Shown here piece after piece: positions 1-37,868 of a stretch of DNA of 37,868 nt. The stretch spans positions 1 through 37,868 of the forward strand of contig JAFPVN010000164.1 in NCBI GenBank assembly GCA_017395275.1. The letters are read 5' to 3'. The notes beneath the pieces were generated by a model. That model ran no database searches. It was not told the origin of the DNA and saw only the letters and a list, made by a program, of their open reading frames with translations. This DNA is from Candidatus Methanomethylophilaceae archaeon (GTDB lineage: Archaea > Thermoplasmatota > Thermoplasmata > Methanomassiliicoccales > Methanomethylophilaceae). Numbering within the stretch: position 1 is the first letter of the stretch; each line of letters opens with the position of its first letter. The position numbers and the translations under genes are program-made.

Positions 1-87
1 GCAGTTTACCATGTTTCACCGCTGTCCCGTTGACGGCACACTCTTACGATTGTCCCGTCTAACGGAACATTCGTAGCATCGAACGTC

Positions 88-144
88 AGAGCCAAGAGGG
101 CACGCCCGAGGGCGGAGATCTTCGGCTCTCCATGTTATCTTTTT
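88..144 (+). terminator. possible hairpin plus T5 tract (3' end of an upstream plus-strand transcript or small RNA)
   Basis: AGAGCC (88-93) pairs with GGCTCT (124-129). It encloses an inner GCCC-GA-GGGC hairpin and is followed by TTTTT at 140-144. No ORF is assigned to bases 1-250. Confidence 0.2.
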
Positions 145-250
145 GTGTTCGCAAGTCCCGGTTGGGTCTCGCGCATTACCCCCTTACACACGACTGGTAT
201 ATAACGGTTATGGTCTCGGCCATACGGAGGACAATGAAGCGTCCGGACGC

Positions 251-598
251 TCAGTATCTTCTGACGACACCGCACCTGCAGCCCGAATCGTACTCGTCCT
301 TGGTGAGCTGGGTCCAGTCCCCGAGGACATCGTGCACCCAGCTGTCGTCCATACGCTGCGATTCGAACTCAGTCATGGAGATCACGTACGCCAGTTCCCT
401 GGTGCTCGCGCCGCATTTGACGGCCGCGTGGAAGTGCGACCTGACGGCGATCGGGCTCCTGGAACGGATGGCCAATGCGAATGCGATGAGATGGTAGGTC
501 TTGTCGTCGAAGGGACGCTTCATCTCCATGGCGGACTCGACCTCGTCCATGGCCTCCGAGAACTCCGGGAAATACTCCTCTGTGAACTTCATTTTCAT
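251..598 (-). CDS. carboxymuconolactone decarboxylase (AhpD-like) family protein
   Basis: 115-aa ORF with ATG at 596-598 and TGA at 251-253. It has a CMD-family-like core (KTYHLIAFALAI...HFHAAVKCGASTRELAYVI). Its ATG overlaps the stop of the upstream gene (ATGA at 595-598). Confidence 0.6.
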   Translation of the reverse strand: MKMKFTEEYFPEFSEAMDEVESAMEMKRPFDDKTYHLIAFALAIRSRSPIAVRSHFHAAVKCGASTRELAYVISMTEFESQRMDDSWVHDVLGDWTQLTKDEYDSGCRCGVVRRY

Positions 599-1167
599 TC
601 CTCAACGTTCTTAATAATATAGAAGGGACACCTGTGCCCGATGCACTCCCTGTTGTCGTCCGACCTCGTGCATCCGTAAGCGGACGGGTGCAATACGATA
701 CCGAACTCCCTCTCCAGGAATGCGCATGCGGTCTGTATGGACAGTACCGCATTCCTCTTGCAGCACCTCGGTCCTCCCACATCGGCTATCCGTGCGAGCG
801 ATTCGGACGTCAATCTGTTGCACTGCGCCCACCTCTTACCCTTGGATATGGGATTGGTGCGGGTAACCACGCTCAGGAACAGCCCCGTGCCGACGGCGGA
901 ACCGCAGGTCCCCCAGTATCCGCAGATCATCTCCGGCACCTCCGATGCCCTCTCCGCAGCCTCATTGAGATACGACCTGAGGTCGAAATCCCTCACGACG
1001 CTCCAATAGGCCGTGACCAGGACCATCGGCACGATGATGTGGTGCATACGGCTGTGCATGGGCACCTCGGGGTCGCGGATGAGCATCCTGAACAGTTTCA
1101 CGGGATCGTCGGTGGCATTCTCCACGCACACATCCACGAAACGCTGGTACACCGTATCCGCAGCCAT
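595..1167 (-). CDS. Cys-rich conserved hypothetical protein (DUF5714-like, from memory)
   Basis: ORF 595..1266 trimmed to the internal ATG at 1165-1167 (MAADTVYQRF...). This removes the clash with the divergent gene at 1221 and puts the ATG about 28 nt from a TATA-like box. Motifs CGYWGTCGSAVG and GGPRCCKR are present. It is translationally coupled to the CMD gene. Confidence 0.6.
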   Translation of the reverse strand: MAADTVYQRFVDVCVENATDDPVKLFRMLIRDPEVPMHSRMHHIIVPMVLVTAYWSVVRDFDLRSYLNEAAERASEVPEMICGYWGTCGSAVGTGLFLSVVTRTNPISKGKRWAQCNRLTSESLARIADVGGPRCCKRNAVLSIQTACAFLEREFGIVLHPSAYGCTRSDDNRECIGHRCPFYIIKNVEE

Positions 1168-1190
1168 CGGTATAGCAAGGACAATCACTC

Positions 1191-1200
1191 TAAAATATAT
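1191..1200. promoter_or_regulatory. shared AT-rich TATA-like element between divergent leaderless genes
   Basis: TAAAATATAT lies in the 53-nt spacer between ATG 1167 (minus) and ATG 1221 (plus). It sits about 28 and about 25 nt from the two start codons. Confidence 0.4.
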
Positions 1201-1220
1201 GGCGATGCAATCCGCAGACC

Positions 1221-1868
1221 ATGAAATACCTGGTACTGACCGACCTGCACGGCAAGAGATCCGCAATGGATTGGATCAACCCCCTGATCAAGAACGAGGG
1301 CATCGACTGCGTACTGTTCCTGGGCGACGCCGTGGAACTCCCGACCGCACCCGAGGAGTCGATCAAGATGATCGGCATGATCGAGTGCAAGCGCATACTC
1401 GCCATCCCCGGGAACATAGACTCCCCGGACATGATAGGCATGATCGATCAGGTGGCGGAGAACATGCACGGCAAGGGCAAGCAGGTAGGGGACGTGTACA
1501 TCGCCGGTTTCGGCGGTAGCAACCCCACCATCTTCGACACCCCCTGCGAGTTCCAGGAGGATGCCATCTCCGAAGCGCTGGAGAAGGTCTCGAAGGAGGG
1601 CATGGTCCTGATGGTCCACGCGCCCGCATACGGCATCAACGACCAGATTCCCTCAGGACTCAGCGTCGGGAGCAAGGCCATACTGGACATCTGCAAGAAG
1701 TACCGTCCCAAGGTCGTCCTCTCGGGCCACATCCACGAGGCCTTCGGAAGACAGGACATCGACGGCACCATCTACGTGAACCCGGGTCCGGCCAAGGACG
1801 GACGCGCCGCCATCATGACCGTCGACGGCGGGAAGATAGACGTGCGCCTGCTCGGACCCACCGATTGA
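1221..1868 (+). CDS. metallophosphoesterase (calcineurin-like, YfcE/MJ0936-type)
   Basis: 215 aa with phosphoesterase motifs in order: LTDLHG, FLGDAV, GNIDSP, MVHAP, SGHIHE. Confidence 0.85.
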   Translation: MKYLVLTDLHGKRSAMDWINPLIKNEGIDCVLFLGDAVELPTAPEESIKMIGMIECKRILAIPGNIDSPDMIGMIDQVAENMHGKGKQVGDVYIAGFGGSNPTIFDTPCEFQEDAISEALEKVSKEGMVLMVHAPAYGINDQIPSGLSVGSKAILDICKKYRPKVVLSGHIHEAFGRQDIDGTIYVNPGPAKDGRAAIMTVDGGKIDVRLLGPTD

Positions 1869-1916
1869 CGGGATAGTTTTAAATATAAAACCATAAATTG
1901 GGGAAGTTGAGTAATC

Positions 1917-2297
1917 ATGGCACTTTGGCAGGGAAAACCCAACAAGAAATCCACCGGCGGAAGGCTGGTTCCCAGCAAGGGAAAGAGGAAGTTCGAGATC
2001 GGCAGAGAGAAGCAGTACACCAAGCTCGGAACACAGAGCCTGAAGCAGTACCGCACCTGCGGAGGAAATGTCAAGGTAGGAATGCTCGCAGCAGAGTTCG
2101 CGAACGTCGTTGACAAGAAGACCAACACCGTCAAGAAGGTCAAGATCACAAATGTCAAGACGAACCCGGCAGACCCCAACTACGTCCAGCGTAACATCAT
2201 CAACAAGGGTGCTACCATCGAGACGGAGCTCGGAACTGCCATCGTTACATCCAGGCCCGGCCAGGATGGAGCGGTCAACGCGGTCCTGATTGCCTGA
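1917..2297 (+). CDS. rps8e: 30S ribosomal protein S8e (eS8)
   Basis: 126 aa with N-terminus MALWQGKPNKKSTGGRLVPSKGKRKFEIGRE, typical of archaeal S8e. A TATA-like TTTTAAATATAAAA lies at 1878-1891. Confidence 0.95.
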   Translation: MALWQGKPNKKSTGGRLVPSKGKRKFEIGREKQYTKLGTQSLKQYRTCGGNVKVGMLAAEFANVVDKKTNTVKKVKITNVKTNPADPNYVQRNIINKGATIETELGTAIVTSRPGQDGAVNAVLIA

Positions 2298-2338
2298 GTG
2301 TCCAAACCTTTTCAACCCACTTCCCCCTTTCTGATAGC

Positions 2339-2629
2339 ATGGCATACGACGACGACAACGCTATCGTCCTGTGGCCCGAGTATTTCGACAGGAACAGGAC
2401 GCGTTCCCAGGGGAGGAGACTCCCGGTCCAGCTGTGCGTAGACAAACCTGATCTGGACATCATCGCTAAAGGCGCGATGATCCTCGATCTCGAATTCAAG
2501 ATCTTCGAGGACAAGTCCTATCCCGCGGACTGGGCCGCACATGCCGGCTGCGTCCGCGTCGAAAAAGGGAAGATCTCCAAGAGCGAACTGCTCAGGGAGA
2601 TCGGAAAGACCCTTGTTGCCAACAGCTGA
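2339..2629 (+). CDS. srp19: signal recognition particle protein SRP19
   Basis: 96 aa. IVLWPEYFDRNRTRSQGRRLP matches the archaeal SRP19 signature (iWPsYiD...sRreGRkvP). Confidence 0.9.
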   Translation: MAYDDDNAIVLWPEYFDRNRTRSQGRRLPVQLCVDKPDLDIIAKGAMILDLEFKIFEDKSYPADWAAHAGCVRVEKGKISKSELLREIGKTLVANS

Positions 2630-2657
2630 CTGCTGGCACATTTTGTAAGATGTTAAA

Positions 2658-2681
2658 GCTGCGGATGACCGCAGCGTTTTT
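2658..2681. terminator. GC hairpin plus T5 between convergent genes
   Basis: GCTGCGG-ATGA-CCGCAGC (2658-2675) is followed by GTTTTT (2676-2681). It lies between the SRP19 stop (2629) and the Isf stop (2687). Confidence 0.5.
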
Positions 2682-2686
2682 CCGCT

Positions 2687-3304
2687 TCAGCGTATGAAGT
2701 GGGTGGGTGTCCACGGCTCCTTCTCGGGAAGACCATACTTCTCCTTGCCCAGAGCGATGGATTTGATCAGGAAGGACATGTTCCTGGCGAGGACGCGCAT
2801 GGTCTGGAGACCCTCGGCGTCCTGCTCCGCATCGCCCTTCTCCCTCCCGTGCACGCTGTTCCAGTACTGGCTGGATGCGACGGGCATCCCCGCGATGGTG
2901 AAGTACTTGTTCAGCTGGTCGAATGTAGCGGAACACCCTCCGCGCCTGGCGACCGCAACGCTGGCCCCCACCTTCATGGTCTTGTCGAATCCCGAACTGT
3001 AGAACAGCCTGTCGAGGAACGCCACCAGCGTACCGTTGGCCGATGCGTAGTACACGGGAGACGCCGCCACGAGTCCGTCGGCATCCTTGAACTTGGCCGC
3101 GACCTCGTTCACGATGTCGTCGAACACGCACTTGCCGTTCTTCTTGCAGGAACCGCATGCGACGCATCCCCTGATCTCCATGTTCCCGATCTGGATGATC
3201 TCAGTCTCGATGCCTTCGGCCTTGAACACCTTCTCCATCTCTCCGAGAGCGATGGATGTGTTCCCGTTCTTCCTGGGGCTTCCGTTGAGCATAATGACCT
3301 TCAT
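2687..3304 (-). CDS. iron-sulfur flavoprotein / NAD(P)H-dependent FMN reductase (flavodoxin fold)
   Basis: ORF 2687..3376 trimmed to ATG 3302-3304 (MKVIMLNGSPRKNGNTS, a typical flavodoxin-fold start). It carries the compact Cys motif CVACGSCKKNGKC (C-x2-C-x2-C-x5-C) characteristic of methanogen Isf proteins. Confidence 0.85.
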   Translation of the reverse strand: MKVIMLNGSPRKNGNTSIALGEMEKVFKAEGIETEIIQIGNMEIRGCVACGSCKKNGKCVFDDIVNEVAAKFKDADGLVAASPVYYASANGTLVAFLDRLFYSSGFDKTMKVGASVAVARRGGCSATFDQLNKYFTIAGMPVASSQYWNSVHGREKGDAEQDAEGLQTMRVLARNMSFLIKSIALGKEKYGLPEKEPWTPTHFIR

Positions 3305-3389
3305 AACTATCTCCGACAGGGTATCTGTCGGGTCGGATAAAGGATTTGGTGTCGATAGGGTCATTATATTGAACATCGATTACGGTCCC

Positions 3390-4763
3390 ATGATCACCGC
3401 TCTCGAATCGCGTATCCTCGATGCGAATTCGGAATCCATGGGAGTCAGCGTTGAGACGCTGATGAGGAATGCAGGTCTGGCACTTGCGGAGTTCGTCGGG
3501 AAGGAGGCGAAAGGCAGGATACTGTTCATCTGCGGGAGCGGGAACAACGGCGGCGACGGTTACGCCGCATACATGTCCCTAAAGGACAGATCGGACGTCT
3601 GCGCCTTCAGGGAACCGAAGTCCCCGTTGTGCAGGAAGATGGCCAAGGATATCAGAACGATACCTTACGGGGATCTGAATCTGAACGGTTACGATGTCAT
3701 CGTGGACTGCGTACTGGGTACCGGACCGTCGGGACAGCTGAGACAGGAATATCTGGATTACATAGACCGCCTGAATTCCTCCGGGAAGAAGATAATCTCG
3801 TGCGACGTGCCGACCGGATTCGGCACGGATACCATGGTCAGACCGTATGCGACGATCACATTCCACGATGTCAAGAATGGGATGGGAGCGGAATGCGGCA
3901 TAATCGGAATCAGGGACATCGGCATCCCGCCGGAGGCATCGCTTGTCGTTGGGAAGGGTGATTTCCTGAGATATCCCGTCCCAAAGGATGACAGCCACAA
4001 GGGGCAGAACGGCAGGCTCCTGATCGTAGGCGGAGGCCCGTACGTAGGCGCACCGATCATGGCGGCGATGGCGTCGCTGAGGGCGGGGGTGGATCTCGTG
4101 ACCGTGATGTCCCCGAAAGGCAGTTTCCTCCCCATAGCATCGTACTCGCCCGCATACATGGTGAGATGCCTGAGCGGCCAAACGCTGTGCATGGACGATG
4201 TCGACGTGATAATCGAGGCATCGAAGAAGGCTGATGCGGTACTGATCGGCCCGGGTCTCGGGACCTCGCCGGAGACGGCGGAGGCCGTAAGGGTGATCAC
4301 AGCCAAAATCGATGTGCCAGCAGTCATAGATGCGGACGGTATAACCTGTATCTCCGGAGCGATCCCGAAGGATAAGCACATGGTGTTCACGCCGCATGCG
4401 GCGGAACTAGCCCGCCTCACGGGAAGGAAGGACCCAGGCGACGGAGAGGTATCCTCCTTCTGTAGAGAGAACGGATGCGTCATCCTGCGCAAGGGACGTG
4501 TCGATTCGATCTACGACGGCAAGAGGGTCCGCGAGAACAGGACCGGTTCTCCCGGGATGACCGTCGGAGGGACGGGGGACGTCCTCGCCGGCACAGTGGC
4601 GGGACTCATGGCCAAGGGCATGTCCGGATTCGATGCCGCATGCCTCGGTGCCCACATATGCGGCCTCGCAGGCGAATTCGCCTACGGGGTGCACTCCTAC
4701 GGCATGAACGCGACGGATGTCATCGACGGGATCGGACGGGTCCTGAAGGAAGGTCTCGAATGA
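3390..4763 (+). CDS. nnr: bifunctional NAD(P)H-hydrate repair enzyme (epimerase / ADP-dependent dehydratase)
   Basis: ORF 3087..4763 trimmed to ATG 3390 (MITALESRILDANSE), which has a TATA-like CATTATATTG about 24 nt upstream. YjeF_N motif GSGNNGGDGY is present, along with C-terminal kinase-fold motifs GPGLG and GGTGDVLAG. Confidence 0.9.
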   Translation: MITALESRILDANSESMGVSVETLMRNAGLALAEFVGKEAKGRILFICGSGNNGGDGYAAYMSLKDRSDVCAFREPKSPLCRKMAKDIRTIPYGDLNLNGYDVIVDCVLGTGPSGQLRQEYLDYIDRLNSSGKKIISCDVPTGFGTDTMVRPYATITFHDVKNGMGAECGIIGIRDIGIPPEASLVVGKGDFLRYPVPKDDSHKGQNGRLLIVGGGPYVGAPIMAAMASLRAGVDLVTVMSPKGSFLPIASYSPAYMVRCLSGQTLCMDDVDVIIEASKKADAVLIGPGLGTSPETAEAVRVITAKIDVPAVIDADGITCISGAIPKDKHMVFTPHAAELARLTGRKDPGDGEVSSFCRENGCVILRKGRVDSIYDGKRVRENRTGSPGMTVGGTGDVLAGTVAGLMAKGMSGFDAACLGAHICGLAGEFAYGVHSYGMNATDVIDGIGRVLKEGLE

Positions 4764-5527
4764 CCGAAATCCAGCCGGTGCACGGGATACCTGCCCTCCG
4801 CGTGGGCACCACCCTGGTGATAGCCGACCTCCATATCGGATTGGAGGCGCAGCTGGTCAGCAAGGGGTTCCATATCACATCCAGGACGGAGGACATGTTC
4901 GATGCCATCATGGCGGCATCGGACGGATGCAACAAGCTCATAGTCCTCGGGGATGTGAAGAACAGCGTCCCCGGCTCCAGCAAGCAGGAGTACCGCGAGA
5001 TACCCGACTTCTTCTGCAGACTGTCGGAGCATTTCAACTCGGTGACGGTCGTCAGGGGCAACCACGATACCAACATCGAGGAGTACCTCCCTCCTGAGAT
5101 ACGCACGGCCCCCGCATCCGGCCTCAGGATAGACGACGTGGGATTCATTCACGGCCATACCTGGCCTTCGGCCGTGGTCATGGGATGCAAGACCCTGGTC
5201 CTGGCCCACAACCACCCCGCGATGTACTTCGTGGACGGGGTCAAGAAGCAGACCGCAGAGCCCTGCTGGCTCAGGGGCAGGTTCGTCTCCGGCGGCGATA
5301 AGTACGACAGGTATCCGGAATCGTTCATAGTGGTGCCGGCGTTCAACCGCATACTGGGCGGATCGCCGGTGAACGCGGAGAACGGGGAGTTCCTCGGTCC
5401 GCTGATGAAACCGGAGTTCATGGACCTGGACAACGCGGGCATCTATCTCCTGGACGGGATCTACCTCGGCAGGAGGAAGGACAACCTGGTGAAATGCCGC
5501 CTCAGCTCCCGCTACAACAGGGACTGA
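4760..5527 (+). CDS. metallophosphoesterase, archaeal SbcD/Mre11-related family
   Basis: ORF 4475..5527 trimmed to ATG 4760 (MTEIQPVHG...), which overlaps the nnr stop (ATGA). Motifs IADLHIG, VLGDVKN, VRGNHD, FIHGH and LAHNHP are present. Confidence 0.8.
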   Translation: MTEIQPVHGIPALRVGTTLVIADLHIGLEAQLVSKGFHITSRTEDMFDAIMAASDGCNKLIVLGDVKNSVPGSSKQEYREIPDFFCRLSEHFNSVTVVRGNHDTNIEEYLPPEIRTAPASGLRIDDVGFIHGHTWPSAVVMGCKTLVLAHNHPAMYFVDGVKKQTAEPCWLRGRFVSGGDKYDRYPESFIVVPAFNRILGGSPVNAENGEFLGPLMKPEFMDLDNAGIYLLDGIYLGRRKDNLVKCRLSSRYNRD

Positions 5528-5577
5528 AAGCACAGTGCCAGCATATTGTTTTTGAAATTGAAAAAGAAAAATGTTAA

Positions 5578-5600
5578 AGGGGGCTTTCGCCCCCTGTTTT
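5578..5600. terminator. bidirectional GC hairpin flanked by A/T tracts
   Basis: AGGGGGC-TTTC-GCCCCCT (5578-5595) is followed by GTTTT and preceded by an A-rich stretch. It lies between the convergent stops at 5527 (plus) and 5605 (minus). Confidence 0.5.
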
Positions 5601-5604
5601 CACA

Positions 5605-7122
5605 TCAGTCGCGGGAGATGGTCTCGATGACCTTTCCGTCCCTGTTCTTGATGACCGCGGTCAGAGGCATCTTTCCGGGCAGGCTGTGGGTTGCACAGGA
5701 GTTGCACGGGTCATATGCCCTGAAGGCCATCTCGACCATGTTCAGGAGACCGGGGGAGACCTCGAAGTTGTGGATCAGACCCTTCGCGGCGTTCCTGACA
5801 TCGATGTTCATGGAACCGTTGTTGTTGGTTGTACCGACAACCAGGTTGCATGCGGTGACGATGCCGTTCTCGTCGCAGGTGTAGTCGTGCGTGAGGGTTC
5901 CTCTGGGGGCCTCGACGCATCCGACTCCGCGTCCTCCGGGGACGAGGTCGGTCTGCTTGATGTCTCCGTTGAGCAGGTCTGCGTGCTGAGCGTCCTCGAG
6001 GGTCTTCTCAGCGGCGTAGAGCAGCTCGATGACTCTTGCCCAGTGGGTCGCCAGGGTGAAGTGGACGGGTCCCTCGATTCCGAGGTCCTTGAAGAATCCA
6101 CGGTACTCCATGAGCGCGTCGTGGGCGAGCGGGGTGGAGATGTCCTTACAGACGTTGAGCCTGGACAGGGGGGTAGCTCTGTAGATACCGCTGTCGGGGC
6201 CCGCGTACAGTCCCTTGTATCCGATCTTCTTCAGGTAGGGGAACTTCTCGTAGGACCAGGGCTCGGCTGCCTCGGCGATGTTGTCGAGGTAGTCGTAGGG
6301 GTCGTACTTGGCGAACTCGTTACCCTTCTGGTCGACGACCTTGACGGGTCCGTCGTGGAACTCGAGGTTGTCGTCCTTGTTGACCAGTCCCATGTAGTAG
6401 GACTCCTGGTAGTACAGGTCGGGGTTCTTGATGATGTTGACGTAGTCCTCGTTGGACAGTACGACATCCTTCAGGACCTGCATCGAGGTCTGGGCGAACT
6501 TCACGAGCTGCTCCGCATATCCGACGATCTCCTTCTGCTCGGCGGCGTTGATTGCCTTGGTCACTCCGCCGGGAACTCCCATGACGGGGTGGGTTGCCTT
6601 TCCACCGATGATTGCCTGAATCCTCTGTGCCTGGGACCTTGCCCTGAGGACTGCTCCTCCGAGCTCGAGTCCGACACGTCCGACGACTCCCAGGACGTTC
6701 CTCTCCGCGGCGGGTGCTGCGGGTCCGCACACGAAGTCGGGCGCTGCCAGTGCGTAGAAGTGCGCGATGTGGCTGTGCACGAAGTGTGCGTGGTAGAACA
6801 GGTCCCTGATCAGGAACGCGGTCGGGGTCGGCTTTGCGTTGAAACATCCGTCGATTGCCTTGGTGGAGGCGAGGTGGTGTGCACCGGGGCAGACACCGCA
6901 GAGCCTTGCAGTGATCTGGTTGAGCTCTGTTACCTTCCTGCCGATGCAGAACCTCTCGAATCCCCTGAGCTCGGGAACCTGCCAGTAGGTGTTCTCGACG
7001 TTTCCGTTGTCATCAAGGAAGATCTCGATCTTTCCGTGTCCCTCGAGACGGGTGATCGGGTCGATCAGGATCCTCTTGGTGTCTACTTTCTTCTTCTCAT
7101 CCCAAATGATAGGTGCGGCCAT
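5605..7122 (-). CDS. mvhA: F420-non-reducing [NiFe] hydrogenase large subunit
   Basis: 505 aa. It has the N-terminal RLEGHGKI and RLCGVCPGAHH motifs and the C-terminal DPCNSCATH nickel-binding motif, followed by a 26-aa tail. GGAGGT lies upstream of the ATG at 7120-7122. Confidence 0.95.
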   Translation of the reverse strand: MAAPIIWDEKKKVDTKRILIDPITRLEGHGKIEIFLDDNGNVENTYWQVPELRGFERFCIGRKVTELNQITARLCGVCPGAHHLASTKAIDGCFNAKPTPTAFLIRDLFYHAHFVHSHIAHFYALAAPDFVCGPAAPAAERNVLGVVGRVGLELGGAVLRARSQAQRIQAIIGGKATHPVMGVPGGVTKAINAAEQKEIVGYAEQLVKFAQTSMQVLKDVVLSNEDYVNIIKNPDLYYQESYYMGLVNKDDNLEFHDGPVKVVDQKGNEFAKYDPYDYLDNIAEAAEPWSYEKFPYLKKIGYKGLYAGPDSGIYRATPLSRLNVCKDISTPLAHDALMEYRGFFKDLGIEGPVHFTLATHWARVIELLYAAEKTLEDAQHADLLNGDIKQTDLVPGGRGVGCVEAPRGTLTHDYTCDENGIVTACNLVVGTTNNNGSMNIDVRNAAKGLIHNFEVSPGLLNMVEMAFRAYDPCNSCATHSLPGKMPLTAVIKNRDGKVIETISRD

Positions 7123-7123
7123 G

Positions 7124-8338
7124 TCACTGACCTCCTTCTTTGACTGACCTTGCGATCAGTGCCTTAGACATCGTGTAGGCATAGAAGTATCCGAGCGGAT
7201 CCTTGATGCTCGACATGATGTCGATAATCTTGTCCTCTTTGCATGTGGGGTCCTCTTCAAGGATGGGGAACAGCGATGCGACTGCGGTGAAGACCGATGC
7301 ACCGTGCTCTGTGACCTTGTCAGTGGGTCCGTAGCATCCGCGGCAGGGCTGGCCGACACGGGTACACTTGGCACCGCATCCGCCGACGGTCGCGGCTCCG
7401 AGACACAGGATTCCCTGGTCCATCAGACACTTGTCGGGATCGATGTTGACCTGATAGGGCTCCTTGATCTCGTCGAGTCTCTTGTTCTCCTTGTGCCTGG
7501 GGCACTCCTCGCAGAGGGTCCTCTTGGTGACTCCGATGTGGGTTCCCTTCGGGGGCAGCGCAACGCCCTTGTAGACGAATGCGACGACCGCGTCGAGGAG
7601 CTGTCCGAGGGTCTCCTGGGTAGGGGGGCATCCGGGGACGTAGTAGTCCACGTCGATGACCTGGTCCAGGCTCTTTACCCTGTTGTAGAGAGTGGGGAGG
7701 GTCAGGTGTCCCTCGGGGACGTCGATCTCGGTCTGGGGCACGTGGGGCTTGTCGGGGTACGCCTCGCAGAATGCCTTGGAGGTGGGCGTCTGGTTGTAGA
7801 CGTAGTCCAGGACCTCCTTGGATCCGCCGGGGATCAGGTTGGCCAGGGCGGGGGTTCCGCCGAAGCAGGCGCAGGAACCATAGGCGACGACGAGCTGGGA
7901 CTTCTGCCTGAGCAGCCTGACCATGTGCTCGTTCTCCGCGTTCCTCACTGCACCGTTGATGAGCGAGACGGTGATAGAACCGTCCTCCATCTCCTCGATG
8001 TCCTTCTCCTTTCCGTCAGCTGCGACAGGCCACATGACAATGTCTGCCATCGCGCCGACGTTCAGGACCTTCTCATCGGAATCCAGAACGGAAACGTCGC
8101 ATCCACCGCATGCTGCTGCCCAGTAGATTGCGAGCTTGATCTTTCCGCCCTCGGGTGCTCCGAGACCGGGAACGTATCCGGGGATGGGCTGGTTGGCGTC
8201 GGTCTCAGCGTAGATCGATCCGCCCATGCTGGATGCTCCGGCCGCCGCGGGTGCGGCTGCGGGTGCTGCCGCGGGTGCGGCGTCCTTCTTCTTGTCTTTC
8301 TTCTTGAATAGGTTGCTGAAGAATCCCATCTTACTCAT
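7124..8338 (-). CDS. mvhG: F420-non-reducing hydrogenase small subunit with N-terminal extension
   Basis: 404 aa. The small-subunit core starts at KIKLAIYWAAACGGCD, and further FeS cysteines (GSCACFGG, PGCPP, CLGAATVGGCGAKC) are present. The ATG at 8336-8338 overlaps the mvhD stop by 8 nt. About 65 residues precede the core. Confidence 0.85.
   Translation of the reverse strand: MSKMGFFSNLFKKKDKKKDAAPAAAPAAAPAAAGASSMGGSIYAETDANQPIPGYVPGLGAPEGGKIKLAIYWAAACGGCDVSVLDSDEKVLNVGAMADIVMWPVAADGKEKDIEEMEDGSITVSLINGAVRNAENEHMVRLLRQKSQLVVAYGSCACFGGTPALANLIPGGSKEVLDYVYNQTPTSKAFCEAYPDKPHVPQTEIDVPEGHLTLPTLYNRVKSLDQVIDVDYYVPGCPPTQETLGQLLDAVVAFVYKGVALPPKGTHIGVTKRTLCEECPRHKENKRLDEIKEPYQVNIDPDKCLMDQGILCLGAATVGGCGAKCTRVGQPCRGCYGPTDKVTEHGASVFTAVASLFPILEEDPTCKEDKIIDIMSSIKDPLGYFYAYTMSKALIARSVKEGGQ
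8244..8279. repeat. 12-bp tandem repeat x3 (encodes the Ala-Pro linker of MvhG)
   Basis: GCCGCGGGTGCG / GCTGCGGGTGCT / GCCGCGGGTGCG, read on the minus strand as AAP-AAAP-AAAP-AAA. Confidence 0.7.
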
Positions 8339-8750
8339 CTCCCTTTACGAGCGGGGTGGGTCCGAGCGCCTTGATGGTGTCGACGAACTCACAAATGGTC
8401 TTCTGGAACTTCTCTCCCTCGGAAGCGGAAACCCACTCGAGTTTCAGCCTTCTGGGGTCGAATCCGTACTGCTCGAGAACCATCCTCAGGAGGGCGATTC
8501 TCCTTCTTGCCCTGTAGTTACCGCCGATGTAGTGGCAGTCTGCGGGGTGGCATCCGAGGATCATGACTCCGTCCGCTCCCTTGGAGAACGCCCTGAGGAC
8601 GTGCTCGGGGTCGACACGTGCGGAGCACATGGTCCTGATGATACGGAAGTTGGTGGGCATCTGGAGCCTTGCGACTCCTGCACCGTCAGCTCCCGCGTAG
8701 GAACACCAGTTGCAGCAGAACGTTACGATTCTGGGCTCGAAGTCTGCCAT
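8331..8750 (-). CDS. mvhD: methyl-viologen-reducing hydrogenase delta subunit
   Basis: 139 aa. FCCNWCSYAGADGAG...GCHPADCHY is the MvhD/FlpD signature. Its ATG directly abuts the hdrA stop (TGAATG). Confidence 0.95.
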   Translation of the reverse strand: MADFEPRIVTFCCNWCSYAGADGAGVARLQMPTNFRIIRTMCSARVDPEHVLRAFSKGADGVMILGCHPADCHYIGGNYRARRRIALLRMVLEQYGFDPRRLKLEWVSASEGEKFQKTICEFVDTIKALGPTPLVKGDE

Positions 8751-11700
8751 TCACTCGCCTCCCACGGGGTAGTCGAGGCAGGCATCGATCTCTGCCTGGA
8801 TCTGGATGTTCTTGAATCCCTTCTGCTCCATAGCTCCGGACGGGCATGCTGCGACACAGCATCCGCATCCCTTACAGAGACCTGCGTTGACGTTGGACTT
8901 CAGTTTACCGTCCTTGGAGACGATGGTGATTGCCTTGTACTCGCAGCATCCCTCGCACACTCCGCATCCGTCGCAGTAGTCCTCGTTGACTGAAGCGACG
9001 ATACCCTCGGAGGTGAGGAACTTCTTGGAGATGATGGTCAGGGCCCTGGAGGCTGCTCCGGATCCCTGTGCGATACACTCGTCCATGTGCTTGGGCCAGT
9101 GGGCGAGTCCTGCTACGTAGACACCCTCGGTCGCGAAGTCGACGGGCCTGAGCTTCTGGTGAGCCTCGAAGTAGAATCCGTCCTTGGAGATCGGGACCTT
9201 CACCATCTTGGCGAGCTCCTCCTTCTCCTCGCGTGCGGGTGCGATACCGTTGCTCAGAACGACACAGTCAACGGGGACGGAGACGTCGGCGCCGAGAGTG
9301 AGGTCGAACGCGGTAACGGTGTTGCCGTCGTATGCGGGCAGGGGTGCCTCCTCGTCGTACCTGAGGAACCTGACTCCGACCTCGGATGCCTTCCTGTACA
9401 TCTCCTCGCGGAATCCGTAGGTCCTGATGTCCTTGTGGAAGATGGTGACGTTGGCGGTGGGGTCTGCGAGCTTGATCTGGATCGCGTTCCTCAGAGCGGT
9501 GGTACAGCAGACACGTGAGCAGTATCCGACGGACTCGTTCCTGGAACCGACGCACTGGATGAATGCGACGTTCTTTTTGTTGAACTTGCCGTCCGCGATC
9601 GCCTGCTCGCACTCGAGTCCGGTCATGACCTTCGCGTCAGAGCCGTAGTTGTACTCGGTGGGCTTGTATGCGGGTGCACCGACTGCGAAGATGACTGCTC
9701 CGACAGGCTCGTCGGTTCCGTCCTCGAGCTGGAGGTTGAAGTTTCCGACGAATCCGGGGATGTCCTTGACCTTTGCGTTGAGGTGGACCTTGATCAGGTT
9801 GTTGGAGTTGACCTTGTCGATGAGGCCCTTGACGAACTCGAGGGTGTCGACACCGTTCTCCTTGTGCCTGAAGTTGAGCGCCTGTCCTCCCAGCTGTCCC
9901 TCCCTCTCGACGAGGTGGACCTCGAATCCCTGTGCGGCGATGTCGAGTGCGGTGGTCATACCGGTGATACCTCCACCGATGACTGCTGCCTTCTGGGTGA
10001 CGGGGATCTTTGCTCCCTCGAGAGGCTCGAGGAGGCATGCCTTTGCGATTGCCATCCTGACGAGGTCCTTTGCCTTCTTGGTTGCGGCTTCGGGCTCGTG
10101 CATGTGGATCCAGGAACACTGGTCACGGATGTTGGCCATGTTGAAGAGGTACTGGTTGAGTCCTCCCTCACGGCATGCGATCCTGAACAGGGGCTCGTGG
10201 GTCCTGGGTGTGCATGATGCGACGACTACACGGTTGAGGTCGTGCTCCTTGATTGCGGCGGAGATGGCCTGGAGGGTGTCCTGTGCGCATGCGTACATCG
10301 TCTTGGTCGCGTAGACCACGTGCGGCAGGGTGCCGGCGTATGCTGCAACGGAGGGGACGTCTACTGTGGCACCGATGTTGATACCGCACTCGCAGACCCA
10401 GACACCCACACGGGGCTCCTTGCCTGCAACGTCCTTCTCTGCGGGGTACTGCTTGGGGGCGCAGGGCTCGAAGTTCTCATCGACGATGTATGCTCCGGCC
10501 TTTGCGGATGCTCCCGAAGACTCGGCGACGGTGGTCGGGATGTCCTTGGGTGCGGAGAATGCTCCGGACACGAGGATACCGGGCCTGGTGGTCTCGAGGG
10601 GCTTGAATACCGAGGTCTCACAGAATCCGTACTCGTTGAGTCCGATTCCGAGGACTTTGGCGAGTTCCTCAGCTCCCTCCGGCGGGTTGAGTCCGATGGA
10701 GAGAACGACGAGGTCGTACTCTGCGGAAGTTCCGTTTCCGTCCTTGTCGGTGTAGTTGATGGTGAGCTTCTTGGTCTCGGGGTCCTCCTCGACGTTGGAG
10801 ACACGGGCTCCCCTGTGCATGATGATTCCGTACTGGCCCTGGGCCCTCTTGATGTAGGCCTCGAACTCCTTTCCGTAGGACCTGATGTCCATGAAGAAGA
10901 TGTCCTCCTGGACCTGTGCGTGCTCCTTGGTGATGATTGCCTGCTTGGTCGCGTACATACAGCAGACGGACGAGCAGTACTTCTTCCAGTTCTTCTTCTC
11001 GGACCTGGATCCGCAGCACTGGATGAATGCGATCTTCTGGGGTGCCTCACCGTTGGACGGGCACTTGATGTGTCCGTGGTCAGGACCGGATGCGCACATC
11101 ATCCTCTCGTACTCCATGGAGGTGACGACGTTGTCGTATCTGCCGTATCCGTACTCGGTCGCATAGCCTGCGTCCCAGAGCTGGAATCCGACGGCGGCGA
11201 TGATGGATCCTACCTCGAGGACCTCTTCCTCCTCCTTGTCGGCGTAGTTGATTGCTCCCTTCTTACAGGTCTTCTCACAGATTCCGCACTTGCCGTTGAG
11301 AATCATCTTACAGTAGTTGGGGTCGATGAGAGCGACCCTGGGAACTGCCTGTGCGTGAGGGATGTAAATTGCCTTCCTGGTGGTGAGTCCGTACTCGAAC
11401 TGGTCGGGGATGTTCTTGGTGGGACACTTAGCGACACAGTCACCGCAGCCGGTACACTCTTTGAGCTTGACGTACCTGGGCTTCTTCTTGACCGTGACCT
11501 TAAAGTCTCCAGCCTCTCCGTCGACCTTAACAACCTCTGAGTAGGACATGACCGTGATGTTGGGGTGACCCGCACAGTCTGCCATCTTAGGGGAGAGGAT
11601 ACAAGCGGAACAGTCATTCGTAGGGAAAGTCTTGTCGAGACGGCACATCTTTCCACCGATTGTGGGGTCTTTCTCCACAAGGTAGACATGGATATCCCTG

Positions 11701-11768
11701 TCTGCAAGATCCAACGAAGCCTGGATACCTGCGATTCCTCCACCGATAACCAATGCTGATTTAGTCAT
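8751..11768 (-). CDS. hdrA: heterodisulfide reductase subunit A, long tandem-module form
   Basis: 1005 aa with two FAD-binding loops (VIGGGIAGIQASLDLA at aa 7 and VIGGGITGMTTALDIA at aa 596). Also present are FPTNDCSACILSPK, an inserted 2x[4Fe-4S] ferredoxin (CTGCGDCVAKCP, CGICEKTC), two copies of the IQC.GSR...CS..CC motif, and a C-terminal ferredoxin (CDGCGVCEGCC, CKGCGCCVAACP). A strong GGAGGT lies upstream. Confidence 0.95.
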   Translation of the reverse strand: MTKSALVIGGGIAGIQASLDLADRDIHVYLVEKDPTIGGKMCRLDKTFPTNDCSACILSPKMADCAGHPNITVMSYSEVVKVDGEAGDFKVTVKKKPRYVKLKECTGCGDCVAKCPTKNIPDQFEYGLTTRKAIYIPHAQAVPRVALIDPNYCKMILNGKCGICEKTCKKGAINYADKEEEEVLEVGSIIAAVGFQLWDAGYATEYGYGRYDNVVTSMEYERMMCASGPDHGHIKCPSNGEAPQKIAFIQCCGSRSEKKNWKKYCSSVCCMYATKQAIITKEHAQVQEDIFFMDIRSYGKEFEAYIKRAQGQYGIIMHRGARVSNVEEDPETKKLTINYTDKDGNGTSAEYDLVVLSIGLNPPEGAEELAKVLGIGLNEYGFCETSVFKPLETTRPGILVSGAFSAPKDIPTTVAESSGASAKAGAYIVDENFEPCAPKQYPAEKDVAGKEPRVGVWVCECGINIGATVDVPSVAAYAGTLPHVVYATKTMYACAQDTLQAISAAIKEHDLNRVVVASCTPRTHEPLFRIACREGGLNQYLFNMANIRDQCSWIHMHEPEAATKKAKDLVRMAIAKACLLEPLEGAKIPVTQKAAVIGGGITGMTTALDIAAQGFEVHLVEREGQLGGQALNFRHKENGVDTLEFVKGLIDKVNSNNLIKVHLNAKVKDIPGFVGNFNLQLEDGTDEPVGAVIFAVGAPAYKPTEYNYGSDAKVMTGLECEQAIADGKFNKKNVAFIQCVGSRNESVGYCSRVCCTTALRNAIQIKLADPTANVTIFHKDIRTYGFREEMYRKASEVGVRFLRYDEEAPLPAYDGNTVTAFDLTLGADVSVPVDCVVLSNGIAPAREEKEELAKMVKVPISKDGFYFEAHQKLRPVDFATEGVYVAGLAHWPKHMDECIAQGSGAASRALTIISKKFLTSEGIVASVNEDYCDGCGVCEGCCEYKAITIVSKDGKLKSNVNAGLCKGCGCCVAACPSGAMEQKGFKNIQIQAEIDACLDYPVGGE

Positions 11769-12108
11769 TCTTTTACCTCCTTCATATAATAATATGTTGG
11801 AACGGTTCGGAGGATGGCGTGATATATTAAAACCATTTCTACATCACGTTTATATAAGATGGGGTCGTTTATTATACTCTCAATTCTGATTTTCGTTCGT
11901 TTGACCGACAGTTTTTTTAGGTGACTTTAAAAACAGACAGGCCAGACATACGATTAAGTAGTGTTAAATGTATTTATTGTTTGAGATAATGCTACCACAC
12001 ATATTGTAATATTCGCAGATATATTTCGTAATTAACCGAAATAATTTTCCCGTCGCATCGGAACGTTTGACACACCGTGTTTATAACCTCTCCTGACGAT
12101 ATGCACAT
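11769..12108. promoter_or_regulatory. AT-rich divergent promoter region (hdrA operon / zinc-finger gene)
   Basis: This 340-nt spacer is the longest in the window and is markedly AT-rich. TATA-like boxes include TTTATATAA (11849-11857) and GTTTATAA (12079-12086), the latter about 25 nt before ATG 12109. Confidence 0.4.
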
Positions 12109-12627
12109 ATGGACCCGATCTACCGCACAGTGATCGCAATCAGCCTCGTCATCACGGCGGCAGCGGCGGCGATCGCGCTGTACCGCCTGTACAGATCCAC
12201 CATGGATGAAGAGAGGGCACTGGGGAACAAGAAGTCCGCTTACACCACCGCCGACTACCGTGCAGATCAGAGGTGCGAGATATGCTTCGACGACATCGGC
12301 GACGAACCCGTATCACAGTGCGGCAAGTGCGGGAAGACGTTCCATCTCTCATGCGCCGAACCCACCGGGGAATGCCCGTACTGCGGCACCCGCTTCGAGG
12401 ACTTCCTGCCACCGAGACTGGCCCGTCACGTGACATGTCCCAGATGCGGAAATGCGATGAACGGGAACATATGCTCCTGCGGCACCGTGATACCCGATGC
12501 GGACGGCTCGTTCGTATGCAGGTGCGGGGAAAGGGTATCGGCGGGAGAGTGGATGTGCCGCAGGTGCGGGAGGACGTTCAGGACCGAGATGTCCTCCGTC
12601 AAGAAACAGTATATACCCAACGAATGA
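12109..12627 (+). CDS. membrane-anchored multi-zinc-finger protein (C4HC3 RING/PHD-like plus two zinc ribbons)
   Basis: 172 aa with an N-terminal TM helix (VIAISLVITAAAAAIALY) followed by basic residues. Ligand pattern is C56-x2-C-x11-C-x2-C-x4-H-x2-C-x6-C-x2-C92. CPRCG..CSCG and CRCG..CRRCG ribbons follow. Confidence 0.75.
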   Translation: MDPIYRTVIAISLVITAAAAAIALYRLYRSTMDEERALGNKKSAYTTADYRADQRCEICFDDIGDEPVSQCGKCGKTFHLSCAEPTGECPYCGTRFEDFLPPRLARHVTCPRCGNAMNGNICSCGTVIPDADGSFVCRCGERVSAGEWMCRRCGRTFRTEMSSVKKQYIPNE

Positions 12628-12637
12628 TGGTGGTCCG

Positions 12638-12952
12638 ATGGTCGTCAAATCCAAGAGGGGCAGGCGCAGATACATAGCGTTCACGGTCAGCGAGGGACTC
12701 ACCAAGGAGTCCCTGGCCGGCAAACTGGCCGCCTTCGCCGGCGAGAATCCCCCCAAGGTCATCCAATGCGCCGAGGGATGGTGCATCCTGAGGTGTTCCC
12801 CGCAGGAGAGGGACCGCACCGTGGAATTGATGTCCGCCGCGGATCCGGAATCCAAGTCCCTCCGCACATCTGGTACTTTGATTACCCTCAGGCGCAGATA
12901 CCCCCGTCTGATGGAGACCAGACCTCCCTCCCGCAGGAAGGGGCGTGCGTAA
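12638..12952 (+). CDS. rnp2: RNase P protein component 2 (Pop5/Rpp14 family)
   Basis: ORF 12497..12952 trimmed to ATG 12638 (MVVKSKRGRRRYIAFTV...). The RRYI.F motif fits, as does the position directly upstream of psmA seen in the conserved archaeal superoperon. Confidence 0.8.
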   Translation: MVVKSKRGRRRYIAFTVSEGLTKESLAGKLAAFAGENPPKVIQCAEGWCILRCSPQERDRTVELMSAADPESKSLRTSGTLITLRRRYPRLMETRPPSRRKGRA

Positions 12953-13001
12953 ACTTTCTTATAATAGGTTATCATACGCGCACCCGTAAGGAGTACGAAC
13001 T

Positions 13002-13712
13002 ATGCAACCAGGACAAATGGCTTATGACAGGGGAATCACAGTTTTCTCCCCTGACGGAAGACTCTTCCAGGTAGAGTATGCCCGCGAAGCGGTCAAGAAG
13101 GGAACCACCACGATCGGACTCAAGTTCAAGGACGGTGTCATCCTCATCGTTGACAAGCGCGTCTCGAGCAAGCTCGTGGAGCCCAAGTCCATCGAGAAGA
13201 TCTACGACATCGACAAGTACATCGGATGCGCAACGTCCGGTCTGGTCGCCGATGCGAGGATCCTCGTCGACGAGGCGAGAAAGAACGCTCAGATCCACAA
13301 GGTCACCTACAACGAGAACATCACCGTCGAGGCGCTCGTCAAGAAGATCTGCGACCTCAAACAGAACTATACCCAGTACGGCGGGGCACGCCCCTTCGGT
13401 ACCGCCCTCCTGATGGCGGGAGTCGACGACCTCGGCTGCCACCTCTTCGAGACGGACCCCTCGGGAGCCCTCAGCGCATACAAGGCGGACAGCATCGGTT
13501 CCGGCCGTCCCGCTGTCCTCGACGTGTTCGAGAAGGAGTTCACCGACGGCATGTCCTACGAGGACGCCATGCTCCTCGGACTCAAGGCACTCAAGGCGGC
13601 GATCGAGGACACCCCCTCCGCGGCTACCGTGGAGATAGGAGTGGTCAAGATCGACGAACCCTTCAGAAGACTCTCCGAAGAGGAAGTCGCGAAGTTCATC
13701 GAAAAGCTCTGA
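13002..13712 (+). CDS. psmA: proteasome subunit alpha
   Basis: 236 aa. [31 protein letters not shown] is the canonical alpha-subunit N-terminus. AAGGAG lies 8 nt upstream. Confidence 0.97.
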
Positions 13713-13717
13713 GTAAC

Positions 13718-14413
13718 ATGGTCAATCTGGACGATGCGATAGTTGCCCGTCTCGAGACGTACGGAGAGACGTTCGAGATCCTCCTGGACCCTGCCGCGAT
13801 GAACCTCATCAAGGCAGGCAAGGAGATCGACCTGCTGGAATACCTGGCGGTGGAGGATGTGTTCAACAACGCCAGGAAGGGCACCCGCCCCACCGAGGAG
13901 ATGATCGCCAAGGCGTTCGGCACCTCGGATATCAAGGAGATAGCGCAGAAGATAATCTCCAAGGGAGAGGTGCAGATCACCGCGGAGCAGAGGAAGGAGA
14001 TGCTCCAGGCGAAGAAGAAGCAGATCGTGGCATACATCGCGGCCAACGCCATCAACCCCCAGACCAAACTCCCCCATCCCCCGCTCAGGATAGAGCTGGC
14101 ACTGGATGAGGCGAAGTTCCACACCGACCCCTTCAAGCCCGTGGACAAGCAGGTCGAGGAGGCCATGCACCTCCTCAGGCCGATCCTGCCCATCAGGTTC
14201 GAGAAGACCAAGGTGGCGGTGCGCCTGAAGGGCGACGACTACGGCAGATGCTACGACGACCTTATCCACTTCGGTATCGTGGAGAAGGAGGAGTGGCAGG
14301 CCGACGGCTCGTGGATAGGTCTCATGGAGATACCCGCCGGATTGATCACGGAACTGACCAGCAAGCTGAACAGCAAGACCAAGGGCAACGCCGCGGTCAA
14401 GGCTATCCAGTAA
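13718..14413 (+). CDS. SBDS/Sdo1 family ribosome maturation protein
   Basis: ORF 13226..14413 trimmed to ATG 13718 ([25 protein letters not shown]). This is an SBDS-like N-terminal domain in the conserved position after psmA. Confidence 0.9.
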
Positions 14414-14440
14414 TCCAACATAACATTCGAGAGTGATAAA

Positions 14441-15133
14441 ATGGAAAGAAGAAACGCCAAGCCCAAGCGCGAACTCGTGCTTCCCGGCGACCTGCTCGAT
14501 TCAACCGGAGCGAAGGTCGGGGAGTACGCCTACGAGAGGGATGGCAACGTATACGCCGCCGTTCTGGGGATCAAGAACGTGACCCCCGCCGGCGTCGGAG
14601 TAATCCCCCTCCACGGACAGTACATGCCCGTCGCAGGGGATCTCGTGATCGGAACGATAAACGACATAGGACCGTCCAACTGGATGGTCGACATCAACGC
14701 GCCCTACCCCGCGCCGCTCCACGTGAGCGAGGTGCCGTGGAAGGTCGAGTTCGGGGACACCTCCAGATTCCTCAACATAGGGGACGTCGTGCTCCTCAAG
14801 GTCCTTTCCGTGGACGAGAGCAAGAAGATACAGGTCACGATGAACGACGCGGGACTCAGGAAGATCGAGGGCGGAATGCTCGTGGAGATCTCCCACACCA
14901 AGGTCTCGAGGGTGATCGGAAAGAGCGGATCCATGATCCAGATGCTCAAGAACATGTCCGACTGCCGCATAACCGTCGGTCAGAACGGAAGGATCTGGAT
15001 CGACGGAGAGGGCGAGAGCGCCGAAGCGGTGGCGGATGCTATCAAGATGATCGAGGAGGAGGCGCAGTCGCACAACCTCACCGAGAGGATCAAAGAATTT
15101 TTGGAGAAAAGGCTCCCGGCAGAGGAGGAGTGA
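14441..15133 (+). CDS. rrp4: exosome complex RNA-binding protein Rrp4 (S1 + KH)
   Basis: 230 aa with VLPGDLL at the N-terminus and a KH-like [13 protein letters not shown]. Its position upstream of rrp41 also fits. Confidence 0.9.
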
Positions 15134-15135
15134 AA

Positions 15136-15882
15136 ATGAGTGGACACACCGATATGGTTTTAGTTGACGATAACGGCATGAGGATCGATGGCAGGACCGC
15201 CACCGAGCACAGGCCGATCAAGATCGAGGCCGGCGTACTGAAGAATGCCGACGGATCAGCATACGTAGAGATTGGAAAGAACAAGGTGCTCGCAGCGGTC
15301 TACGGACCCAGGGAGTGCCACCCCAGACACCTGCAGGACCCCAACAAGGCGGTCATCCAGTGCAAGTACAACATGCAGGCGTTCTCGGTCAGCGACCGTA
15401 AGAGACCCGGAACCGACAGGAGGTCCATCGAGATCTCCAAGATCACCGCCGAGGCACTCGAGAACGTCGTCCTCACCGAGCTCTACCCCCGCGCGTCCAT
15501 CGACGTGTACATCGAGATCCTCCAGGCGAACGCAGGTACCAGGTGCGCCGGTCTCACCGCCGCATCCGTCGCACTCGCCGACGCTGGGATCCCCATGAGG
15601 GACATCGTCCCCGCCATCGCCGCCGGTAAGGCGGACGGCCACGTCCTCCTCGACCTCAACAAGGAAGAGGACAACTACGGACAGGCGGACGTCCCCATCG
15701 CGCTCGTCCCCTCCACCGACGAGATCGTCCTCCTCCAGATGGACGGTAACATGACCAGGGAGGAGTTCGACAGGGCCATCAGCCTCGCCGTGAACGCATG
15801 CCACGAGGTCTACGACCTCCAGAAGGACGCCCTCAAGAGACGCTACGCCGTCAAGAAGGAGGAGGCTGAGTCCGATGAGTAA
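15136..15882 (+). CDS. rrp41: exosome complex exonuclease Rrp41 (RNase PH fold)
   Basis: ORF 14737..15882 trimmed to ATG 15136 ([45 protein letters not shown]), 2 nt after the rrp4 stop. Confidence 0.95.
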
Positions 15883-16648
15883 TGAAGTCATATCACAGAT
15901 CAAGCGCGACCACATCGTCAACCTCCTCGAGAAGGGGACCAGGACGGACGGACGCTCCCCCAAGGACATCAGGGAGATCCAGGTCACAACCAACTGCATA
16001 GAGTCCGCGGACGGATCCGCAAGGGTCAAGCTCGGAAACACCGAGGTCATCGCGGGAGTCAAGATCATACCCGGAACACCCTTCCCGGACACCCCCAACT
16101 CGGGAGTGCTCACCACCGGTGCCGAGCTCATCCCCATGGCGCACGCCTCGTTCGAGTCCGGTCCCCCGGGAGAGGACGCGATCGAGCTGGCACGTGTCGT
16201 CGACCGCGGAATCAGGGAGTCGGGAATGGTGGATGTCGAAGGGCTGTGCATCACCCCCGGAGAGGAGGTATGGATGTGCTTCATCGACATGTACGCACTG
16301 GACTACGACGGCAACCTGTTCGACGCATCGAACCTGGCGGCGGTCATGGCCCTCAGGACCGCGATCATACCCGGAGAGCAGTACGGCAAGGGAGAGAACA
16401 AGCCCCTGCCCATCACCTGCACGCCGATATCTGTCACGTCCTGCAAGATAGGAAATACTTTAATACTTGACCCAAATTTCGACGAGGAACACATTGCCTC
16501 GGCACGCCTGACGGTTACGACCGACGACAACGGCAACTTCAGGGCGATGCAGAAGGGCGGAAAGGGTTCGATCACTCTCGACGAACTCAGCCAGTGCCTG
16601 GATGCCGCGGTCGAGAAGGGCAAGGAAATCAGAAAGATCATCGGGTGA
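15875..16648 (+). CDS. rrp42: exosome complex component Rrp42 (inactive RNase PH fold)
   Basis: 257 aa. The sequence [36 protein letters not shown] fits the family. It overlaps the rrp41 stop by 8 nt. Confidence 0.9.
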
Positions 16649-16653
16649 TACCA

Positions 16654-16905
16654 ATGTCAAAGAGAACCAACAAAGCAGGAACCTCCGGAAGGTTCGGCGC
16701 AAGGTACGGAGTCGTTATCCGCAACAGGGTAAAGACCATCGAAGCAGACCAGAGAAAATTCCACGAGTGCCCCATCTGCCACCACGTCTCTGTCAAGAGA
16801 GTAAGCTCGGGCATCTGGAACTGCAGGCACTGCGGTGCCAAGTTCGCGGCCGGATCCTACTCCCCCGAGGCGAAGAAGCAGATCTCCCAGGTCGCAGAGA
16901 ACTGA
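16654..16905 (+). CDS. rpl37ae: 50S ribosomal protein L37Ae (eL43)
   Basis: ORF 16594..16905 trimmed to ATG 16654 (MSKRTNKAGTSGRFGARYG). Zinc ribbon CPICHH...CRHCG is present. Confidence 0.95.
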   Translation: MSKRTNKAGTSGRFGARYGVVIRNRVKTIEADQRKFHECPICHHVSVKRVSSGIWNCRHCGAKFAAGSYSPEAKKQISQVAEN

Positions 16906-16926
16906 ATCATCTGAGAGGTGATTGGA

Positions 16927-17058
16927 TTGTACAGATGCGGAAAATGCAACGAGCCTATCAGGGACGTCAACAGCCTCGGTCTCCAGTGCGAGAAGTGCAG
17001 GTCAAGGATCGTCTACAAGGACAGGCCCAACACGAAGAAGACGCTGAAGTCCGACTGA
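16927..17058 (+). CDS. rpoP: DNA-directed RNA polymerase subunit P (Rpo12)
   Basis: Not in the ORF track because it is under 60 aa. A TTG start at 16927 is preceded by GAGGTGAT (16914-16921). It reads (M)YRCGKCNEPIRDVNSLGLQCEKCRSRIVYKDRPNTKKTLKSD, a CxxC..CxxC ribbon in the conserved position after L37Ae. An alternative GTG start lies at 16918. Confidence 0.6.
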   Translation: MYRCGKCNEPIRDVNSLGLQCEKCRSRIVYKDRPNTKKTLKSD

Positions 17059-17064
17059 ACGATC

Positions 17065-17298
17065 ATGCTGAACGCGGTGCTCTGTATCGAATCCGACGAT
17101 GCCGGGACCATCTCTTCCGCCCTCCGCCCGGAGGCCGGCAGGGAACTCCCGCGCACCCATGTCGAGATAGAGGACTCGGAAGGCCTCGTCACCGTCAGGA
17201 TCGAGGCAGCCGACACCTCCGCCATGAGGGCTGCGCTCAACTCCTACCTCGGATGCATAAAGATTGTGGAAGACATAAACCGGATCACAGGTGATTGA
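17065..17298 (+). CDS. pcc1: KEOPS complex subunit Pcc1-like
   Basis: 77 aa. LVTVRIEAADTSAMRAALNSYLGCIKIVED matches the Pcc1/CTAG-family pattern. Its position in the superoperon also fits. Confidence 0.7.
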   Translation: MLNAVLCIESDDAGTISSALRPEAGRELPRTHVEIEDSEGLVTVRIEAADTSAMRAALNSYLGCIKIVEDINRITGD

Positions 17299-17652
17299 AT
17301 GAACAACATCAGCCCCCAGCTCCAGAACCAGATCGCGCAGTTCCAGCAGCTCCAGCAGCAGCTCCAGTCCGTGAGCACCCAGAAGCTCCAGATGAACGCG
17401 CAGATCAAGGAGATCGAGAGGACCATCGCGGAACTCGAGAAATCCACCGGGGACGTTTACAGGAACGTAGGTTCCCTCCTCATCAAGGTCGACGACAAGG
17501 AAGCCGTCAAGGCCGAGCTCGAAGAGTCCAAGGAGACCCTCGAGGTCAGGGTCAAGTCCGTCGAGCGCCAGGAGGCGGGACTCCGCGAGAAGTACAACTC
17601 CCTGCAGGAGACCATCAACAAGGCAATGGGCAAGACACAGCCCACCGCCTGA
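17299..17652 (+). CDS. pfdB: prefoldin subunit beta
   Basis: 117 aa with a coiled-coil Q-rich N-terminus (QLQNQIAQFQQLQQQLQ), a central beta hairpin (VYRNVGSLLIKVD) and a C-terminal coil. The ATG directly follows the pcc1 stop. Confidence 0.9.
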   Translation: MNNISPQLQNQIAQFQQLQQQLQSVSTQKLQMNAQIKEIERTIAELEKSTGDVYRNVGSLLIKVDDKEAVKAELEESKETLEVRVKSVERQEAGLREKYNSLQETINKAMGKTQPTA

Positions 17653-17665
17653 TCCCAAACCCCAC

Positions 17666-17694
17666 AGCGGCCTCACGGCCGCTTCGTTTCTATC
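17666..17694 (+). terminator. hairpin plus T-rich tract ending the exosome superoperon
   Basis: AGCGGCC-TCAC-GGCCGCT (17666-17683) is followed by TCGTTTCTATC. Confidence 0.55.
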
Positions 17695-17735
17695 TACTGG
17701 CACATTCTAAATAGGCGTTATACCTACACCATCCC

Positions 17736-18719
17736 ATGGAAGGTTCGTACGCCGAAACCGTCAAGGCGCTTGAGAGCGGAAGGAAGGTCATCCTAGTCCA
17801 CGGGAACGCGGACATGGATGCGATAGGGTCCGCATACGCCCTGTCCCGCGCGTTCGGGGACTGCACCATCATGGCGCCGGGAGGCATCGACCGCGTCAGC
17901 AGGATGGTCACCGAGAAGATGGACATACCCGTCACCGAGGGATGCGACATATCGTCCTTCGACAGGGTCGTGGTCGTGGACACCTCATCCCCGGAACAGC
18001 TGGCGCCGCTGACTGACGTACCGAAGGATGCGGTCATCATCGATCACCACATGCCCACGGGCAAATGGGACGGCTACATGTTCCTGTGCGACCGCACCAA
18101 GACCGCCTGCACGCAGGTCGTCCTGCGCGTCATCAGGGAGAAGGGCGTCCCCATCGACAGGGACATCGGCCTTGCCCTGGCGGGCGGGATGGTCACCGAC
18201 AGCGGCCACTTCCAGTTCTCCAACCCCGAGATGCTCCGCGACTTCGCCGACGTCATGGACGAGGCGGGTCTGGACATGGACGAGGCGTTCAACTTCACCA
18301 GAATGGACATGAGCATGTCCGAGCGCATCGCCATGATGAAGTGCGTGGAGCGCTCCAGGTTCGACCGCGTGGGCGACATGATCGTCGCCGTGTCCTACGG
18401 CGGCAGCTTCGAGGCCTCCGGCTGCAGGGCGCTGCTCCAGGCCGGAGCGGACGTGGTGTTCGTCGCGTCCCAGAGGGACGATGCGTTCAGGATAAGCGCG
18501 AGGGCGACCCAAGACATGATCCGCAGGGGCATAAGCCTGGGCAACATCTTCAAGCAGATCGGTCAGGAGGTCACCGCGGACGGCGGGGGCCACGACGGGG
18601 CTGCAGGCATCTCCGGGATCGGGGACTGCGAGGCCATCCTCCACATCTGCATGCAGAGGACCATGGAGGAGTTCCGCGCGATAAAGAGAAGGGATATGCC
18701 GGCCGAGACCGGCGAATGA
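17736..18719 (+). CDS. DHH/DHHA1 family phosphoesterase (NrnA-like)
   Basis: 327 aa with motifs HGNADMDAIGS, VVVDTS, IIDHH and GGGHDGAAG. A TATA-like TCTAAATA lies about 25 nt upstream, so the transcript looks leaderless. Confidence 0.85.
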   Translation: MEGSYAETVKALESGRKVILVHGNADMDAIGSAYALSRAFGDCTIMAPGGIDRVSRMVTEKMDIPVTEGCDISSFDRVVVVDTSSPEQLAPLTDVPKDAVIIDHHMPTGKWDGYMFLCDRTKTACTQVVLRVIREKGVPIDRDIGLALAGGMVTDSGHFQFSNPEMLRDFADVMDEAGLDMDEAFNFTRMDMSMSERIAMMKCVERSRFDRVGDMIVAVSYGGSFEASGCRALLQAGADVVFVASQRDDAFRISARATQDMIRRGISLGNIFKQIGQEVTADGGGHDGAAGISGIGDCEAILHICMQRTMEEFRAIKRRDMPAETGE

Positions 18720-18722
18720 GTT

Positions 18723-19799
18723 TCAGAGCTTCCCGAGCTTCTTCAGCACGGCGATCATCGCGTCGTAGTTCTCGTGCTTCTTCTCGAAGTACTGCGCGAC
18801 GGGCTCGAGGCACTTGATCAGAGCGTCTGCGGTTCCGGATTTGAGGTCCAGCGGGTGGAGCCTGGGCTTCCCGTCCTCGGTCTGGCTGAAGTAGTAATCC
18901 GTAAGCTCCTCGTAGGACTTGAAGGACACCGCATCGCCGAACTTGGGCTGGATGGTCATCTCCCCGAGGGTGGGGAAGATGATGTACTTGCAGATCATGA
19001 GAACCGGGTTGGTGTCCTCCTCTTCCTTCTCCATGGGGCAGAACGCCTTCTTCATCTTCCTCCTGATGTCCTCGGGGGAATCGTGGATGTTGATGTTGGA
19101 ATCGGGCTTGCTCTTGGACATCTTGGACGCCGTGGGGTCCATCCTGTTGCCTCCGGCGAGACCGGGCAGGAGAGGGGTGTGGAGCGCGATGGGTTTCTTC
19201 CATCCGAGCTTCTCCGCCGCATCCCTGGCGAGCATGTGCGCGCGCCTCTGGTCTATTCCAGCGTAAGCGAGGTCGACGTCCATGCAGAAGATATCCGTGG
19301 CCTGGAGGATAGGGTAGAACAGCTTGGACGAATCCAGCTCCGCCTCGTCCTCGGAACGGCCCATGATGGTCATGGCCCTCTTAACCCTGGACAGGGATGT
19401 GACCTTCGCCACCTTGATGACGTTCTCCCAGTACTTGATGTCGCTGAGGACCTCGGATGCGTACTTGAACTCGACTCCCTCCCTCGGAATACCGAGTGCG
19501 AGGAAGCAGTCCTCCATGTATCTGGCACATGCGCGGATGTTCTCGAGGTCACCTCCGAGCTTGTCGTTGATGTAGGCATGCCAGTCCGCCCAGAATATGG
19601 TGACCTTAAATCCCGCTGCGATGAGGTCGCGGATCTTCGCGGCGACGAGGGCCCATCCCATGTGGACGAGTCCCGAGGGCTCGAAACCGATATATGCCTT
19701 GGGCGAGGGGTTCTTGGCCAGCAATTCCCTGAGCTCGTCCTCCGTGACGATCTCGTCGGCGTTCCTCATTACAAGTGCATATCTCTGCTCTACATCCAT
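18723..19799 (-). CDS. tyrS: tyrosine--tRNA ligase (archaeal type)
   Basis: 358 aa. It aligns by eye end to end with M. jannaschii TyrRS: IVTEDELRELL, AYIGFEPSGLVHMG, ADWHAYIN, KMSKS, HPLDLK and LEPV. Confidence 0.9.
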   Translation of the reverse strand: MDVEQRYALVMRNADEIVTEDELRELLAKNPSPKAYIGFEPSGLVHMGWALVAAKIRDLIAAGFKVTIFWADWHAYINDKLGGDLENIRACARYMEDCFLALGIPREGVEFKYASEVLSDIKYWENVIKVAKVTSLSRVKRAMTIMGRSEDEAELDSSKLFYPILQATDIFCMDVDLAYAGIDQRRAHMLARDAAEKLGWKKPIALHTPLLPGLAGGNRMDPTASKMSKSKPDSNINIHDSPEDIRRKMKKAFCPMEKEEEDTNPVLMICKYIIFPTLGEMTIQPKFGDAVSFKSYEELTDYYFSQTEDGKPRLHPLDLKSGTADALIKCLEPVAQYFEKKHENYDAMIAVLKKLGKL

Positions 19800-19926
19800 A
19801 TGAATCGGGAGGGAATCGACTCCTCTTTAATAAGTATTATCCAGGACGCGCACGCACAGGCGAATGTGTCCCGACCGTCCGCCGGAAATCATACAAACTT
19901 AATAATGAATGAGACGATGCTGGTAC

Positions 19927-20871
19927 ATGCCATCCGATTACCCGATCGAGTTCGTGGACCTCCGCAAGGAATACGGGGCGTTCACCGCCGTGAACGGGTT
20001 GAACCTGAAGATCGAGAAGAACAGCTTCACCGGTCTTCTGGGACCCAACGGCGCAGGGAAGAGCACCTCGCTCAAGATCCTGACCAATCTCATATCAGCC
20101 ACCTCGGGGGATGTGCTCATCAACGGCATCAACGTCCCCGAGAAGCCCAAGGAGGCCCTGCAGGGAGTTGGGACCGTCGTCGAGACCCCTGAGTTCTACC
20201 TCTACCTGACCCCCCGTGAGACCTTCAGGTACATGGGAAACATCTTCGGGATGTCAAAGGAGAGGATCGCTACCGAGACCGATGAGATCCTGCAGAAGGT
20301 CAAGATGACCGAATGGGCAGACAAGCGTCTCGGCACATTCTCCAAGGGGATGAGGCAGAGGATCTCTCTGGGTCTTTCGCTCATGAACAGCCCCGAGGTC
20401 ATAATCCTCGACGAACCCACATCCGGTCTGGACCCCAGAGGGATGTCCGAGATGAGGGAGATCCTGAAGAACGTCCGCGACGAGAACCACGGACTGACCG
20501 TCCTGATGAGCTCCCACATGATGCACGAGGTCACCGACCTCTGCGACCGCATCGCCATGATCAACCACGGAACGCTGCTGGTCCACGACACGCTGGAGAA
20601 CGTACTCGGATCGCGCAACAGCCGTCTGATGAAGGTGCGCCCGCTGGAGCCCGCCAACGAGGAGATGGTCGCCAAGCTGGCGGCCCTCGACAACATCACC
20701 AACGCGGTGATAGACGGAGAGACCATCAACCTCTCCCTCGACGGAGGGGACGAGGAGGAGGCCAGGCTGTTCGAGCAGATCGCCAACGTAGGATTCAGGA
20801 TCCGCTCGGTGTCTGCCGACGAGAACGCATTGGAGGCCAAGTATCTGGACCTCATCAAGGAGTCGAGGTGA
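19927..20871 (+). CDS. ABC transporter ATP-binding protein (ABC-2 type)
   Basis: ORF 19909..20871 trimmed to ATG 19927, about 25 nt downstream of a TATA-like CTTAATAATG. Walker A GPNGAGKST, signature FSKGMRQR and Walker B IILDEPTSGLD are present. Confidence 0.9.
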   Translation: MPSDYPIEFVDLRKEYGAFTAVNGLNLKIEKNSFTGLLGPNGAGKSTSLKILTNLISATSGDVLINGINVPEKPKEALQGVGTVVETPEFYLYLTPRETFRYMGNIFGMSKERIATETDEILQKVKMTEWADKRLGTFSKGMRQRISLGLSLMNSPEVIILDEPTSGLDPRGMSEMREILKNVRDENHGLTVLMSSHMMHEVTDLCDRIAMINHGTLLVHDTLENVLGSRNSRLMKVRPLEPANEEMVAKLAALDNITNAVIDGETINLSLDGGDEEEARLFEQIANVGFRIRSVSADENALEAKYLDLIKESR

Positions 20872-20875
20872 TACC

Positions 20876-21679
20876 ATGGAGATACTGTCAAAGACGGTAG
20901 AGAAGATGAGCTCGTACACCACCAACAGCGACATCAAGCAGGTGTTCGCCGTCATGGAGAACGAGATCGTGAAGTTCCTCCGCGGAAAGAAGATCTACAT
21001 CTATCTGGCCATCATCGGACTGCTGATGGCCCTCGACATCGGCATCTCGCTCATGGTCGAGAACTCCGACGGAGTGAGGATGAGCATCACCCAGGACGGG
21101 GATGCCATCGCAAGGTCCCTGCTGGGCAACCTGTATCTCGTCCTGATCATCATGGCCACCCTCTTCACCGCCGGTGCCATCTGTTCCGAGTTCGAGGAGA
21201 GGACCGCGCTGATCCTGCTGACCAAGCCCATCAGGAGACCTACCATCGTATTCGGTAAGTTCCTGGCATCGTTCGCCGTAGGGTTCGCCACCATCCTCCT
21301 GTACCTGATCGTCGCGATCTTCTTCAAGGCGGTCGGCAACGGCCACATAGACGGGGACCTCTTCGCCGGGATGGGCGTGTATCTGATCTACATCATGGCC
21401 ATCACGGGAGTGGCGATGCTGGTGTCCGCCTTCGCCAAGAAGTCCAGCACATCCGCCCTGCTCACGCTATTCATGCTGCTGATCCTGCCCCTGATCCTCG
21501 AGGCGATCCTCGGCATCAAGGGATTCGACACATGGTTCCTCCTCGGATCGCTCGGAGGGGCGGGCGCCGACGTCATATCGGGCGGAGGGGAGCCCCTCAG
21601 GGACATCGCGGCCATGCTCGTATGGCTGATCGTCACCATGGCGGGATCCATCGTACTGTTCAAGAAGAGACAGTTCTGA
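20876..21679 (+). CDS. ABC-2 family transporter permease
   Basis: 267 aa with about 6 hydrophobic segments. It starts 4 nt after the ATPase stop. Confidence 0.8.
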   Translation: MEILSKTVEKMSSYTTNSDIKQVFAVMENEIVKFLRGKKIYIYLAIIGLLMALDIGISLMVENSDGVRMSITQDGDAIARSLLGNLYLVLIIMATLFTAGAICSEFEERTALILLTKPIRRPTIVFGKFLASFAVGFATILLYLIVAIFFKAVGNGHIDGDLFAGMGVYLIYIMAITGVAMLVSAFAKKSSTSALLTLFMLLILPLILEAILGIKGFDTWFLLGSLGGAGADVISGGGEPLRDIAAMLVWLIVTMAGSIVLFKKRQF

Positions 21680-21711
21680 ACATAACGCAAACCCCTTGCC
21701 AAACCATTTCA

Positions 21712-21718
21712 TTTTTTT
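21712..21718 (+). terminator. oligo-T (T7) tract after the ABC operon
   Basis: TTTTTTT lies 33 nt after the permease stop. Archaeal termination typically uses oligo-T tracts. Confidence 0.4.
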
Positions 21719-21812
21719 ATGTGCCAGCATACGATAATGCATGATTCCGGGATGATCGGCGTACCGGTCCGTCCTGCGAACGTTATAAACGGATAGACGC
21801 AGATTACGGGAT

Positions 21813-22370
21813 ATGCTCGAGGACGTCAGGGAAAGCATCGAGAGCTCCCGGGTGATCACCAAGGGCGATTACCCCTACATAGTGACACCTCTCATGGACG
21901 GGGTACCGTCCATCGACCCGGGGACCCTGCATTCCGTCGTGGAGAGGATGATTCGCATCTCCAAGTTCGACTGCGACATCATCGTCGCCCCCGAGGCCAT
22001 GGGCATACCCTACGCCACGCTCATCTCCATGAAGAAGGGCATACCGTTCACCATCATCAGGAAGAGGTCCTACGGCCTCGAGGGCGAAACGGAGATCGTG
22101 GAGACCACCGGTTACTCGACGACCAAGATGTACATCAACGGCGTGAGACCAGGCATGAAGGTCGTCGTAGTGGACGACGTCGTCAGCACGGGCGGGACGC
22201 TGAGATGCATAGTGGACGGCCTGAGGGACATGGGCGCCGTCGTGACGGAAGTTGTCCTGGCCCTCAACAAGTCCAGGGACATCTTCTCCGTCGAGGAGGA
22301 GATCGGCGTGCCGATAAGGTACGTGGCCAAGATCTGGGTGGAGAACGGGAAGCCCCGCTGCATCTGCTGA
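21813..22370 (+). CDS. hpt: hypoxanthine/guanine phosphoribosyltransferase (archaeal type)
   Basis: 185 aa. The N-terminus MLEDVRESIESSRVITKGDYPYIVTPLMDGVP fits archaeal Hpt, and the PRPP loop VVVVDDVVSTGGT is present. A TATA-like TTATAAAC lies about 25 nt upstream. Confidence 0.8.
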   Translation: MLEDVRESIESSRVITKGDYPYIVTPLMDGVPSIDPGTLHSVVERMIRISKFDCDIIVAPEAMGIPYATLISMKKGIPFTIIRKRSYGLEGETEIVETTGYSTTKMYINGVRPGMKVVVVDDVVSTGGTLRCIVDGLRDMGAVVTEVVLALNKSRDIFSVEEEIGVPIRYVAKIWVENGKPRCIC

Positions 22371-22436
22371 TCCCCGATGCTTACTGACTAACTGTAGCAT
22401 CCCCTTTATAGGTAGAATCCCGGGCCATGTATCTCC

Positions 22437-23708
22437 ATGGACCCCGACCTGCTGCTGATGGTGCTCTACATGTGCCTCATGGGCGCCGCCATGGGCACCC
22501 TCTCGGGCCTCGTCCCGGGGATACACGTGAACACCCTGTCGATGATCCTCCTGGCATTCGGCGGACCGCTGCTGGACGCCGTGTCGGTGTTCGTGCCGTA
22601 CGGTTCCGCCCCCGTCATGCTGGCCTGCTGCATCATGTCAGCCGCCGTGGTCCACAGCATGGTGAGCTTCGTTCCTTCGGCGTTCATCGGGATACCCGAT
22701 ACCGAATCGGTGCTGAGCGTCCTGCCCGCGCACAGGATGGTGCTGGAGGGCGAGGGGATGGTCGCGGTCAGATGCGCCGCAATCGGAAGTCTTACCGGCG
22801 CGATAACTTCTCTGATCATCGCCGTTCCCCTCTATCTGATGCTGGGGAACGGGTTGGGGGACTACCTGAACAGCATATTGATCGCCGTGCTCCTCATAGT
22901 GCTGGCACTTATGGTCCTGGAGGAATCGGGGATGTCGAGGCTGTATGCGCTGGCGATCATAATCGCATCGGGGGCGGCGGGACTTATCGTCATGCTTGAC
23001 ATCGTCCCGATGGAGAGCATCACCGGCATGGAGCCGGAGACCATGTTCCCGCTGCTGACGGGACTCTTCGGCATCCCCTCGCTCATGTGGCAGGGCGGTG
23101 CGGAGATCCCTCCGCAGTACGACGACGAGGTCCTTCCCGTTTCTCCCTCGTACGGCGTTAAGGGCGTCCTGACAGGATGCGTGACGGGATGGTTCCCCGG
23201 GATAACATCCACCGCCGGGGCGATGATCGCCGGCCGCATATTCGGGAACGGCGACACGAGGGGATTCATCTCGATGGTGTCGTCCATAGGCACGGCATCG
23301 GCCATGTCCGCCTTCATCACCCTCAGTCTAACCGGGAAGGAGAGGTCGGGCACCATGTCCGCCATAAACAGCCTGGTGGAGGGTACGGACATCTCCCTCG
23401 GCAGCATGACGTTCACGTGCATCCTCGTATCCATGGGCATCGCCGCCGTGCTCGGATACATCATAACGGTATGGTCCGGGAAGAGGATGTGCACGTTCGT
23501 CCAGCGTCTGGACATGAACGCCTTCAACCGCGCCATACTGATATTGATGATATCCCTGACGATCGTCTTCTGCGGCTACTGGGGGCTCGTGGTCCTCGCC
23601 GCATGCACACTGATCGGAATGGCACCGCTGGTGCTTGGCATCCGCCGCATACATCTGACCGGATGCCTGATCGTCCCCGTCCTGCTGTTCAAGCTCGGAC
23701 TGTTCTGA
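22437..23708 (+). CDS. TctA/DUF112 family integral membrane transporter
   Basis: 423 aa and polytopic. The motif GxLSGLVPGIHVN is repeated as GWFPGITSTAG, as in TctA-family permeases. A TATA-like CCTTTATAGG lies about 25 nt upstream. Confidence 0.6.
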   Translation: MDPDLLLMVLYMCLMGAAMGTLSGLVPGIHVNTLSMILLAFGGPLLDAVSVFVPYGSAPVMLACCIMSAAVVHSMVSFVPSAFIGIPDTESVLSVLPAHRMVLEGEGMVAVRCAAIGSLTGAITSLIIAVPLYLMLGNGLGDYLNSILIAVLLIVLALMVLEESGMSRLYALAIIIASGAAGLIVMLDIVPMESITGMEPETMFPLLTGLFGIPSLMWQGGAEIPPQYDDEVLPVSPSYGVKGVLTGCVTGWFPGITSTAGAMIAGRIFGNGDTRGFISMVSSIGTASAMSAFITLSLTGKERSGTMSAINSLVEGTDISLGSMTFTCILVSMGIAAVLGYIITVWSGKRMCTFVQRLDMNAFNRAILILMISLTIVFCGYWGLVVLAACTLIGMAPLVLGIRRIHLTGCLIVPVLLFKLGLF

Positions 23709-24482
23709 TCATCTCTTCTTGTTCTTCTTGCCCAAAGAACGGATGTACTTCACGACGTCCTCGTCGGCATCGGTCCACTCGGGGGTGCAGTAGGTGCTCT
23801 TCAGCTCCTTGTACCATGCCGCCGCCTTCTCCATCCACGGGGTCATGTCCTCCTTGTCCTTGACGACCACGCAGGTGTTCTCGGGGGTGGGCACCCACTT
23901 TCCCGGCATGCGGTAGTCCTCCTCCTGGAGGAATCCCACCACGAAGGCAATCTTCTGAAGACCGGAGAGCTCCGCGTACAGCGAGGCCTGCATCATGTAG
24001 GAGTCGGGGACCTTGGTGAAACCGCCGTTCCCGTCGTCCCACTTGGAACGGTCGCTGGCGGTCTTGATCTCTAGTATGGCGGATCTCTTGGCGTTGCACG
24101 TGATGTATCCGTCGACCATGCCGCCGAACATCTCGTTGGTGTGGAAGTGATCGTACTGGCACTTCTCTGCGGGAGCGGGTTCCTCGACTCCCATGGCACC
24201 CTCCATGCCGAGCATTGGGGCGATCTCGGAGATGTGGGCACGGGTCCACTTCCTGAGTATAGGTTCGATGGCGTTCCCGGCCTCGATGTACTTGTTGGAC
24301 TTGTCCCCCGGATACAGTCCGGCGAGCTCGCACGCGACCTTGAAGGGGGTGGAGAACTCGCTCATTCCGAATATCGCTCCGATCCTGTGTCCAGTGATCT
24401 TCTTGAGCTTGGGGGTGTCGAAGTATACGACATGCTCCTCCTCGTCGATCTCCACCAGATTCCTGCTTCCGTCGAATGCCAT
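23709..24482 (-). CDS. YqaJ/lambda-exonuclease-like PD-(D/E)XK nuclease
   Basis: 257 aa. The motif order is GHRIGAIFG ... GGMVDGY ... ILEIKT ... YMMQASLY, which gives the D...E-x-K nuclease triad followed by QxxxY, as in YqaJ-type viral recombination exonucleases. Confidence 0.7.
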   Translation of the reverse strand: MAFDGSRNLVEIDEEEHVVYFDTPKLKKITGHRIGAIFGMSEFSTPFKVACELAGLYPGDKSNKYIEAGNAIEPILRKWTRAHISEIAPMLGMEGAMGVEEPAPAEKCQYDHFHTNEMFGGMVDGYITCNAKRSAILEIKTASDRSKWDDGNGGFTKVPDSYMMQASLYAELSGLQKIAFVVGFLQEEDYRMPGKWVPTPENTCVVVKDKEDMTPWMEKAAAWYKELKSTYCTPEWTDADEDVVKYIRSLGKKNKKR

Positions 24483-24508
24483 ACATCCCGTATGGCAGGC
24501 GCACTAAA

Positions 24509-26209
24509 TCAAGCCTTGTACGCGCGGCGCTCGGCGGGGAGGATCGCCCTGATGGTCTTGCCGACGTTGATTAAGTGGTCGGCCACCCTCTCGGCGTTGG
24601 ATGCCAGGGAGAGGTACTCCGCTCCGACGCTGGCGTTGCACTGGCCCACGGCCAGCCTCTGGATATGGGCGTCGGCCATCATGTCGGTGGCCACGTCGAT
24701 GCTCTCCTCGATATCGTAGGCCTCGTCCAGGAGCTCCAGGTCCACCTTGGTGTAGGCGGCCATGATCTTCTGGTACAGGGATTCGATGAGGTCCCTGACG
24801 TGCATGATCTCCGCCTTGGCGGCATCGGAGAACCCGTCCCCGCTGTTCACCAGCTTCTCGGCGTACTCCACGATATTCTCCGAATAATCCCCGATGCGCT
24901 CCAGGTCCGTGACGGAGTGGTACACCGTGGACAGGTACACCGTGTCCTTGTCGCTGAGGTCCTTCTCCGTCAGCTTGACGAGGTAGTGGACGATGTTCTC
25001 GTTCAGATAGTCGAGCTCATTCTCGTTGACCCTGAACTTGTCGATGGACGACAGGTCCTTGGTGCAGACCATGTGGCAGGCCAGGTTGAAGTTCTCCATG
25101 GCTATGCGGGCCATGTTGACGATCTCGTTCTTCACCTGCTGGACGGCTATCGGGGGCGTCCTCAGCAGGTAGGAGTTGATGTAGTAGGTGTGGGGCTCGC
25201 TGTTGTCCGTGCTGGGCTCCTTGTCGTCGGGCAGGATGCGCATGACCACCTTGATGAGGCTGGCGGTCAGCGGAAGCATGATGATAACGGTGATGACGTT
25301 GAATATGGTGTGGAACATCGCGAGCTGGGTCTGCGGCGCTCCGGGGAACATGGTCTCGAACAGGCTTCCGTACGAGACGCCGAAGAATCCGAGGACGAAT
25401 CCGGCGATGAGGAACAGCACCACTCCGGACACGTTGAAGAGAAGGTGTATGAGTGCTGTGCGCTTCGCGTTCTTCCCGCTGGTGAATCCCGCGAGGATGG
25501 CGACGATACAGGACCCGATGTTGGATCCCATGGTGATGTAGATGCCCTGCTCCAGGTCTATGAGTCCGGTGACCACCATCGTGATCGCCACCGACGTGAT
25601 GACCGACGAGCTCTGCACCAATGCGGTCAGGGCGGTGCCTATCAGCACCAGCAGGAGGATGTTCTCGATGCCGGCCAGGAAGTCCTTGACCGCCTCGTCC
25701 TGGGCGAACGACTCCATCGACGAGCTCATCAGCGTGAGTCCGACGAAGAGCATACCGAAACCCGCCAGGATACCCCCGGTCTTCCTCGCCTTGTCGTTCT
25801 TCCCGAACACGGAGATGAACGCACCTACGCCGGCCAGCGCGGCGAAGACCACCGCCATGGATATGGTGTCCCCGCCGAACATTCCCAGCGCGACGATCTG
25901 CGCGGTGATGGTGGTACCGATGTTCGCACCGTAGATCATCGCGGCCGCCAGCGTGAGGGATACCATCCCCGCGTTGACGAAACCTATGATCATGACGGTG
26001 GTGGCTCCCGAGCTCTGGATGGCCGCGGTGGTGACCGCTCCCAGCCCCACGCCGGCCAGCTTGTTGTCCGACGTCTTGGAGAAGAGCTTCTTGAGCCTGC
26101 TGCTGCTCAGGGATTCCAGGTTTGTGCTCATCATTGTGCAGGCAACGAGGAAAACACCTATTCCCGACATGAGGGTCAGGATCGCCGTTGCCATCAGAGT
26201 GGAATCCAT
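24509..26209 (-). CDS. Na+/phosphate cotransporter family protein with C-terminal PhoU-like domains
   Basis: 566 aa. The N-terminal half is polytopic with the duplicated motif QSSGATTVMIIGFVNAG / QSSSVITSVAITMV. The C-terminal soluble half has PhoU-type helical repeats (DLERIGDYSENI, NAERVADHLINV). Confidence 0.85.
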   Translation of the reverse strand: MDSTLMATAILTLMSGIGVFLVACTMMSTNLESLSSSRLKKLFSKTSDNKLAGVGLGAVTTAAIQSSGATTVMIIGFVNAGMVSLTLAAAMIYGANIGTTITAQIVALGMFGGDTISMAVVFAALAGVGAFISVFGKNDKARKTGGILAGFGMLFVGLTLMSSSMESFAQDEAVKDFLAGIENILLLVLIGTALTALVQSSSVITSVAITMVVTGLIDLEQGIYITMGSNIGSCIVAILAGFTSGKNAKRTALIHLLFNVSGVVLFLIAGFVLGFFGVSYGSLFETMFPGAPQTQLAMFHTIFNVITVIIMLPLTASLIKVVMRILPDDKEPSTDNSEPHTYYINSYLLRTPPIAVQQVKNEIVNMARIAMENFNLACHMVCTKDLSSIDKFRVNENELDYLNENIVHYLVKLTEKDLSDKDTVYLSTVYHSVTDLERIGDYSENIVEYAEKLVNSGDGFSDAAKAEIMHVRDLIESLYQKIMAAYTKVDLELLDEAYDIEESIDVATDMMADAHIQRLAVGQCNASVGAEYLSLASNAERVADHLINVGKTIRAILPAERRAYKA

Positions 26210-26267
26210 AGCATGCGGGTGATTAGGTTATACTTATAATAAGGTTGGTCGGCGCGCCCGGCAGGCT

Positions 26268-26317
26268 AAACGAAAACCGGGGCGGTGTTTGGGTCGTCCC
26301 CTCTGAAAGAGGGGACG
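26268..26317 (-). terminator. 9-bp GC hairpin followed (on minus strand) by a T-rich tract
   Basis: CGTCCCCTC-TGAAA-GAGGGGACG (26295-26317) lies 8 nt after the stop at 26325. The minus strand then reads GGTTTTCGTTT (26268-26279). Confidence 0.45.
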
Positions 26318-26324
26318 GGAGCGC

Positions 26325-26675
26325 TCAGAGCTGCTCCAGGTCGATGTCGGGGTGGAAGGACACGCTGTTGCTTCCGACCTCCTTCACCAGGTTCTTGGAG
26401 AGCATCCCGAGCTCCAGCCAAGCGGCCTCGAACACCGCGATGGGAGTGAGGCACGGGACGGACAGGGAGGCCCTGATGTCGGGGTCCACGACCTTGCTGC
26501 CCGCGAAGCTGACGACGTCGTTCATCGATATCTCCGTGAGCTTGCTGGCATAATCCTGAACGTGCTTGCAGTCCGATACGATCTTCACCCCGAGGTTCCC
26601 GTCGTCCTTCATCCAGACGGTAACCTTGTTGGTCTTGTGGCAAGTGTCCATGTGTGCAACTACTGTGTTGACCAT
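26325..26675 (-). CDS. small hypothetical protein
   Basis: 116 aa with ATG at 26673-26675 preceded by GAGGA. I recognise no motif. It contains three Cys (C12, C36, C75). Confidence 0.55.
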   Translation of the reverse strand: MVNTVVAHMDTCHKTNKVTVWMKDDGNLGVKIVSDCKHVQDYASKLTEISMNDVVSFAGSKVVDPDIRASLSVPCLTPIAVFEAAWLELGMLSKNLVKEVGSNSVSFHPDIDLEQL

Positions 26676-26779
26676 TTCTATCCTCTGGGTAGGAAAACGG
26701 CTGGTACCGATATAATGGTGACGATATCGCGATCGCGGAACGGAACATCGTCACGCGGAGTAAGTACGGAGAATGGTTA

Positions 26780-26855
26780 TGGTGGGCCCCCCCAGATTTG
26801 AACTGGAGTCACATGCACCCCAAGCATGAAGGATACCAAGCTACCCCAAGGGCCC
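26780..26855 (-). tRNA. tRNA-Pro (anticodon GGG), CCA encoded
   Basis: Cloverleaf folded by hand on the minus strand. Acceptor is GGGCCCU/GGGGCCC and the D arm carries GG in its loop. Anticodon stem is CAUGC/GCAUG with loop UUGGGGU. T arm is UCCAG-UUCAAAU-CUGGG. Discriminator A is followed by CCA. Confidence 0.9.
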
Positions 26856-26878
26856 GTTAAGCGGGGAAATGGGTTTTG

Positions 26879-26886
26879 ATTTAAAA
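26879..26886 (-). promoter_or_regulatory. TATA-like box for tRNA-Pro
   Basis: The minus strand reads TTTTAAAT, centred about 26 nt upstream of the tRNA 5' end at 26855. Confidence 0.4.
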
Positions 26887-26889
26887 GGT

Positions 26890-27081
26890 TTATCCCAGAG
26901 GAGAGATCTCCTCTATGAGATTGGCGTGCGAGATGATCATTCTGCGGCAGCAGTATCTCTCGATACCGAGGTCATCGAGAACCTTCTGGGGGTTCTCTCC
27001 CATGTCCACGCGCTTCTTGAATTCGGGATATGCCGAACCAACGACCTTTCCGCATGTGAAGCATCTGACGGGTATGATCAT
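26890..27081 (-). CDS. rpoN: DNA-directed RNA polymerase subunit N (Rpo10)
   Basis: 63 aa. [15 protein letters not shown]...YCCRRM is the RpoN/Rpb10 zinc motif. GGTGAT lies 5 nt upstream. Confidence 0.95.
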
Positions 27082-27092
27082 ATGATATCACC

Positions 27093-27491
27093 TTAACGGT
27101 ACGACTTCTGTTTCTTCGCACGAGCACCGGGTCCCAGCGGGTTCTTGGGGAGCTTCCTGCGGTCATCGTTGATGATGAGGGTCCTGTCGTATGCCTTGAA
27201 CATAGACTCCAGTTCCTCATCCTTGTAGAAGTCCACGAGTCCCCTGGCGATGGCGGTCCTGATGGCCGCTGCCTGGCCCATGACCCCTCCGCCCTGTACG
27301 TTGACGGAGATGTCGTCCTTCGCTGCCTTGTCGGATGCAAGCTCAAGGGGCTCCTTGATCTTGATCCTTGCAAGCTCGGGTGTGTAGAGCTCGATCGGGA
27401 TCTTGTTGACGGTGACCTTTCCGGTACCCTCTTTGACGACTGCCCTTGCGATGGCGGTCTTCCTCTTTCCACTTGTGTTAACGCAATCCAT
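27093..27491 (-). CDS. rps9: 30S ribosomal protein S9 (uS9)
   Basis: This is the C-terminal part of ORF 27093..27749, and the sequence [24 protein letters not shown]...KKQKSYR fits S9. I chose the start at ATG 27489-27491 ([11 protein letters not shown]) because GGTGA lies 5 nt upstream. An alternative ATG at 27503 is 4 codons longer. Confidence 0.9.
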
Positions 27492-27496
27492 GGGTC

Positions 27497-27922
27497 TCAC
27501 CATACCTTTGAACCCAGGAATTTGGCTACTGCTCCCAGGGTTGTGTACTTGCCGGTGATCTTCTTCATCGCCTGCTCCTCGACGGAGACCTCGGAATCGG
27601 CGAACTGCTTGGGGACTCCGACGTAGACGTGGAGTCTCCTGAACGCCTCTCTTCCGGAGGTGTTGTTCCACGGGATCATTCCCCTGACGGACCTCTTGAA
27701 CAGAAGGTCTGCCCTGCGGGGGTAGAAGGGTCCCTTCCTGGACTTGCACTCTCCGCGGTCGAACCTGGCCTTGTAGTCTGCGAAGACCATTTCCTTCTCA
27801 CCGGTGATGACGATGCTCTCGCTGTTGAGGACGACGATCTCCTCGCCGTCCATGATCCTCTCGGCAACGATGCTTGCGAGCCTTCCGAGGACCGCGTTCT
27901 TTCCATCAATGATTGTAACCAT
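27497..27922 (-). CDS. rpl13: 50S ribosomal protein L13 (uL13)
   Basis: ORF 27497..27931 begins with GTG. It was trimmed to ATG 27920-27922 ([17 protein letters not shown]), which is preceded by GAGGTGAT. Confidence 0.9.
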
Positions 27923-27927
27923 CCGAA

Positions 27928-28293
27928 TCACCTCATAATCCTGACGTTGGAGCCCTTGGGGTTCTCCGCCATGAGGTCCTTGATAGTAAGAACCTTTCCG
28001 CCGGCTGCCTCGATTCCCTCGGCTGCTGCCGCGGAGAAAGCGTATGCTGCGACTGTGATCTTCTTCTCGATGCTGCCTGCCGCAAGGACCTTTCCGGGGA
28101 TGACGATTACATCTCCGTCCTTTGCGTACCTGTCCAGTTTGCTGAGATTGGTCTCGGCCCAGTTCTTCCTGGGCTTCTCGAGCCTCTCAGCAATGTCTCG
28201 CCAGATGGCAGCGCCAGTGTCCCTCTCGGCCGCCTTGAGATCGTTGATCAGGGCGATCAGGGACAGGTCTGTTTTCCTCTGAATGTTCTTCAT
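27928..28293 (-). CDS. rpl18e: 50S ribosomal protein L18e (eL18)
   Basis: 121 aa. The sequence IWRDIAERLEKPRKNWAETNLSKL...VIPGKVLAAG fits L18e. It occupies the conserved position heading the L18e-L13-S9-RpoN block. Confidence 0.9.
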   Translation of the reverse strand: MKNIQRKTDLSLIALINDLKAAERDTGAAIWRDIAERLEKPRKNWAETNLSKLDRYAKDGDVIVIPGKVLAAGSIEKKITVAAYAFSAAAAEGIEAAGGKVLTIKDLMAENPKGSNVRIMR

Positions 28294-28454
28294 AGTACTG
28301 ACTCTCCCGACATTGGGTGTCCCCGCCTAAGTGGAGGTTGTTTATAAAGGTATTGTTCCCCGCTCCCCGAACACACACGGTATATTATCCCTTATAGCGG
28401 ACCGAAGTTAAAAGGCCATAAATAGGGGTGGGTGCATGGGGGTCGGAGACAACC

Positions 28455-29543
28455 ATGATCAGATTCGGACCAGCAGGTATTCCGCTCTCATGCAAGGGAC
28501 GCACGCTCAAGGACGGCATCGAGGACATCCACAACCTCAGCCTGACCGCCATCGAGGTACAGATGGTGCGCCCGAACGTAACCGAGGTCTACCCGGACGA
28601 GGACATCGTCGGAAAGACGATGAGCACCGTCGAGGACGTCATGGCCCTCGAGATCCTCAGGGACGACGAATCCATCACCGACCCCAACGAGCCCATAGAG
28701 GAGGACGACGTGCTCGTCTGCATGTCATCCACCATCGCCAACAACTTCGGCGAGCTCACGACCATCGGGACGATGGCGAAGAGGCTCGACGTGGCGGTCT
28801 CCATGCACACGCCCAACTACATCGACCTCGGTACGAACAGCCCGCTCACCGAGACCTGCATGAACGCCATCAGACACGCCGGTCTCATGGTCAACGCCCT
28901 CCAGGGAGACGTCGTAGTCACCAATCTGGGTCTTTACGACGGCAAGATGTCCGAGGAGGAGATCGACGAGAACATCTTCAACAACCTCGCCGACATAGTC
29001 GACTGGTGGCTGGACACCGGCCTCAAGCCCAAGATCGGTATCGAGGTCACCGGACGCAAGGACGTCTTCGGAAGCCTGGAGCAGATCCTCGACCTCTGCG
29101 ACGCCTTCGACGGCACGGTCATCCCTGTGCTCAACTTCCCCCACTACCACTCACGCACCAACGGATCCCTGGTGGACGTCAGCGACTTCGAGAACGTCAT
29201 CCAGCAGGTCCTGCCCTACAACAACGGCAAGCTCTACGCCCACTTCGCGGGGGTCGAGCACGCCGACGGCAACGAGCTCAGGCTCACCCCCATCAAGAAG
29301 GGCGACCTCAAGTTCGAGCTGCTCGGGGACTGCCTCGCGGAGAGCCGCCCCGAGGCGACCATCATCTCCTCGTCGCCCCTTCTGGAGCACGACGCGATGT
29401 ACATGAGGATCATCTACGAGAGGATGGTCAACAAGAGGGTCGCCAAGAACCTCAGGGCGAGGAAGAAGAAGGAGATCGAGGCCGCCGCAGCTGCAGCCGC
29501 TGCCGCGGAGGCCGCGGAAGAGGAAGATTCCTCCAAAGAGTGA
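28455..29543 (+). CDS. endonuclease IV-like TIM-barrel protein with acidic insertion and low-complexity tail
   Basis: ORF 28428..29543 starts with GTG and was trimmed to ATG 28455. MIRFGPAGIPLSCKGRTLKDGIEDIHNL is the typical archaeal EndoIV-like N-terminus, and SMHTPNYIDL is also present. The C-terminus reads KKKEIEAAAAAAAAAEAAEEEDSSKE. Confidence 0.75.
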   Translation: MIRFGPAGIPLSCKGRTLKDGIEDIHNLSLTAIEVQMVRPNVTEVYPDEDIVGKTMSTVEDVMALEILRDDESITDPNEPIEEDDVLVCMSSTIANNFGELTTIGTMAKRLDVAVSMHTPNYIDLGTNSPLTETCMNAIRHAGLMVNALQGDVVVTNLGLYDGKMSEEEIDENIFNNLADIVDWWLDTGLKPKIGIEVTGRKDVFGSLEQILDLCDAFDGTVIPVLNFPHYHSRTNGSLVDVSDFENVIQQVLPYNNGKLYAHFAGVEHADGNELRLTPIKKGDLKFELLGDCLAESRPEATIISSSPLLEHDAMYMRIIYERMVNKRVAKNLRARKKKEIEAAAAAAAAAEAAEEEDSSKE

Positions 29544-29545
29544 CC

Positions 29546-30091
29546 ATGGACTACAGGGAATCCGTAGGCTCGCTGATGGATGCCGTCCGCAAGGTGGCGG
29601 AGGGCGTACCCCAGAGAGATCTGGACGTTCTCATCGACAGCATCCTTGAAGGCGGGAAGATCTTCATCTACGGTTCGGGAAGGTCCGGTCTGGTCGGACA
29701 GTACTTCTCGGTCAGGTTGGTACAGCTGGGAAGGGACGACGTCCATTTCGTCGGCGACATGACCACCCCCATCATCGGCAAGGGCGACGTGGTGATCCTC
29801 ATATCCAACACCGGGGAGACCATGTCCGCGGTCCAGACCGCCAACATCGCAAGGCGCATGGGCGCGGACGTCATATGCGTCACATCGTCCCGCATGAGCA
29901 AGCTGGCACATGCATCTAACCACGTCATCTCCCTCGACACCAGGGTGGAGCACGACAGGAACATCGCGCCCCTAGGTACCCTGTTCGAGGACGCCGTCGT
30001 CATGATGTTCGACGGCATGATCCCGCTCCTGATGGAACGTCTCGGCGCCACCGAGGACGACATGCGCAAGAGGCATGCCATCTGGGTCTGA
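29546..30091 (+). CDS. hxlB: SIS-domain protein, probable 6-phospho-3-hexuloisomerase
   Basis: ORF 28436..30091 trimmed to ATG 29546 (MDYRESVGSLMDAV...). SIS motifs IFIYGSGRSG and LISNTGET are present. Length is 181 aa. Confidence 0.75.
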   Translation: MDYRESVGSLMDAVRKVAEGVPQRDLDVLIDSILEGGKIFIYGSGRSGLVGQYFSVRLVQLGRDDVHFVGDMTTPIIGKGDVVILISNTGETMSAVQTANIARRMGADVICVTSSRMSKLAHASNHVISLDTRVEHDRNIAPLGTLFEDAVVMMFDGMIPLLMERLGATEDDMRKRHAIWV

Positions 30092-30592
30092 TCACTGCAC
30101 GATGACCATCTGCGCCTTCTCTGGAATCTCGGAATTATCGAATACGGCGAACTCCCCGCGCAGAGGGTCTATGACCACGGCGAATCCCATCCCCCTGCCG
30201 AACACGGAATGCTGGGTGCTCACATCGGTATCGGACATGAAGCATCCGCATCCCAGATGGGAATGGTACCACCCTACGATGTGCTCCCCCTCGGACATCC
30301 CGTCCACGCCGTCGATCAGCTCGGACATGCCCTCGGGATCGAACCTCACACCGTCGGAATCCGCGATCCTGTCGGACGTTATCACGCGTTCCACCACCGC
30401 GTACTCCCCGGAATCATCGCGGTAGGCCCTCCCTATCATCAGGCCCATGGTCTCCGAATCGCGCATGGCATCGTCGTCCGCGGCCTGTATCATGGTCTCC
30501 GCGGCGGATTCGGCGATGAAGAGACTGACCCCTCTGACGGACCTCCTGCGGAATTCAGGTTCCGCATCCTCGGAAGAGATTACCCGGACCAT
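30092..30592 (-). CDS. JAB1/MPN/Mov34 (JAMM) metalloprotease, Rpn11-like
   Basis: 166 aa with an intact JAMM motif: E47 (SETMG) and H110-S-H112-x7-S120-x2-D123 (GWYHSHLGCGCFMSDTD). Its ATG lies 1 nt after the E2 stop. Confidence 0.85.
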   Translation of the reverse strand: MVRVISSEDAEPEFRRRSVRGVSLFIAESAAETMIQAADDDAMRDSETMGLMIGRAYRDDSGEYAVVERVITSDRIADSDGVRFDPEGMSELIDGVDGMSEGEHIVGWYHSHLGCGCFMSDTDVSTQHSVFGRGMGFAVVIDPLRGEFAVFDNSEIPEKAQMVIVQ

Positions 30593-30593
30593 G

Positions 30594-31073
30594 TCAATCC
30601 GACCCGTACTCCACCCTGCCGCGGAACTTCGAATCGTGGTCGGCGAAGAACCTTGCCGCCTCCATGCACGATTCCGTACCGAACGGGCTCATGGGATTGG
30701 GATTGGAGACCAGGAAGCTCAGGCTCTTGAGGAAGGCCGGCAGGCGGGTGTTGAACTCCCATTCGTTCAGCATCTTGGTGCAGACGTAACCCCCATCGGA
30801 GGGGTCCATGATGTTGGGATGGAAGATCTGGGTCTTCCACCTGACCTCCGGTTTCTTGAAGCCGTAGTCCTCGGTCAGCACTATATAGAAATCGTGCTCC
30901 GTGATGATCCTGTCGGCGGTCTCGTGGGCCACCACGTTGCTCATGTGCATGTCGATGCGTATCGGGAACTCGGCCTTCTCGGCATCGAACTCGAACTCGG
31001 AACCGAGGTACTCCTCGCAGTCCTTCAGCTCCCTGCCGATCCTTCTCAGCAGAACCGCCTTGGGGAGCCCCAT
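30594..31073 (-). CDS. ubiquitin-conjugating enzyme E2 (UBC fold)
   Basis: 159 aa, starting at the internal ATG 31071-31073 of ORF 30594..31721. It has an E2-like helix 1 (LLRRIGRELKDC), YGFKKPEVRW, the FHPNI (HPN) motif, Cys98 in GGYVCTKMLNEW, and NPNPMSP. It aligns by eye with UbcH5-type E2s. Confidence 0.85.
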   Translation of the reverse strand: MGLPKAVLLRRIGRELKDCEEYLGSEFEFDAEKAEFPIRIDMHMSNVVAHETADRIITEHDFYIVLTEDYGFKKPEVRWKTQIFHPNIMDPSDGGYVCTKMLNEWEFNTRLPAFLKSLSFLVSNPNPMSPFGTESCMEAARFFADHDSKFRGRVEYGSD

Positions 31074-31315
31074 CGGCACCCGCCTTCCGGATCCGGGATC
31101 AGCTCCAGGACATCCTCGTTGATGAGACCGATCTCCGATGCCGACTCCGAACCGCGCAGCAGCCTCTTCCCCTTCTTGAGGACGTAGGCGCCCTCCTTCA
31201 GCTTCCAGAACTCCGCTGCGGATTCGATGATGTCGCTGACGCTGTCGGACGGTTCGACCTCCACCCTGATGGTGGAGCCGTTCGTCAGGTTCTTCACGGT
31301 TATCTTCAATGACAT
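31046..31315 (-). CDS. ubiquitin-like beta-grasp protein, pro-form (GG plus 10-aa tail)
   Basis: 89 aa. Compare MSLKITVKNLTNGSTIRVEVEPSDSVSDII with ubiquitin [26 protein letters not shown]. Gly78-Gly79 (31079-31084) is followed by CRWGSPRRFC. GGAGGA lies upstream, and the ATG is 3 nt after the E1 stop. Confidence 0.8.
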   Translation of the reverse strand: MSLKITVKNLTNGSTIRVEVEPSDSVSDIIESAAEFWKLKEGAYVLKKGKRLLRGSESASEIGLINEDVLELIPDPEGGCRWGSPRRFC

Positions 31316-31318
31316 TCC

Positions 31319-32113
31319 TTATTCCTCCGTGTGATTGGGACACTGAGGGTCCCTGTCCAAATCCAATGTGAACACCGTTCCGGCGGTGCCGTCGTAATAC
31401 GTCACGCCTTCCACAGTTAAATCCTGTCTGTCCGAGGCTATCTTCATCGTCTCCCTGACCTCCATCGCGGCTATCACGGCCGTGGTGGTTATGTCGGATG
31501 CGGTATGGGGGACGAACACGGACGAGCTGCCAGTGCACGTGAACCTCCTCTCCAGCGCCTTGGCATGGGAACGGTTGGATGCGCACTGGAGGCACGGACC
31601 TCCCGGGAGGACGACCTGGAGCTTGCCCATCATGCCGTCCGTCGCACCGTCCACGTACGGTATCCCGAGACCGCAGGCGGTGGCGTTCAGATGCATCCTG
31701 GCGAGGATGTTGTCCAGGCATCCGACGATGATGTCATAGTTCCAGGACTCCATGTCTTGTATCCTGCCGACGATCGGACGTATCTCCGCATCGGGATCCA
31801 GTTCGGATGCCCTCGATGCGACGATCTCCGACTTCATGCCCGAATGTACGTCAGAATCCCTGAAGAAGAGGCACCTGCTCAGATTGGAGAGGACCACATC
31901 GTCCATGTCGATGACGTCTATGTGCCTGAAACCGGAGAGGACCAGGTCCTTCACGACCTCGTTCCCCAGCGCCCCAGCGCCGGCGACCAGCACCCTGCAT
32001 GAGGCTATCCCGTCCATGTCGACCCATTCGATGCGTCTCTGACGGTCGTGCCTGTCGCGGTCCGATGCGCCCGCGGTTACGGTGTCCATGGAACGGAATC
32101 CCGATATGCGCAT
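31319..32113 (-). CDS. E1-like (ThiF/MoeB/UBA family) adenylyltransferase
   Basis: ORF 31319..32233 trimmed to ATG 32111-32113, which is equidistant from the shared TATA. An alternative ATG lies at 32089. Motifs are VLVAGAGALGNEVVKDL, IDMDDVVLSNLSR, CLDNILARMHLN, GPCLQC and CPNH. Confidence 0.85.
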   Translation of the reverse strand: MRISGFRSMDTVTAGASDRDRHDRQRRIEWVDMDGIASCRVLVAGAGALGNEVVKDLVLSGFRHIDVIDMDDVVLSNLSRCLFFRDSDVHSGMKSEIVASRASELDPDAEIRPIVGRIQDMESWNYDIIVGCLDNILARMHLNATACGLGIPYVDGATDGMMGKLQVVLPGGPCLQCASNRSHAKALERRFTCTGSSSVFVPHTASDITTTAVIAAMEVRETMKIASDRQDLTVEGVTYYDGTAGTVFTLDLDRDPQCPNHTEE

Positions 32114-32134
32114 ATAAGACCCTGCGGTGGCAGG

Positions 32135-32142
32135 ATTATATA
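32135..32142. promoter_or_regulatory. shared TATA-like element between the E1 operon and the divergent Zn-ribbon gene
   Basis: ATTATATA is centred about 25.5 nt from both ATG 32113 (minus) and ATG 32164 (plus), within a 50-nt spacer. Confidence 0.45.
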
Positions 32143-32163
32143 GCGAAAAGCAATCACGAGGGT

Positions 32164-32358
32164 ATGGCCCTGAAACTGCCGGAACACTCCCATTGCGCCT
32201 ACTGCGGGGACCCCATACCGTTCGACAGGGCATACTGCAGCGAGGAATGCCTCGAGAAGCACAAGAGGGAGACGCGCAGGACTAACATCAGGGACATAGC
32301 GTTCTACGTCACCGTCGGAGTGGCCCTCTGCGTGCTCGCGTTCAGGTTCATGTTCTGA
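32164..32358 (+). CDS. small Zn-ribbon protein with C-terminal TM helix (DUF2116-like)
   Basis: ORF 31999..32358 trimmed to ATG 32164 (MALKLPEHSHCAYCGDPIPFDRAYCSEEC...). The Zn ribbon is C-x2-C-x9-C-x3-C, followed by a basic linker and a hydrophobic tail IAFYVTVGVALCVLAF. Length is 64 aa. Confidence 0.65.
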   Translation: MALKLPEHSHCAYCGDPIPFDRAYCSEECLEKHKRETRRTNIRDIAFYVTVGVALCVLAFRFMF

Positions 32359-33145
32359 ATGCCTGGCACATCCTGCGTACATCATGAACGCGGAGGATGT
32401 CCGCGCCCTTCTCCGCAGCCTTCAAGGATGCCGATACCGTGGCCTCGTCGCGGTCCATGCCGGGGTACATGACGGCGAGGAACCTCTTCCTGGAGAGTCC
32501 CGCGAGGACCGGAACGCCGAGATCGAGTTGATCCATGTGCTCCACGAGCTCGATGTTCTGCTCCATGGTCTTCCCGAATCCCACGCCAGGATCGATGATT
32601 ATGTTGTCCCTCCTGACGCCCGATGATATCAAGGACTCGATGCGTTCTGACAGGAAGGCCCTGACGGCGGGGATGACGTGGCCCTCCATGCATTGGTCGT
32701 GCACGGATGCCGGGTCCCCGGGCATGTGCATTATCACCACCGGGACTCCAGTCTCGGCGGCCAACTCCGCCATACCGGGAGCGCGGAGGGCGTTGACGTC
32801 GTTGATGATGTCCGCGCCTGCCGATACCGCTGCCGATGCGGCCTCTGGCTTCATCGTATCCACGGATATAGGGACGTCCGACGATTCCGATAGACGTTCT
32901 ATCACCGGTATGAGACGGCGTATCTCCTCCTCCGCGGGAACGGGGGTGAAGCCGGGACGGGTGGATTCGGCACCGATGTCGATGATCTCAGCACCGTCGT
33001 CGATCATGCGGAAGGCATGCCTGACGGCGGCCTCCGTATCGGTGAAGAGACCGCCGTCGGAGACTGAGTCGGGGGTGACGTTCAGTATCCCCATCACGAA
33101 AGGATGCGGATGCCCGTCCCCCCTCCTGAGGTCCGAACCGCGCAT
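32348..33145 (-). CDS. folP: dihydropteroate synthase
   Basis: This is the C-terminal 265 aa of ORF 32348..34180, starting at ATG 33143-33145, 2 nt after the upstream stop. Motifs are MGILNVTPDSVSDGG, IIDIGAESTRPG, ISVDT, IINDV, DPGVGFGK and LRVHDV. Confidence 0.9.
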   Translation of the reverse strand: MRGSDLRRGDGHPHPFVMGILNVTPDSVSDGGLFTDTEAAVRHAFRMIDDGAEIIDIGAESTRPGFTPVPAEEEIRRLIPVIERLSESSDVPISVDTMKPEAASAAVSAGADIINDVNALRAPGMAELAAETGVPVVIMHMPGDPASVHDQCMEGHVIPAVRAFLSERIESLISSGVRRDNIIIDPGVGFGKTMEQNIELVEHMDQLDLGVPVLAGLSRKRFLAVMYPGMDRDEATVSASLKAAEKGADILRVHDVRRMCQAFRT

Positions 33146-33147
33146 GT

Positions 33148-34239
33148 TCAGAGCAGTTCGTCCACCAGTTCGACCAGGTCGACGATCCTCTTCTCGGAGC
33201 CGTCGAGACCGAACTGCAGGTTGCTGACGCAGAACGGACAGGTCGTGATGATGGTGTCTGCGAACTCCGCCTCGGAGAGACGTGTGGACGCGATCCTCTT
33301 GGAGTCCTCGGGGAATGCGGACCTGACGCCTCCACCGCCTCCGCAGCAGTGCGCGAACTGGCGGTTGAACTCCATCTCCTTGAACTGGAGCTCGGGGATC
33401 TTGGCGATGACCTGTCTCGGGGGCTCGTAGACTCCGCAGTGCCTGCCGAGGTGGCAGGGGTCGTGGTATGTCGCCACACCCTTCATGGGCTTGAGCTTGA
33501 GGTCCTGCTTGGCGAGGAACTCGGTGATGTGGAGGACCTCGAACGGCACGTCGACGTACTTGGGGTACTCCTTCTTGAACATCCTGTAGCAGCCGGCGCA
33601 CGAGAGTACCAGCGTCTCGATCCCCAGGGACTTGATGGCCTCGACGTTCTTCTTCATCATCTCGGTCACGTCCTTCTGGGGCCATCCGACCCTCTGCATG
33701 ACGGAACCGCAGCAGATCTCGTCGACGGTGGTGAAGTCCACCCCGAGCTTCTTCAGCACGGAGAGAGATGCGGCGGAGGTCTTCTTGCTCCTGTAGGTGG
33801 CGGTGCATCCTGCGAAGTATCCGACCTTGGCCTTCCTGGGCTTGATGCCGAGGGTGTCCACGACGGACTTCTCCTCGGCGTAGGGGTTGTTGTACTTCAG
33901 GATGTTCTCGACCATCTTCTTGTGTTTGGGGAGCATGTGGCCGTTCGCCACGAGGTCCGCGCGGCAGAGCTCGACGATGTCGACGATCTTGACCTTGGAG
34001 GGGCAGCGCCTCTCGCAGTCCGCACAGGTGGTGCATGTGTACACGTTGTTGATGACCGACTCGTCGGCGGGTATCTCGCCGTTGAGCAGGCCGTAGGTCA
34101 GGACGATGCGTCCCCTCGAGAGGGCGGAGTCCCATCCGATCGCTTTGAACGAGGGGCAGACGCTCTTGCAGAAACCGCACATGGTGCAGACGTTGACCGC
34201 GTTCCTTACTTCTTCCAGACTGTCAGTTTTGAATGTCAT
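33148..34239 (-). CDS. HdrD/GlpC/GlcF-like iron-sulfur oxidoreductase (2x[4Fe-4S] + two CCG domains)
   Basis: 363 aa. Ferredoxin motifs CTMCGFCKSVCP and CTTCADCERRCP are present. The CCG-type cysteine motifs are GCTATY...EICCGS and DPCHLGR...HCCGGGGG. Its ATG directly abuts the upstream stop (TAAATG). Confidence 0.85.
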   Translation of the reverse strand: MTFKTDSLEEVRNAVNVCTMCGFCKSVCPSFKAIGWDSALSRGRIVLTYGLLNGEIPADESVINNVYTCTTCADCERRCPSKVKIVDIVELCRADLVANGHMLPKHKKMVENILKYNNPYAEEKSVVDTLGIKPRKAKVGYFAGCTATYRSKKTSAASLSVLKKLGVDFTTVDEICCGSVMQRVGWPQKDVTEMMKKNVEAIKSLGIETLVLSCAGCYRMFKKEYPKYVDVPFEVLHITEFLAKQDLKLKPMKGVATYHDPCHLGRHCGVYEPPRQVIAKIPELQFKEMEFNRQFAHCCGGGGGVRSAFPEDSKRIASTRLSEAEFADTIITTCPFCVSNLQFGLDGSEKRIVDLVELVDELL

Positions 34240-35481
34240 TTACTCAACCCTCGGGATTGTTACGCTTCCGTCGGAGAGGATCAGCACCCTCGCCTCCGGG
34301 TTCTCTTCGAGCGCCTTCTTCACCGCCGCCTCCACGGAAGGGAACGGCGTGATGTTCGCCGAAGCTATGAGCTCGGGATCCAGGTCGGTGACCGCCCAGA
34401 TGTCCGCCCAGACGGCGATCTCCGCCATCTTCGCGGCCTTGTGGTAGCCGAGCTTGTACTCTGATTTCAGGTTCTCCAGGACCTGCTTGGGGTCCTTGGA
34501 CGAAGAGAGCTGCGTGAGGAAGGTGGCGTGTCCCACTCCCTCCCTGCACTTGGAGACCATGATGATCTTCCCGCCCTCCTTGAGCGCCCACTTGCCGTTG
34601 TCCAGCGCCTTCTGGGACTGGTAGAGGTCCACGTCCATCGGATAGGGCGCGACGGAGATGACAACGTCCGCCTTCTCCGGGATCGGCACGACGAAGACCT
34701 TGTTGGCCCACTCGACCGCCTGGGCGAACGCCTTGTTGATGTCCCCCGAGGCGACCTTGTAGATGTTCTGGTGCCTGTCCAGCACCATCTGGATGGTGAA
34801 GATCTTCTTCCCCTTGACCTGCTCCAGCGCATCCATCATGTCCTCGTGGACGGGGTTGCCCTCGAGCACCAGGGACTGGGCCTCCTTGTTCATGGCGAGC
34901 TTGTGGTTGGTCTCGATGGTCCTGAACGAGGCCACTCCGGGCAGGAAGGACTTCCTCCCTCCGGTGTATCCGGCGAAGTAGTGCGGTTCGACGCTGGTGA
35001 TTATGACGAGCCTGTCGGCGTCCACGGCGATCTTGTTGACCTCCATGGGGGTCCCGCTCTTGGCGTCGCCGAGGTATACGCACTCGGATTTCTTCGCGTC
35101 GTGGGCGATGATGCGGTCCTTGAGCTCCTGGTAATGGGAACCGAAGACGTTGTTGTACTCCTCTTCGGTCATGTCCCTGTGGGTACCGGTGGCGATGAGG
35201 TATCTGGCCTTCCTGAGGTCCATCCTCTTGGCCAGCGCGTCCAGGACCTTCGCGGTGGGCGTCGGCCTGGTACCGTCGTTGACGATGAAAACGATGTCCT
35301 CCCCTCCCTCGAGGAACTTGTCGAGGGACTCGCTGCCGATGGGGGCGTCGATGGACGCTCCGATGATCTCGTCGGGGGCGCCTATCTCCACATCGTTGGG
35401 GCTGAACGTTCCGATGTAGTTCCTGTCGGGGATCTCGACTCTCTGGACCCCGTCTCTTCCGTACCTTATGTCTGCGAACAT
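34240..35481 (-). CDS. LarA-like nickel-pincer-cofactor-dependent 2-hydroxyacid racemase/epimerase (DUF2088)
   Basis: ORF 34240..35502 starts with TTG and was trimmed to ATG 35479-35481 (MFADIRYG...). By-eye alignment to L. plantarum LarA keeps NDGTRPTP, ATGTHR, EPHYFAGYTGGRKS (with the Lys that binds the cofactor), and NH. Confidence 0.85.
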   Translation of the reverse strand: MFADIRYGRDGVQRVEIPDRNYIGTFSPNDVEIGAPDEIIGASIDAPIGSESLDKFLEGGEDIVFIVNDGTRPTPTAKVLDALAKRMDLRKARYLIATGTHRDMTEEEYNNVFGSHYQELKDRIIAHDAKKSECVYLGDAKSGTPMEVNKIAVDADRLVIITSVEPHYFAGYTGGRKSFLPGVASFRTIETNHKLAMNKEAQSLVLEGNPVHEDMMDALEQVKGKKIFTIQMVLDRHQNIYKVASGDINKAFAQAVEWANKVFVVPIPEKADVVISVAPYPMDVDLYQSQKALDNGKWALKEGGKIIMVSKCREGVGHATFLTQLSSSKDPKQVLENLKSEYKLGYHKAAKMAEIAVWADIWAVTDLDPELIASANITPFPSVEAAVKKALEENPEARVLILSDGSVTIPRVE

Positions 35482-35577
35482 GATTTGGACCGGTCCGAAC
35501 AACCCGATGACGGTATATAAGGTTTTGATACGCGCGCCTACAACAGATTATAAACGGGGATGCGGTTAAACCGTTGG

Positions 35578-36519
35578 ATGCCGACATTCGAGGAAGTGGG
35601 CGAGAGGGCTCTGGTCGGGATGATCAGGGGCATCGTTGCGAGGGAAGGCTGTCCGGACAATCTGGACGATGACGCCGCAGTGATAGCCATGCCCTCCGGC
35701 GACCTCGTGGTGTGCACCGACTCACTCACCTTCGACCGCCACATGCCCGAGGGCATGACCTACGAGCAGTTCGGATGGATGTGCGGCGCAGCCAACGTCA
35801 GCGACCTCGCAAGCATGGGCGCAAGGCCCACGGGACTGTTGGCATCGATGAATGTGCCAGTATCCATGGATGTGGCCGATATCTGCGAAATCGTGAGCGG
35901 CATAGACCAATGCGCGGAGTTCGCCGGGACGTACGTCATAGGCGGCGACACGAAGCCCGGGAACGGGACGGTCGCCGTCACGGCCATAGGGTCCATGGAG
36001 GGACGCAGGCCGATGACCCGCAGCGGAGCGAGGACGGGAGATGTCATAGCCGTCACGGGACCGCTGGGGGGTCCGGCGGCGGGGTTCCACGCGATCAGGA
36101 ACGGCATCGAATTGAAGGAATCCGTGGACTGCCTGATGGAGCCCATCCCCCGCGTGGAGGAGGGCATCGCCATGGCGGAATCCGGATTGGTGACATCTTG
36201 CATGGACCTCTCCGACGGACTGTCCACATGCGTCAACACCCTCTGCAGGGCCAGCAGGGTGGGCGCGATCATAGAATGGGACCTGCTCCCGATGGAGGAG
36301 GGGGTCCGCGTGATAAACAAGGCCCTGGGGATACCGGAGAAGGACATGGTCATGGACTGGGGCGGGGAGTACGAGCTCCTGTTCACGTTCGACAGGAGAG
36401 ATATAGACGCAATGACCGACACGGGCGTGGACTTCCACATCATCGGATTGGTCACGGACAATGACTGCCTGCTCCACAGGGACGAGAAGTACGAGGTGAT
36501 CGGCGATGGGCGCTATTAG
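35578..36519 (+). CDS. thiL: thiamine-monophosphate kinase (AIR-synthase-related fold)
   Basis: ORF 35560..36519 trimmed to ATG 35578, about 27 nt downstream of TTATAAAC. Motifs are VGERALV, DDDAAVI, CTDSLTFDRH, NVSDLASMGARP, IGGDT and GDVIAVTGPLGG. It ends with TAG. Confidence 0.8.
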   Translation: MPTFEEVGERALVGMIRGIVAREGCPDNLDDDAAVIAMPSGDLVVCTDSLTFDRHMPEGMTYEQFGWMCGAANVSDLASMGARPTGLLASMNVPVSMDVADICEIVSGIDQCAEFAGTYVIGGDTKPGNGTVAVTAIGSMEGRRPMTRSGARTGDVIAVTGPLGGPAAGFHAIRNGIELKESVDCLMEPIPRVEEGIAMAESGLVTSCMDLSDGLSTCVNTLCRASRVGAIIEWDLLPMEEGVRVINKALGIPEKDMVMDWGGEYELLFTFDRRDIDAMTDTGVDFHIIGLVTDNDCLLHRDEKYEVIGDGRY

Positions 36520-37522
36520 TCCCGTGTCCATCGAGGCCAGGTATTACACCAGGGACGGCGACGCATACATATGCCGGCTGTGCCCCCACGGCTGCAGGAT
36601 CCCCGTGGGCGGTACCGGGAGGTGCGGGACCCGCAGGGGGGAGAGGGACTACCTTGAGGCCAACACCTACGGCAGGGTGTCGTCCATCGGCTACGACCCG
36701 GTGGAGAAGAAGCCGCTGTACCACTTCCACCCCAAGGAGAAGACGTTCTCCGTCGGGAGCATAGGATGCAACATGCGCTGCAGGCACTGCCAGAACTACG
36801 CCATATCGCAGTCGTTCTCCGGCAAGAAGAGGAGCACCTACAAGTCCCCCGAGAGCATCGTCGAGATGTGCCGCGGCGACGGCATGGACATAATAGCGTT
36901 CACGTACAACGAGCCCACCACGTGGATGGAGTACATCCTCGACGTGAGGAGGCTGGCGCCGGAGATGAAGATCATACTGGTGACCAACGGGCTGGTCAAC
37001 GAGGAACCGCTGAGGGACCTCATCGGCGCGGCGGATGCGTTCAACATCGACGTGAAGGGGTTCACCGACGAGTTCTACGTCAACATATGCGGTGCGCACC
37101 TGAATGACGTGCTTAGGACGGTCAGGACGGTGTTCGATTCCGGGAGACATCTGGAGCTCACGTATCTGATCATCCCGGGTCACAACGACAGCAAGAAGGA
37201 GATCGGGGAATTCTGCGACTGGGTGCTGAGTGAGCTGTCGGCCGACGTCCCGGTGCATTTCACCAGATTCCATCCAGACAACGAGATGGATGACGTGCCG
37301 TGGACCCCCGAATCCACTTTGGAATGGGCGAGGGACACCGCCATGTCGAAGGGACTGCATTACGTGTACATAGGCAACCTGATGACCGAGAACGGCAGCG
37401 ATACGATATGCCCCCAATGCGGGAGCGCCGTGGTCACGAGACTCGGGTACCTGGTGGACACCGACGGCCTCGACGGCACCAGATGCAGGAAGTGCGGCGC
37501 GCAGCTCCCGTTCGTCAGATAA
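36506..37522 (+). CDS. AmmeMemoRadiSam-system radical SAM enzyme
   Basis: 338 aa with motifs CRLCPHGCRIPVGGTGRCGTR, DPVEKKPLYHFHP and GCNMRCRHCQNYAISQS (CxxxCxxC). A C-terminal ribbon CPQCG...CRKCG follows. GAGGTGAT lies 5 nt upstream, and the gene overlaps thiL by 14 nt. Confidence 0.85.
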   Translation: MGAISPVSIEARYYTRDGDAYICRLCPHGCRIPVGGTGRCGTRRGERDYLEANTYGRVSSIGYDPVEKKPLYHFHPKEKTFSVGSIGCNMRCRHCQNYAISQSFSGKKRSTYKSPESIVEMCRGDGMDIIAFTYNEPTTWMEYILDVRRLAPEMKIILVTNGLVNEEPLRDLIGAADAFNIDVKGFTDEFYVNICGAHLNDVLRTVRTVFDSGRHLELTYLIIPGHNDSKKEIGEFCDWVLSELSADVPVHFTRFHPDNEMDDVPWTPESTLEWARDTAMSKGLHYVYIGNLMTENGSDTICPQCGSAVVTRLGYLVDTDGLDGTRCRKCGAQLPFVR

Positions 37523-37847
37523 ACAGGAACAGGGGGTTGCCCAGCAGTATGATTGCCGCATAGGCGACCGTTATCGGGATCAGGAACGGGATTATCGGCG
37601 TGACCCACACCTTAGTCCTCCCGGCGTTGCGCAGCCTCCGGTAGACGTCGGGGTCCTCGGTGCCCGACATGCACACGGTGACCTCGTTCCCGAACGCGTC
37701 CTCCATCGGCCACACGTGGGAACGTTCGGCCCTGTCGATGTCCATCCTGAAGCCCGCCATCATCAAAGGGAATTCGGTGTCGTGCCTTACGATATTCGTA
37801 ATCATGTAAGGTATCACCAAAAGCACCGAGAGGATTGCCGCAAGCAT
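37515..37847 (-). CDS. hypothetical membrane protein (may extend past the window edge)
   Basis: 110 aa from ATG 37845-37847, with two hydrophobic segments at the ends. The frame stays open to base 37868, so the true start may lie outside the window. Confidence 0.4.
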   Translation of the reverse strand: MLAAILSVLLVIPYMITNIVRHDTEFPLMMAGFRMDIDRAERSHVWPMEDAFGNEVTVCMSGTEDPDVYRRLRNAGRTKVWVTPIIPFLIPITVAYAAIILLGNPLFLFI

Positions 37848-37868
37848 GAAGACGGCAAACGCGGGAAC

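Follow-up and report, generated by a model that had tools for sequence, protein, structure and literature searches.

Gene organization of the hdrA-mvhDGA locus

The window, a stretch of 37,868 nucleotides from a Candidatus Methanomethylophilaceae archaeon, carries four genes in the order hdrA-mvhD-mvhG-mvhA, all on one strand and tightly packed (Table 1). The list of open reading frames and the translation give hdrA as a minus-strand frame with an ATG start, a TGA stop and a GGAGGT motif 6 nt 5' of the ATG. Its TGA is followed immediately by the ATG of mvhD, the end of which is overlapped by mvhG by 8 nt. Neither hdrB nor hdrC adjoins the hdrA-mvhDGA genes. A profile search of the genome found a single hdrCB pair on another contig (C316:4234-5513), where both genes score above their cut-offs. 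These results bear out the first-pass annotation, which was made from the sequence alone and described mvhDGA alongside hdrA with no adjacent hdrB or hdrC, since mvhDGA lie directly downstream on the same strand and hdrCB elsewhere. The genome has no HdrA other than this long one, and it also encodes extra HdrD-like proteins, one of them within the window.

Table 1. Genes of the hdrA-mvhDGA locus and domains of the long HdrA, in positions of the window
Feature	Position	Strand	Basis
hdrA, long (type II, fused) form	8751..11768	-	ORF and translation: 1005 aa plus TGA stop
mvhD ([2Fe-2S] adaptor)	8331..8750	-	Pfam FlpD, E 9e-55
mvhG (hydrogenase small subunit), 404 aa	7124..8338	-	NCBIfam VhuG, E 2e-59; Pfam Oxidored_q6
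mvhA ([NiFe] hydrogenase large subunit), 505 aa	5605..7122	-	NCBIfam VhuA, E 5e-103; Pfam NiFeSe_Hases
HdrA module 1, aa 1-432	10473..11768	-	TrxR-like FAD domain; phmmer to 5ODC_A 146-511 and 8RVU_a 153-575
Inserted 2x[4Fe-4S] ferredoxin, ~aa 97-180	11229..11480	-	Pfam Fer4_16, aa 104-169; sole copy in the protein
Inter-module linker, 17 residues, aa 433-449	10422..10472	-	Between the structurally aligned ranges of the two modules
N-terminal FeS domain of module 2, aa 450-585	10014..10421	-	aa 450-622 align to 5ODC_A 2-174, 217 bits (phmmer)
TrxR-like FAD domain of module 2, aa 586-915	9024..10013	-	PDB matches, inter-module alignment, conservation, VIA-align
C-terminal 2x[4Fe-4S] ferredoxin, aa 916-1005	8754..9023	-	Pfam Fer4_7, aa 932-979; alignment to 5ODC_A 514-648

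The long HdrA consists of two modules

The whole protein matches the HdrA chains in the PDB at E 4e-208 (phmmer). The NCBIfam HdrA2 and HdrA models match it in three stretches, with scores below the curated cut-offs (955 bits vs 1100 for NF040770, 686 vs 1400 for NF041778 and 632 vs 1300 for NF041891). A permuted domain order and an additional thioredoxin reductase-like (TrxR) domain split the matches in three, and the low scores reflect this architecture, not absent homology. The permutation is seen in the phmmer alignment to the HdrA of M. thermolithotrophicus (5ODC_A), in which aa 5-376 correspond to residues 146-511, aa 862-996 correspond to residues 514-648, and the domain found at the N-terminus of 5ODC_A lies between these two segments. 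The chain thus begins with an FAD module and the normally N-terminal domain follows it, as had been read from the sequence at first. The hallmark TrxR FAD domain of HdrA, with a GxGxxG motif and the HA4 motif CxGSR...CSxVCC, occurs twice (aa 9-14/251-270 and aa 598-603/739-755), and both motif sets are invariant across 113 homologs. The inserted 2x[4Fe-4S] ferredoxin (aa 105-168) and the C-terminal 2x[4Fe-4S] ferredoxin (aa 932-975) are each present once in the whole protein.

In module 1, the GxGxxG motif is formed by G9, G11 and G14, and the sequence FPTNDCSAC at aa 48-56 contains C53 and C56, the equivalents of Cys194 and Cys197. By alignment, E221 and K275 are the equivalents of E356 and K409, the markers of the bifurcating HdrA flavin. 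The IQCCGSR...CSSVCC sequence at aa 249-270 provides the HA4 cluster motif (C251, C265, C269 and C270), and the cysteines of the inserted ferredoxin are at positions 105, 108, 111, 115, 153, 161, 164 and 168. The module has no N-terminal FeS domain and no C-terminal ferredoxin. In the AlphaFold model, aa 2-432 superpose on residues 151-576 of 8RVU_a with a Z-score of 55.9 and an rmsd of 1.1 Å over 422 residues (VIA-align). The linker that follows contains no helix or strand in the model and is the segment of lowest identity to any single homolog (minimum 20%, mean 69%).

The remainder of the chain, aa 450-999, corresponds to a whole HdrA protomer with an N-terminal FeS domain, a TrxR domain and a C-terminal ferredoxin. 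The N-terminal-domain motifs lie at aa 455-555, and the cysteines at 459, 461, 494, 519 and 551 are invariant in 113/113 homologs, as are the C-terminal ferredoxin cysteines (932, 935, 938, 942, 965, 968, 971 and 975). The TrxR domain of module 2 has its GxGxxG motif in the sequence GGGITG at aa 598-603 (G598, G600 and G603), followed by E621, and its HA4' motif (C739, C750, C754 and C755) in IQCVGSR...CSRVCC at aa 737-755. It carries E721 at the E356 position and R760 at the K409 position. There is no inserted ferredoxin in this module, and the columns aligned to C53 and C56 do not hold Cys in the query, which leaves module 2 with no Cys197; elsewhere in aa 626-661 of the homologs there are scattered, non-conserved cysteines only. 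The first-pass annotation had described a second FAD module lacking both the FPT-DC-C motif and the inserted ferredoxin, which is what we observe, and every motif that it quoted is present at the residues it gave. Searched alone against the PDB, module 2 matches HdrA of 5ODC (E 5.2e-77) and of M. marburgensis (8RVU_a, E 1e-78), and it is therefore HdrA-like and not a generic pyridine-nucleotide oxidoreductase. Its model (aa 450-999) aligns with 5ODC_A 2-651 at a Z-score of 41.3 and with 7BKB_A at an rmsd of 2.0 Å over 544 residues (VIA-align).

Conservation and distribution

Among 113 long homologs, C53/C56, both HA4 motifs, the N-terminal-domain cysteines and the C-terminal ferredoxin cysteines are invariant, and each cysteine of the inserted ferredoxin is invariant or present in 112/113. 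The Glu/Lys marker pair of module 1 is also conserved, with E221 in 112/113 and K275 in 113/113. At the equivalent positions of module 2, E721 is found in 113/113 sequences, and residue 760 is Arg in 90, Lys in 15 and Thr in 8, being basic in 105/113. In a broader set of 85 sequences, drawn from several phyla, the module 1 residues are retained (E221 in 84/85 and K275 in 82/85), whereas E721 is present in 68/85 and position 760 holds K in 41, R in 21, E in 5, H in 3, A in 3, and others. The variation of the module 2 equivalents in this set indicates a relaxed constraint at the second flavin.

A match to the long HdrA was obtained in 121/121 sampled genomes of the order Methanomassiliicoccales, mostly as a full-length ORF without stops and including closed single-contig genomes, so that the long form is the rule in this order, as the first reading had asked. 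Identical or near-identical proteins are present on other contigs. In addition, colinear relatives of about 1000 aa occur in Desulfobacterota, Bathyarchaeia, Asgard archaea and Bacillota, and aa 4-998 match in a single stretch ~1000-aa proteins belonging to well over 50 clusters at 50% identity. The bacterial loci show the same motif order as the window HdrA. In Desulfospira the long form is directly upstream of mvhD, and the group of the bacterial representative P0184 (Desulfobacula, Desulfospira) has a metF-hdrA-mvhD-metV-metF cluster, not a bam cluster.

Relation between the two modules

The two modules are 32% identical in the C-terminal part of the TrxR core (E 8e-23) and 29% identical over the N-terminal Rossmann stretch. 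This identity, together with the confirmed minus-strand ORF and the domain map, substantiates the initial proposal of a 1005-aa HdrA made of two non-identical modules. The losses are complementary: module 1 has Cys197 (C56) and no N-terminal domain, and module 2 has the reverse, which is exactly what an intramolecular HdrA/HdrA' pair needs. From this complementarity and from homology, we infer that C56 would contact the cluster of the N-terminal domain. The AlphaFold prediction for the whole chain (pLDDT 93.5, pTM 0.93) is a single confident assembly, and both modules superpose individually on solved HdrA protomers (VIA-align). The reading of the long HdrA as a covalent pseudo-dimer, which the first-pass annotation had raised as a possibility, is thus supported by the complementary modules, the predicted structure and its protomer superpositions, as well as by the published fused HdrA and BamE proteins described below.

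Comparison with known HdrA proteins

The canonical HdrA of the MvhAGD-HdrABC complex (5ODC, 8RVU, 7BKB) shares with the window protein all four domain types, the cluster motifs, the E356/K409 pair and the MvhD partner. Module 1 superposes on it more closely (rmsd 1.1 Å) than module 2 (2.0-3.3 Å). In the canonical protein, two identical chains of ~650 aa form a symmetric dimer that holds 12 clusters and bifurcates at two equivalent sites, whereas the window HdrA is a single 1005-aa chain predicted to hold 7 clusters and only one fully wired site.

The long form in Methanomassiliicoccales was described by Borrel et al. in 2014 (PMC4153887). They reported that HdrA is longer there and has two predicted FAD sites, that its gene neighbours mvhDGA, and that hdrB and hdrC are adjacent to each other and away from hdrA. 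The window genome belongs to the same order and has the same family, long form and gene layout. The motif count given in that work was "three 4Fe-4S centres instead of four", whereas our structure-based count is seven [4Fe-4S] sites, and the pseudo-dimer logic was not spelled out there. It was later set out by Chadwick et al. in 2022 (PMC9012536), who proposed that a fused HdrA is its own heterodimeric partner and pointed to the complementarity of Cys197 and the N-terminal domain. A 2025 classification (PMC12054007) names the class type II HdrA (A3/A4 classes), which had so far received no biochemical investigation. The N-terminal half of type II HdrA resembles the short A6 class and its C-terminal half the A12 class. 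Two TrxR domains per chain, with complementary Cys197 and N-terminal domain, are common to the window protein, type II HdrA and the fused HdrA3/HdrA4 of ANME. The partner genes differ, being MvhDGA here and FdhB/molybdopterin-family or other proteins in ANME and Methanosarcinales. The module order, compared by description, also differs: here and in every colinear relative the chain starts with the Cys197 module, whereas the text of Chadwick et al. places the N-terminal-domain module first.

The long HdrA of MetFV-HdrABC-MvhD systems (Moorella, Sporomusa, Desulfobacterota) is likewise colinear over ~1000 aa, with mvhD directly downstream, as in the Desulfospira locus L054 (metF-hdrA-mvhD-metV-metF). 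It is about 38-40% identical to the window protein, and methylene-THF reductase takes the place of a hydrogenase as its electron partner. Of the two TrxR domains of S. ovata HdrA, only one conserves the E/K pair (PMC9430772).

A further counterpart is BamE of the class II benzoyl-CoA reductase of Geobacter metallireducens. A 2026 cryo-EM preprint (bioRxiv 10.64898/2026.04.10.717634) describes it as a fused HdrA dimer, of whose two FADs one is bifurcating and the other is not. TrxR1 of BamE holds the bifurcating FAD, Lys280 and Cys59-Cys62, TrxR2 holds the non-bifurcating FAD and Gln768, and the clusters are named E1-E7. BamE thus has seven [4Fe-4S] clusters and works with an MvhD-like adaptor, and the cluster count predicted here is the same. 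By the residue numbers of the preprint, Lys280, Cys59-Cys62 and Gln768 are within 5-8 residues of K275, C53/C56 and R760, with Arg replacing Gln at the last position. The partners are different: electrons enter BamE from BamGHI via BamF and continue to BamD and BamBC, whereas here the input would be MvhAGD and the outputs HdrBC and ferredoxin. A literature search found no solved structure of a Methanomassiliicoccus Hdr.

Proposed electron transfer and alternative explanations

The most probable interpretation, to which we assign a probability of about 0.78, is that the window protein is a normal type II HdrA in which two diverged protomers are folded together as a covalent pseudo-dimer with one bifurcating flavin. 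The chain is predicted to carry 2 FAD and 7 [4Fe-4S] clusters. In such a pseudo-dimer, MvhAG would oxidise H2 and the electrons would pass through the [2Fe-2S] cluster of MvhD, which would dock at the single C-terminal ferredoxin and the N-terminal domain, both of module 2. They would then reach the FAD of module 1, the sole flavin with the invariant Glu/Lys pair (E221/K275). [quoted passage not shown] The ligands of the HA3-type cluster would be the N-terminal-domain cysteines of module 2 and C56 of module 1. Module 2 is predicted still to bind FAD and an HA4'-type cluster, and has no HA3 or inserted ferredoxin of its own. At the position contacting N5 it carries Arg, where relatives have Lys or Thr. 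By analogy with BamE, module 2 is most likely a structural partner half with a non-bifurcating flavin.

Both flavins might instead be catalytic, either in two bifurcations or in a single bifurcation accompanied by a second site, linked to HdrBC or HdrD and reached through HA4', a reading that we regard as unlikely. Module 2 does retain GxGxxG, E621, an invariant E721 and an invariant HA4' motif, and its residue 760 is mostly basic. Extra HdrD-like proteins are encoded in the genome, and the 2025 classification suggested that both domains of type II HdrA could bifurcate, with two bifurcation reactions hosted by one protein (PMC12054007). However, the HA3-type cluster, the inserted ferredoxin and the C-terminal ferredoxin each occur only once in the chain, so that the second flavin would have neither a low-potential exit nor an entry from MvhD. 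In addition, K275 is fixed, whereas the residue contacting N5 in module 2 varies among K, R, T, E, H, A and Q, only one hdrCB pair was found in the genome, and the second FAD of BamE is not at the branching point (bioRxiv 10.64898/2026.04.10.717634). Somewhat less likely still is that in Methanomassiliicoccales the second flavin, with its invariant Glu721, Arg/Lys760 and invariant HA4' cluster, serves as a second working redox port, for example for docking a second HdrBC or an HdrD-like protein. If this were true, an H2-dependent methyl-reducing lineage would use a two-flavin Hdr with a stoichiometry unlike that of both the canonical enzyme and BamE.

A different arrangement of the same modules, in which the chain does not pair with itself and two long chains swap domains, module 1 of one with module 2 of the other, appears improbable. 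Dimerization is obligate in canonical HdrA, where a cluster ligand is shared (PMC9012536), the BCRII complex contains a BamE dimer (bioRxiv 10.64898/2026.04.10.717634), and a swap is compatible with a monomer model. Nevertheless, the single-chain pTM points to a confident compact arrangement within the chain, the modules are joined by a linker of 17 residues, and in BamE the fused HdrA dimer is described as lying within a single subunit. The probability that the protein is an artefact, arising from a collapsed or chimeric assembly or from a generic flavoprotein fused by a mis-call, is negligible. A collapsed duplication is excluded because the TrxR cores are only about 30% identical, and an assembly error is further ruled out by the matches in all sampled genomes of the order and by the near-identical proteins on other contigs. 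As for a generic pyridine-nucleotide oxidoreductase, the best PDB matches of module 2 are HdrA chains, with thioredoxin reductases far lower. The two outcomes that the first-pass annotation had named as fatal to its proposal, an assembly artefact and a generic oxidoreductase as the second module, therefore both fail on the alignments, the distribution and the PDB matches.

Energy coupling in these methanogens of the gut and rumen centres on the Mvh-Hdr complex, and the asymmetric one-chain design of its HdrA bears on the wiring and gating of flavin-based bifurcation. The fused two-module HdrA is already known and ordinary, because the long form is the standard HdrA of Methanomassiliicoccales and belongs to a published class (type II / BamE-like). 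Its architecture, its presence throughout the order and the idea of a self-heterodimer are in print, together with a homologous cryo-EM structure, and the window therefore supplies just one more example. What this analysis adds is small: the structure-based cofactor count, the tally across the sampled genomes of the order, and the contrast between the Lys that is invariant in module 1 and the residue that drifts at the equivalent position of module 2.

The long hdrA gene and its neighbourhood

The first-pass annotation described a 1005-residue HdrA, and a single open reading frame encoding it was found, on the minus strand (see table). It starts with ATG, 6 nt downstream of a GGAGGT motif, and its TGA stop is directly followed by the ATG of mvhD. 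The mvhG start overlaps the mvhD end by 8 nt and mvhA begins 1 nt past mvhG, so that hdrA-mvhD-mvhG-mvhA form a tightly packed unit, in line with the co-location noted earlier. The G+C content of the window is about 55-61% along its whole length. The VhuG model matches MvhG only from residue 65, so MvhG is extended at its N terminus by about 64 residues.

As the annotation also had it, neither hdrB nor hdrC adjoins hdrA: a single hdrC-hdrB pair that scores above the curated cut-offs was located on another contig, C316, with unrelated flanking genes. Borrel et al. (PMC4153887) note that HdrA is longer in these archaea, with two predicted FAD sites, and describe hdrA beside mvhDGA, with hdrB and hdrC adjoining each other at another place. 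No second HdrA was detected in the 1.88-Mb assembly (345 contigs, 92.5% complete).

Features of the window and of related loci
Feature	Location	Positions	Strand	Description
hdrA, long form	window	8751-11768	-	single ORF of 1005 codons
mvhG	window	7124-8338	-	404 aa
HdrD-like gene	window	33148-34239	-	363 aa
ORF just upstream of HdrD-like gene	window	34244-35587	-	447 aa; no Pfam match
hdrC-hdrB	contig C316	4234-5513
long-hdrA cluster	Desulfospira joergensenii DSM 10085 (L054)	2040-8100		metF-like, long hdrA, mvhD, metV (DUF5981), metF
long hdrA	Deltaproteobacteria bacterium HGW-Deltaproteobacteria-15 (L062)	3001-6003		colinear; in-frame TGA

Two HdrA modules in permuted order

By Pfam, the protein has Rossmann/FAD regions at aa 5-41 and 594-902, and its two ferredoxin regions lie at aa 104-169 and 932-979. 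The NCBIfam HdrA models match strongly, in three separate stretches and under their curated cut-offs (955 bits against 1100 for HdrA2). This pattern is a permutation of HdrA, as seen with phmmer against the PDB, where Methanothermococcus thermolithotrophicus HdrA (5ODC_A) served as reference: aa 5-376 align with residues 146-511, the thioredoxin-reductase-like (TrxR) domain with its inserted ferredoxin, aa 450-622 with residues 2-174, which take in the N-terminal FeS domain, and aa 862-996 with residues 514-648, the TrxR end and C-terminal ferredoxin. Searched alone, aa 1-449 match HdrA chains at E 1e-123, and aa 590-1005 at E 1e-78 with the inserted ferredoxin skipped; module 2 is thus HdrA-like and lacks this ferredoxin, as proposed. 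The modules are also non-identical, their TrxR cores sharing 29-32% identity.

Counting along the 5ODC_A alignment, C53/C56 correspond to Cys194/Cys197, E221 to Glu356, K275 to Lys409, and C251/C265/C269/C270 to the HA4 ligands. The module 2 equivalents are E721, R760 and C739/C750/C754/C755, and cysteine is absent from its Cys194/197 position, again as first read. Summed from the ligand sets, the predicted cofactors add up to two FAD and seven [4Fe-4S] clusters.

An AlphaFold2 model, built with an 85-sequence alignment, has a mean pLDDT of 93.5 and a pTM of 0.93. With VIA-align, residues 2-432 superpose on the core of HdrA from M. marburgensis (8RVU_a 151-576; Z 55.9, rmsd 1.1 Å, 422 residues), and residues 450-999 on the whole chains of 5ODC_A (2-651; Z 41.3, rmsd 3.3 Å, 545 residues) and canonical 7BKB_A (rmsd 2.0 Å, 544 residues); Foldseek agreed. 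These matches identify module 1 as an HdrA core and module 2 as a complete protomer without the inserted ferredoxin. Module 1 would pack on module 2 like the halves of the A/A' dimer, a prediction backed by the high pTM and by the complementary ligands of the two modules. The covalent pseudo-dimer suggested in the annotation is a well-supported interpretation.

Constraint on the two flavin sites

Among 113 full-length homologs (57-97% identity), C53, C56, K275, E721, both HA4 motifs, the five N-terminal-domain cysteines and the cysteines of the inserted and C-terminal ferredoxins are invariant, save C105 of the inserted ferredoxin (112/113). At position 760, 90 homologs have R, 15 have K and 8 have T, with Lys confined to the most distant group (57-59% identity). 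Across 85 more widely drawn sequences, including Asgard, Bathyarchaeia and bacterial proteins, E221 is kept in 84 and K275 in 82, whereas E721 is kept in 68 and position 760 varies (K 41, R 21, E 5, H 3, A 3, others). The constraint expected for a bifurcating site is therefore seen at flavin 1 but not at flavin 2.

Relation to published fused HdrAs

A 2026 preprint (10.64898/2026.04.10.717634), in which class II benzoyl-CoA reductase was solved by cryo-EM, calls BamE "a fused HdrA dimer", with a bifurcating FAD, Lys280 and Cys59-Cys62 in TrxR1, a non-bifurcating, probably structural FAD and Gln768 in TrxR2, and clusters E1-E7. C53/C56, K275 and R760 lie 5-8 residues from these BamE positions in numbering, and both proteins count seven clusters. 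By analogy with canonical Hdr structures and BamE, electrons could follow a comparable path through the fused HdrA, and module 2 may have a structural role. Chadwick et al. (PMC9012536) propose that a fused HdrA serves as its own heterodimeric partner, with Cys197 and the N-terminal domain complementing each other. The module with Cys197 comes first in the window HdrA, in every colinear relative and in BamE as its authors describe it; the text of Chadwick et al. on HdrA3/4 gives the opposite order, with the N-terminal-domain module first.

A long-HdrA match was found in all 121 sampled genomes of Methanomassiliicoccales (7 families, 31 genera), single-contig genomes included, mostly as unbroken ORFs of about 1000 residues spanning aa 1-1005; close named matches include Methanomethylophilaceae, Methanoplasma, Methanomassiliicoccaceae and strain BRNA1. 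A 2025 survey (PMC12054007), whose genome table holds many Methanomassiliicoccales, applies the name type II HdrA to fusions between two distinct type I classes, and an archaeal fusion census (PMC11237513) has duplicated HdrA fusions among its entries. The long form is thus the rule in the order and already described, so its novelty is low.

Outside the order, well over 50 clusters, formed at 50% identity, are colinear across aa 4-998, with named relatives in Hodarchaeota, Thermoplasmata, Desulfobacula, Desulfospira, Desulfotignum, Bathyarchaeia and Clostridia/Bacillota. The D. joergensenii cluster indicates that a sulfate reducer combines the same scaffold with methylene-THF reductase.

Variant forms and HdrD-like genes

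Several families of the order (f3, f4 and f6) have 4-8 long-HdrA matches per genome, and the window's own family has one copy per genome. The matches in the multi-copy families include open frames of about 1170-1220 residues (44-46% identity), possibly HdrA-MvhD fusions. The in-frame TGA of L062 falls exactly at the Cys197 equivalent (FPTNDCTM*I), which suggests selenocysteine from sequence; U197 is reported for Methanococcus maripaludis HdrA. Proteins P0122, P0124-P0130 and others (1300-1530 aa) match colinearly aa ~159-998 and carry several hundred additional residues ahead of aa ~159, a position within or beside the inserted ferredoxin domain; they probably correspond to the NfnB/GltD-type insertions reported in some ANME and Moorella HdrAs. 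The stand-alone P0262 (552 aa) matches module 2 alone (aa 456-998, 54% identity), which suggests that the same pair also exists in split, two-gene versions; alternatively, the gene call may be truncated.

Several HdrD/HdrB-like genes are present in the genome, on contigs C284 (inside a 767-aa open frame) and C153 and in the window, where the HdrD-like protein combines two CCG domains (Pfam CCG, E 6e-32) with a 2x[4Fe-4S] ferredoxin at its N terminus. For the Fpo-like complex of Methanomassiliicoccales, HdrD has been proposed as partner.

Follow-up and report, generated by a model that had tools for sequence, protein, structure and literature searches.

A membrane-anchored RING-like zinc-finger protein as a candidate E3 for an archaeal E1-Ubl-E2-JAB system

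We report that a small zinc-finger (ZnF) protein, hitherto named only 'hypothetical protein' or 'uncharacterized Zn-finger protein', is a candidate for the single-pass membrane E3 of an E1-Ubl-E2-JAB system from whose cassette it is encoded apart. Both are found in the window (the whole stretch of 37,868 nucleotides of archaeal DNA that was analysed), and we consider the assignment reasonably likely. The protein is probably the missing ligase of the system because it has a predicted RING fold and because its gene is kept or lost together with the gene for the E2.

Ubiquitylation by E1, E2 and RING proteins in archaea is discussed mainly for Asgard archaea. It has been reconstituted for one uncultured aigarchaeon only (PMC5654768). 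A conserved E1-Ubl-E2-JAB cassette that is devoid of an E3 runs through an order of Thermoplasmata, which the Hdr/Mvh genes, the phylum recorded in the protein atlas and the matching rumen runs point to as the methanogenic Methanomassiliicoccales, and the ZnF gene provides a specific and testable candidate for the absent component. Moreover, a membrane anchor on a candidate archaeal E3 is not among the features reported for archaeal E3s in the extracts of PMC5654768 and PMC11354881. Our literature search returned no description of the ZnF family or of a Ubl system in this order; a prior mention is possible in a 2011 survey of prokaryotic RINGs and in the figures of PMC5654768, which lay outside the search.

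Results

The features of the ZnF gene, its surroundings and the cassette are listed in Table 1. The original prediction had described a protein with one N-terminal transmembrane helix, an eight-ligand C4HC3 motif and two further CxxC/CxC ribbons, and all three elements were recovered here. In particular, a script located the C4HC3 motif at aa 56-92 (nt 12274-12384), with the spacing C-x2-C-x11-C-x2-C-x4-H-x2-C-x6-C-x2-C and the ligands C56, C59, C71, C74, H79, C82, C89 and C92. When we aligned 42 homologues that share 23-70% identity with the window protein, C56, C59, C71, H79, C82, C89, P90, C92 and the eight ribbon cysteines (110-124 and 137-153) were invariant and C74 was nearly so; the invariance or near invariance of the ligands argues that the finger pattern did not arise by chance. 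Note that the second ligand pair is C-x-C in most relatives versus C-x2-C in the window protein. Matches to the Pfam DZR and Zn_Ribbon families were found in 20-22 of the 42 family members, and relatives from other families carry two or more additional ribbons.

Table 1. Coordinates of the ZnF gene, its protein domains, its neighbours and the genes of the Ubl cassette
Feature	Position	Strand	Remarks
TTTATAA, TATA-box-like	12080..12086	+	23-29 nt 5' of ATG, in the HdrA/ZnF intergenic region; read from sequence
Candidate E3 gene, membrane-anchored RING + double zinc ribbon	12109..12627	+	172-aa ORF, ATG start
Hydrophobic segment aa 7-25, TVIAISLVITAAAAAIALY	12127..12183	+	Kyte-Doolittle mean 2.27; predicted single transmembrane anchor
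C4HC3 RING-like finger	12274..12384	+	aa 56-92; folded domain ~aa 54-104
Zinc ribbon 1, C110-x2-C113-x8-C122-x-C124	12436..12480	+	Four Cys invariant in 42; weak Pfam zinc-ribbon/DZR matches
Zinc ribbon 2, C137-x-C139-x10-C150-x2-C153	12517..12567	+	Four Cys invariant in 42 sequences
Probable gene for RNase P subunit Pop5/Rpp14, downstream of ZnF	12638..12952	+	Matches of syntenic orthologues
Proteasome alpha subunit gene (psmA)	13002..13712	+	Pfam Proteasome E 2.1e-61, plus Proteasome_A_N
JAB/MPN metalloprotease, predicted Ubl-processing/deconjugating	30092..30592	-	Pfam JAB E 2.7e-11; HSH...S..D motif visible
E2-like ubiquitin-conjugating enzyme	30594..31073	-	Pfam UQ_con E 1.3e-11
Ubiquitin-like protein, ...IPDPEGG + 10-aa tail	31046..31315	-	Pfam TUG-UBL1 23.3 bits, ubiquitin E 8.5e-4
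E1-like ThiF-family adenylyltransferase	31319..32089	-	Pfam ThiF E 2.3e-44; start 32089 = chosen Met

Of the 42 family members, 38 have a hydrophobic 19-mer (mean Kyte-Doolittle value of at least 1.6) on the N-terminal side of the finger. In the AlphaFold2 (AF2) model the helix spans aa 3-40 and no other long helix is present. Lysine and arginine are usually commoner on the C-terminal side of the hydrophobic segment in family members, and by the positive-inside rule this bias predicts that the zinc domains of the ZnF protein are on the cytoplasmic side.

The cassette occupies positions 30092-32089 on the minus strand, 18 kb from the ZnF gene, and its gene order (E1-Ubl-E2-JAB) is identical in 28 of 28 loci. 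Consistent with the earlier claim that the cassette lacks a RING gene of its own, none was seen in the window cassette, and a search of the 28 cassette loci with the RING profile gave no match. The Ubl ends in PDPEGG in 27 of the 28 orthologues and in PDPQGG in the other, followed by tails of 0-10 aa, and the HPN motif and catalytic Cys98 of the E2 are invariant (24 sequences). All NCBIfam matches of the E1 are below cut-off, and no NCBIfam match is listed for the E2 or the Ubl. The cassette also recurs in numerous further families of the class (94 of the 201 genomes that were sampled). Note that an ORF beside the E1 gene, with a DUF2116 treble clef and a transmembrane segment, was considered as an extra component of the system and rejected, since it is retained in the five E2-less genomes tested.

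We compared the presence of the ZnF gene and of the E2 across 69 genomes of the same order. Both genes were found in 56 genomes and neither in nine, whereas no genome among the 69 had an intact ZnF gene without the E2. A further genome, with no E2 found, carries a ZnF pseudogene with one TGA and three TAG stops, in which the first Cys has become Phe, the fourth ligand Tyr and CPYC has become CSYC. (The contig expected to hold the cassette in this genome ends 255 bp past the flanking SIS gene, so that loss of the cassette there is not proven.) The E2 alone was found in three genomes, all of which are incomplete (76-89%), with the ZnF locus unassembled or the contig ending there. In eight E2-less genomes the syntenic locus could be read, and in these HdrA and pop5 are adjacent, separated by a gap of 400-570 bp that contains no ZnF gene. 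When placed on a tree of psmA and HdrA, the E2-less genomes fall into four separate lineages in which the ZnF gene has been lost or pseudogenised, each of them with a sister that keeps both genes (supports 0.87-0.999). Two candidate exceptions were set aside. A ZnF match in an E2-less genome (G022; E 9.3e-4, in a 1007-aa frame and covering aa 87-165 only) was taken as a match to another Cys-rich protein, as the syntenic locus of that genome is without a ZnF gene and the family profile finds none there. In G028, what looked like a stop within the ZnF reading frame proved to be the natural stop.

One genus is polymorphic for the two genes, and in all eight of its genomes they are concordant (five with both, three with neither). 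The cassette locus could be read in two of the three E2-less genomes, and both retain E1-like, Ubl-like (with no terminal GG) and JAB-like genes with only the E2 absent from between them; neither has the RING gene. DUF2116, the neighbour of the cassette that served as a control, is kept in those E2-less genomes. In this one lineage, loss of the ZnF gene follows that of the E2 specifically. The phyletic co-variation of the two genes is the strongest evidence for the reading of the protein as an E3.

Co-variation with the E2 speaks to functional linkage and not to catalysis, and the ZnF protein might belong to the Ubl pathway in another capacity, either as a membrane receptor or adaptor that holds the Ubl or its conjugates through the ribbons or as a dedicated substrate or anchor through which the E2 or the proteasome is recruited to the membrane. 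We regard such a role as unlikely, albeit credible. The residue that follows the first Cys is conserved as aliphatic (I58 in the window protein) and the Pro after ligand 7 (P90) is invariant, and these are positions that we take to touch the E2 in known RING E3s, but the finger is devoid of the E2-contacting helix Trp of RING-H2 proteins, and the residue after its last Cys is G, N, K, Q, D, E or H, with no conserved Arg/Lys 'linchpin' (the two positions being those that, from the RING literature, we presume to correspond). The fourth ligand, moreover, is replaced by Thr in one genus that retains the E2, and small zinc ribbons commonly serve to bind proteins, with zf_UBZ weakly matched by two of the 42 family members. 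A non-catalytic role would nevertheless leave the cassette without an E3 in 28 of 28 loci, and it accommodates less readily the lineage in which loss of the ZnF gene tracks the E2 and not the E1-like, Ubl-like and JAB-like genes.

It is quite improbable, in our estimation, that the ZnF protein is a membrane protein that has nothing to do with the Ubl system, such as a partner in FtsZ division or in RNA or protein turnover, and that the shared absence reflects coincidental lineage-specific loss. Wherever both loci could be assessed the concordance is perfect, the eight genomes of the polymorphic genus included, and the only other E2-less lineage holds the pseudogene. Only four independent loss events underlie this pattern, however, and two of the four loss lineages also lack TctA, a second control gene, which indicates that those lineages differ in more than the Ubl system; in the two loss lineages that lie within a family, DUF2116 and TctA do not follow the ZnF/E2 pattern. 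Outside the order, 39 genomes have a strong small RING-ribbon protein, and three of these gave no E2 match (G194, 86% complete; G124, 92%; G208, 72%), and in other families of the class the same type of finger is found at the C terminus of proteins of ~1590 aa, one of which is in a genome with no E2 found (G079). The steady neighbours of the ZnF gene are pop5 and psmA, together with FtsZ in most other families, and not the Ubl cassette. Set against these points, the fold and the profile matches of the finger are those of E3 RINGs and not of nucleic-acid-binding fingers.

The AF2 model of the full-length protein has a pLDDT of 90.8 and that of the finger alone a pLDDT of 82.8. The best listed Foldseek matches of the full-length model in the PDB are almost all RING E3s, among them TRIM21 (8a58_C; rmsd 2.6 over 55 columns, prob 0.99) and Rad18 (2y43_B; rmsd 2.1 over 53), and the matches listed for the finger-only model, as far as rank 49, are all RING, RING-like or U-box domains (TMq 0.48-0.68). 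Both models superpose on RING/U-box domains with an rmsd of 1.4-2.8 over 45-57 residues and a TMq of up to 0.68. The models predict that aa 54-104 fold as a RING/U-box cross-brace rather than as serial zinc ribbons. Among the 50 structural matches listed there is no entry titled PHD finger, although PHD and RING share the cross-brace, and ZZ domains appear with a similar Z.

Profile searches gave a similar picture. The 20 best matches of the family profile among PDB sequences are RING-H2 E3s, with RNF165 at the top (E 3.9e-6), followed by Arkadia, AMFR/gp78, RLIM and ZNRF3. The commonest Pfam match is zf-RING_2, found in 40 of the 42 members (E up to 0.01); the window protein misses its cut-off (21.1 versus 27.3 bits), which is cleared by an orthologue-like protein of a different family in the class (28.2 versus 27.3 bits). 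Prok-RING_1 (PF14446) is matched by 17 of the 42 members (E up to 0.01; best E 2.5e-8), the window protein again falling below the cut-off (17.8 versus 29.1 bits), and no NCBIfam model is above cut-off for the ZnF protein. The order of the ligands is C4HC3 and not the canonical C3H2C3 with His at ligand 4: in the HMM alignment with RNF165 the canonical His-4 column is occupied by Lys, its place being taken by a Cys that lies two residues ahead of C3. Ligands 6 and 7 are only six residues apart. RINGv, the RING-CH family, has the C4HC3 order in common with the finger but is absent both from the best 25 of the 33 Pfam families matched by the window protein (E up to 10) and from the 25 Pfam families matched by most members.

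By these sequence matches the finger is of a RING-H2/Prok-RING_1-like subtype and not RING-CH or PHD. A PHD-type or other non-E3 cross-brace (PHD, ZZ or FYVE-like) that recognises a peptide or lipid at the membrane is very improbable, since the weak Pfam matches of the window protein to PHD (16.4 bits versus a cut-off of 24; E 0.0096), zf-HC5HC2H and C1, the ZZ domains among the structural matches and the C4HC3 order with four residues separating ligands 4 and 5, which is the PHD pattern, are outweighed by the low count of PHD matches in the family (two of 42, versus 40 of 42 for zf-RING_2), by the first appearance of a PHD protein among the PDB profile matches only at E 0.045 (WSTF, below the 20 RING E3s) and by the absence of the Trp before ligand 7 that is typical of PHD. 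Of the cross-brace of RING-CH/PHD kind put forward in the original prediction, then, the cross-brace is supported by the predicted models and the RING-CH/PHD assignment is not. Two findings that would have counted against the original E3 suggestion, serial ribbons in the predicted topology and an intact copy of the gene in E2-less relatives, were not seen, the latter across the 69 genomes of the order. Nor can the protein be placed with the RING-CH ligases of the MARCH/Doa10 type, as had been suggested; it has no polytopic membrane domain, and with RINGv unlisted and PHD matched by so few members the likeness is an analogy of architecture, not membership.

Across the class, the ZnF gene lies directly 5' of an ftsZ gene and a proteasome alpha gene. 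A pop5-like gene follows it in 30 of the 32 loci examined. The downstream ORF in the window itself has no Pfam, NCBIfam or PDB match, but RNase_P_Rpp14/Pop5 (PF01900) is matched by five of its 12 syntenic orthologues (best match 31.8 bits versus a cut-off of 23, from the single orthologue above cut-off), and it probably encodes Pop5/Rpp14. This ORF starts 10 nt after the ZnF stop, not 11 as had been counted; the start of the proteasome alpha gene, given earlier as about 375 nt downstream, is 374 nt after that stop. The ZnF gene had been said to head a proteasome/exosome superoperon, and it does come first in the gene cluster by position; that description concerns cluster position only, not co-transcription with pop5 and psmA. 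Twenty public runs hold part of the region 11800-13800 of the window, and metatranscriptome contigs from four rumen or gut runs (four studies) cover the proteasome alpha gene only, from ~12972-13001 onward, leaving the ZnF and pop5 genes uncovered. The GC content is 0.498 across positions 11001-12000 versus ~0.58-0.60 in the flanks, the HdrA/ZnF intergenic side being the more AT-rich. The TTTATAA element suggests that the ZnF gene is transcribed from a promoter of its own, with a leader that is short or missing.

Discussion

If the ZnF protein is the E3 of the system, the JAB protease would trim the Ubl to its C-terminal Gly-Gly, and the E1 would adenylate the Ubl and hand it to the catalytic Cys of the E2. 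The RING could then bind the E2~Ubl at the membrane through the I58 and P90 positions, while the zinc ribbons might bind the substrate or the Ubl. In this way the Ubl would be moved onto membrane-proximal proteins, which may thereby be marked for the proteasome encoded beside the ZnF gene. Taken to its full extent, this scheme would make the ZnF protein a minimal archaeal counterpart of the eukaryotic membrane RING ligases that, with a bona fide E2, tags membrane-proximal proteins for the proteasome, an extension that we hold to be doubtful. The class-wide place of the gene 5' of ftsZ and psmA means that the protein could couple Ubl-dependent proteolysis to FtsZ division or to the quality control of membrane proteins.

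Should this extension be true, E1-E2-E3 ubiquitylation with a membrane E3 would exist in a euryarchaeal lineage far from Asgard archaea and Aigarchaeota. If the candidate E3 is confirmed, it would offer a simple system in which to study the function of E2-dependent ubiquitin-like tagging in an archaeon, and the finding would bear on whether membrane-bound RING ligases predate eukaryotes.

The closest precedent is srfp (small RING finger protein) of the Caldiarchaeum subterraneum ubiquitylation operon, for which Hennell James et al. (2017, PMC5654768) reconstituted activity in vitro. As described in that paper, srfp is an operon-encoded RING-H2 protein whose C3/H4 ligands are out of register, such that an extra Cys may coordinate zinc; I30, W58 and R69 are the corresponding E2-contact and linchpin positions of srfp, and W58 and R69 were shown to matter (PMC5654768). 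Like srfp, the ZnF protein is an archaeal RING-type finger, and its proposed partners are likewise a ThiF-type E1, a UQ_con-type E2, a tailed Gly-Gly Ubl and a JAB/Rpn11 protease. Unlike the operon-encoded srfp, it is encoded 18 kb from the cassette and on the opposite strand, and it adds an N-terminal membrane helix and a pair of further ribbons, whereas no anchor of srfp is mentioned in the extracts of PMC5654768. The finger of the window protein is C4HC3 rather than RING-H2 and has no equivalents of W58 and R69 of srfp. In contrast to the in vitro reconstitution described there, the window system is known from sequence and predicted structure.

The RING fingers of prokaryotes were reportedly surveyed by Burroughs, Iyer and Aravind in 2011. 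In the Pfam description of Prok-RING_1, the genes of this family neighbour those for Ubl, E1, E2 and JAB proteins. Prokaryotic RINGs are described as C4HC3 in a 2024 review (PMC11354881). The ZnF protein shares the C4HC3 order with Prok-RING_1, and the named clusters closest to it in the protein atlas consist of Prok-RING_1 proteins, part of them with ribbons. Those clusters are bacterial and short, however, and Prok-RING_1 is not known for the predicted membrane anchor, the fixed place beside psmA or the separation from the E1 and E2 genes that characterise the ZnF gene. The link of the ZnF gene to the cassette is phyletic and not positional.

With Hrd1/synoviolin, gp78/AMFR, ZNRF3 and MARCH/Doa10 the ZnF protein shares a membrane anchor and a RING predicted to be cytoplasmic. 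The family profile matches several of these eukaryotic membrane RINGs (AMFR, E 3.4e-5; ZNRF3, 9.7e-5; Hrd1/synoviolin, ~5e-3). Unlike eukaryotic membrane RING E3s, however, the window protein has one helix and is not polytopic, and nothing outside the RING points to orthology; the resemblance, drawn by analogy, is one of architecture.

The SAMP/UbaA/desampylase system of Haloferax has a ThiF-type E1, a beta-grasp Gly-Gly Ubl and a JAB protease, and is not known to have an E2 or E3. The window system resembles it in its ThiF-type E1, Gly-Gly Ubl and JAB protease but, unlike the E2-independent SAMP systems, includes a canonical E2 that bears HPN and the catalytic Cys, and its RING protein tracks this E2 and not the E1 or JAB. 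The window E1 and JAB have weak NCBIfam matches, below cut-off, to the SAMP-activating E1 and to desampylase, respectively.

Parallel absence of the zinc-finger gene and the E2 of the Ubl cassette

The most economical reading of the protein encoded by the zinc-finger (ZnF) gene is that it is probably a RING E3 with a membrane anchor, its gene lying away from the cassette that it would serve. The original prediction had proposed that the distribution of the gene be compared with that of the Ubl cassette, and across the 61 genomes sampled from the order no intact ZnF copy was found in any of the nine that lack E2. The other 52 genomes all yielded both E2 and Ubl, and a single-sequence search found the ZnF protein in 49. 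(One of the 49, the match in G022, was rejected as a ZnF copy because it falls in another protein, and one further gene, that of G060, was recovered by profile.) The locus could be read in eight of the nine E2-less genomes, where HdrA and pop5 are adjacent across a gap of 400-570 bp; the ninth, G053, carries a ZnF pseudogene with four stops in which three key residues are lost. Readthrough of its three TAG stops as pyrrolysine is conceivable in such organisms, but the presence of a TGA and the missing ligands speak for decay of this copy. The three E2-bearing genomes without a ZnF gene are 76-89% complete, and in them the psmA locus is unassembled or the contig ends at psmA. Eight additional genomes of the family, drawn from the class sample, were all concordant (seven with both genes, one with neither), and a single polymorphic genus contains five genomes with both and three with neither.

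When placed on a FastTree phylogeny of 41 taxa, built from psmA and the first 300 residues of HdrA, the losses fell at four distinct places, in every case next to a lineage in which both genes are retained (supports 0.87-0.999), giving four independent loss events. The E2 profile had no match in five of the E2-less genomes and matched 94 of 201 genomes elsewhere. The entire cassette is absent from between the SIS-domain and DUF2116 genes in G036, and nothing lies beside SIS in G042. In G053, whose cassette may also be lost, the contig stops 255 bp past SIS. Two of the polymorphic genus's three E2-less genomes (G118 and G014) keep E1-like, Ubl-like and JAB-like genes and are missing only E2; their Ubl-like ORF is without the terminal Gly-Gly. 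As for control genes, DUF2116, which lies beside the cassette, is kept in all five E2-less genomes tested, whereas of the four lineages with losses two have the unrelated accessory gene TctA and two do not. (The JAB-like protein of one genus is without the HxH metal motif, both in the E2-bearing G188 and in E2-less genomes; the Ubl-like ORF of the latter has lost the C-terminal PDPEGG, and what is left of E1-Ubl-JAB looks to be decaying or repurposed.)

The cassette itself had been described as having no RING gene, which holds in the relatives: the RING-family profile finds no match in any of 28 cassette loci. In all 28 the gene order E1-Ubl-E2-JAB is identical and a convergent SIS-domain gene closes the cassette end. 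The HPN motif and catalytic Cys of E2 are kept in 24 of 24 sequences, and the Ubl C-terminus reads PDPEGG in 27 sequences and PDPQGG in one, followed by tails of 0-10 residues. Since these features are kept and no RING match is found in the loci, the Ubl system looks functional and has no E3 of its own. Tails of 9-10 residues occur only in the window's genus (0-2 in other orthologues, six in one), and the ten-residue tail of the window Ubl overlaps the E2 gene start (31046-31075). Of 15 cassette loci inspected within the window's family, 14 have the DUF2116 ORF in its syntenic place next to E1. (Note that in G028 the Ubl gene is split across two frames, L089:2260-2513 (+), through a frameshift or an assembly error; the RING gene there is intact.)

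Features of the window and of loci (L) of relatives, the latter in their own coordinates
Feature	Position	Strand	Details
ZnF ORF	12109-12627	+	172 aa
C4HC3 finger	nt 12274-12384	+	ligands C56, C59, C71, C74, H79, C82, C89, C92, placed by script
Four-Cys group 1	aa 110/113/122/124	+	Cys placed by script
Four-Cys group 2	aa 137/139/150/153	+	Cys placed by script
TTTATAA	23-29 nt upstream of ZnF ATG		read from sequence
E1	31319-32089	-	ThiF-type
Ubl	31046-31315	-	ends IPDPEGG plus ten residues
E2	30594-31073	-	UQ_con-type
JAB protease	30092-30592	-
DUF2116 ORF	32164-32358	+	64 aa; divergent from E1; 'probable treble clef' 48.9 bits, then hydrophobic tail
RING pseudogene of G053	L052:1500-2220	+	one TGA and three TAG stops; several Cys lost
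E1-Ubl-JAB genes, one genus	L097:2085-3471	-
E1-Ubl-JAB genes, one genus	L098:3621-4989	+
E1-Ubl-JAB genes, one genus	L087:3480-3881	+
ftsZ	L024:3569-4738	+	Pfam Tubulin E 3e-47, FtsZ_C; also L021-L036, L044, L047, L067
~1590-aa finger protein	L064:6685-11466	+	finger matches Prok-RING_1, 27.4 bits
~1590-aa finger protein	L065:4065-8798	-	finger matches Prok-RING_1, 27.4 bits

The finger resembles RING E3 domains

An alignment of 42 family members shows little or no variation at the eight RING ligands, at the Pro after the seventh (P90) and at the eight Cys of the ribbons; the second ligand pair is C-x-C in most. The best 20 PDB sequence matches of the profile are RING-H2 E3s (RNF165 at 3.9e-6, Arkadia, AMFR, RLIM, ZNRF3 and others). 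In the profile-PDB alignment the canonical His-4 column holds Lys and its role falls to a Cys shortly before C3, giving the C4HC3 order, which is typical of prokaryotic RINGs according to a passage of a 2024 review (PMC11354881). AlphaFold2, run with the alignment, predicted the full-length protein at pLDDT 90.8 and the isolated segment aa 46-104 at 82.8. Nearly all of the best Foldseek PDB matches listed for either model were E3 domains of the RING or U-box type; those of the finger-alone model had TMq 0.48-0.68, mostly an rmsd of 1.7-2.8, and E-values of only 0.008-0.1. (In two species of one E2-keeping genus the fourth RING ligand is Thr, not Cys (RCGTGK), in L032:3020-3205 (+) and L047:2743-3486 (-); one zinc site there may have only three ligands.)

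Of the positions expected to contact E2, the one following Cys1+1 is I, L or M in every sequence, and Pro invariably follows ligand 7; the finger has neither the helix Trp nor a conserved basic residue behind its last Cys, and no more than six residues separate ligands 6 and 7. We set beside this mixed pattern the possibility, an unlikely one, that the protein is a non-catalytic component of the pathway. As a candidate E3, it may be compared with the small RING finger protein (srfp) of Caldiarchaeum, whose system was reconstituted; judging from the portions of that source describing srfp (PMC5654768), the two share the same kind of system and a displaced ligand, whereas the window protein stands apart in where its gene lies, in its predicted membrane anchor, in its additional ribbons and at two residues important for function.

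Outside the order, E2 is present in 74 of 175 sampled genomes from other families of the class. By a hand tally of the listed matches, 39 of the 175 have a strong family match in a frame of less than 520 aa (E up to about 8e-19), and 36 of these 39 have E2 (exceptions G194, G124 and G208), a comparison confounded by relatedness. In other Thermoplasmata families the C4HC3 finger also forms the C-terminus of proteins of about 1590 aa, behind a region with weak TPR/ANAPC3-like matches, and because no E2 was found in G079, which has one of them, E2 and this kind of finger do not strictly go together. With this observation on one side and the four loss events on the other, we consider it improbable that the window protein is a zinc-finger membrane protein unrelated to the cassette.

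The ligand spacing stands as originally predicted, and the proposed membership of RING-CH or PHD is not borne out by the tests run. The window protein scored below every Pfam cut-off (zf-RING_2 21.1 bits against 27.3, Prok-RING_1 17.8 against 29.1, PHD 16.4 against 24); these models matched 40, 17 and 2 of the 42 members, respectively, and RINGv was not among the matches listed for the family. A PHD-like reader is very improbable. An orthologue-like protein of 173 aa from another family of the class exceeds the zf-RING_2 cut-off, at 28.2 bits. None of 26 close homologues found by word-indexed search has a Pfam RING annotation, their source names being 'hypothetical protein' and 'uncharacterized Zn-finger protein'. 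Against a library of 1.84 billion proteins the profile matched 43 representatives at E<=1e-30, 275 at <=1e-10 and 4596 at <=1e-3, many of the last assumed to be zinc-ribbon repeats. We found no description of the RING-ribbon family in the literature searched; an earlier one may exist.

Predicted membrane anchor and gene neighbourhood

Residues 7-25 of the window protein are strongly hydrophobic (mean Kyte-Doolittle 2.27), and a hydrophobic segment lies N-terminal of the finger in 38 of 42 members, with basic residues usually commoner on its C-terminal side; a single membrane anchor with cytoplasmic zinc domains is therefore predicted. The gene adjoins the divergent HdrA in 32 loci drawn from seven of the order's families, and with few exceptions pop5-psmA-SBDS-Rrp4 lie downstream of it (pop5 in 30 of 32). 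It directly abuts pop5 in the window's own family; ftsZ lies between them in the order's other families, as it does in a genome from a different order-level lineage of the class. The only FtsZ-like gene in genomes of the window's family is a distant one (about 35% identity, frames of 234-270 aa). In the window, TTTATAA sits in an AT-richer spacer common to the ZnF and HdrA genes, and a pop5-like ORF begins 10 nt past the ZnF stop. This ORF has no family match of its own; 5 of 12 syntenic orthologues matched Rpp14/Pop5, one of them above the Pfam cut-off. The proteasome alpha gene psmA follows at 13002, and then SBDS, Rrp4, Rrp41, Rrp42 and prefoldin beta. Contigs from gut or rumen metatranscriptome runs of three studies (X3, X4 and X5) start within 12972-13001, no more than 30 nt before psmA begins, and stop short of pop5, which hints weakly at a separate transcript start for psmA or at a much higher abundance of psmA than of the genes before it.

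Follow-up and report, generated by a model that had tools for sequence, protein, structure and literature searches.

A four-gene operon lies on the minus strand of the window, that is, the whole stretch of 37,868 nucleotides of Candidatus Methanomethylophilaceae DNA that was analysed. The operon encodes an E1-like adenylating enzyme (E1), a ubiquitin-like modifier (Ubl), an E2 conjugating enzyme (E2) and a JAB/MPN+ protease (JAB). A first-pass annotation of this DNA had described four consecutive minus-strand ORFs in the order E1-Ub-E2-JAB, and its ORF coordinates agree with ours, as does the gene order, which was compared with the ORF positions and with related loci; the spacing it gave also holds, in that the E1 and Ubl genes are separated by a 3-nt gap, the Ubl and E2 genes overlap by 28 nt, and a 1-nt gap lies between the E2 and JAB genes. 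The features of the locus are as follows.

30092-32113, minus strand: four-gene operon, E1-Ubl-E2-JAB, all four ORFs intact
31319-32113, minus strand: E1-like adenylating enzyme, ORF of 264 aa
31964-31981, minus strand: E1 motif GAGALG
31697-31714, minus strand: E1 motif DNILAR
31529..31543, minus strand: E1 motif F-T-C193-T-G of the crossover loop, with Cys193 as the proposed thioester cysteine
31046-31315, minus strand: Ubl gene, ORF of 89 aa
31079..31315, minus strand: mature Ubl, residues 1-79, C-terminus IPDPEGG, as aligned to ubiquitin
31046..31078, minus strand: ten-residue Ubl pro-peptide CRWGSPRRFC and stop codon, overlapping the E2 start by 28 nt
31079..31087, minus strand: Glu-Gly-Gly codons of the Ubl, GAAGGCGGG, Shine-Dalgarno-like, 5 nt upstream of the E2 ATG
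30594-31073, minus strand: E2 gene, ORF of 159 aa
30813-30821, minus strand: E2 HPN motif, H85-P86-N87
30780-30782, minus strand: E2 catalytic-position Cys98
30092-30592, minus strand: JAB gene, ORF of 166 aa
30452-30454, minus strand: JAB Glu47
30224-30265, minus strand: JAB motif H110-x-H112-x7-S120-x2-D123, HSHLGCGCFMSDTD
32135..32142, strand unassigned: TATA-box-like element TATATAAT/ATTATATA, read off the sequence

Gene callers on identical contigs place the E1 start at Met9 (32089), which gives a product of 256 aa. The TATA-box-like element sits within the 50 nt that separate the E1 gene from a divergently oriented DUF2116 gene, with its centre about 26 nt upstream of the ATG at 32113, a position that fits a leaderless or short-leader archaeal transcript, and the element is a putative promoter. 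Nearly every related locus has the sequence GA(A/G)GGNGG ahead of its E2 start, at a distance of 0-12 nt (mostly 4-8 nt), L081 being an exception. The Shine-Dalgarno-like Glu-Gly-Gly codons may have a role in the translational coupling of E2.

Sequence and predicted structure of the four proteins

The E1 belongs to the ThiF family in Pfam profile searches (E 1.4e-44). It is a single adenylation domain with neither a Cys-domain insertion nor a C-terminal ubiquitin-fold domain (UFD); its chain stops 3 residues past the second Zn motif (C258xxH261), and only about 30 residues separate CxxC from the helix TTTAVIAA. Its top PDB matches are UBA3 (3.7e-25), Uba1 and SUMO UBA2, followed by MoeB (1.5e-16) and ThiF, and it shares the near-identical stretch SGFRxIxVIDMD with UBA3. 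The identity to the Caldiarchaeum E1 is 39% over 171 aa, in an alignment that stops at CxxC. Among 66 orthologues, R24, GAGALG, D134-N135, R139, C174xxC177, C193 and C258 are kept in at least 98%, and R21 and H261 (of C258xxH261) in at least 90%; this conserved set takes in the ATP loop, the Mg-binding Asp, the Arg finger, the Zn site and Cys193, the last of which is invariant. Cys193, 16 residues past CxxC, would match the position of the catalytic Cys of UBA3 (FPMCTIA), a placement for which a partial PDB alignment and the supplement of PMC5654768 were used and both sequences were read by eye. Meanwhile, the best NCBIfam matches of the E1 are ThiF, MoeB and UbaA models, all far under their cut-offs: 100.6 bits for TIGR02356 (cut-off 275), 82.6 bits for NF004281 (cut-off 266), 65.2 bits for TIGR02355 (cut-off 377) and 77.3 bits for the UbaA model NF047750 (cut-off 450). 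PADLOC CBASS E1-E2 models match it partially, over the adenylation domain only (best E 6.8e-12). A function as MoeB/ThiF sulfur-carrier adenylyltransferase was rejected on the equivalog cut-offs and on the neighbouring genes (Ubl, E2, JAB, dihydropteroate synthase (DHPS), HxlB-like, ribosomal proteins). Clustering with MoeB/ThiF, raised in the first-pass annotation as an objection, was not found: the NEDD8, ubiquitin and SUMO E1s are closer in the PDB, and at related loci the neighbourhood of the E1 is Ubl-E2-JAB, never molybdopterin or thiamine genes.

The Ubl scores 19.4 bits against Pfam ubiquitin, under the threshold of 25.4, and this sub-threshold score is the sole weak point among the four family matches. 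The alignment with ubiquitin runs end to end and places G78-G79 on G75-G76 of ubiquitin. The AlphaFold (AF2) model is a beta-grasp with a pLDDT of 80, and its top PDB matches in Foldseek are SUMO1, ubiquitin, NEDD8 and Caldiarchaeum ubiquitin (TM 0.75-0.80), with an rmsd of about 1.2-1.4 Å against ubiquitin and SUMO1, where 74 residues align, and of about 2-3 Å against NEDD8 and Caldiarchaeum Ub. The 89-aa ORF had been taken for a beta-grasp protein with a Gly-Gly, and the predicted ubiquitin-type fold and the alignment of GG on GG bear this out; a modifier with a ubiquitin fold and C-terminal Gly-Gly is characteristic of the archaeal eukaryote-like ubiquitin operons. In a 25-sequence alignment, I-P-D-P-E, the last Gly and K50, which aligns to Ub K48, are invariant, and G78 is kept in at least 90%. 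D-P-x-G-G is found at the C-terminal site of every full-length Ubl of the related loci, and PDPEGG in all but one. The pro-peptide is disordered in the model (pLDDT <50), and the Ubl of relatives either ends at GG or has 1-14 variable extra residues after it; the tail arises where relatives have TGA (tgcTGATG in L009 vs tgcCGATG in the window).

The E2 matches Pfam UQ_con (PF00179) with 47.3 bits (cut-off 27, E 2.1e-12), and a precomputed PF00179 match is present on 21/21 close homologues. Its best PDB sequence match is Rad6/Ubc2 (E 1.3e-9). With the AF2 model (pLDDT 89.7), nearly all of the 50 best Foldseek matches in the PDB are chains of eukaryotic E2s (UbcH7, UbcH5, Rad6, Ubc13, Ubc9), with a probability of 1.0, 138-161 aligned columns and a TM of 0.6-0.66 for the best-superposed chains, and the predicted structure is the UBC alpha/beta fold. 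BLASTP against UBE2D3 gave 27% identity over residues 9-150. The E2 had been said to match UBC enzymes along its whole length, which holds for the fold (Foldseek, BLASTP 9-150) but not for the Pfam alignment, which spans residues 62-138 only. Across 79 orthologues, FHPN, C98 and W105 do not vary, PN (125-126) is kept in at least 98%, and H85-P86-N87 and C98 are invariant also in an 18-sequence alignment; the UBC domain proposed for ORF 30594-31073 is upheld by the Pfam score, the predicted fold and the invariance of HPN/Cys98.

Similarly, the JAB matches Pfam JAB with 43.8 bits (cut-off 22.5, E 2.7e-11), and its top PDB matches are Rpn11 (1.4e-10), the Caldiarchaeum Rpn11-like 6fjv (2.1e-8) and CSN5. 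The complete JAMM motif reported earlier at 30224-30265 was confirmed and its Glu47 located, and the five catalytic residues (E-HxH-S-D) are kept in at least 98% of 70 orthologues; by its sequence, the protein is classed as an Rpn11-like JAMM/MPN+ metalloprotease. It scores 36.3 bits against the desampylase model NF041370 (NCBIfam cut-off 130) and matches PADLOC models only at 1.4e-3.

Neighbourhood and distribution of the operon

The operon site is syntenic, beside the rpl18e-rpl13-rps9-rpoN genes, and is flanked by genes for DHPS and for an HxlB-like protein (149 bits, slightly short of the cut-off of 160 bits), one on either side; the GC content of the operon is equal to that of its surroundings. 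The hosts of related loci are Methanomassiliicoccales and other Thermoplasmata, and the methanogen-type genome assumed in the first-pass annotation was the right guess for this Thermoplasmatota DNA. Of the 80 best related loci, 65 keep the order E1-Ubl-E2-JAB, and of the 15 others, 6 are cut by contig ends and 9, complete loci from more distant Thermoplasmata, have no adjacent E1. An intact E2 always lies between the Ubl and JAB genes, and natural Ubl-GG-E2 and E2-JAB fusions occur among relatives. Among 66-79 orthologues, with identities reaching down to about 40%, every residue needed for the chemistry is kept in at least 90% of the sequences, and most are kept in at least 98%. No defence genes were found near the syntenic locus in the window and the related loci, no CD-NTase gene at the locus, no rhodanese, MoaE, ThiG or Ncs6 genes nearby, and no relatives of the operon in viral contigs; the Ubl and E2 gave no match to PADLOC models. 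In addition, a six-frame search found no RING cross-brace in the window or in 84 related loci with 6-8 kb flanks, using a simple regular expression that an atypical RING could escape, and the operon is free of a RING gene, as had been stated before. The syntenic housekeeping site and the gene order shared across loci point to a vertically inherited, chromosomal operon rather than a defence island. The divergent neighbour of the E1 gene, DUF2116, is a treble-clef Zn protein that has one Zn site only and also a membrane helix; in L011 and L058 it travels with the DHPS gene rather than with the operon.

Proposed mechanism and comparison with known systems

The operon quite probably encodes a minimal ubiquitin-type conjugation system, chromosomal and vertically inherited, that Methanomassiliicoccales share with related Thermoplasmata. 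The four genes would be transcribed together from a start close to the E1 ATG, and the 89-residue modifier precursor would be cut by the JAMM protease after Gly79, with release of CRWGSPRRFC; in many relatives, in which the Ubl gene already stops at GG, trimming would be unneeded. A homodimeric, MoeB-sized E1 would adenylate Gly79, hold the modifier as a thioester on its crossover-loop Cys193 and hand it to Cys98 of the UBC-fold E2, where the HPN Asn would aid catalysis. The E2 would then join the modifier to lysine side chains, on its own or with the help of an E3 whose gene lies elsewhere; chains may form through Lys50, which is invariant and corresponds to Ub Lys48, and the same JAMM protease may remove the tag. 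It has been reported that Caldiarchaeum Rpn11 takes off a 9-residue post-GG tail, after which E1 and E2 form conjugates (PMC5654768), and that the Bil E1, which has no UFD, functions together with its E2 (PMC10557695). In the first-pass annotation, the operon was held to mark a true E1-E2 cascade; the parts stand, by their domains, folds and conservation, and the cascade itself we infer, with an E1 that is minimal and MoeB-sized. Several observations count against this explanation: the E1 has neither the Cys domain nor the UFD with which canonical E1s form the thioester and recruit the E2, its architecture is like that of the E2-independent enzymes MoeB and UbaA, no E3 was found within 6-8 kb in any locus, the Ubl stays under the Pfam ubiquitin threshold, and the nine complete loci of distant Thermoplasmata have no adjacent E1.

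The operon of Caldiarchaeum subterraneum (Aigarchaeota) contains Ub, E2, E1 and a small RING with an adjacent Rpn11 (Nunoura 2011, PMC3082918; Hennell James 2017, PMC5654768), and structures of Caldiarchaeum Ub:Rpn11 exist (6fnn, 6fno, 6fjv). Both operons share a ubiquitin-fold modifier with a short post-GG tail starting with Cys (GG-CGEPIRRAA there, GG-CRWGSPRRFC here), an HPN-Cys UBC E2 (29% identity over 95 aa), the E1 adenylation core and an Rpn11-like JAMM protease. Unlike Caldiarchaeum, the operon here has no RING gene, its E1 is without the ~60-aa Cys domain and the C-terminal ubiquitin-like domain, its order is E1-Ubl-E2-JAB with the protease as the last gene instead of a divergent neighbour, and its host is a mesophilic Thermoplasmatota methanogen; of the two families, only that of Caldiarchaeum has biochemistry behind it. 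Among the features of the Caldiarchaeum/Asgard clusters I and II (PMC5654768), the GG modifier and the Rpn11-like JAMM are present here, and the Cys/UFD E1 and the RING gene are absent. The Asgard ubiquitin/ESCRT clusters likewise combine a Ub-like modifier and an E1 with a UBC E2 or UEV, and like the operon here they are regarded as prokaryotic kin of the eukaryotic system. They differ in their association with ESCRT genes and RING proteins and in the UFD that is often present on their E1s, while the neighbours here are ribosomal and metabolic genes. The NEDD8 pathway resembles the operon in UBA3, the best PDB match of the E1, and in its UBC-type E2; it differs in its heterodimeric E1 with Cys domain and UFD and in its RING/cullin E3s, which are absent here. 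The tail of ubiquitin is LRLRGG, to which that of NEDD8 is similar, as against PDPEGG here.

Weighing of alternative explanations

The same four parts (Ubl, E2, JAB, E1) make up BilABCD of types I and II, again with no E3 and an E1 without UFD, and in an antiviral system of this type the Ubl would be put on virus proteins at infection with the JAB as maturation enzyme. The Bil JAB removes residues past the conserved Gly (PMC10557695), as is proposed here for the variable residues, and the partial PADLOC CBASS matches of the E1 also speak for this explanation, which we nevertheless consider very improbable. BilB has a Cys-His (CEHH) centre whereas the E2 here is of the HPN/UQ_con type; BilD consists of an inactive and an active adenylation domain and a CYS domain, whereas the 264-aa E1 here is a single domain; and the Bil order, Ubl-E2-DUB-E1, is consistent in all type II operons surveyed and matches type I (PMC10557695). 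The defence context with CapH/CapP seen there contrasts with the order-wide, core syntenic locus beside ribosomal-protein genes, its native composition, its lack of defence genes nearby and of relatives in viral contigs, and the PADLOC results for E2, Ubl and JAB. No Bil chains are found among the PDB matches of the E1 (E <= 1e-10) or JAB (E <= 0.01). An identity with BilABCD was rejected on gene order, E2 type and E1 architecture, and the likeness to Bil drawn earlier extends to the parts list and no further. Type II CBASS Cap2/Cap3, in which Cap2 is an E1-E2 fusion encoded next to a CD-NTase and an effector, was also rejected, since the PADLOC E1-E2 models match the E1 adenylation domain only, the E2 is separate and unmatched, and the locus has no CD-NTase gene.

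The size and single-domain layout of the E1, as in MoeB, ThiF and UbaA, and its best NCBIfam models would suit a mainly sulfur-carrier system (ThiS/MoaD/SAMP-UbaA/Urm1-like), in which a Ubl thiocarboxylate serves tRNA thiolation or cofactors and the E2 and JAB are accessories; the archaeal SAMP and Urm1 systems have dual functions (PMC11354881). SAMP/UbaA with the HvJAMM1 desampylase (Haloferax) and Urm1/ELSA (Sulfolobus) also combine a single-domain E1, a beta-grasp GG modifier and a JAMM, but they have no E2, and their ThiS/MoaD/Urm1-like modifiers also carry sulfur, whereas the modifier here is ubiquitin-like, with ubiquitin, SUMO and NEDD8, not ThiS/MoaD, as its best structural matches. 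This explanation is most unlikely, given the NCBIfam scores far under cut-offs, the closer PDB matches of the E1 to UBA3, Uba1 and UBA2, the absence of sulfur-transfer partners (rhodanese, MoaE, ThiG, Ncs6) nearby and the conserved association with a catalytically intact E2 and JAB. Sampylation was rejected on the UbaA (77 vs 450 bits) and desampylase (36 vs 130 bits) scores and the intact E2. A real cascade that depends on an E3 encoded elsewhere (RING, U-box or other treble-clef), and so a full Caldiarchaeum-like E1-E2-E3 system, is unlikely, though it has points in its favour: a small RING protein is part of the Caldiarchaeum and Asgard clusters, UBC loops 4 and 7 have been linked to E3 binding and loop 8 to substrate recognition (PMC5654768), and the E2 retains its loop-4 (YGFKKPEV) and loop-8 (NPNPMSP) motifs. 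The treble-clef protein DUF2116 next door would be a candidate, but its single Zn site, its membrane helix and its association with the DHPS gene speak against it, as does the result of the RING search against a RING nearby.

For the preferred minimal conjugation system, the conservation of its housekeeping site favours a function in protein turnover or in regulation, by way of the archaeal proteasome or Cdc48, over one in defence against viruses; the basis for this proposed function is context and analogy. That the E3-independent HPN-E2 system is an ancestral, order-wide (possibly class-wide) housekeeping function, with K50 chains directed to the proteasome or Cdc48, is a tentative proposal and rather doubtful as a whole. 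If that proposal is right, tagging by a ubiquitin-type E1 and E2 either predates the TACK-Asgard-eukaryote lineage or spread beyond it, and archaeal ubiquitin would be open to a first in vivo study because Methanomassiliicoccales has cultured members. Methanomassiliicoccales, a lineage so far unstudied in this respect, probably has protein tagging like that of eukaryotes. No study of the methanogen four-gene system was found in the literature, but the system is less unknown than the first-pass annotation implied: NCBI and IMG already name some family members "E2", and one 2023 preprint (10.1101/2023.07.25.550441) gives the Thermoplasmatota E2s a clade of their own, which branches deeply and separately within the archaeal E2s, apart from Asgard/TACK.

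Operon layout and expression signals

The four-gene system is real and well supported by sequence, fold and conservation, and its activity and role are predicted. The genes for the E1, the ubiquitin-like modifier (Ubl), the E2 and the JAB protease follow one another on the minus strand, and the 3-nt gap, 28-nt overlap and 1-nt gap between them described in the first-pass annotation are exactly as found in the sequence, against which every one of its motif coordinates was also verified.

Features of the operon and its immediate neighbours
28428-30091, plus strand: HxlB-like SIS gene and TIM-barrel gene, convergent to the operon
30092-30592, minus strand: JAB, 166 aa
30594-31073, minus strand: E2, 159 aa
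31046-31315, minus strand: Ubl, 89 aa
31079-31087, minus strand: Glu-Gly-Gly codons of the Ubl, GAAGGCGGG, 5 nt upstream of the E2 ATG
31319-32113, minus strand: E1, 264 aa
32135-32142: palindromic TATA-like element, TATATAAT/ATTATATA, single copy in the 50-nt spacer 32114-32163
32164-32358, plus strand: DUF2116 (Pfam "probable treble clef"), 64 aa, divergent from the E1 gene

The start of the E1 is ambiguous: Met9 (32089, 256 aa) was chosen by gene callers on identical metagenome contigs, and since conservation begins at residue 18, either start codon is possible. The GC content of the operon (0.59–0.60) is the same as that of its flanks. The TATA-like element sits ~26 nt upstream of the E1 ATG and, judging from its sequence, could serve both the E1 gene and the divergent DUF2116 gene; it could drive one four-gene transcript, leaderless or with a short leader. 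Within the operon, the motif GA[A/G]GGNGG is found 0–12 nt (usually 4–8 nt) before the E2 start in nearly every one of the related loci L001-L083, the exception being L081; because these Glu-Gly-Gly codons of the Ubl lie so near the E2 start, the conjugation-site sequence also resembles the E2 ribosome-binding site, and the recurrence of such Shine-Dalgarno-like codons in nearly all loci suggests coupled translation of Ubl and E2. A programmed -1 frameshift in the 28-nt overlap, making a Ubl-E2 fusion comparable to the natural fusion protein P0082, was considered and set aside because the overlap contains no slippery heptamer.

Sequence and structure of the four proteins

The E2 passes the Pfam UQ_con threshold and finds Rad6/Ubc2 at E 1.3e-9; human UBE2D3 and the Caldiarchaeum E2 are each ~27–29% identical to it. 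Its AlphaFold model has a pLDDT of 89.7, and the top 50 Foldseek matches are almost exclusively eukaryotic UBC E2 chains. All 79 orthologues share F-H-P-N, C98 and W105 without exception, and at least 98% of them keep P125-N126. A second cysteine, C136 in the last helix (30666-30668), is likewise invariant in the 79 orthologues, and Cys19 in helix 1 is near-invariant across the E2 family; neither is known from canonical eukaryotic E2s. The JAB protein also exceeds its Pfam threshold (JAB), and among solved structures its sequence is closest to Rpn11, the Caldiarchaeum Rpn11-like protein and CSN5. In a set of 70 orthologues, E47, H110, H112, S120 and D123 each reach at least 98% conservation.

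The Ubl is a borderline case for Pfam, at 23.2 bits for TUG-UBL1 and 19.4 bits for ubiquitin, where the cut-off is 25.4. In a phmmer alignment, residues 3-79 of the Ubl fall on ubiquitin 1-76, with G78-G79 on G75-G76, G49-K50 on G47-K48, L46 on I44 and I73 on V70. The AlphaFold model (pLDDT 80) has the same strand and helix order as ubiquitin, and the PDB entries it resembles most are SUMO1, ubiquitin, NEDD8 and Caldiarchaeum ubiquitin (TM 0.75–0.80), with an rmsd of ~1.2–1.4 Å over 74 residues for ubiquitin and SUMO1 and ~2–3 Å for NEDD8 and Caldiarchaeum ubiquitin; ThiS and MoaD are absent from its top 50 PDB structural matches. In a 25-sequence alignment (A2), the C-terminus reads I-P-D-P-E-G-G, where I73-E77, G79 and also K50 are invariant and G78 is conserved in at least 90%. 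The GG is terminal in many species and is followed elsewhere by 1–14 unconserved residues. In the window, the TGA of relatives (tgcTGATG in L009, a related locus) is CGA, so translation of the Ubl continues into the E2 gene, creating the tail CRWGSPRRFC, which is disordered in the model.

The E1 matches Pfam ThiF at E 1.4e-44, and its nearest solved structure is the NEDD8 E1 subunit UBA3 (3.7e-25), followed by Uba1 and SUMO UBA2, with MoeB (1.5e-16) and ThiF (1.9e-15) ranking behind these. Over the 171-aa adenylation core it shares 39% identity with the Caldiarchaeum E1, and it falls below every cut-off, by a wide margin, for the NCBIfam equivalogs ThiF, MoeB and UbaA. R-x-x-R-Q, GAGALG, D134-N135 and R139, together with the Zn site C174xxC177...C258xxH261 and Cys193 (F-T-C-T-G), are conserved at 90% or more (most at 98% or more) in 66 orthologues. 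Cys193 lies 16 residues past the CxxC, and we read this as the likely crossover-loop position of the catalytic Cys of UBA3 and the Caldiarchaeum E1. Since ~30 residues separate the CxxC from the next conserved helix and the C-terminus lies 3 residues beyond the second Zn motif, the protein is without a Cys-domain insertion and without a ubiquitin-fold domain (UFD).

Predicted chemistry and comparison with known systems

All steps of the mechanism are inferred. The JAB would trim off the post-GG tail of the Ubl, after which Gly79 would be adenylated by the E1 and pass as a thioester to E1 Cys193; the Ubl would then be handed to E2 Cys98 and transferred to lysine side chains, and the modification would be reversed by the JAB. 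Two precedents support this chemistry. It has been reported that Caldiarchaeum Rpn11 cuts off the 9-residue tail (GG-CGEPIRRAA) of its ubiquitin, after which E1 and E2 are modified in an ATP-dependent manner (PMC5654768), and that the E1 of the bacterial Bil operons needs no UFD to bind and charge its E2 (PMC10557695). Chain formation through the invariant Lys50, the equivalent of K48, is plausible from the alignment.

Searching six-frame translations with a RING cross-brace regular expression yielded no match in the window or in 84 loci with 6–8 kb flanks, so transfer would be either E3-independent or via an unlinked E3. The divergently transcribed DUF2116 protein, which has one C-x2-C...C-x3-C site and a C-terminal membrane helix, was considered as an E3 and rejected, as it has a single Zn site and a membrane helix, its gene is transcribed away from the E1 gene, and in the related loci L011 and L058 its gene travels with the dihydropteroate synthase gene, away from the operon.

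Among known systems, the Caldiarchaeum/Asgard operons are closest to the locus in function and sequence type, but their defining features, an E1 with Cys domain and UFD and a RING gene, are missing from it. Judged by its cluster description in PMC5654768, cluster III is similar to the locus in having an E1 without a UFD; however, cluster III E2s are described there as grouping with bacterial E2-like proteins, whereas the E2 of the locus is a clear UQ_con/HPN enzyme. A Bil operon was rejected because neither gene order nor E2 type, E1 architecture or context fits, and CBASS Cap2/Cap3 because the locus has no E1-E2 fusion; PADLOC returned partial E1 matches to CBASS Cap2 models and a marginal JAB match, nothing else, and NCBIfam gave no Bil or Cap equivalog for the operon proteins. 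Archaeal sampylation (SAMP/UbaA) and MoeB/ThiF sulfur-carrier activation were similarly rejected, as scores lie far under the cut-offs, the locus includes an E2 and its modifier resembles ubiquitin rather than ThiS/MoaD.

Some members of the family already carry the labels "ubiquitin-conjugating enzyme E2" (NCBI), "ubiquitin-protein ligase" (IMG) and, for a Ca. Sysuiplasma member, "UBC core domain-containing protein" (UniRef). Archaeal ubiquitin toolkits were reported only in Aigarchaeota, a crenarchaeal group and one Marine Group II genome (Grau-Bové 2015), and a deep "Ca. Thermoplasmatota E2" clade received one sentence and a tree in a 2023 preprint (bioRxiv 10.1101/2023.07.25.550441). Apart from this preprint, the searchable literature yielded no ubiquitin-system paper for Methanomassiliicoccales, Methanomethylophilaceae, Sysuiplasma or Thermoplasmatota, and the operon, its Methanomassiliicoccales-wide conservation, the minimal E1 and the absence of a RING are not described in that literature.

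The same tagging chemistry appears, from sequence, to be a conserved core operon shared by a whole order of methanogens from gut, rumen, termites and sediment, pared down to a minimal E1 and no RING. The only prokaryotic systems pairing a true ubiquitin-fold tag with a UBC E2 that are known to have been reconstituted come from Asgard archaea and from Caldiarchaeum, which is uncultured; in bacteria, such systems are known as the antiphage Bil operons. If functional, the methanogen operon would offer a simpler, possibly cultivable model for the targets of archaeal ubiquitylation, a test of whether a canonical E2 can be charged by an E1 that lacks both of these domains, UFD and Cys, and a broader phylogenetic base for reconstructing the origin of the eukaryotic ubiquitin system.

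Distribution and genomic context

Close E2 clusters numbered only 21 in a word-indexed search, each of them from Methanomethylophilaceae-type metagenome assemblies, and a full HMMER search of 1.84 billion representatives gave 21 clusters at E <= 1e-30 and 95 at E <= 1e-10. Scanning one genome per GTDB species returned 282 relatives, the best 80 of which all come from Methanomassiliicoccales or other Thermoplasmata/Thermoplasmatota genomes, including Methanomethylophilaceae, Methanoplasma, Methanogranum, Methanarcanum and Methanomicula; almost all loci found are from metagenome-assembled genomes. The E1-Ubl-E2-JAB order is kept in 65 of these 80 best loci; 6 of the other 15 end at contig edges, and in 9 complete loci, which belong to more distant Thermoplasmata, no E1 adjoins the Ubl-E2-JAB or E2-JAB genes.

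The convergent SIS gene directly follows the operon in 62 of the 65 full-order loci; in the window its stop codon abuts that of the JAB gene with zero gap, and its product scores 149 bits against TIGR03127, just below the cut-off of 160. The adjoining TIM-barrel gene, also convergent in 62 of the 65, encodes a 371-aa xylose-isomerase-like protein whose C-terminal tail (...EIEAAAAAAAAAEAAEEEDSSKE) is rich in Ala and Glu. Conservation of the wider neighbourhood extends to loci with 66% E2 identity, with larA, a CCG/4Fe-4S protein, dihydropteroate synthase and DUF2116 on one flank and the SIS gene, the TIM-barrel gene and rpl18e-rpl13-rps9-rpoN on the other. The window is core methanogen chromosome, also encoding a class I (Trp/Tyr-type) tRNA synthetase and, at 5605-11768 (minus strand) and 13002-16648 (plus strand), mvhA, mvhG, mvhD, a 1005-aa HdrA-like flavoprotein, psmA and exosome genes. 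The flavoprotein has two Rossmann-type FAD/NAD-binding regions, and after the proteasome alpha subunit gene psmA come an rrp4-like gene and one or more genes for RNase PH-type exosome subunits. Since psmA lies ~17 kb from the operon as part of the usual archaeal superoperon, no link is read into its proximity. No E2 relative was found in the IMG/VR viral contigs scanned with the E2 alignment. This core, syntenic, non-mobile context argues for housekeeping turnover or regulation rather than defence, which is the weakest part of the explanation.

Fusions and variants among the E2 relatives include P0082, P0070, P0093, P0095, P0097 and P0101. The HMMER-found relatives include one natural Ubl-GG-E2 fusion (P0082) and two E2-JAB fusions, and these link the three functions independently. 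The HxH is degenerate in the E2-JAB fusion P0070 and intact in P0093. In addition, a group of ~225-aa E2 relatives joins a Ubl-like domain without GG to a Cys-less UEV-like E2 domain. In L067, a distant Thermoplasmata-type contig with no recognisable Ubl or E1 gene adjoining the E2, the gene after the E2 (6844-8376) encodes 510 aa, combining two intact JAB domains in tandem with acidic linkers and with membrane helices at the C-terminus. The contigs L017, L022 and L023, whose deposited names are Anaerovoracaceae, Bacteroides salyersiae and Eggerthellaceae, have the complete archaeal E1-Ubl-E2-JAB-SIS-TIM block in a layout near-identical to that of same-study Methanomethylophilaceae bins, and their bacterial labels are therefore probably due to mis-binning.
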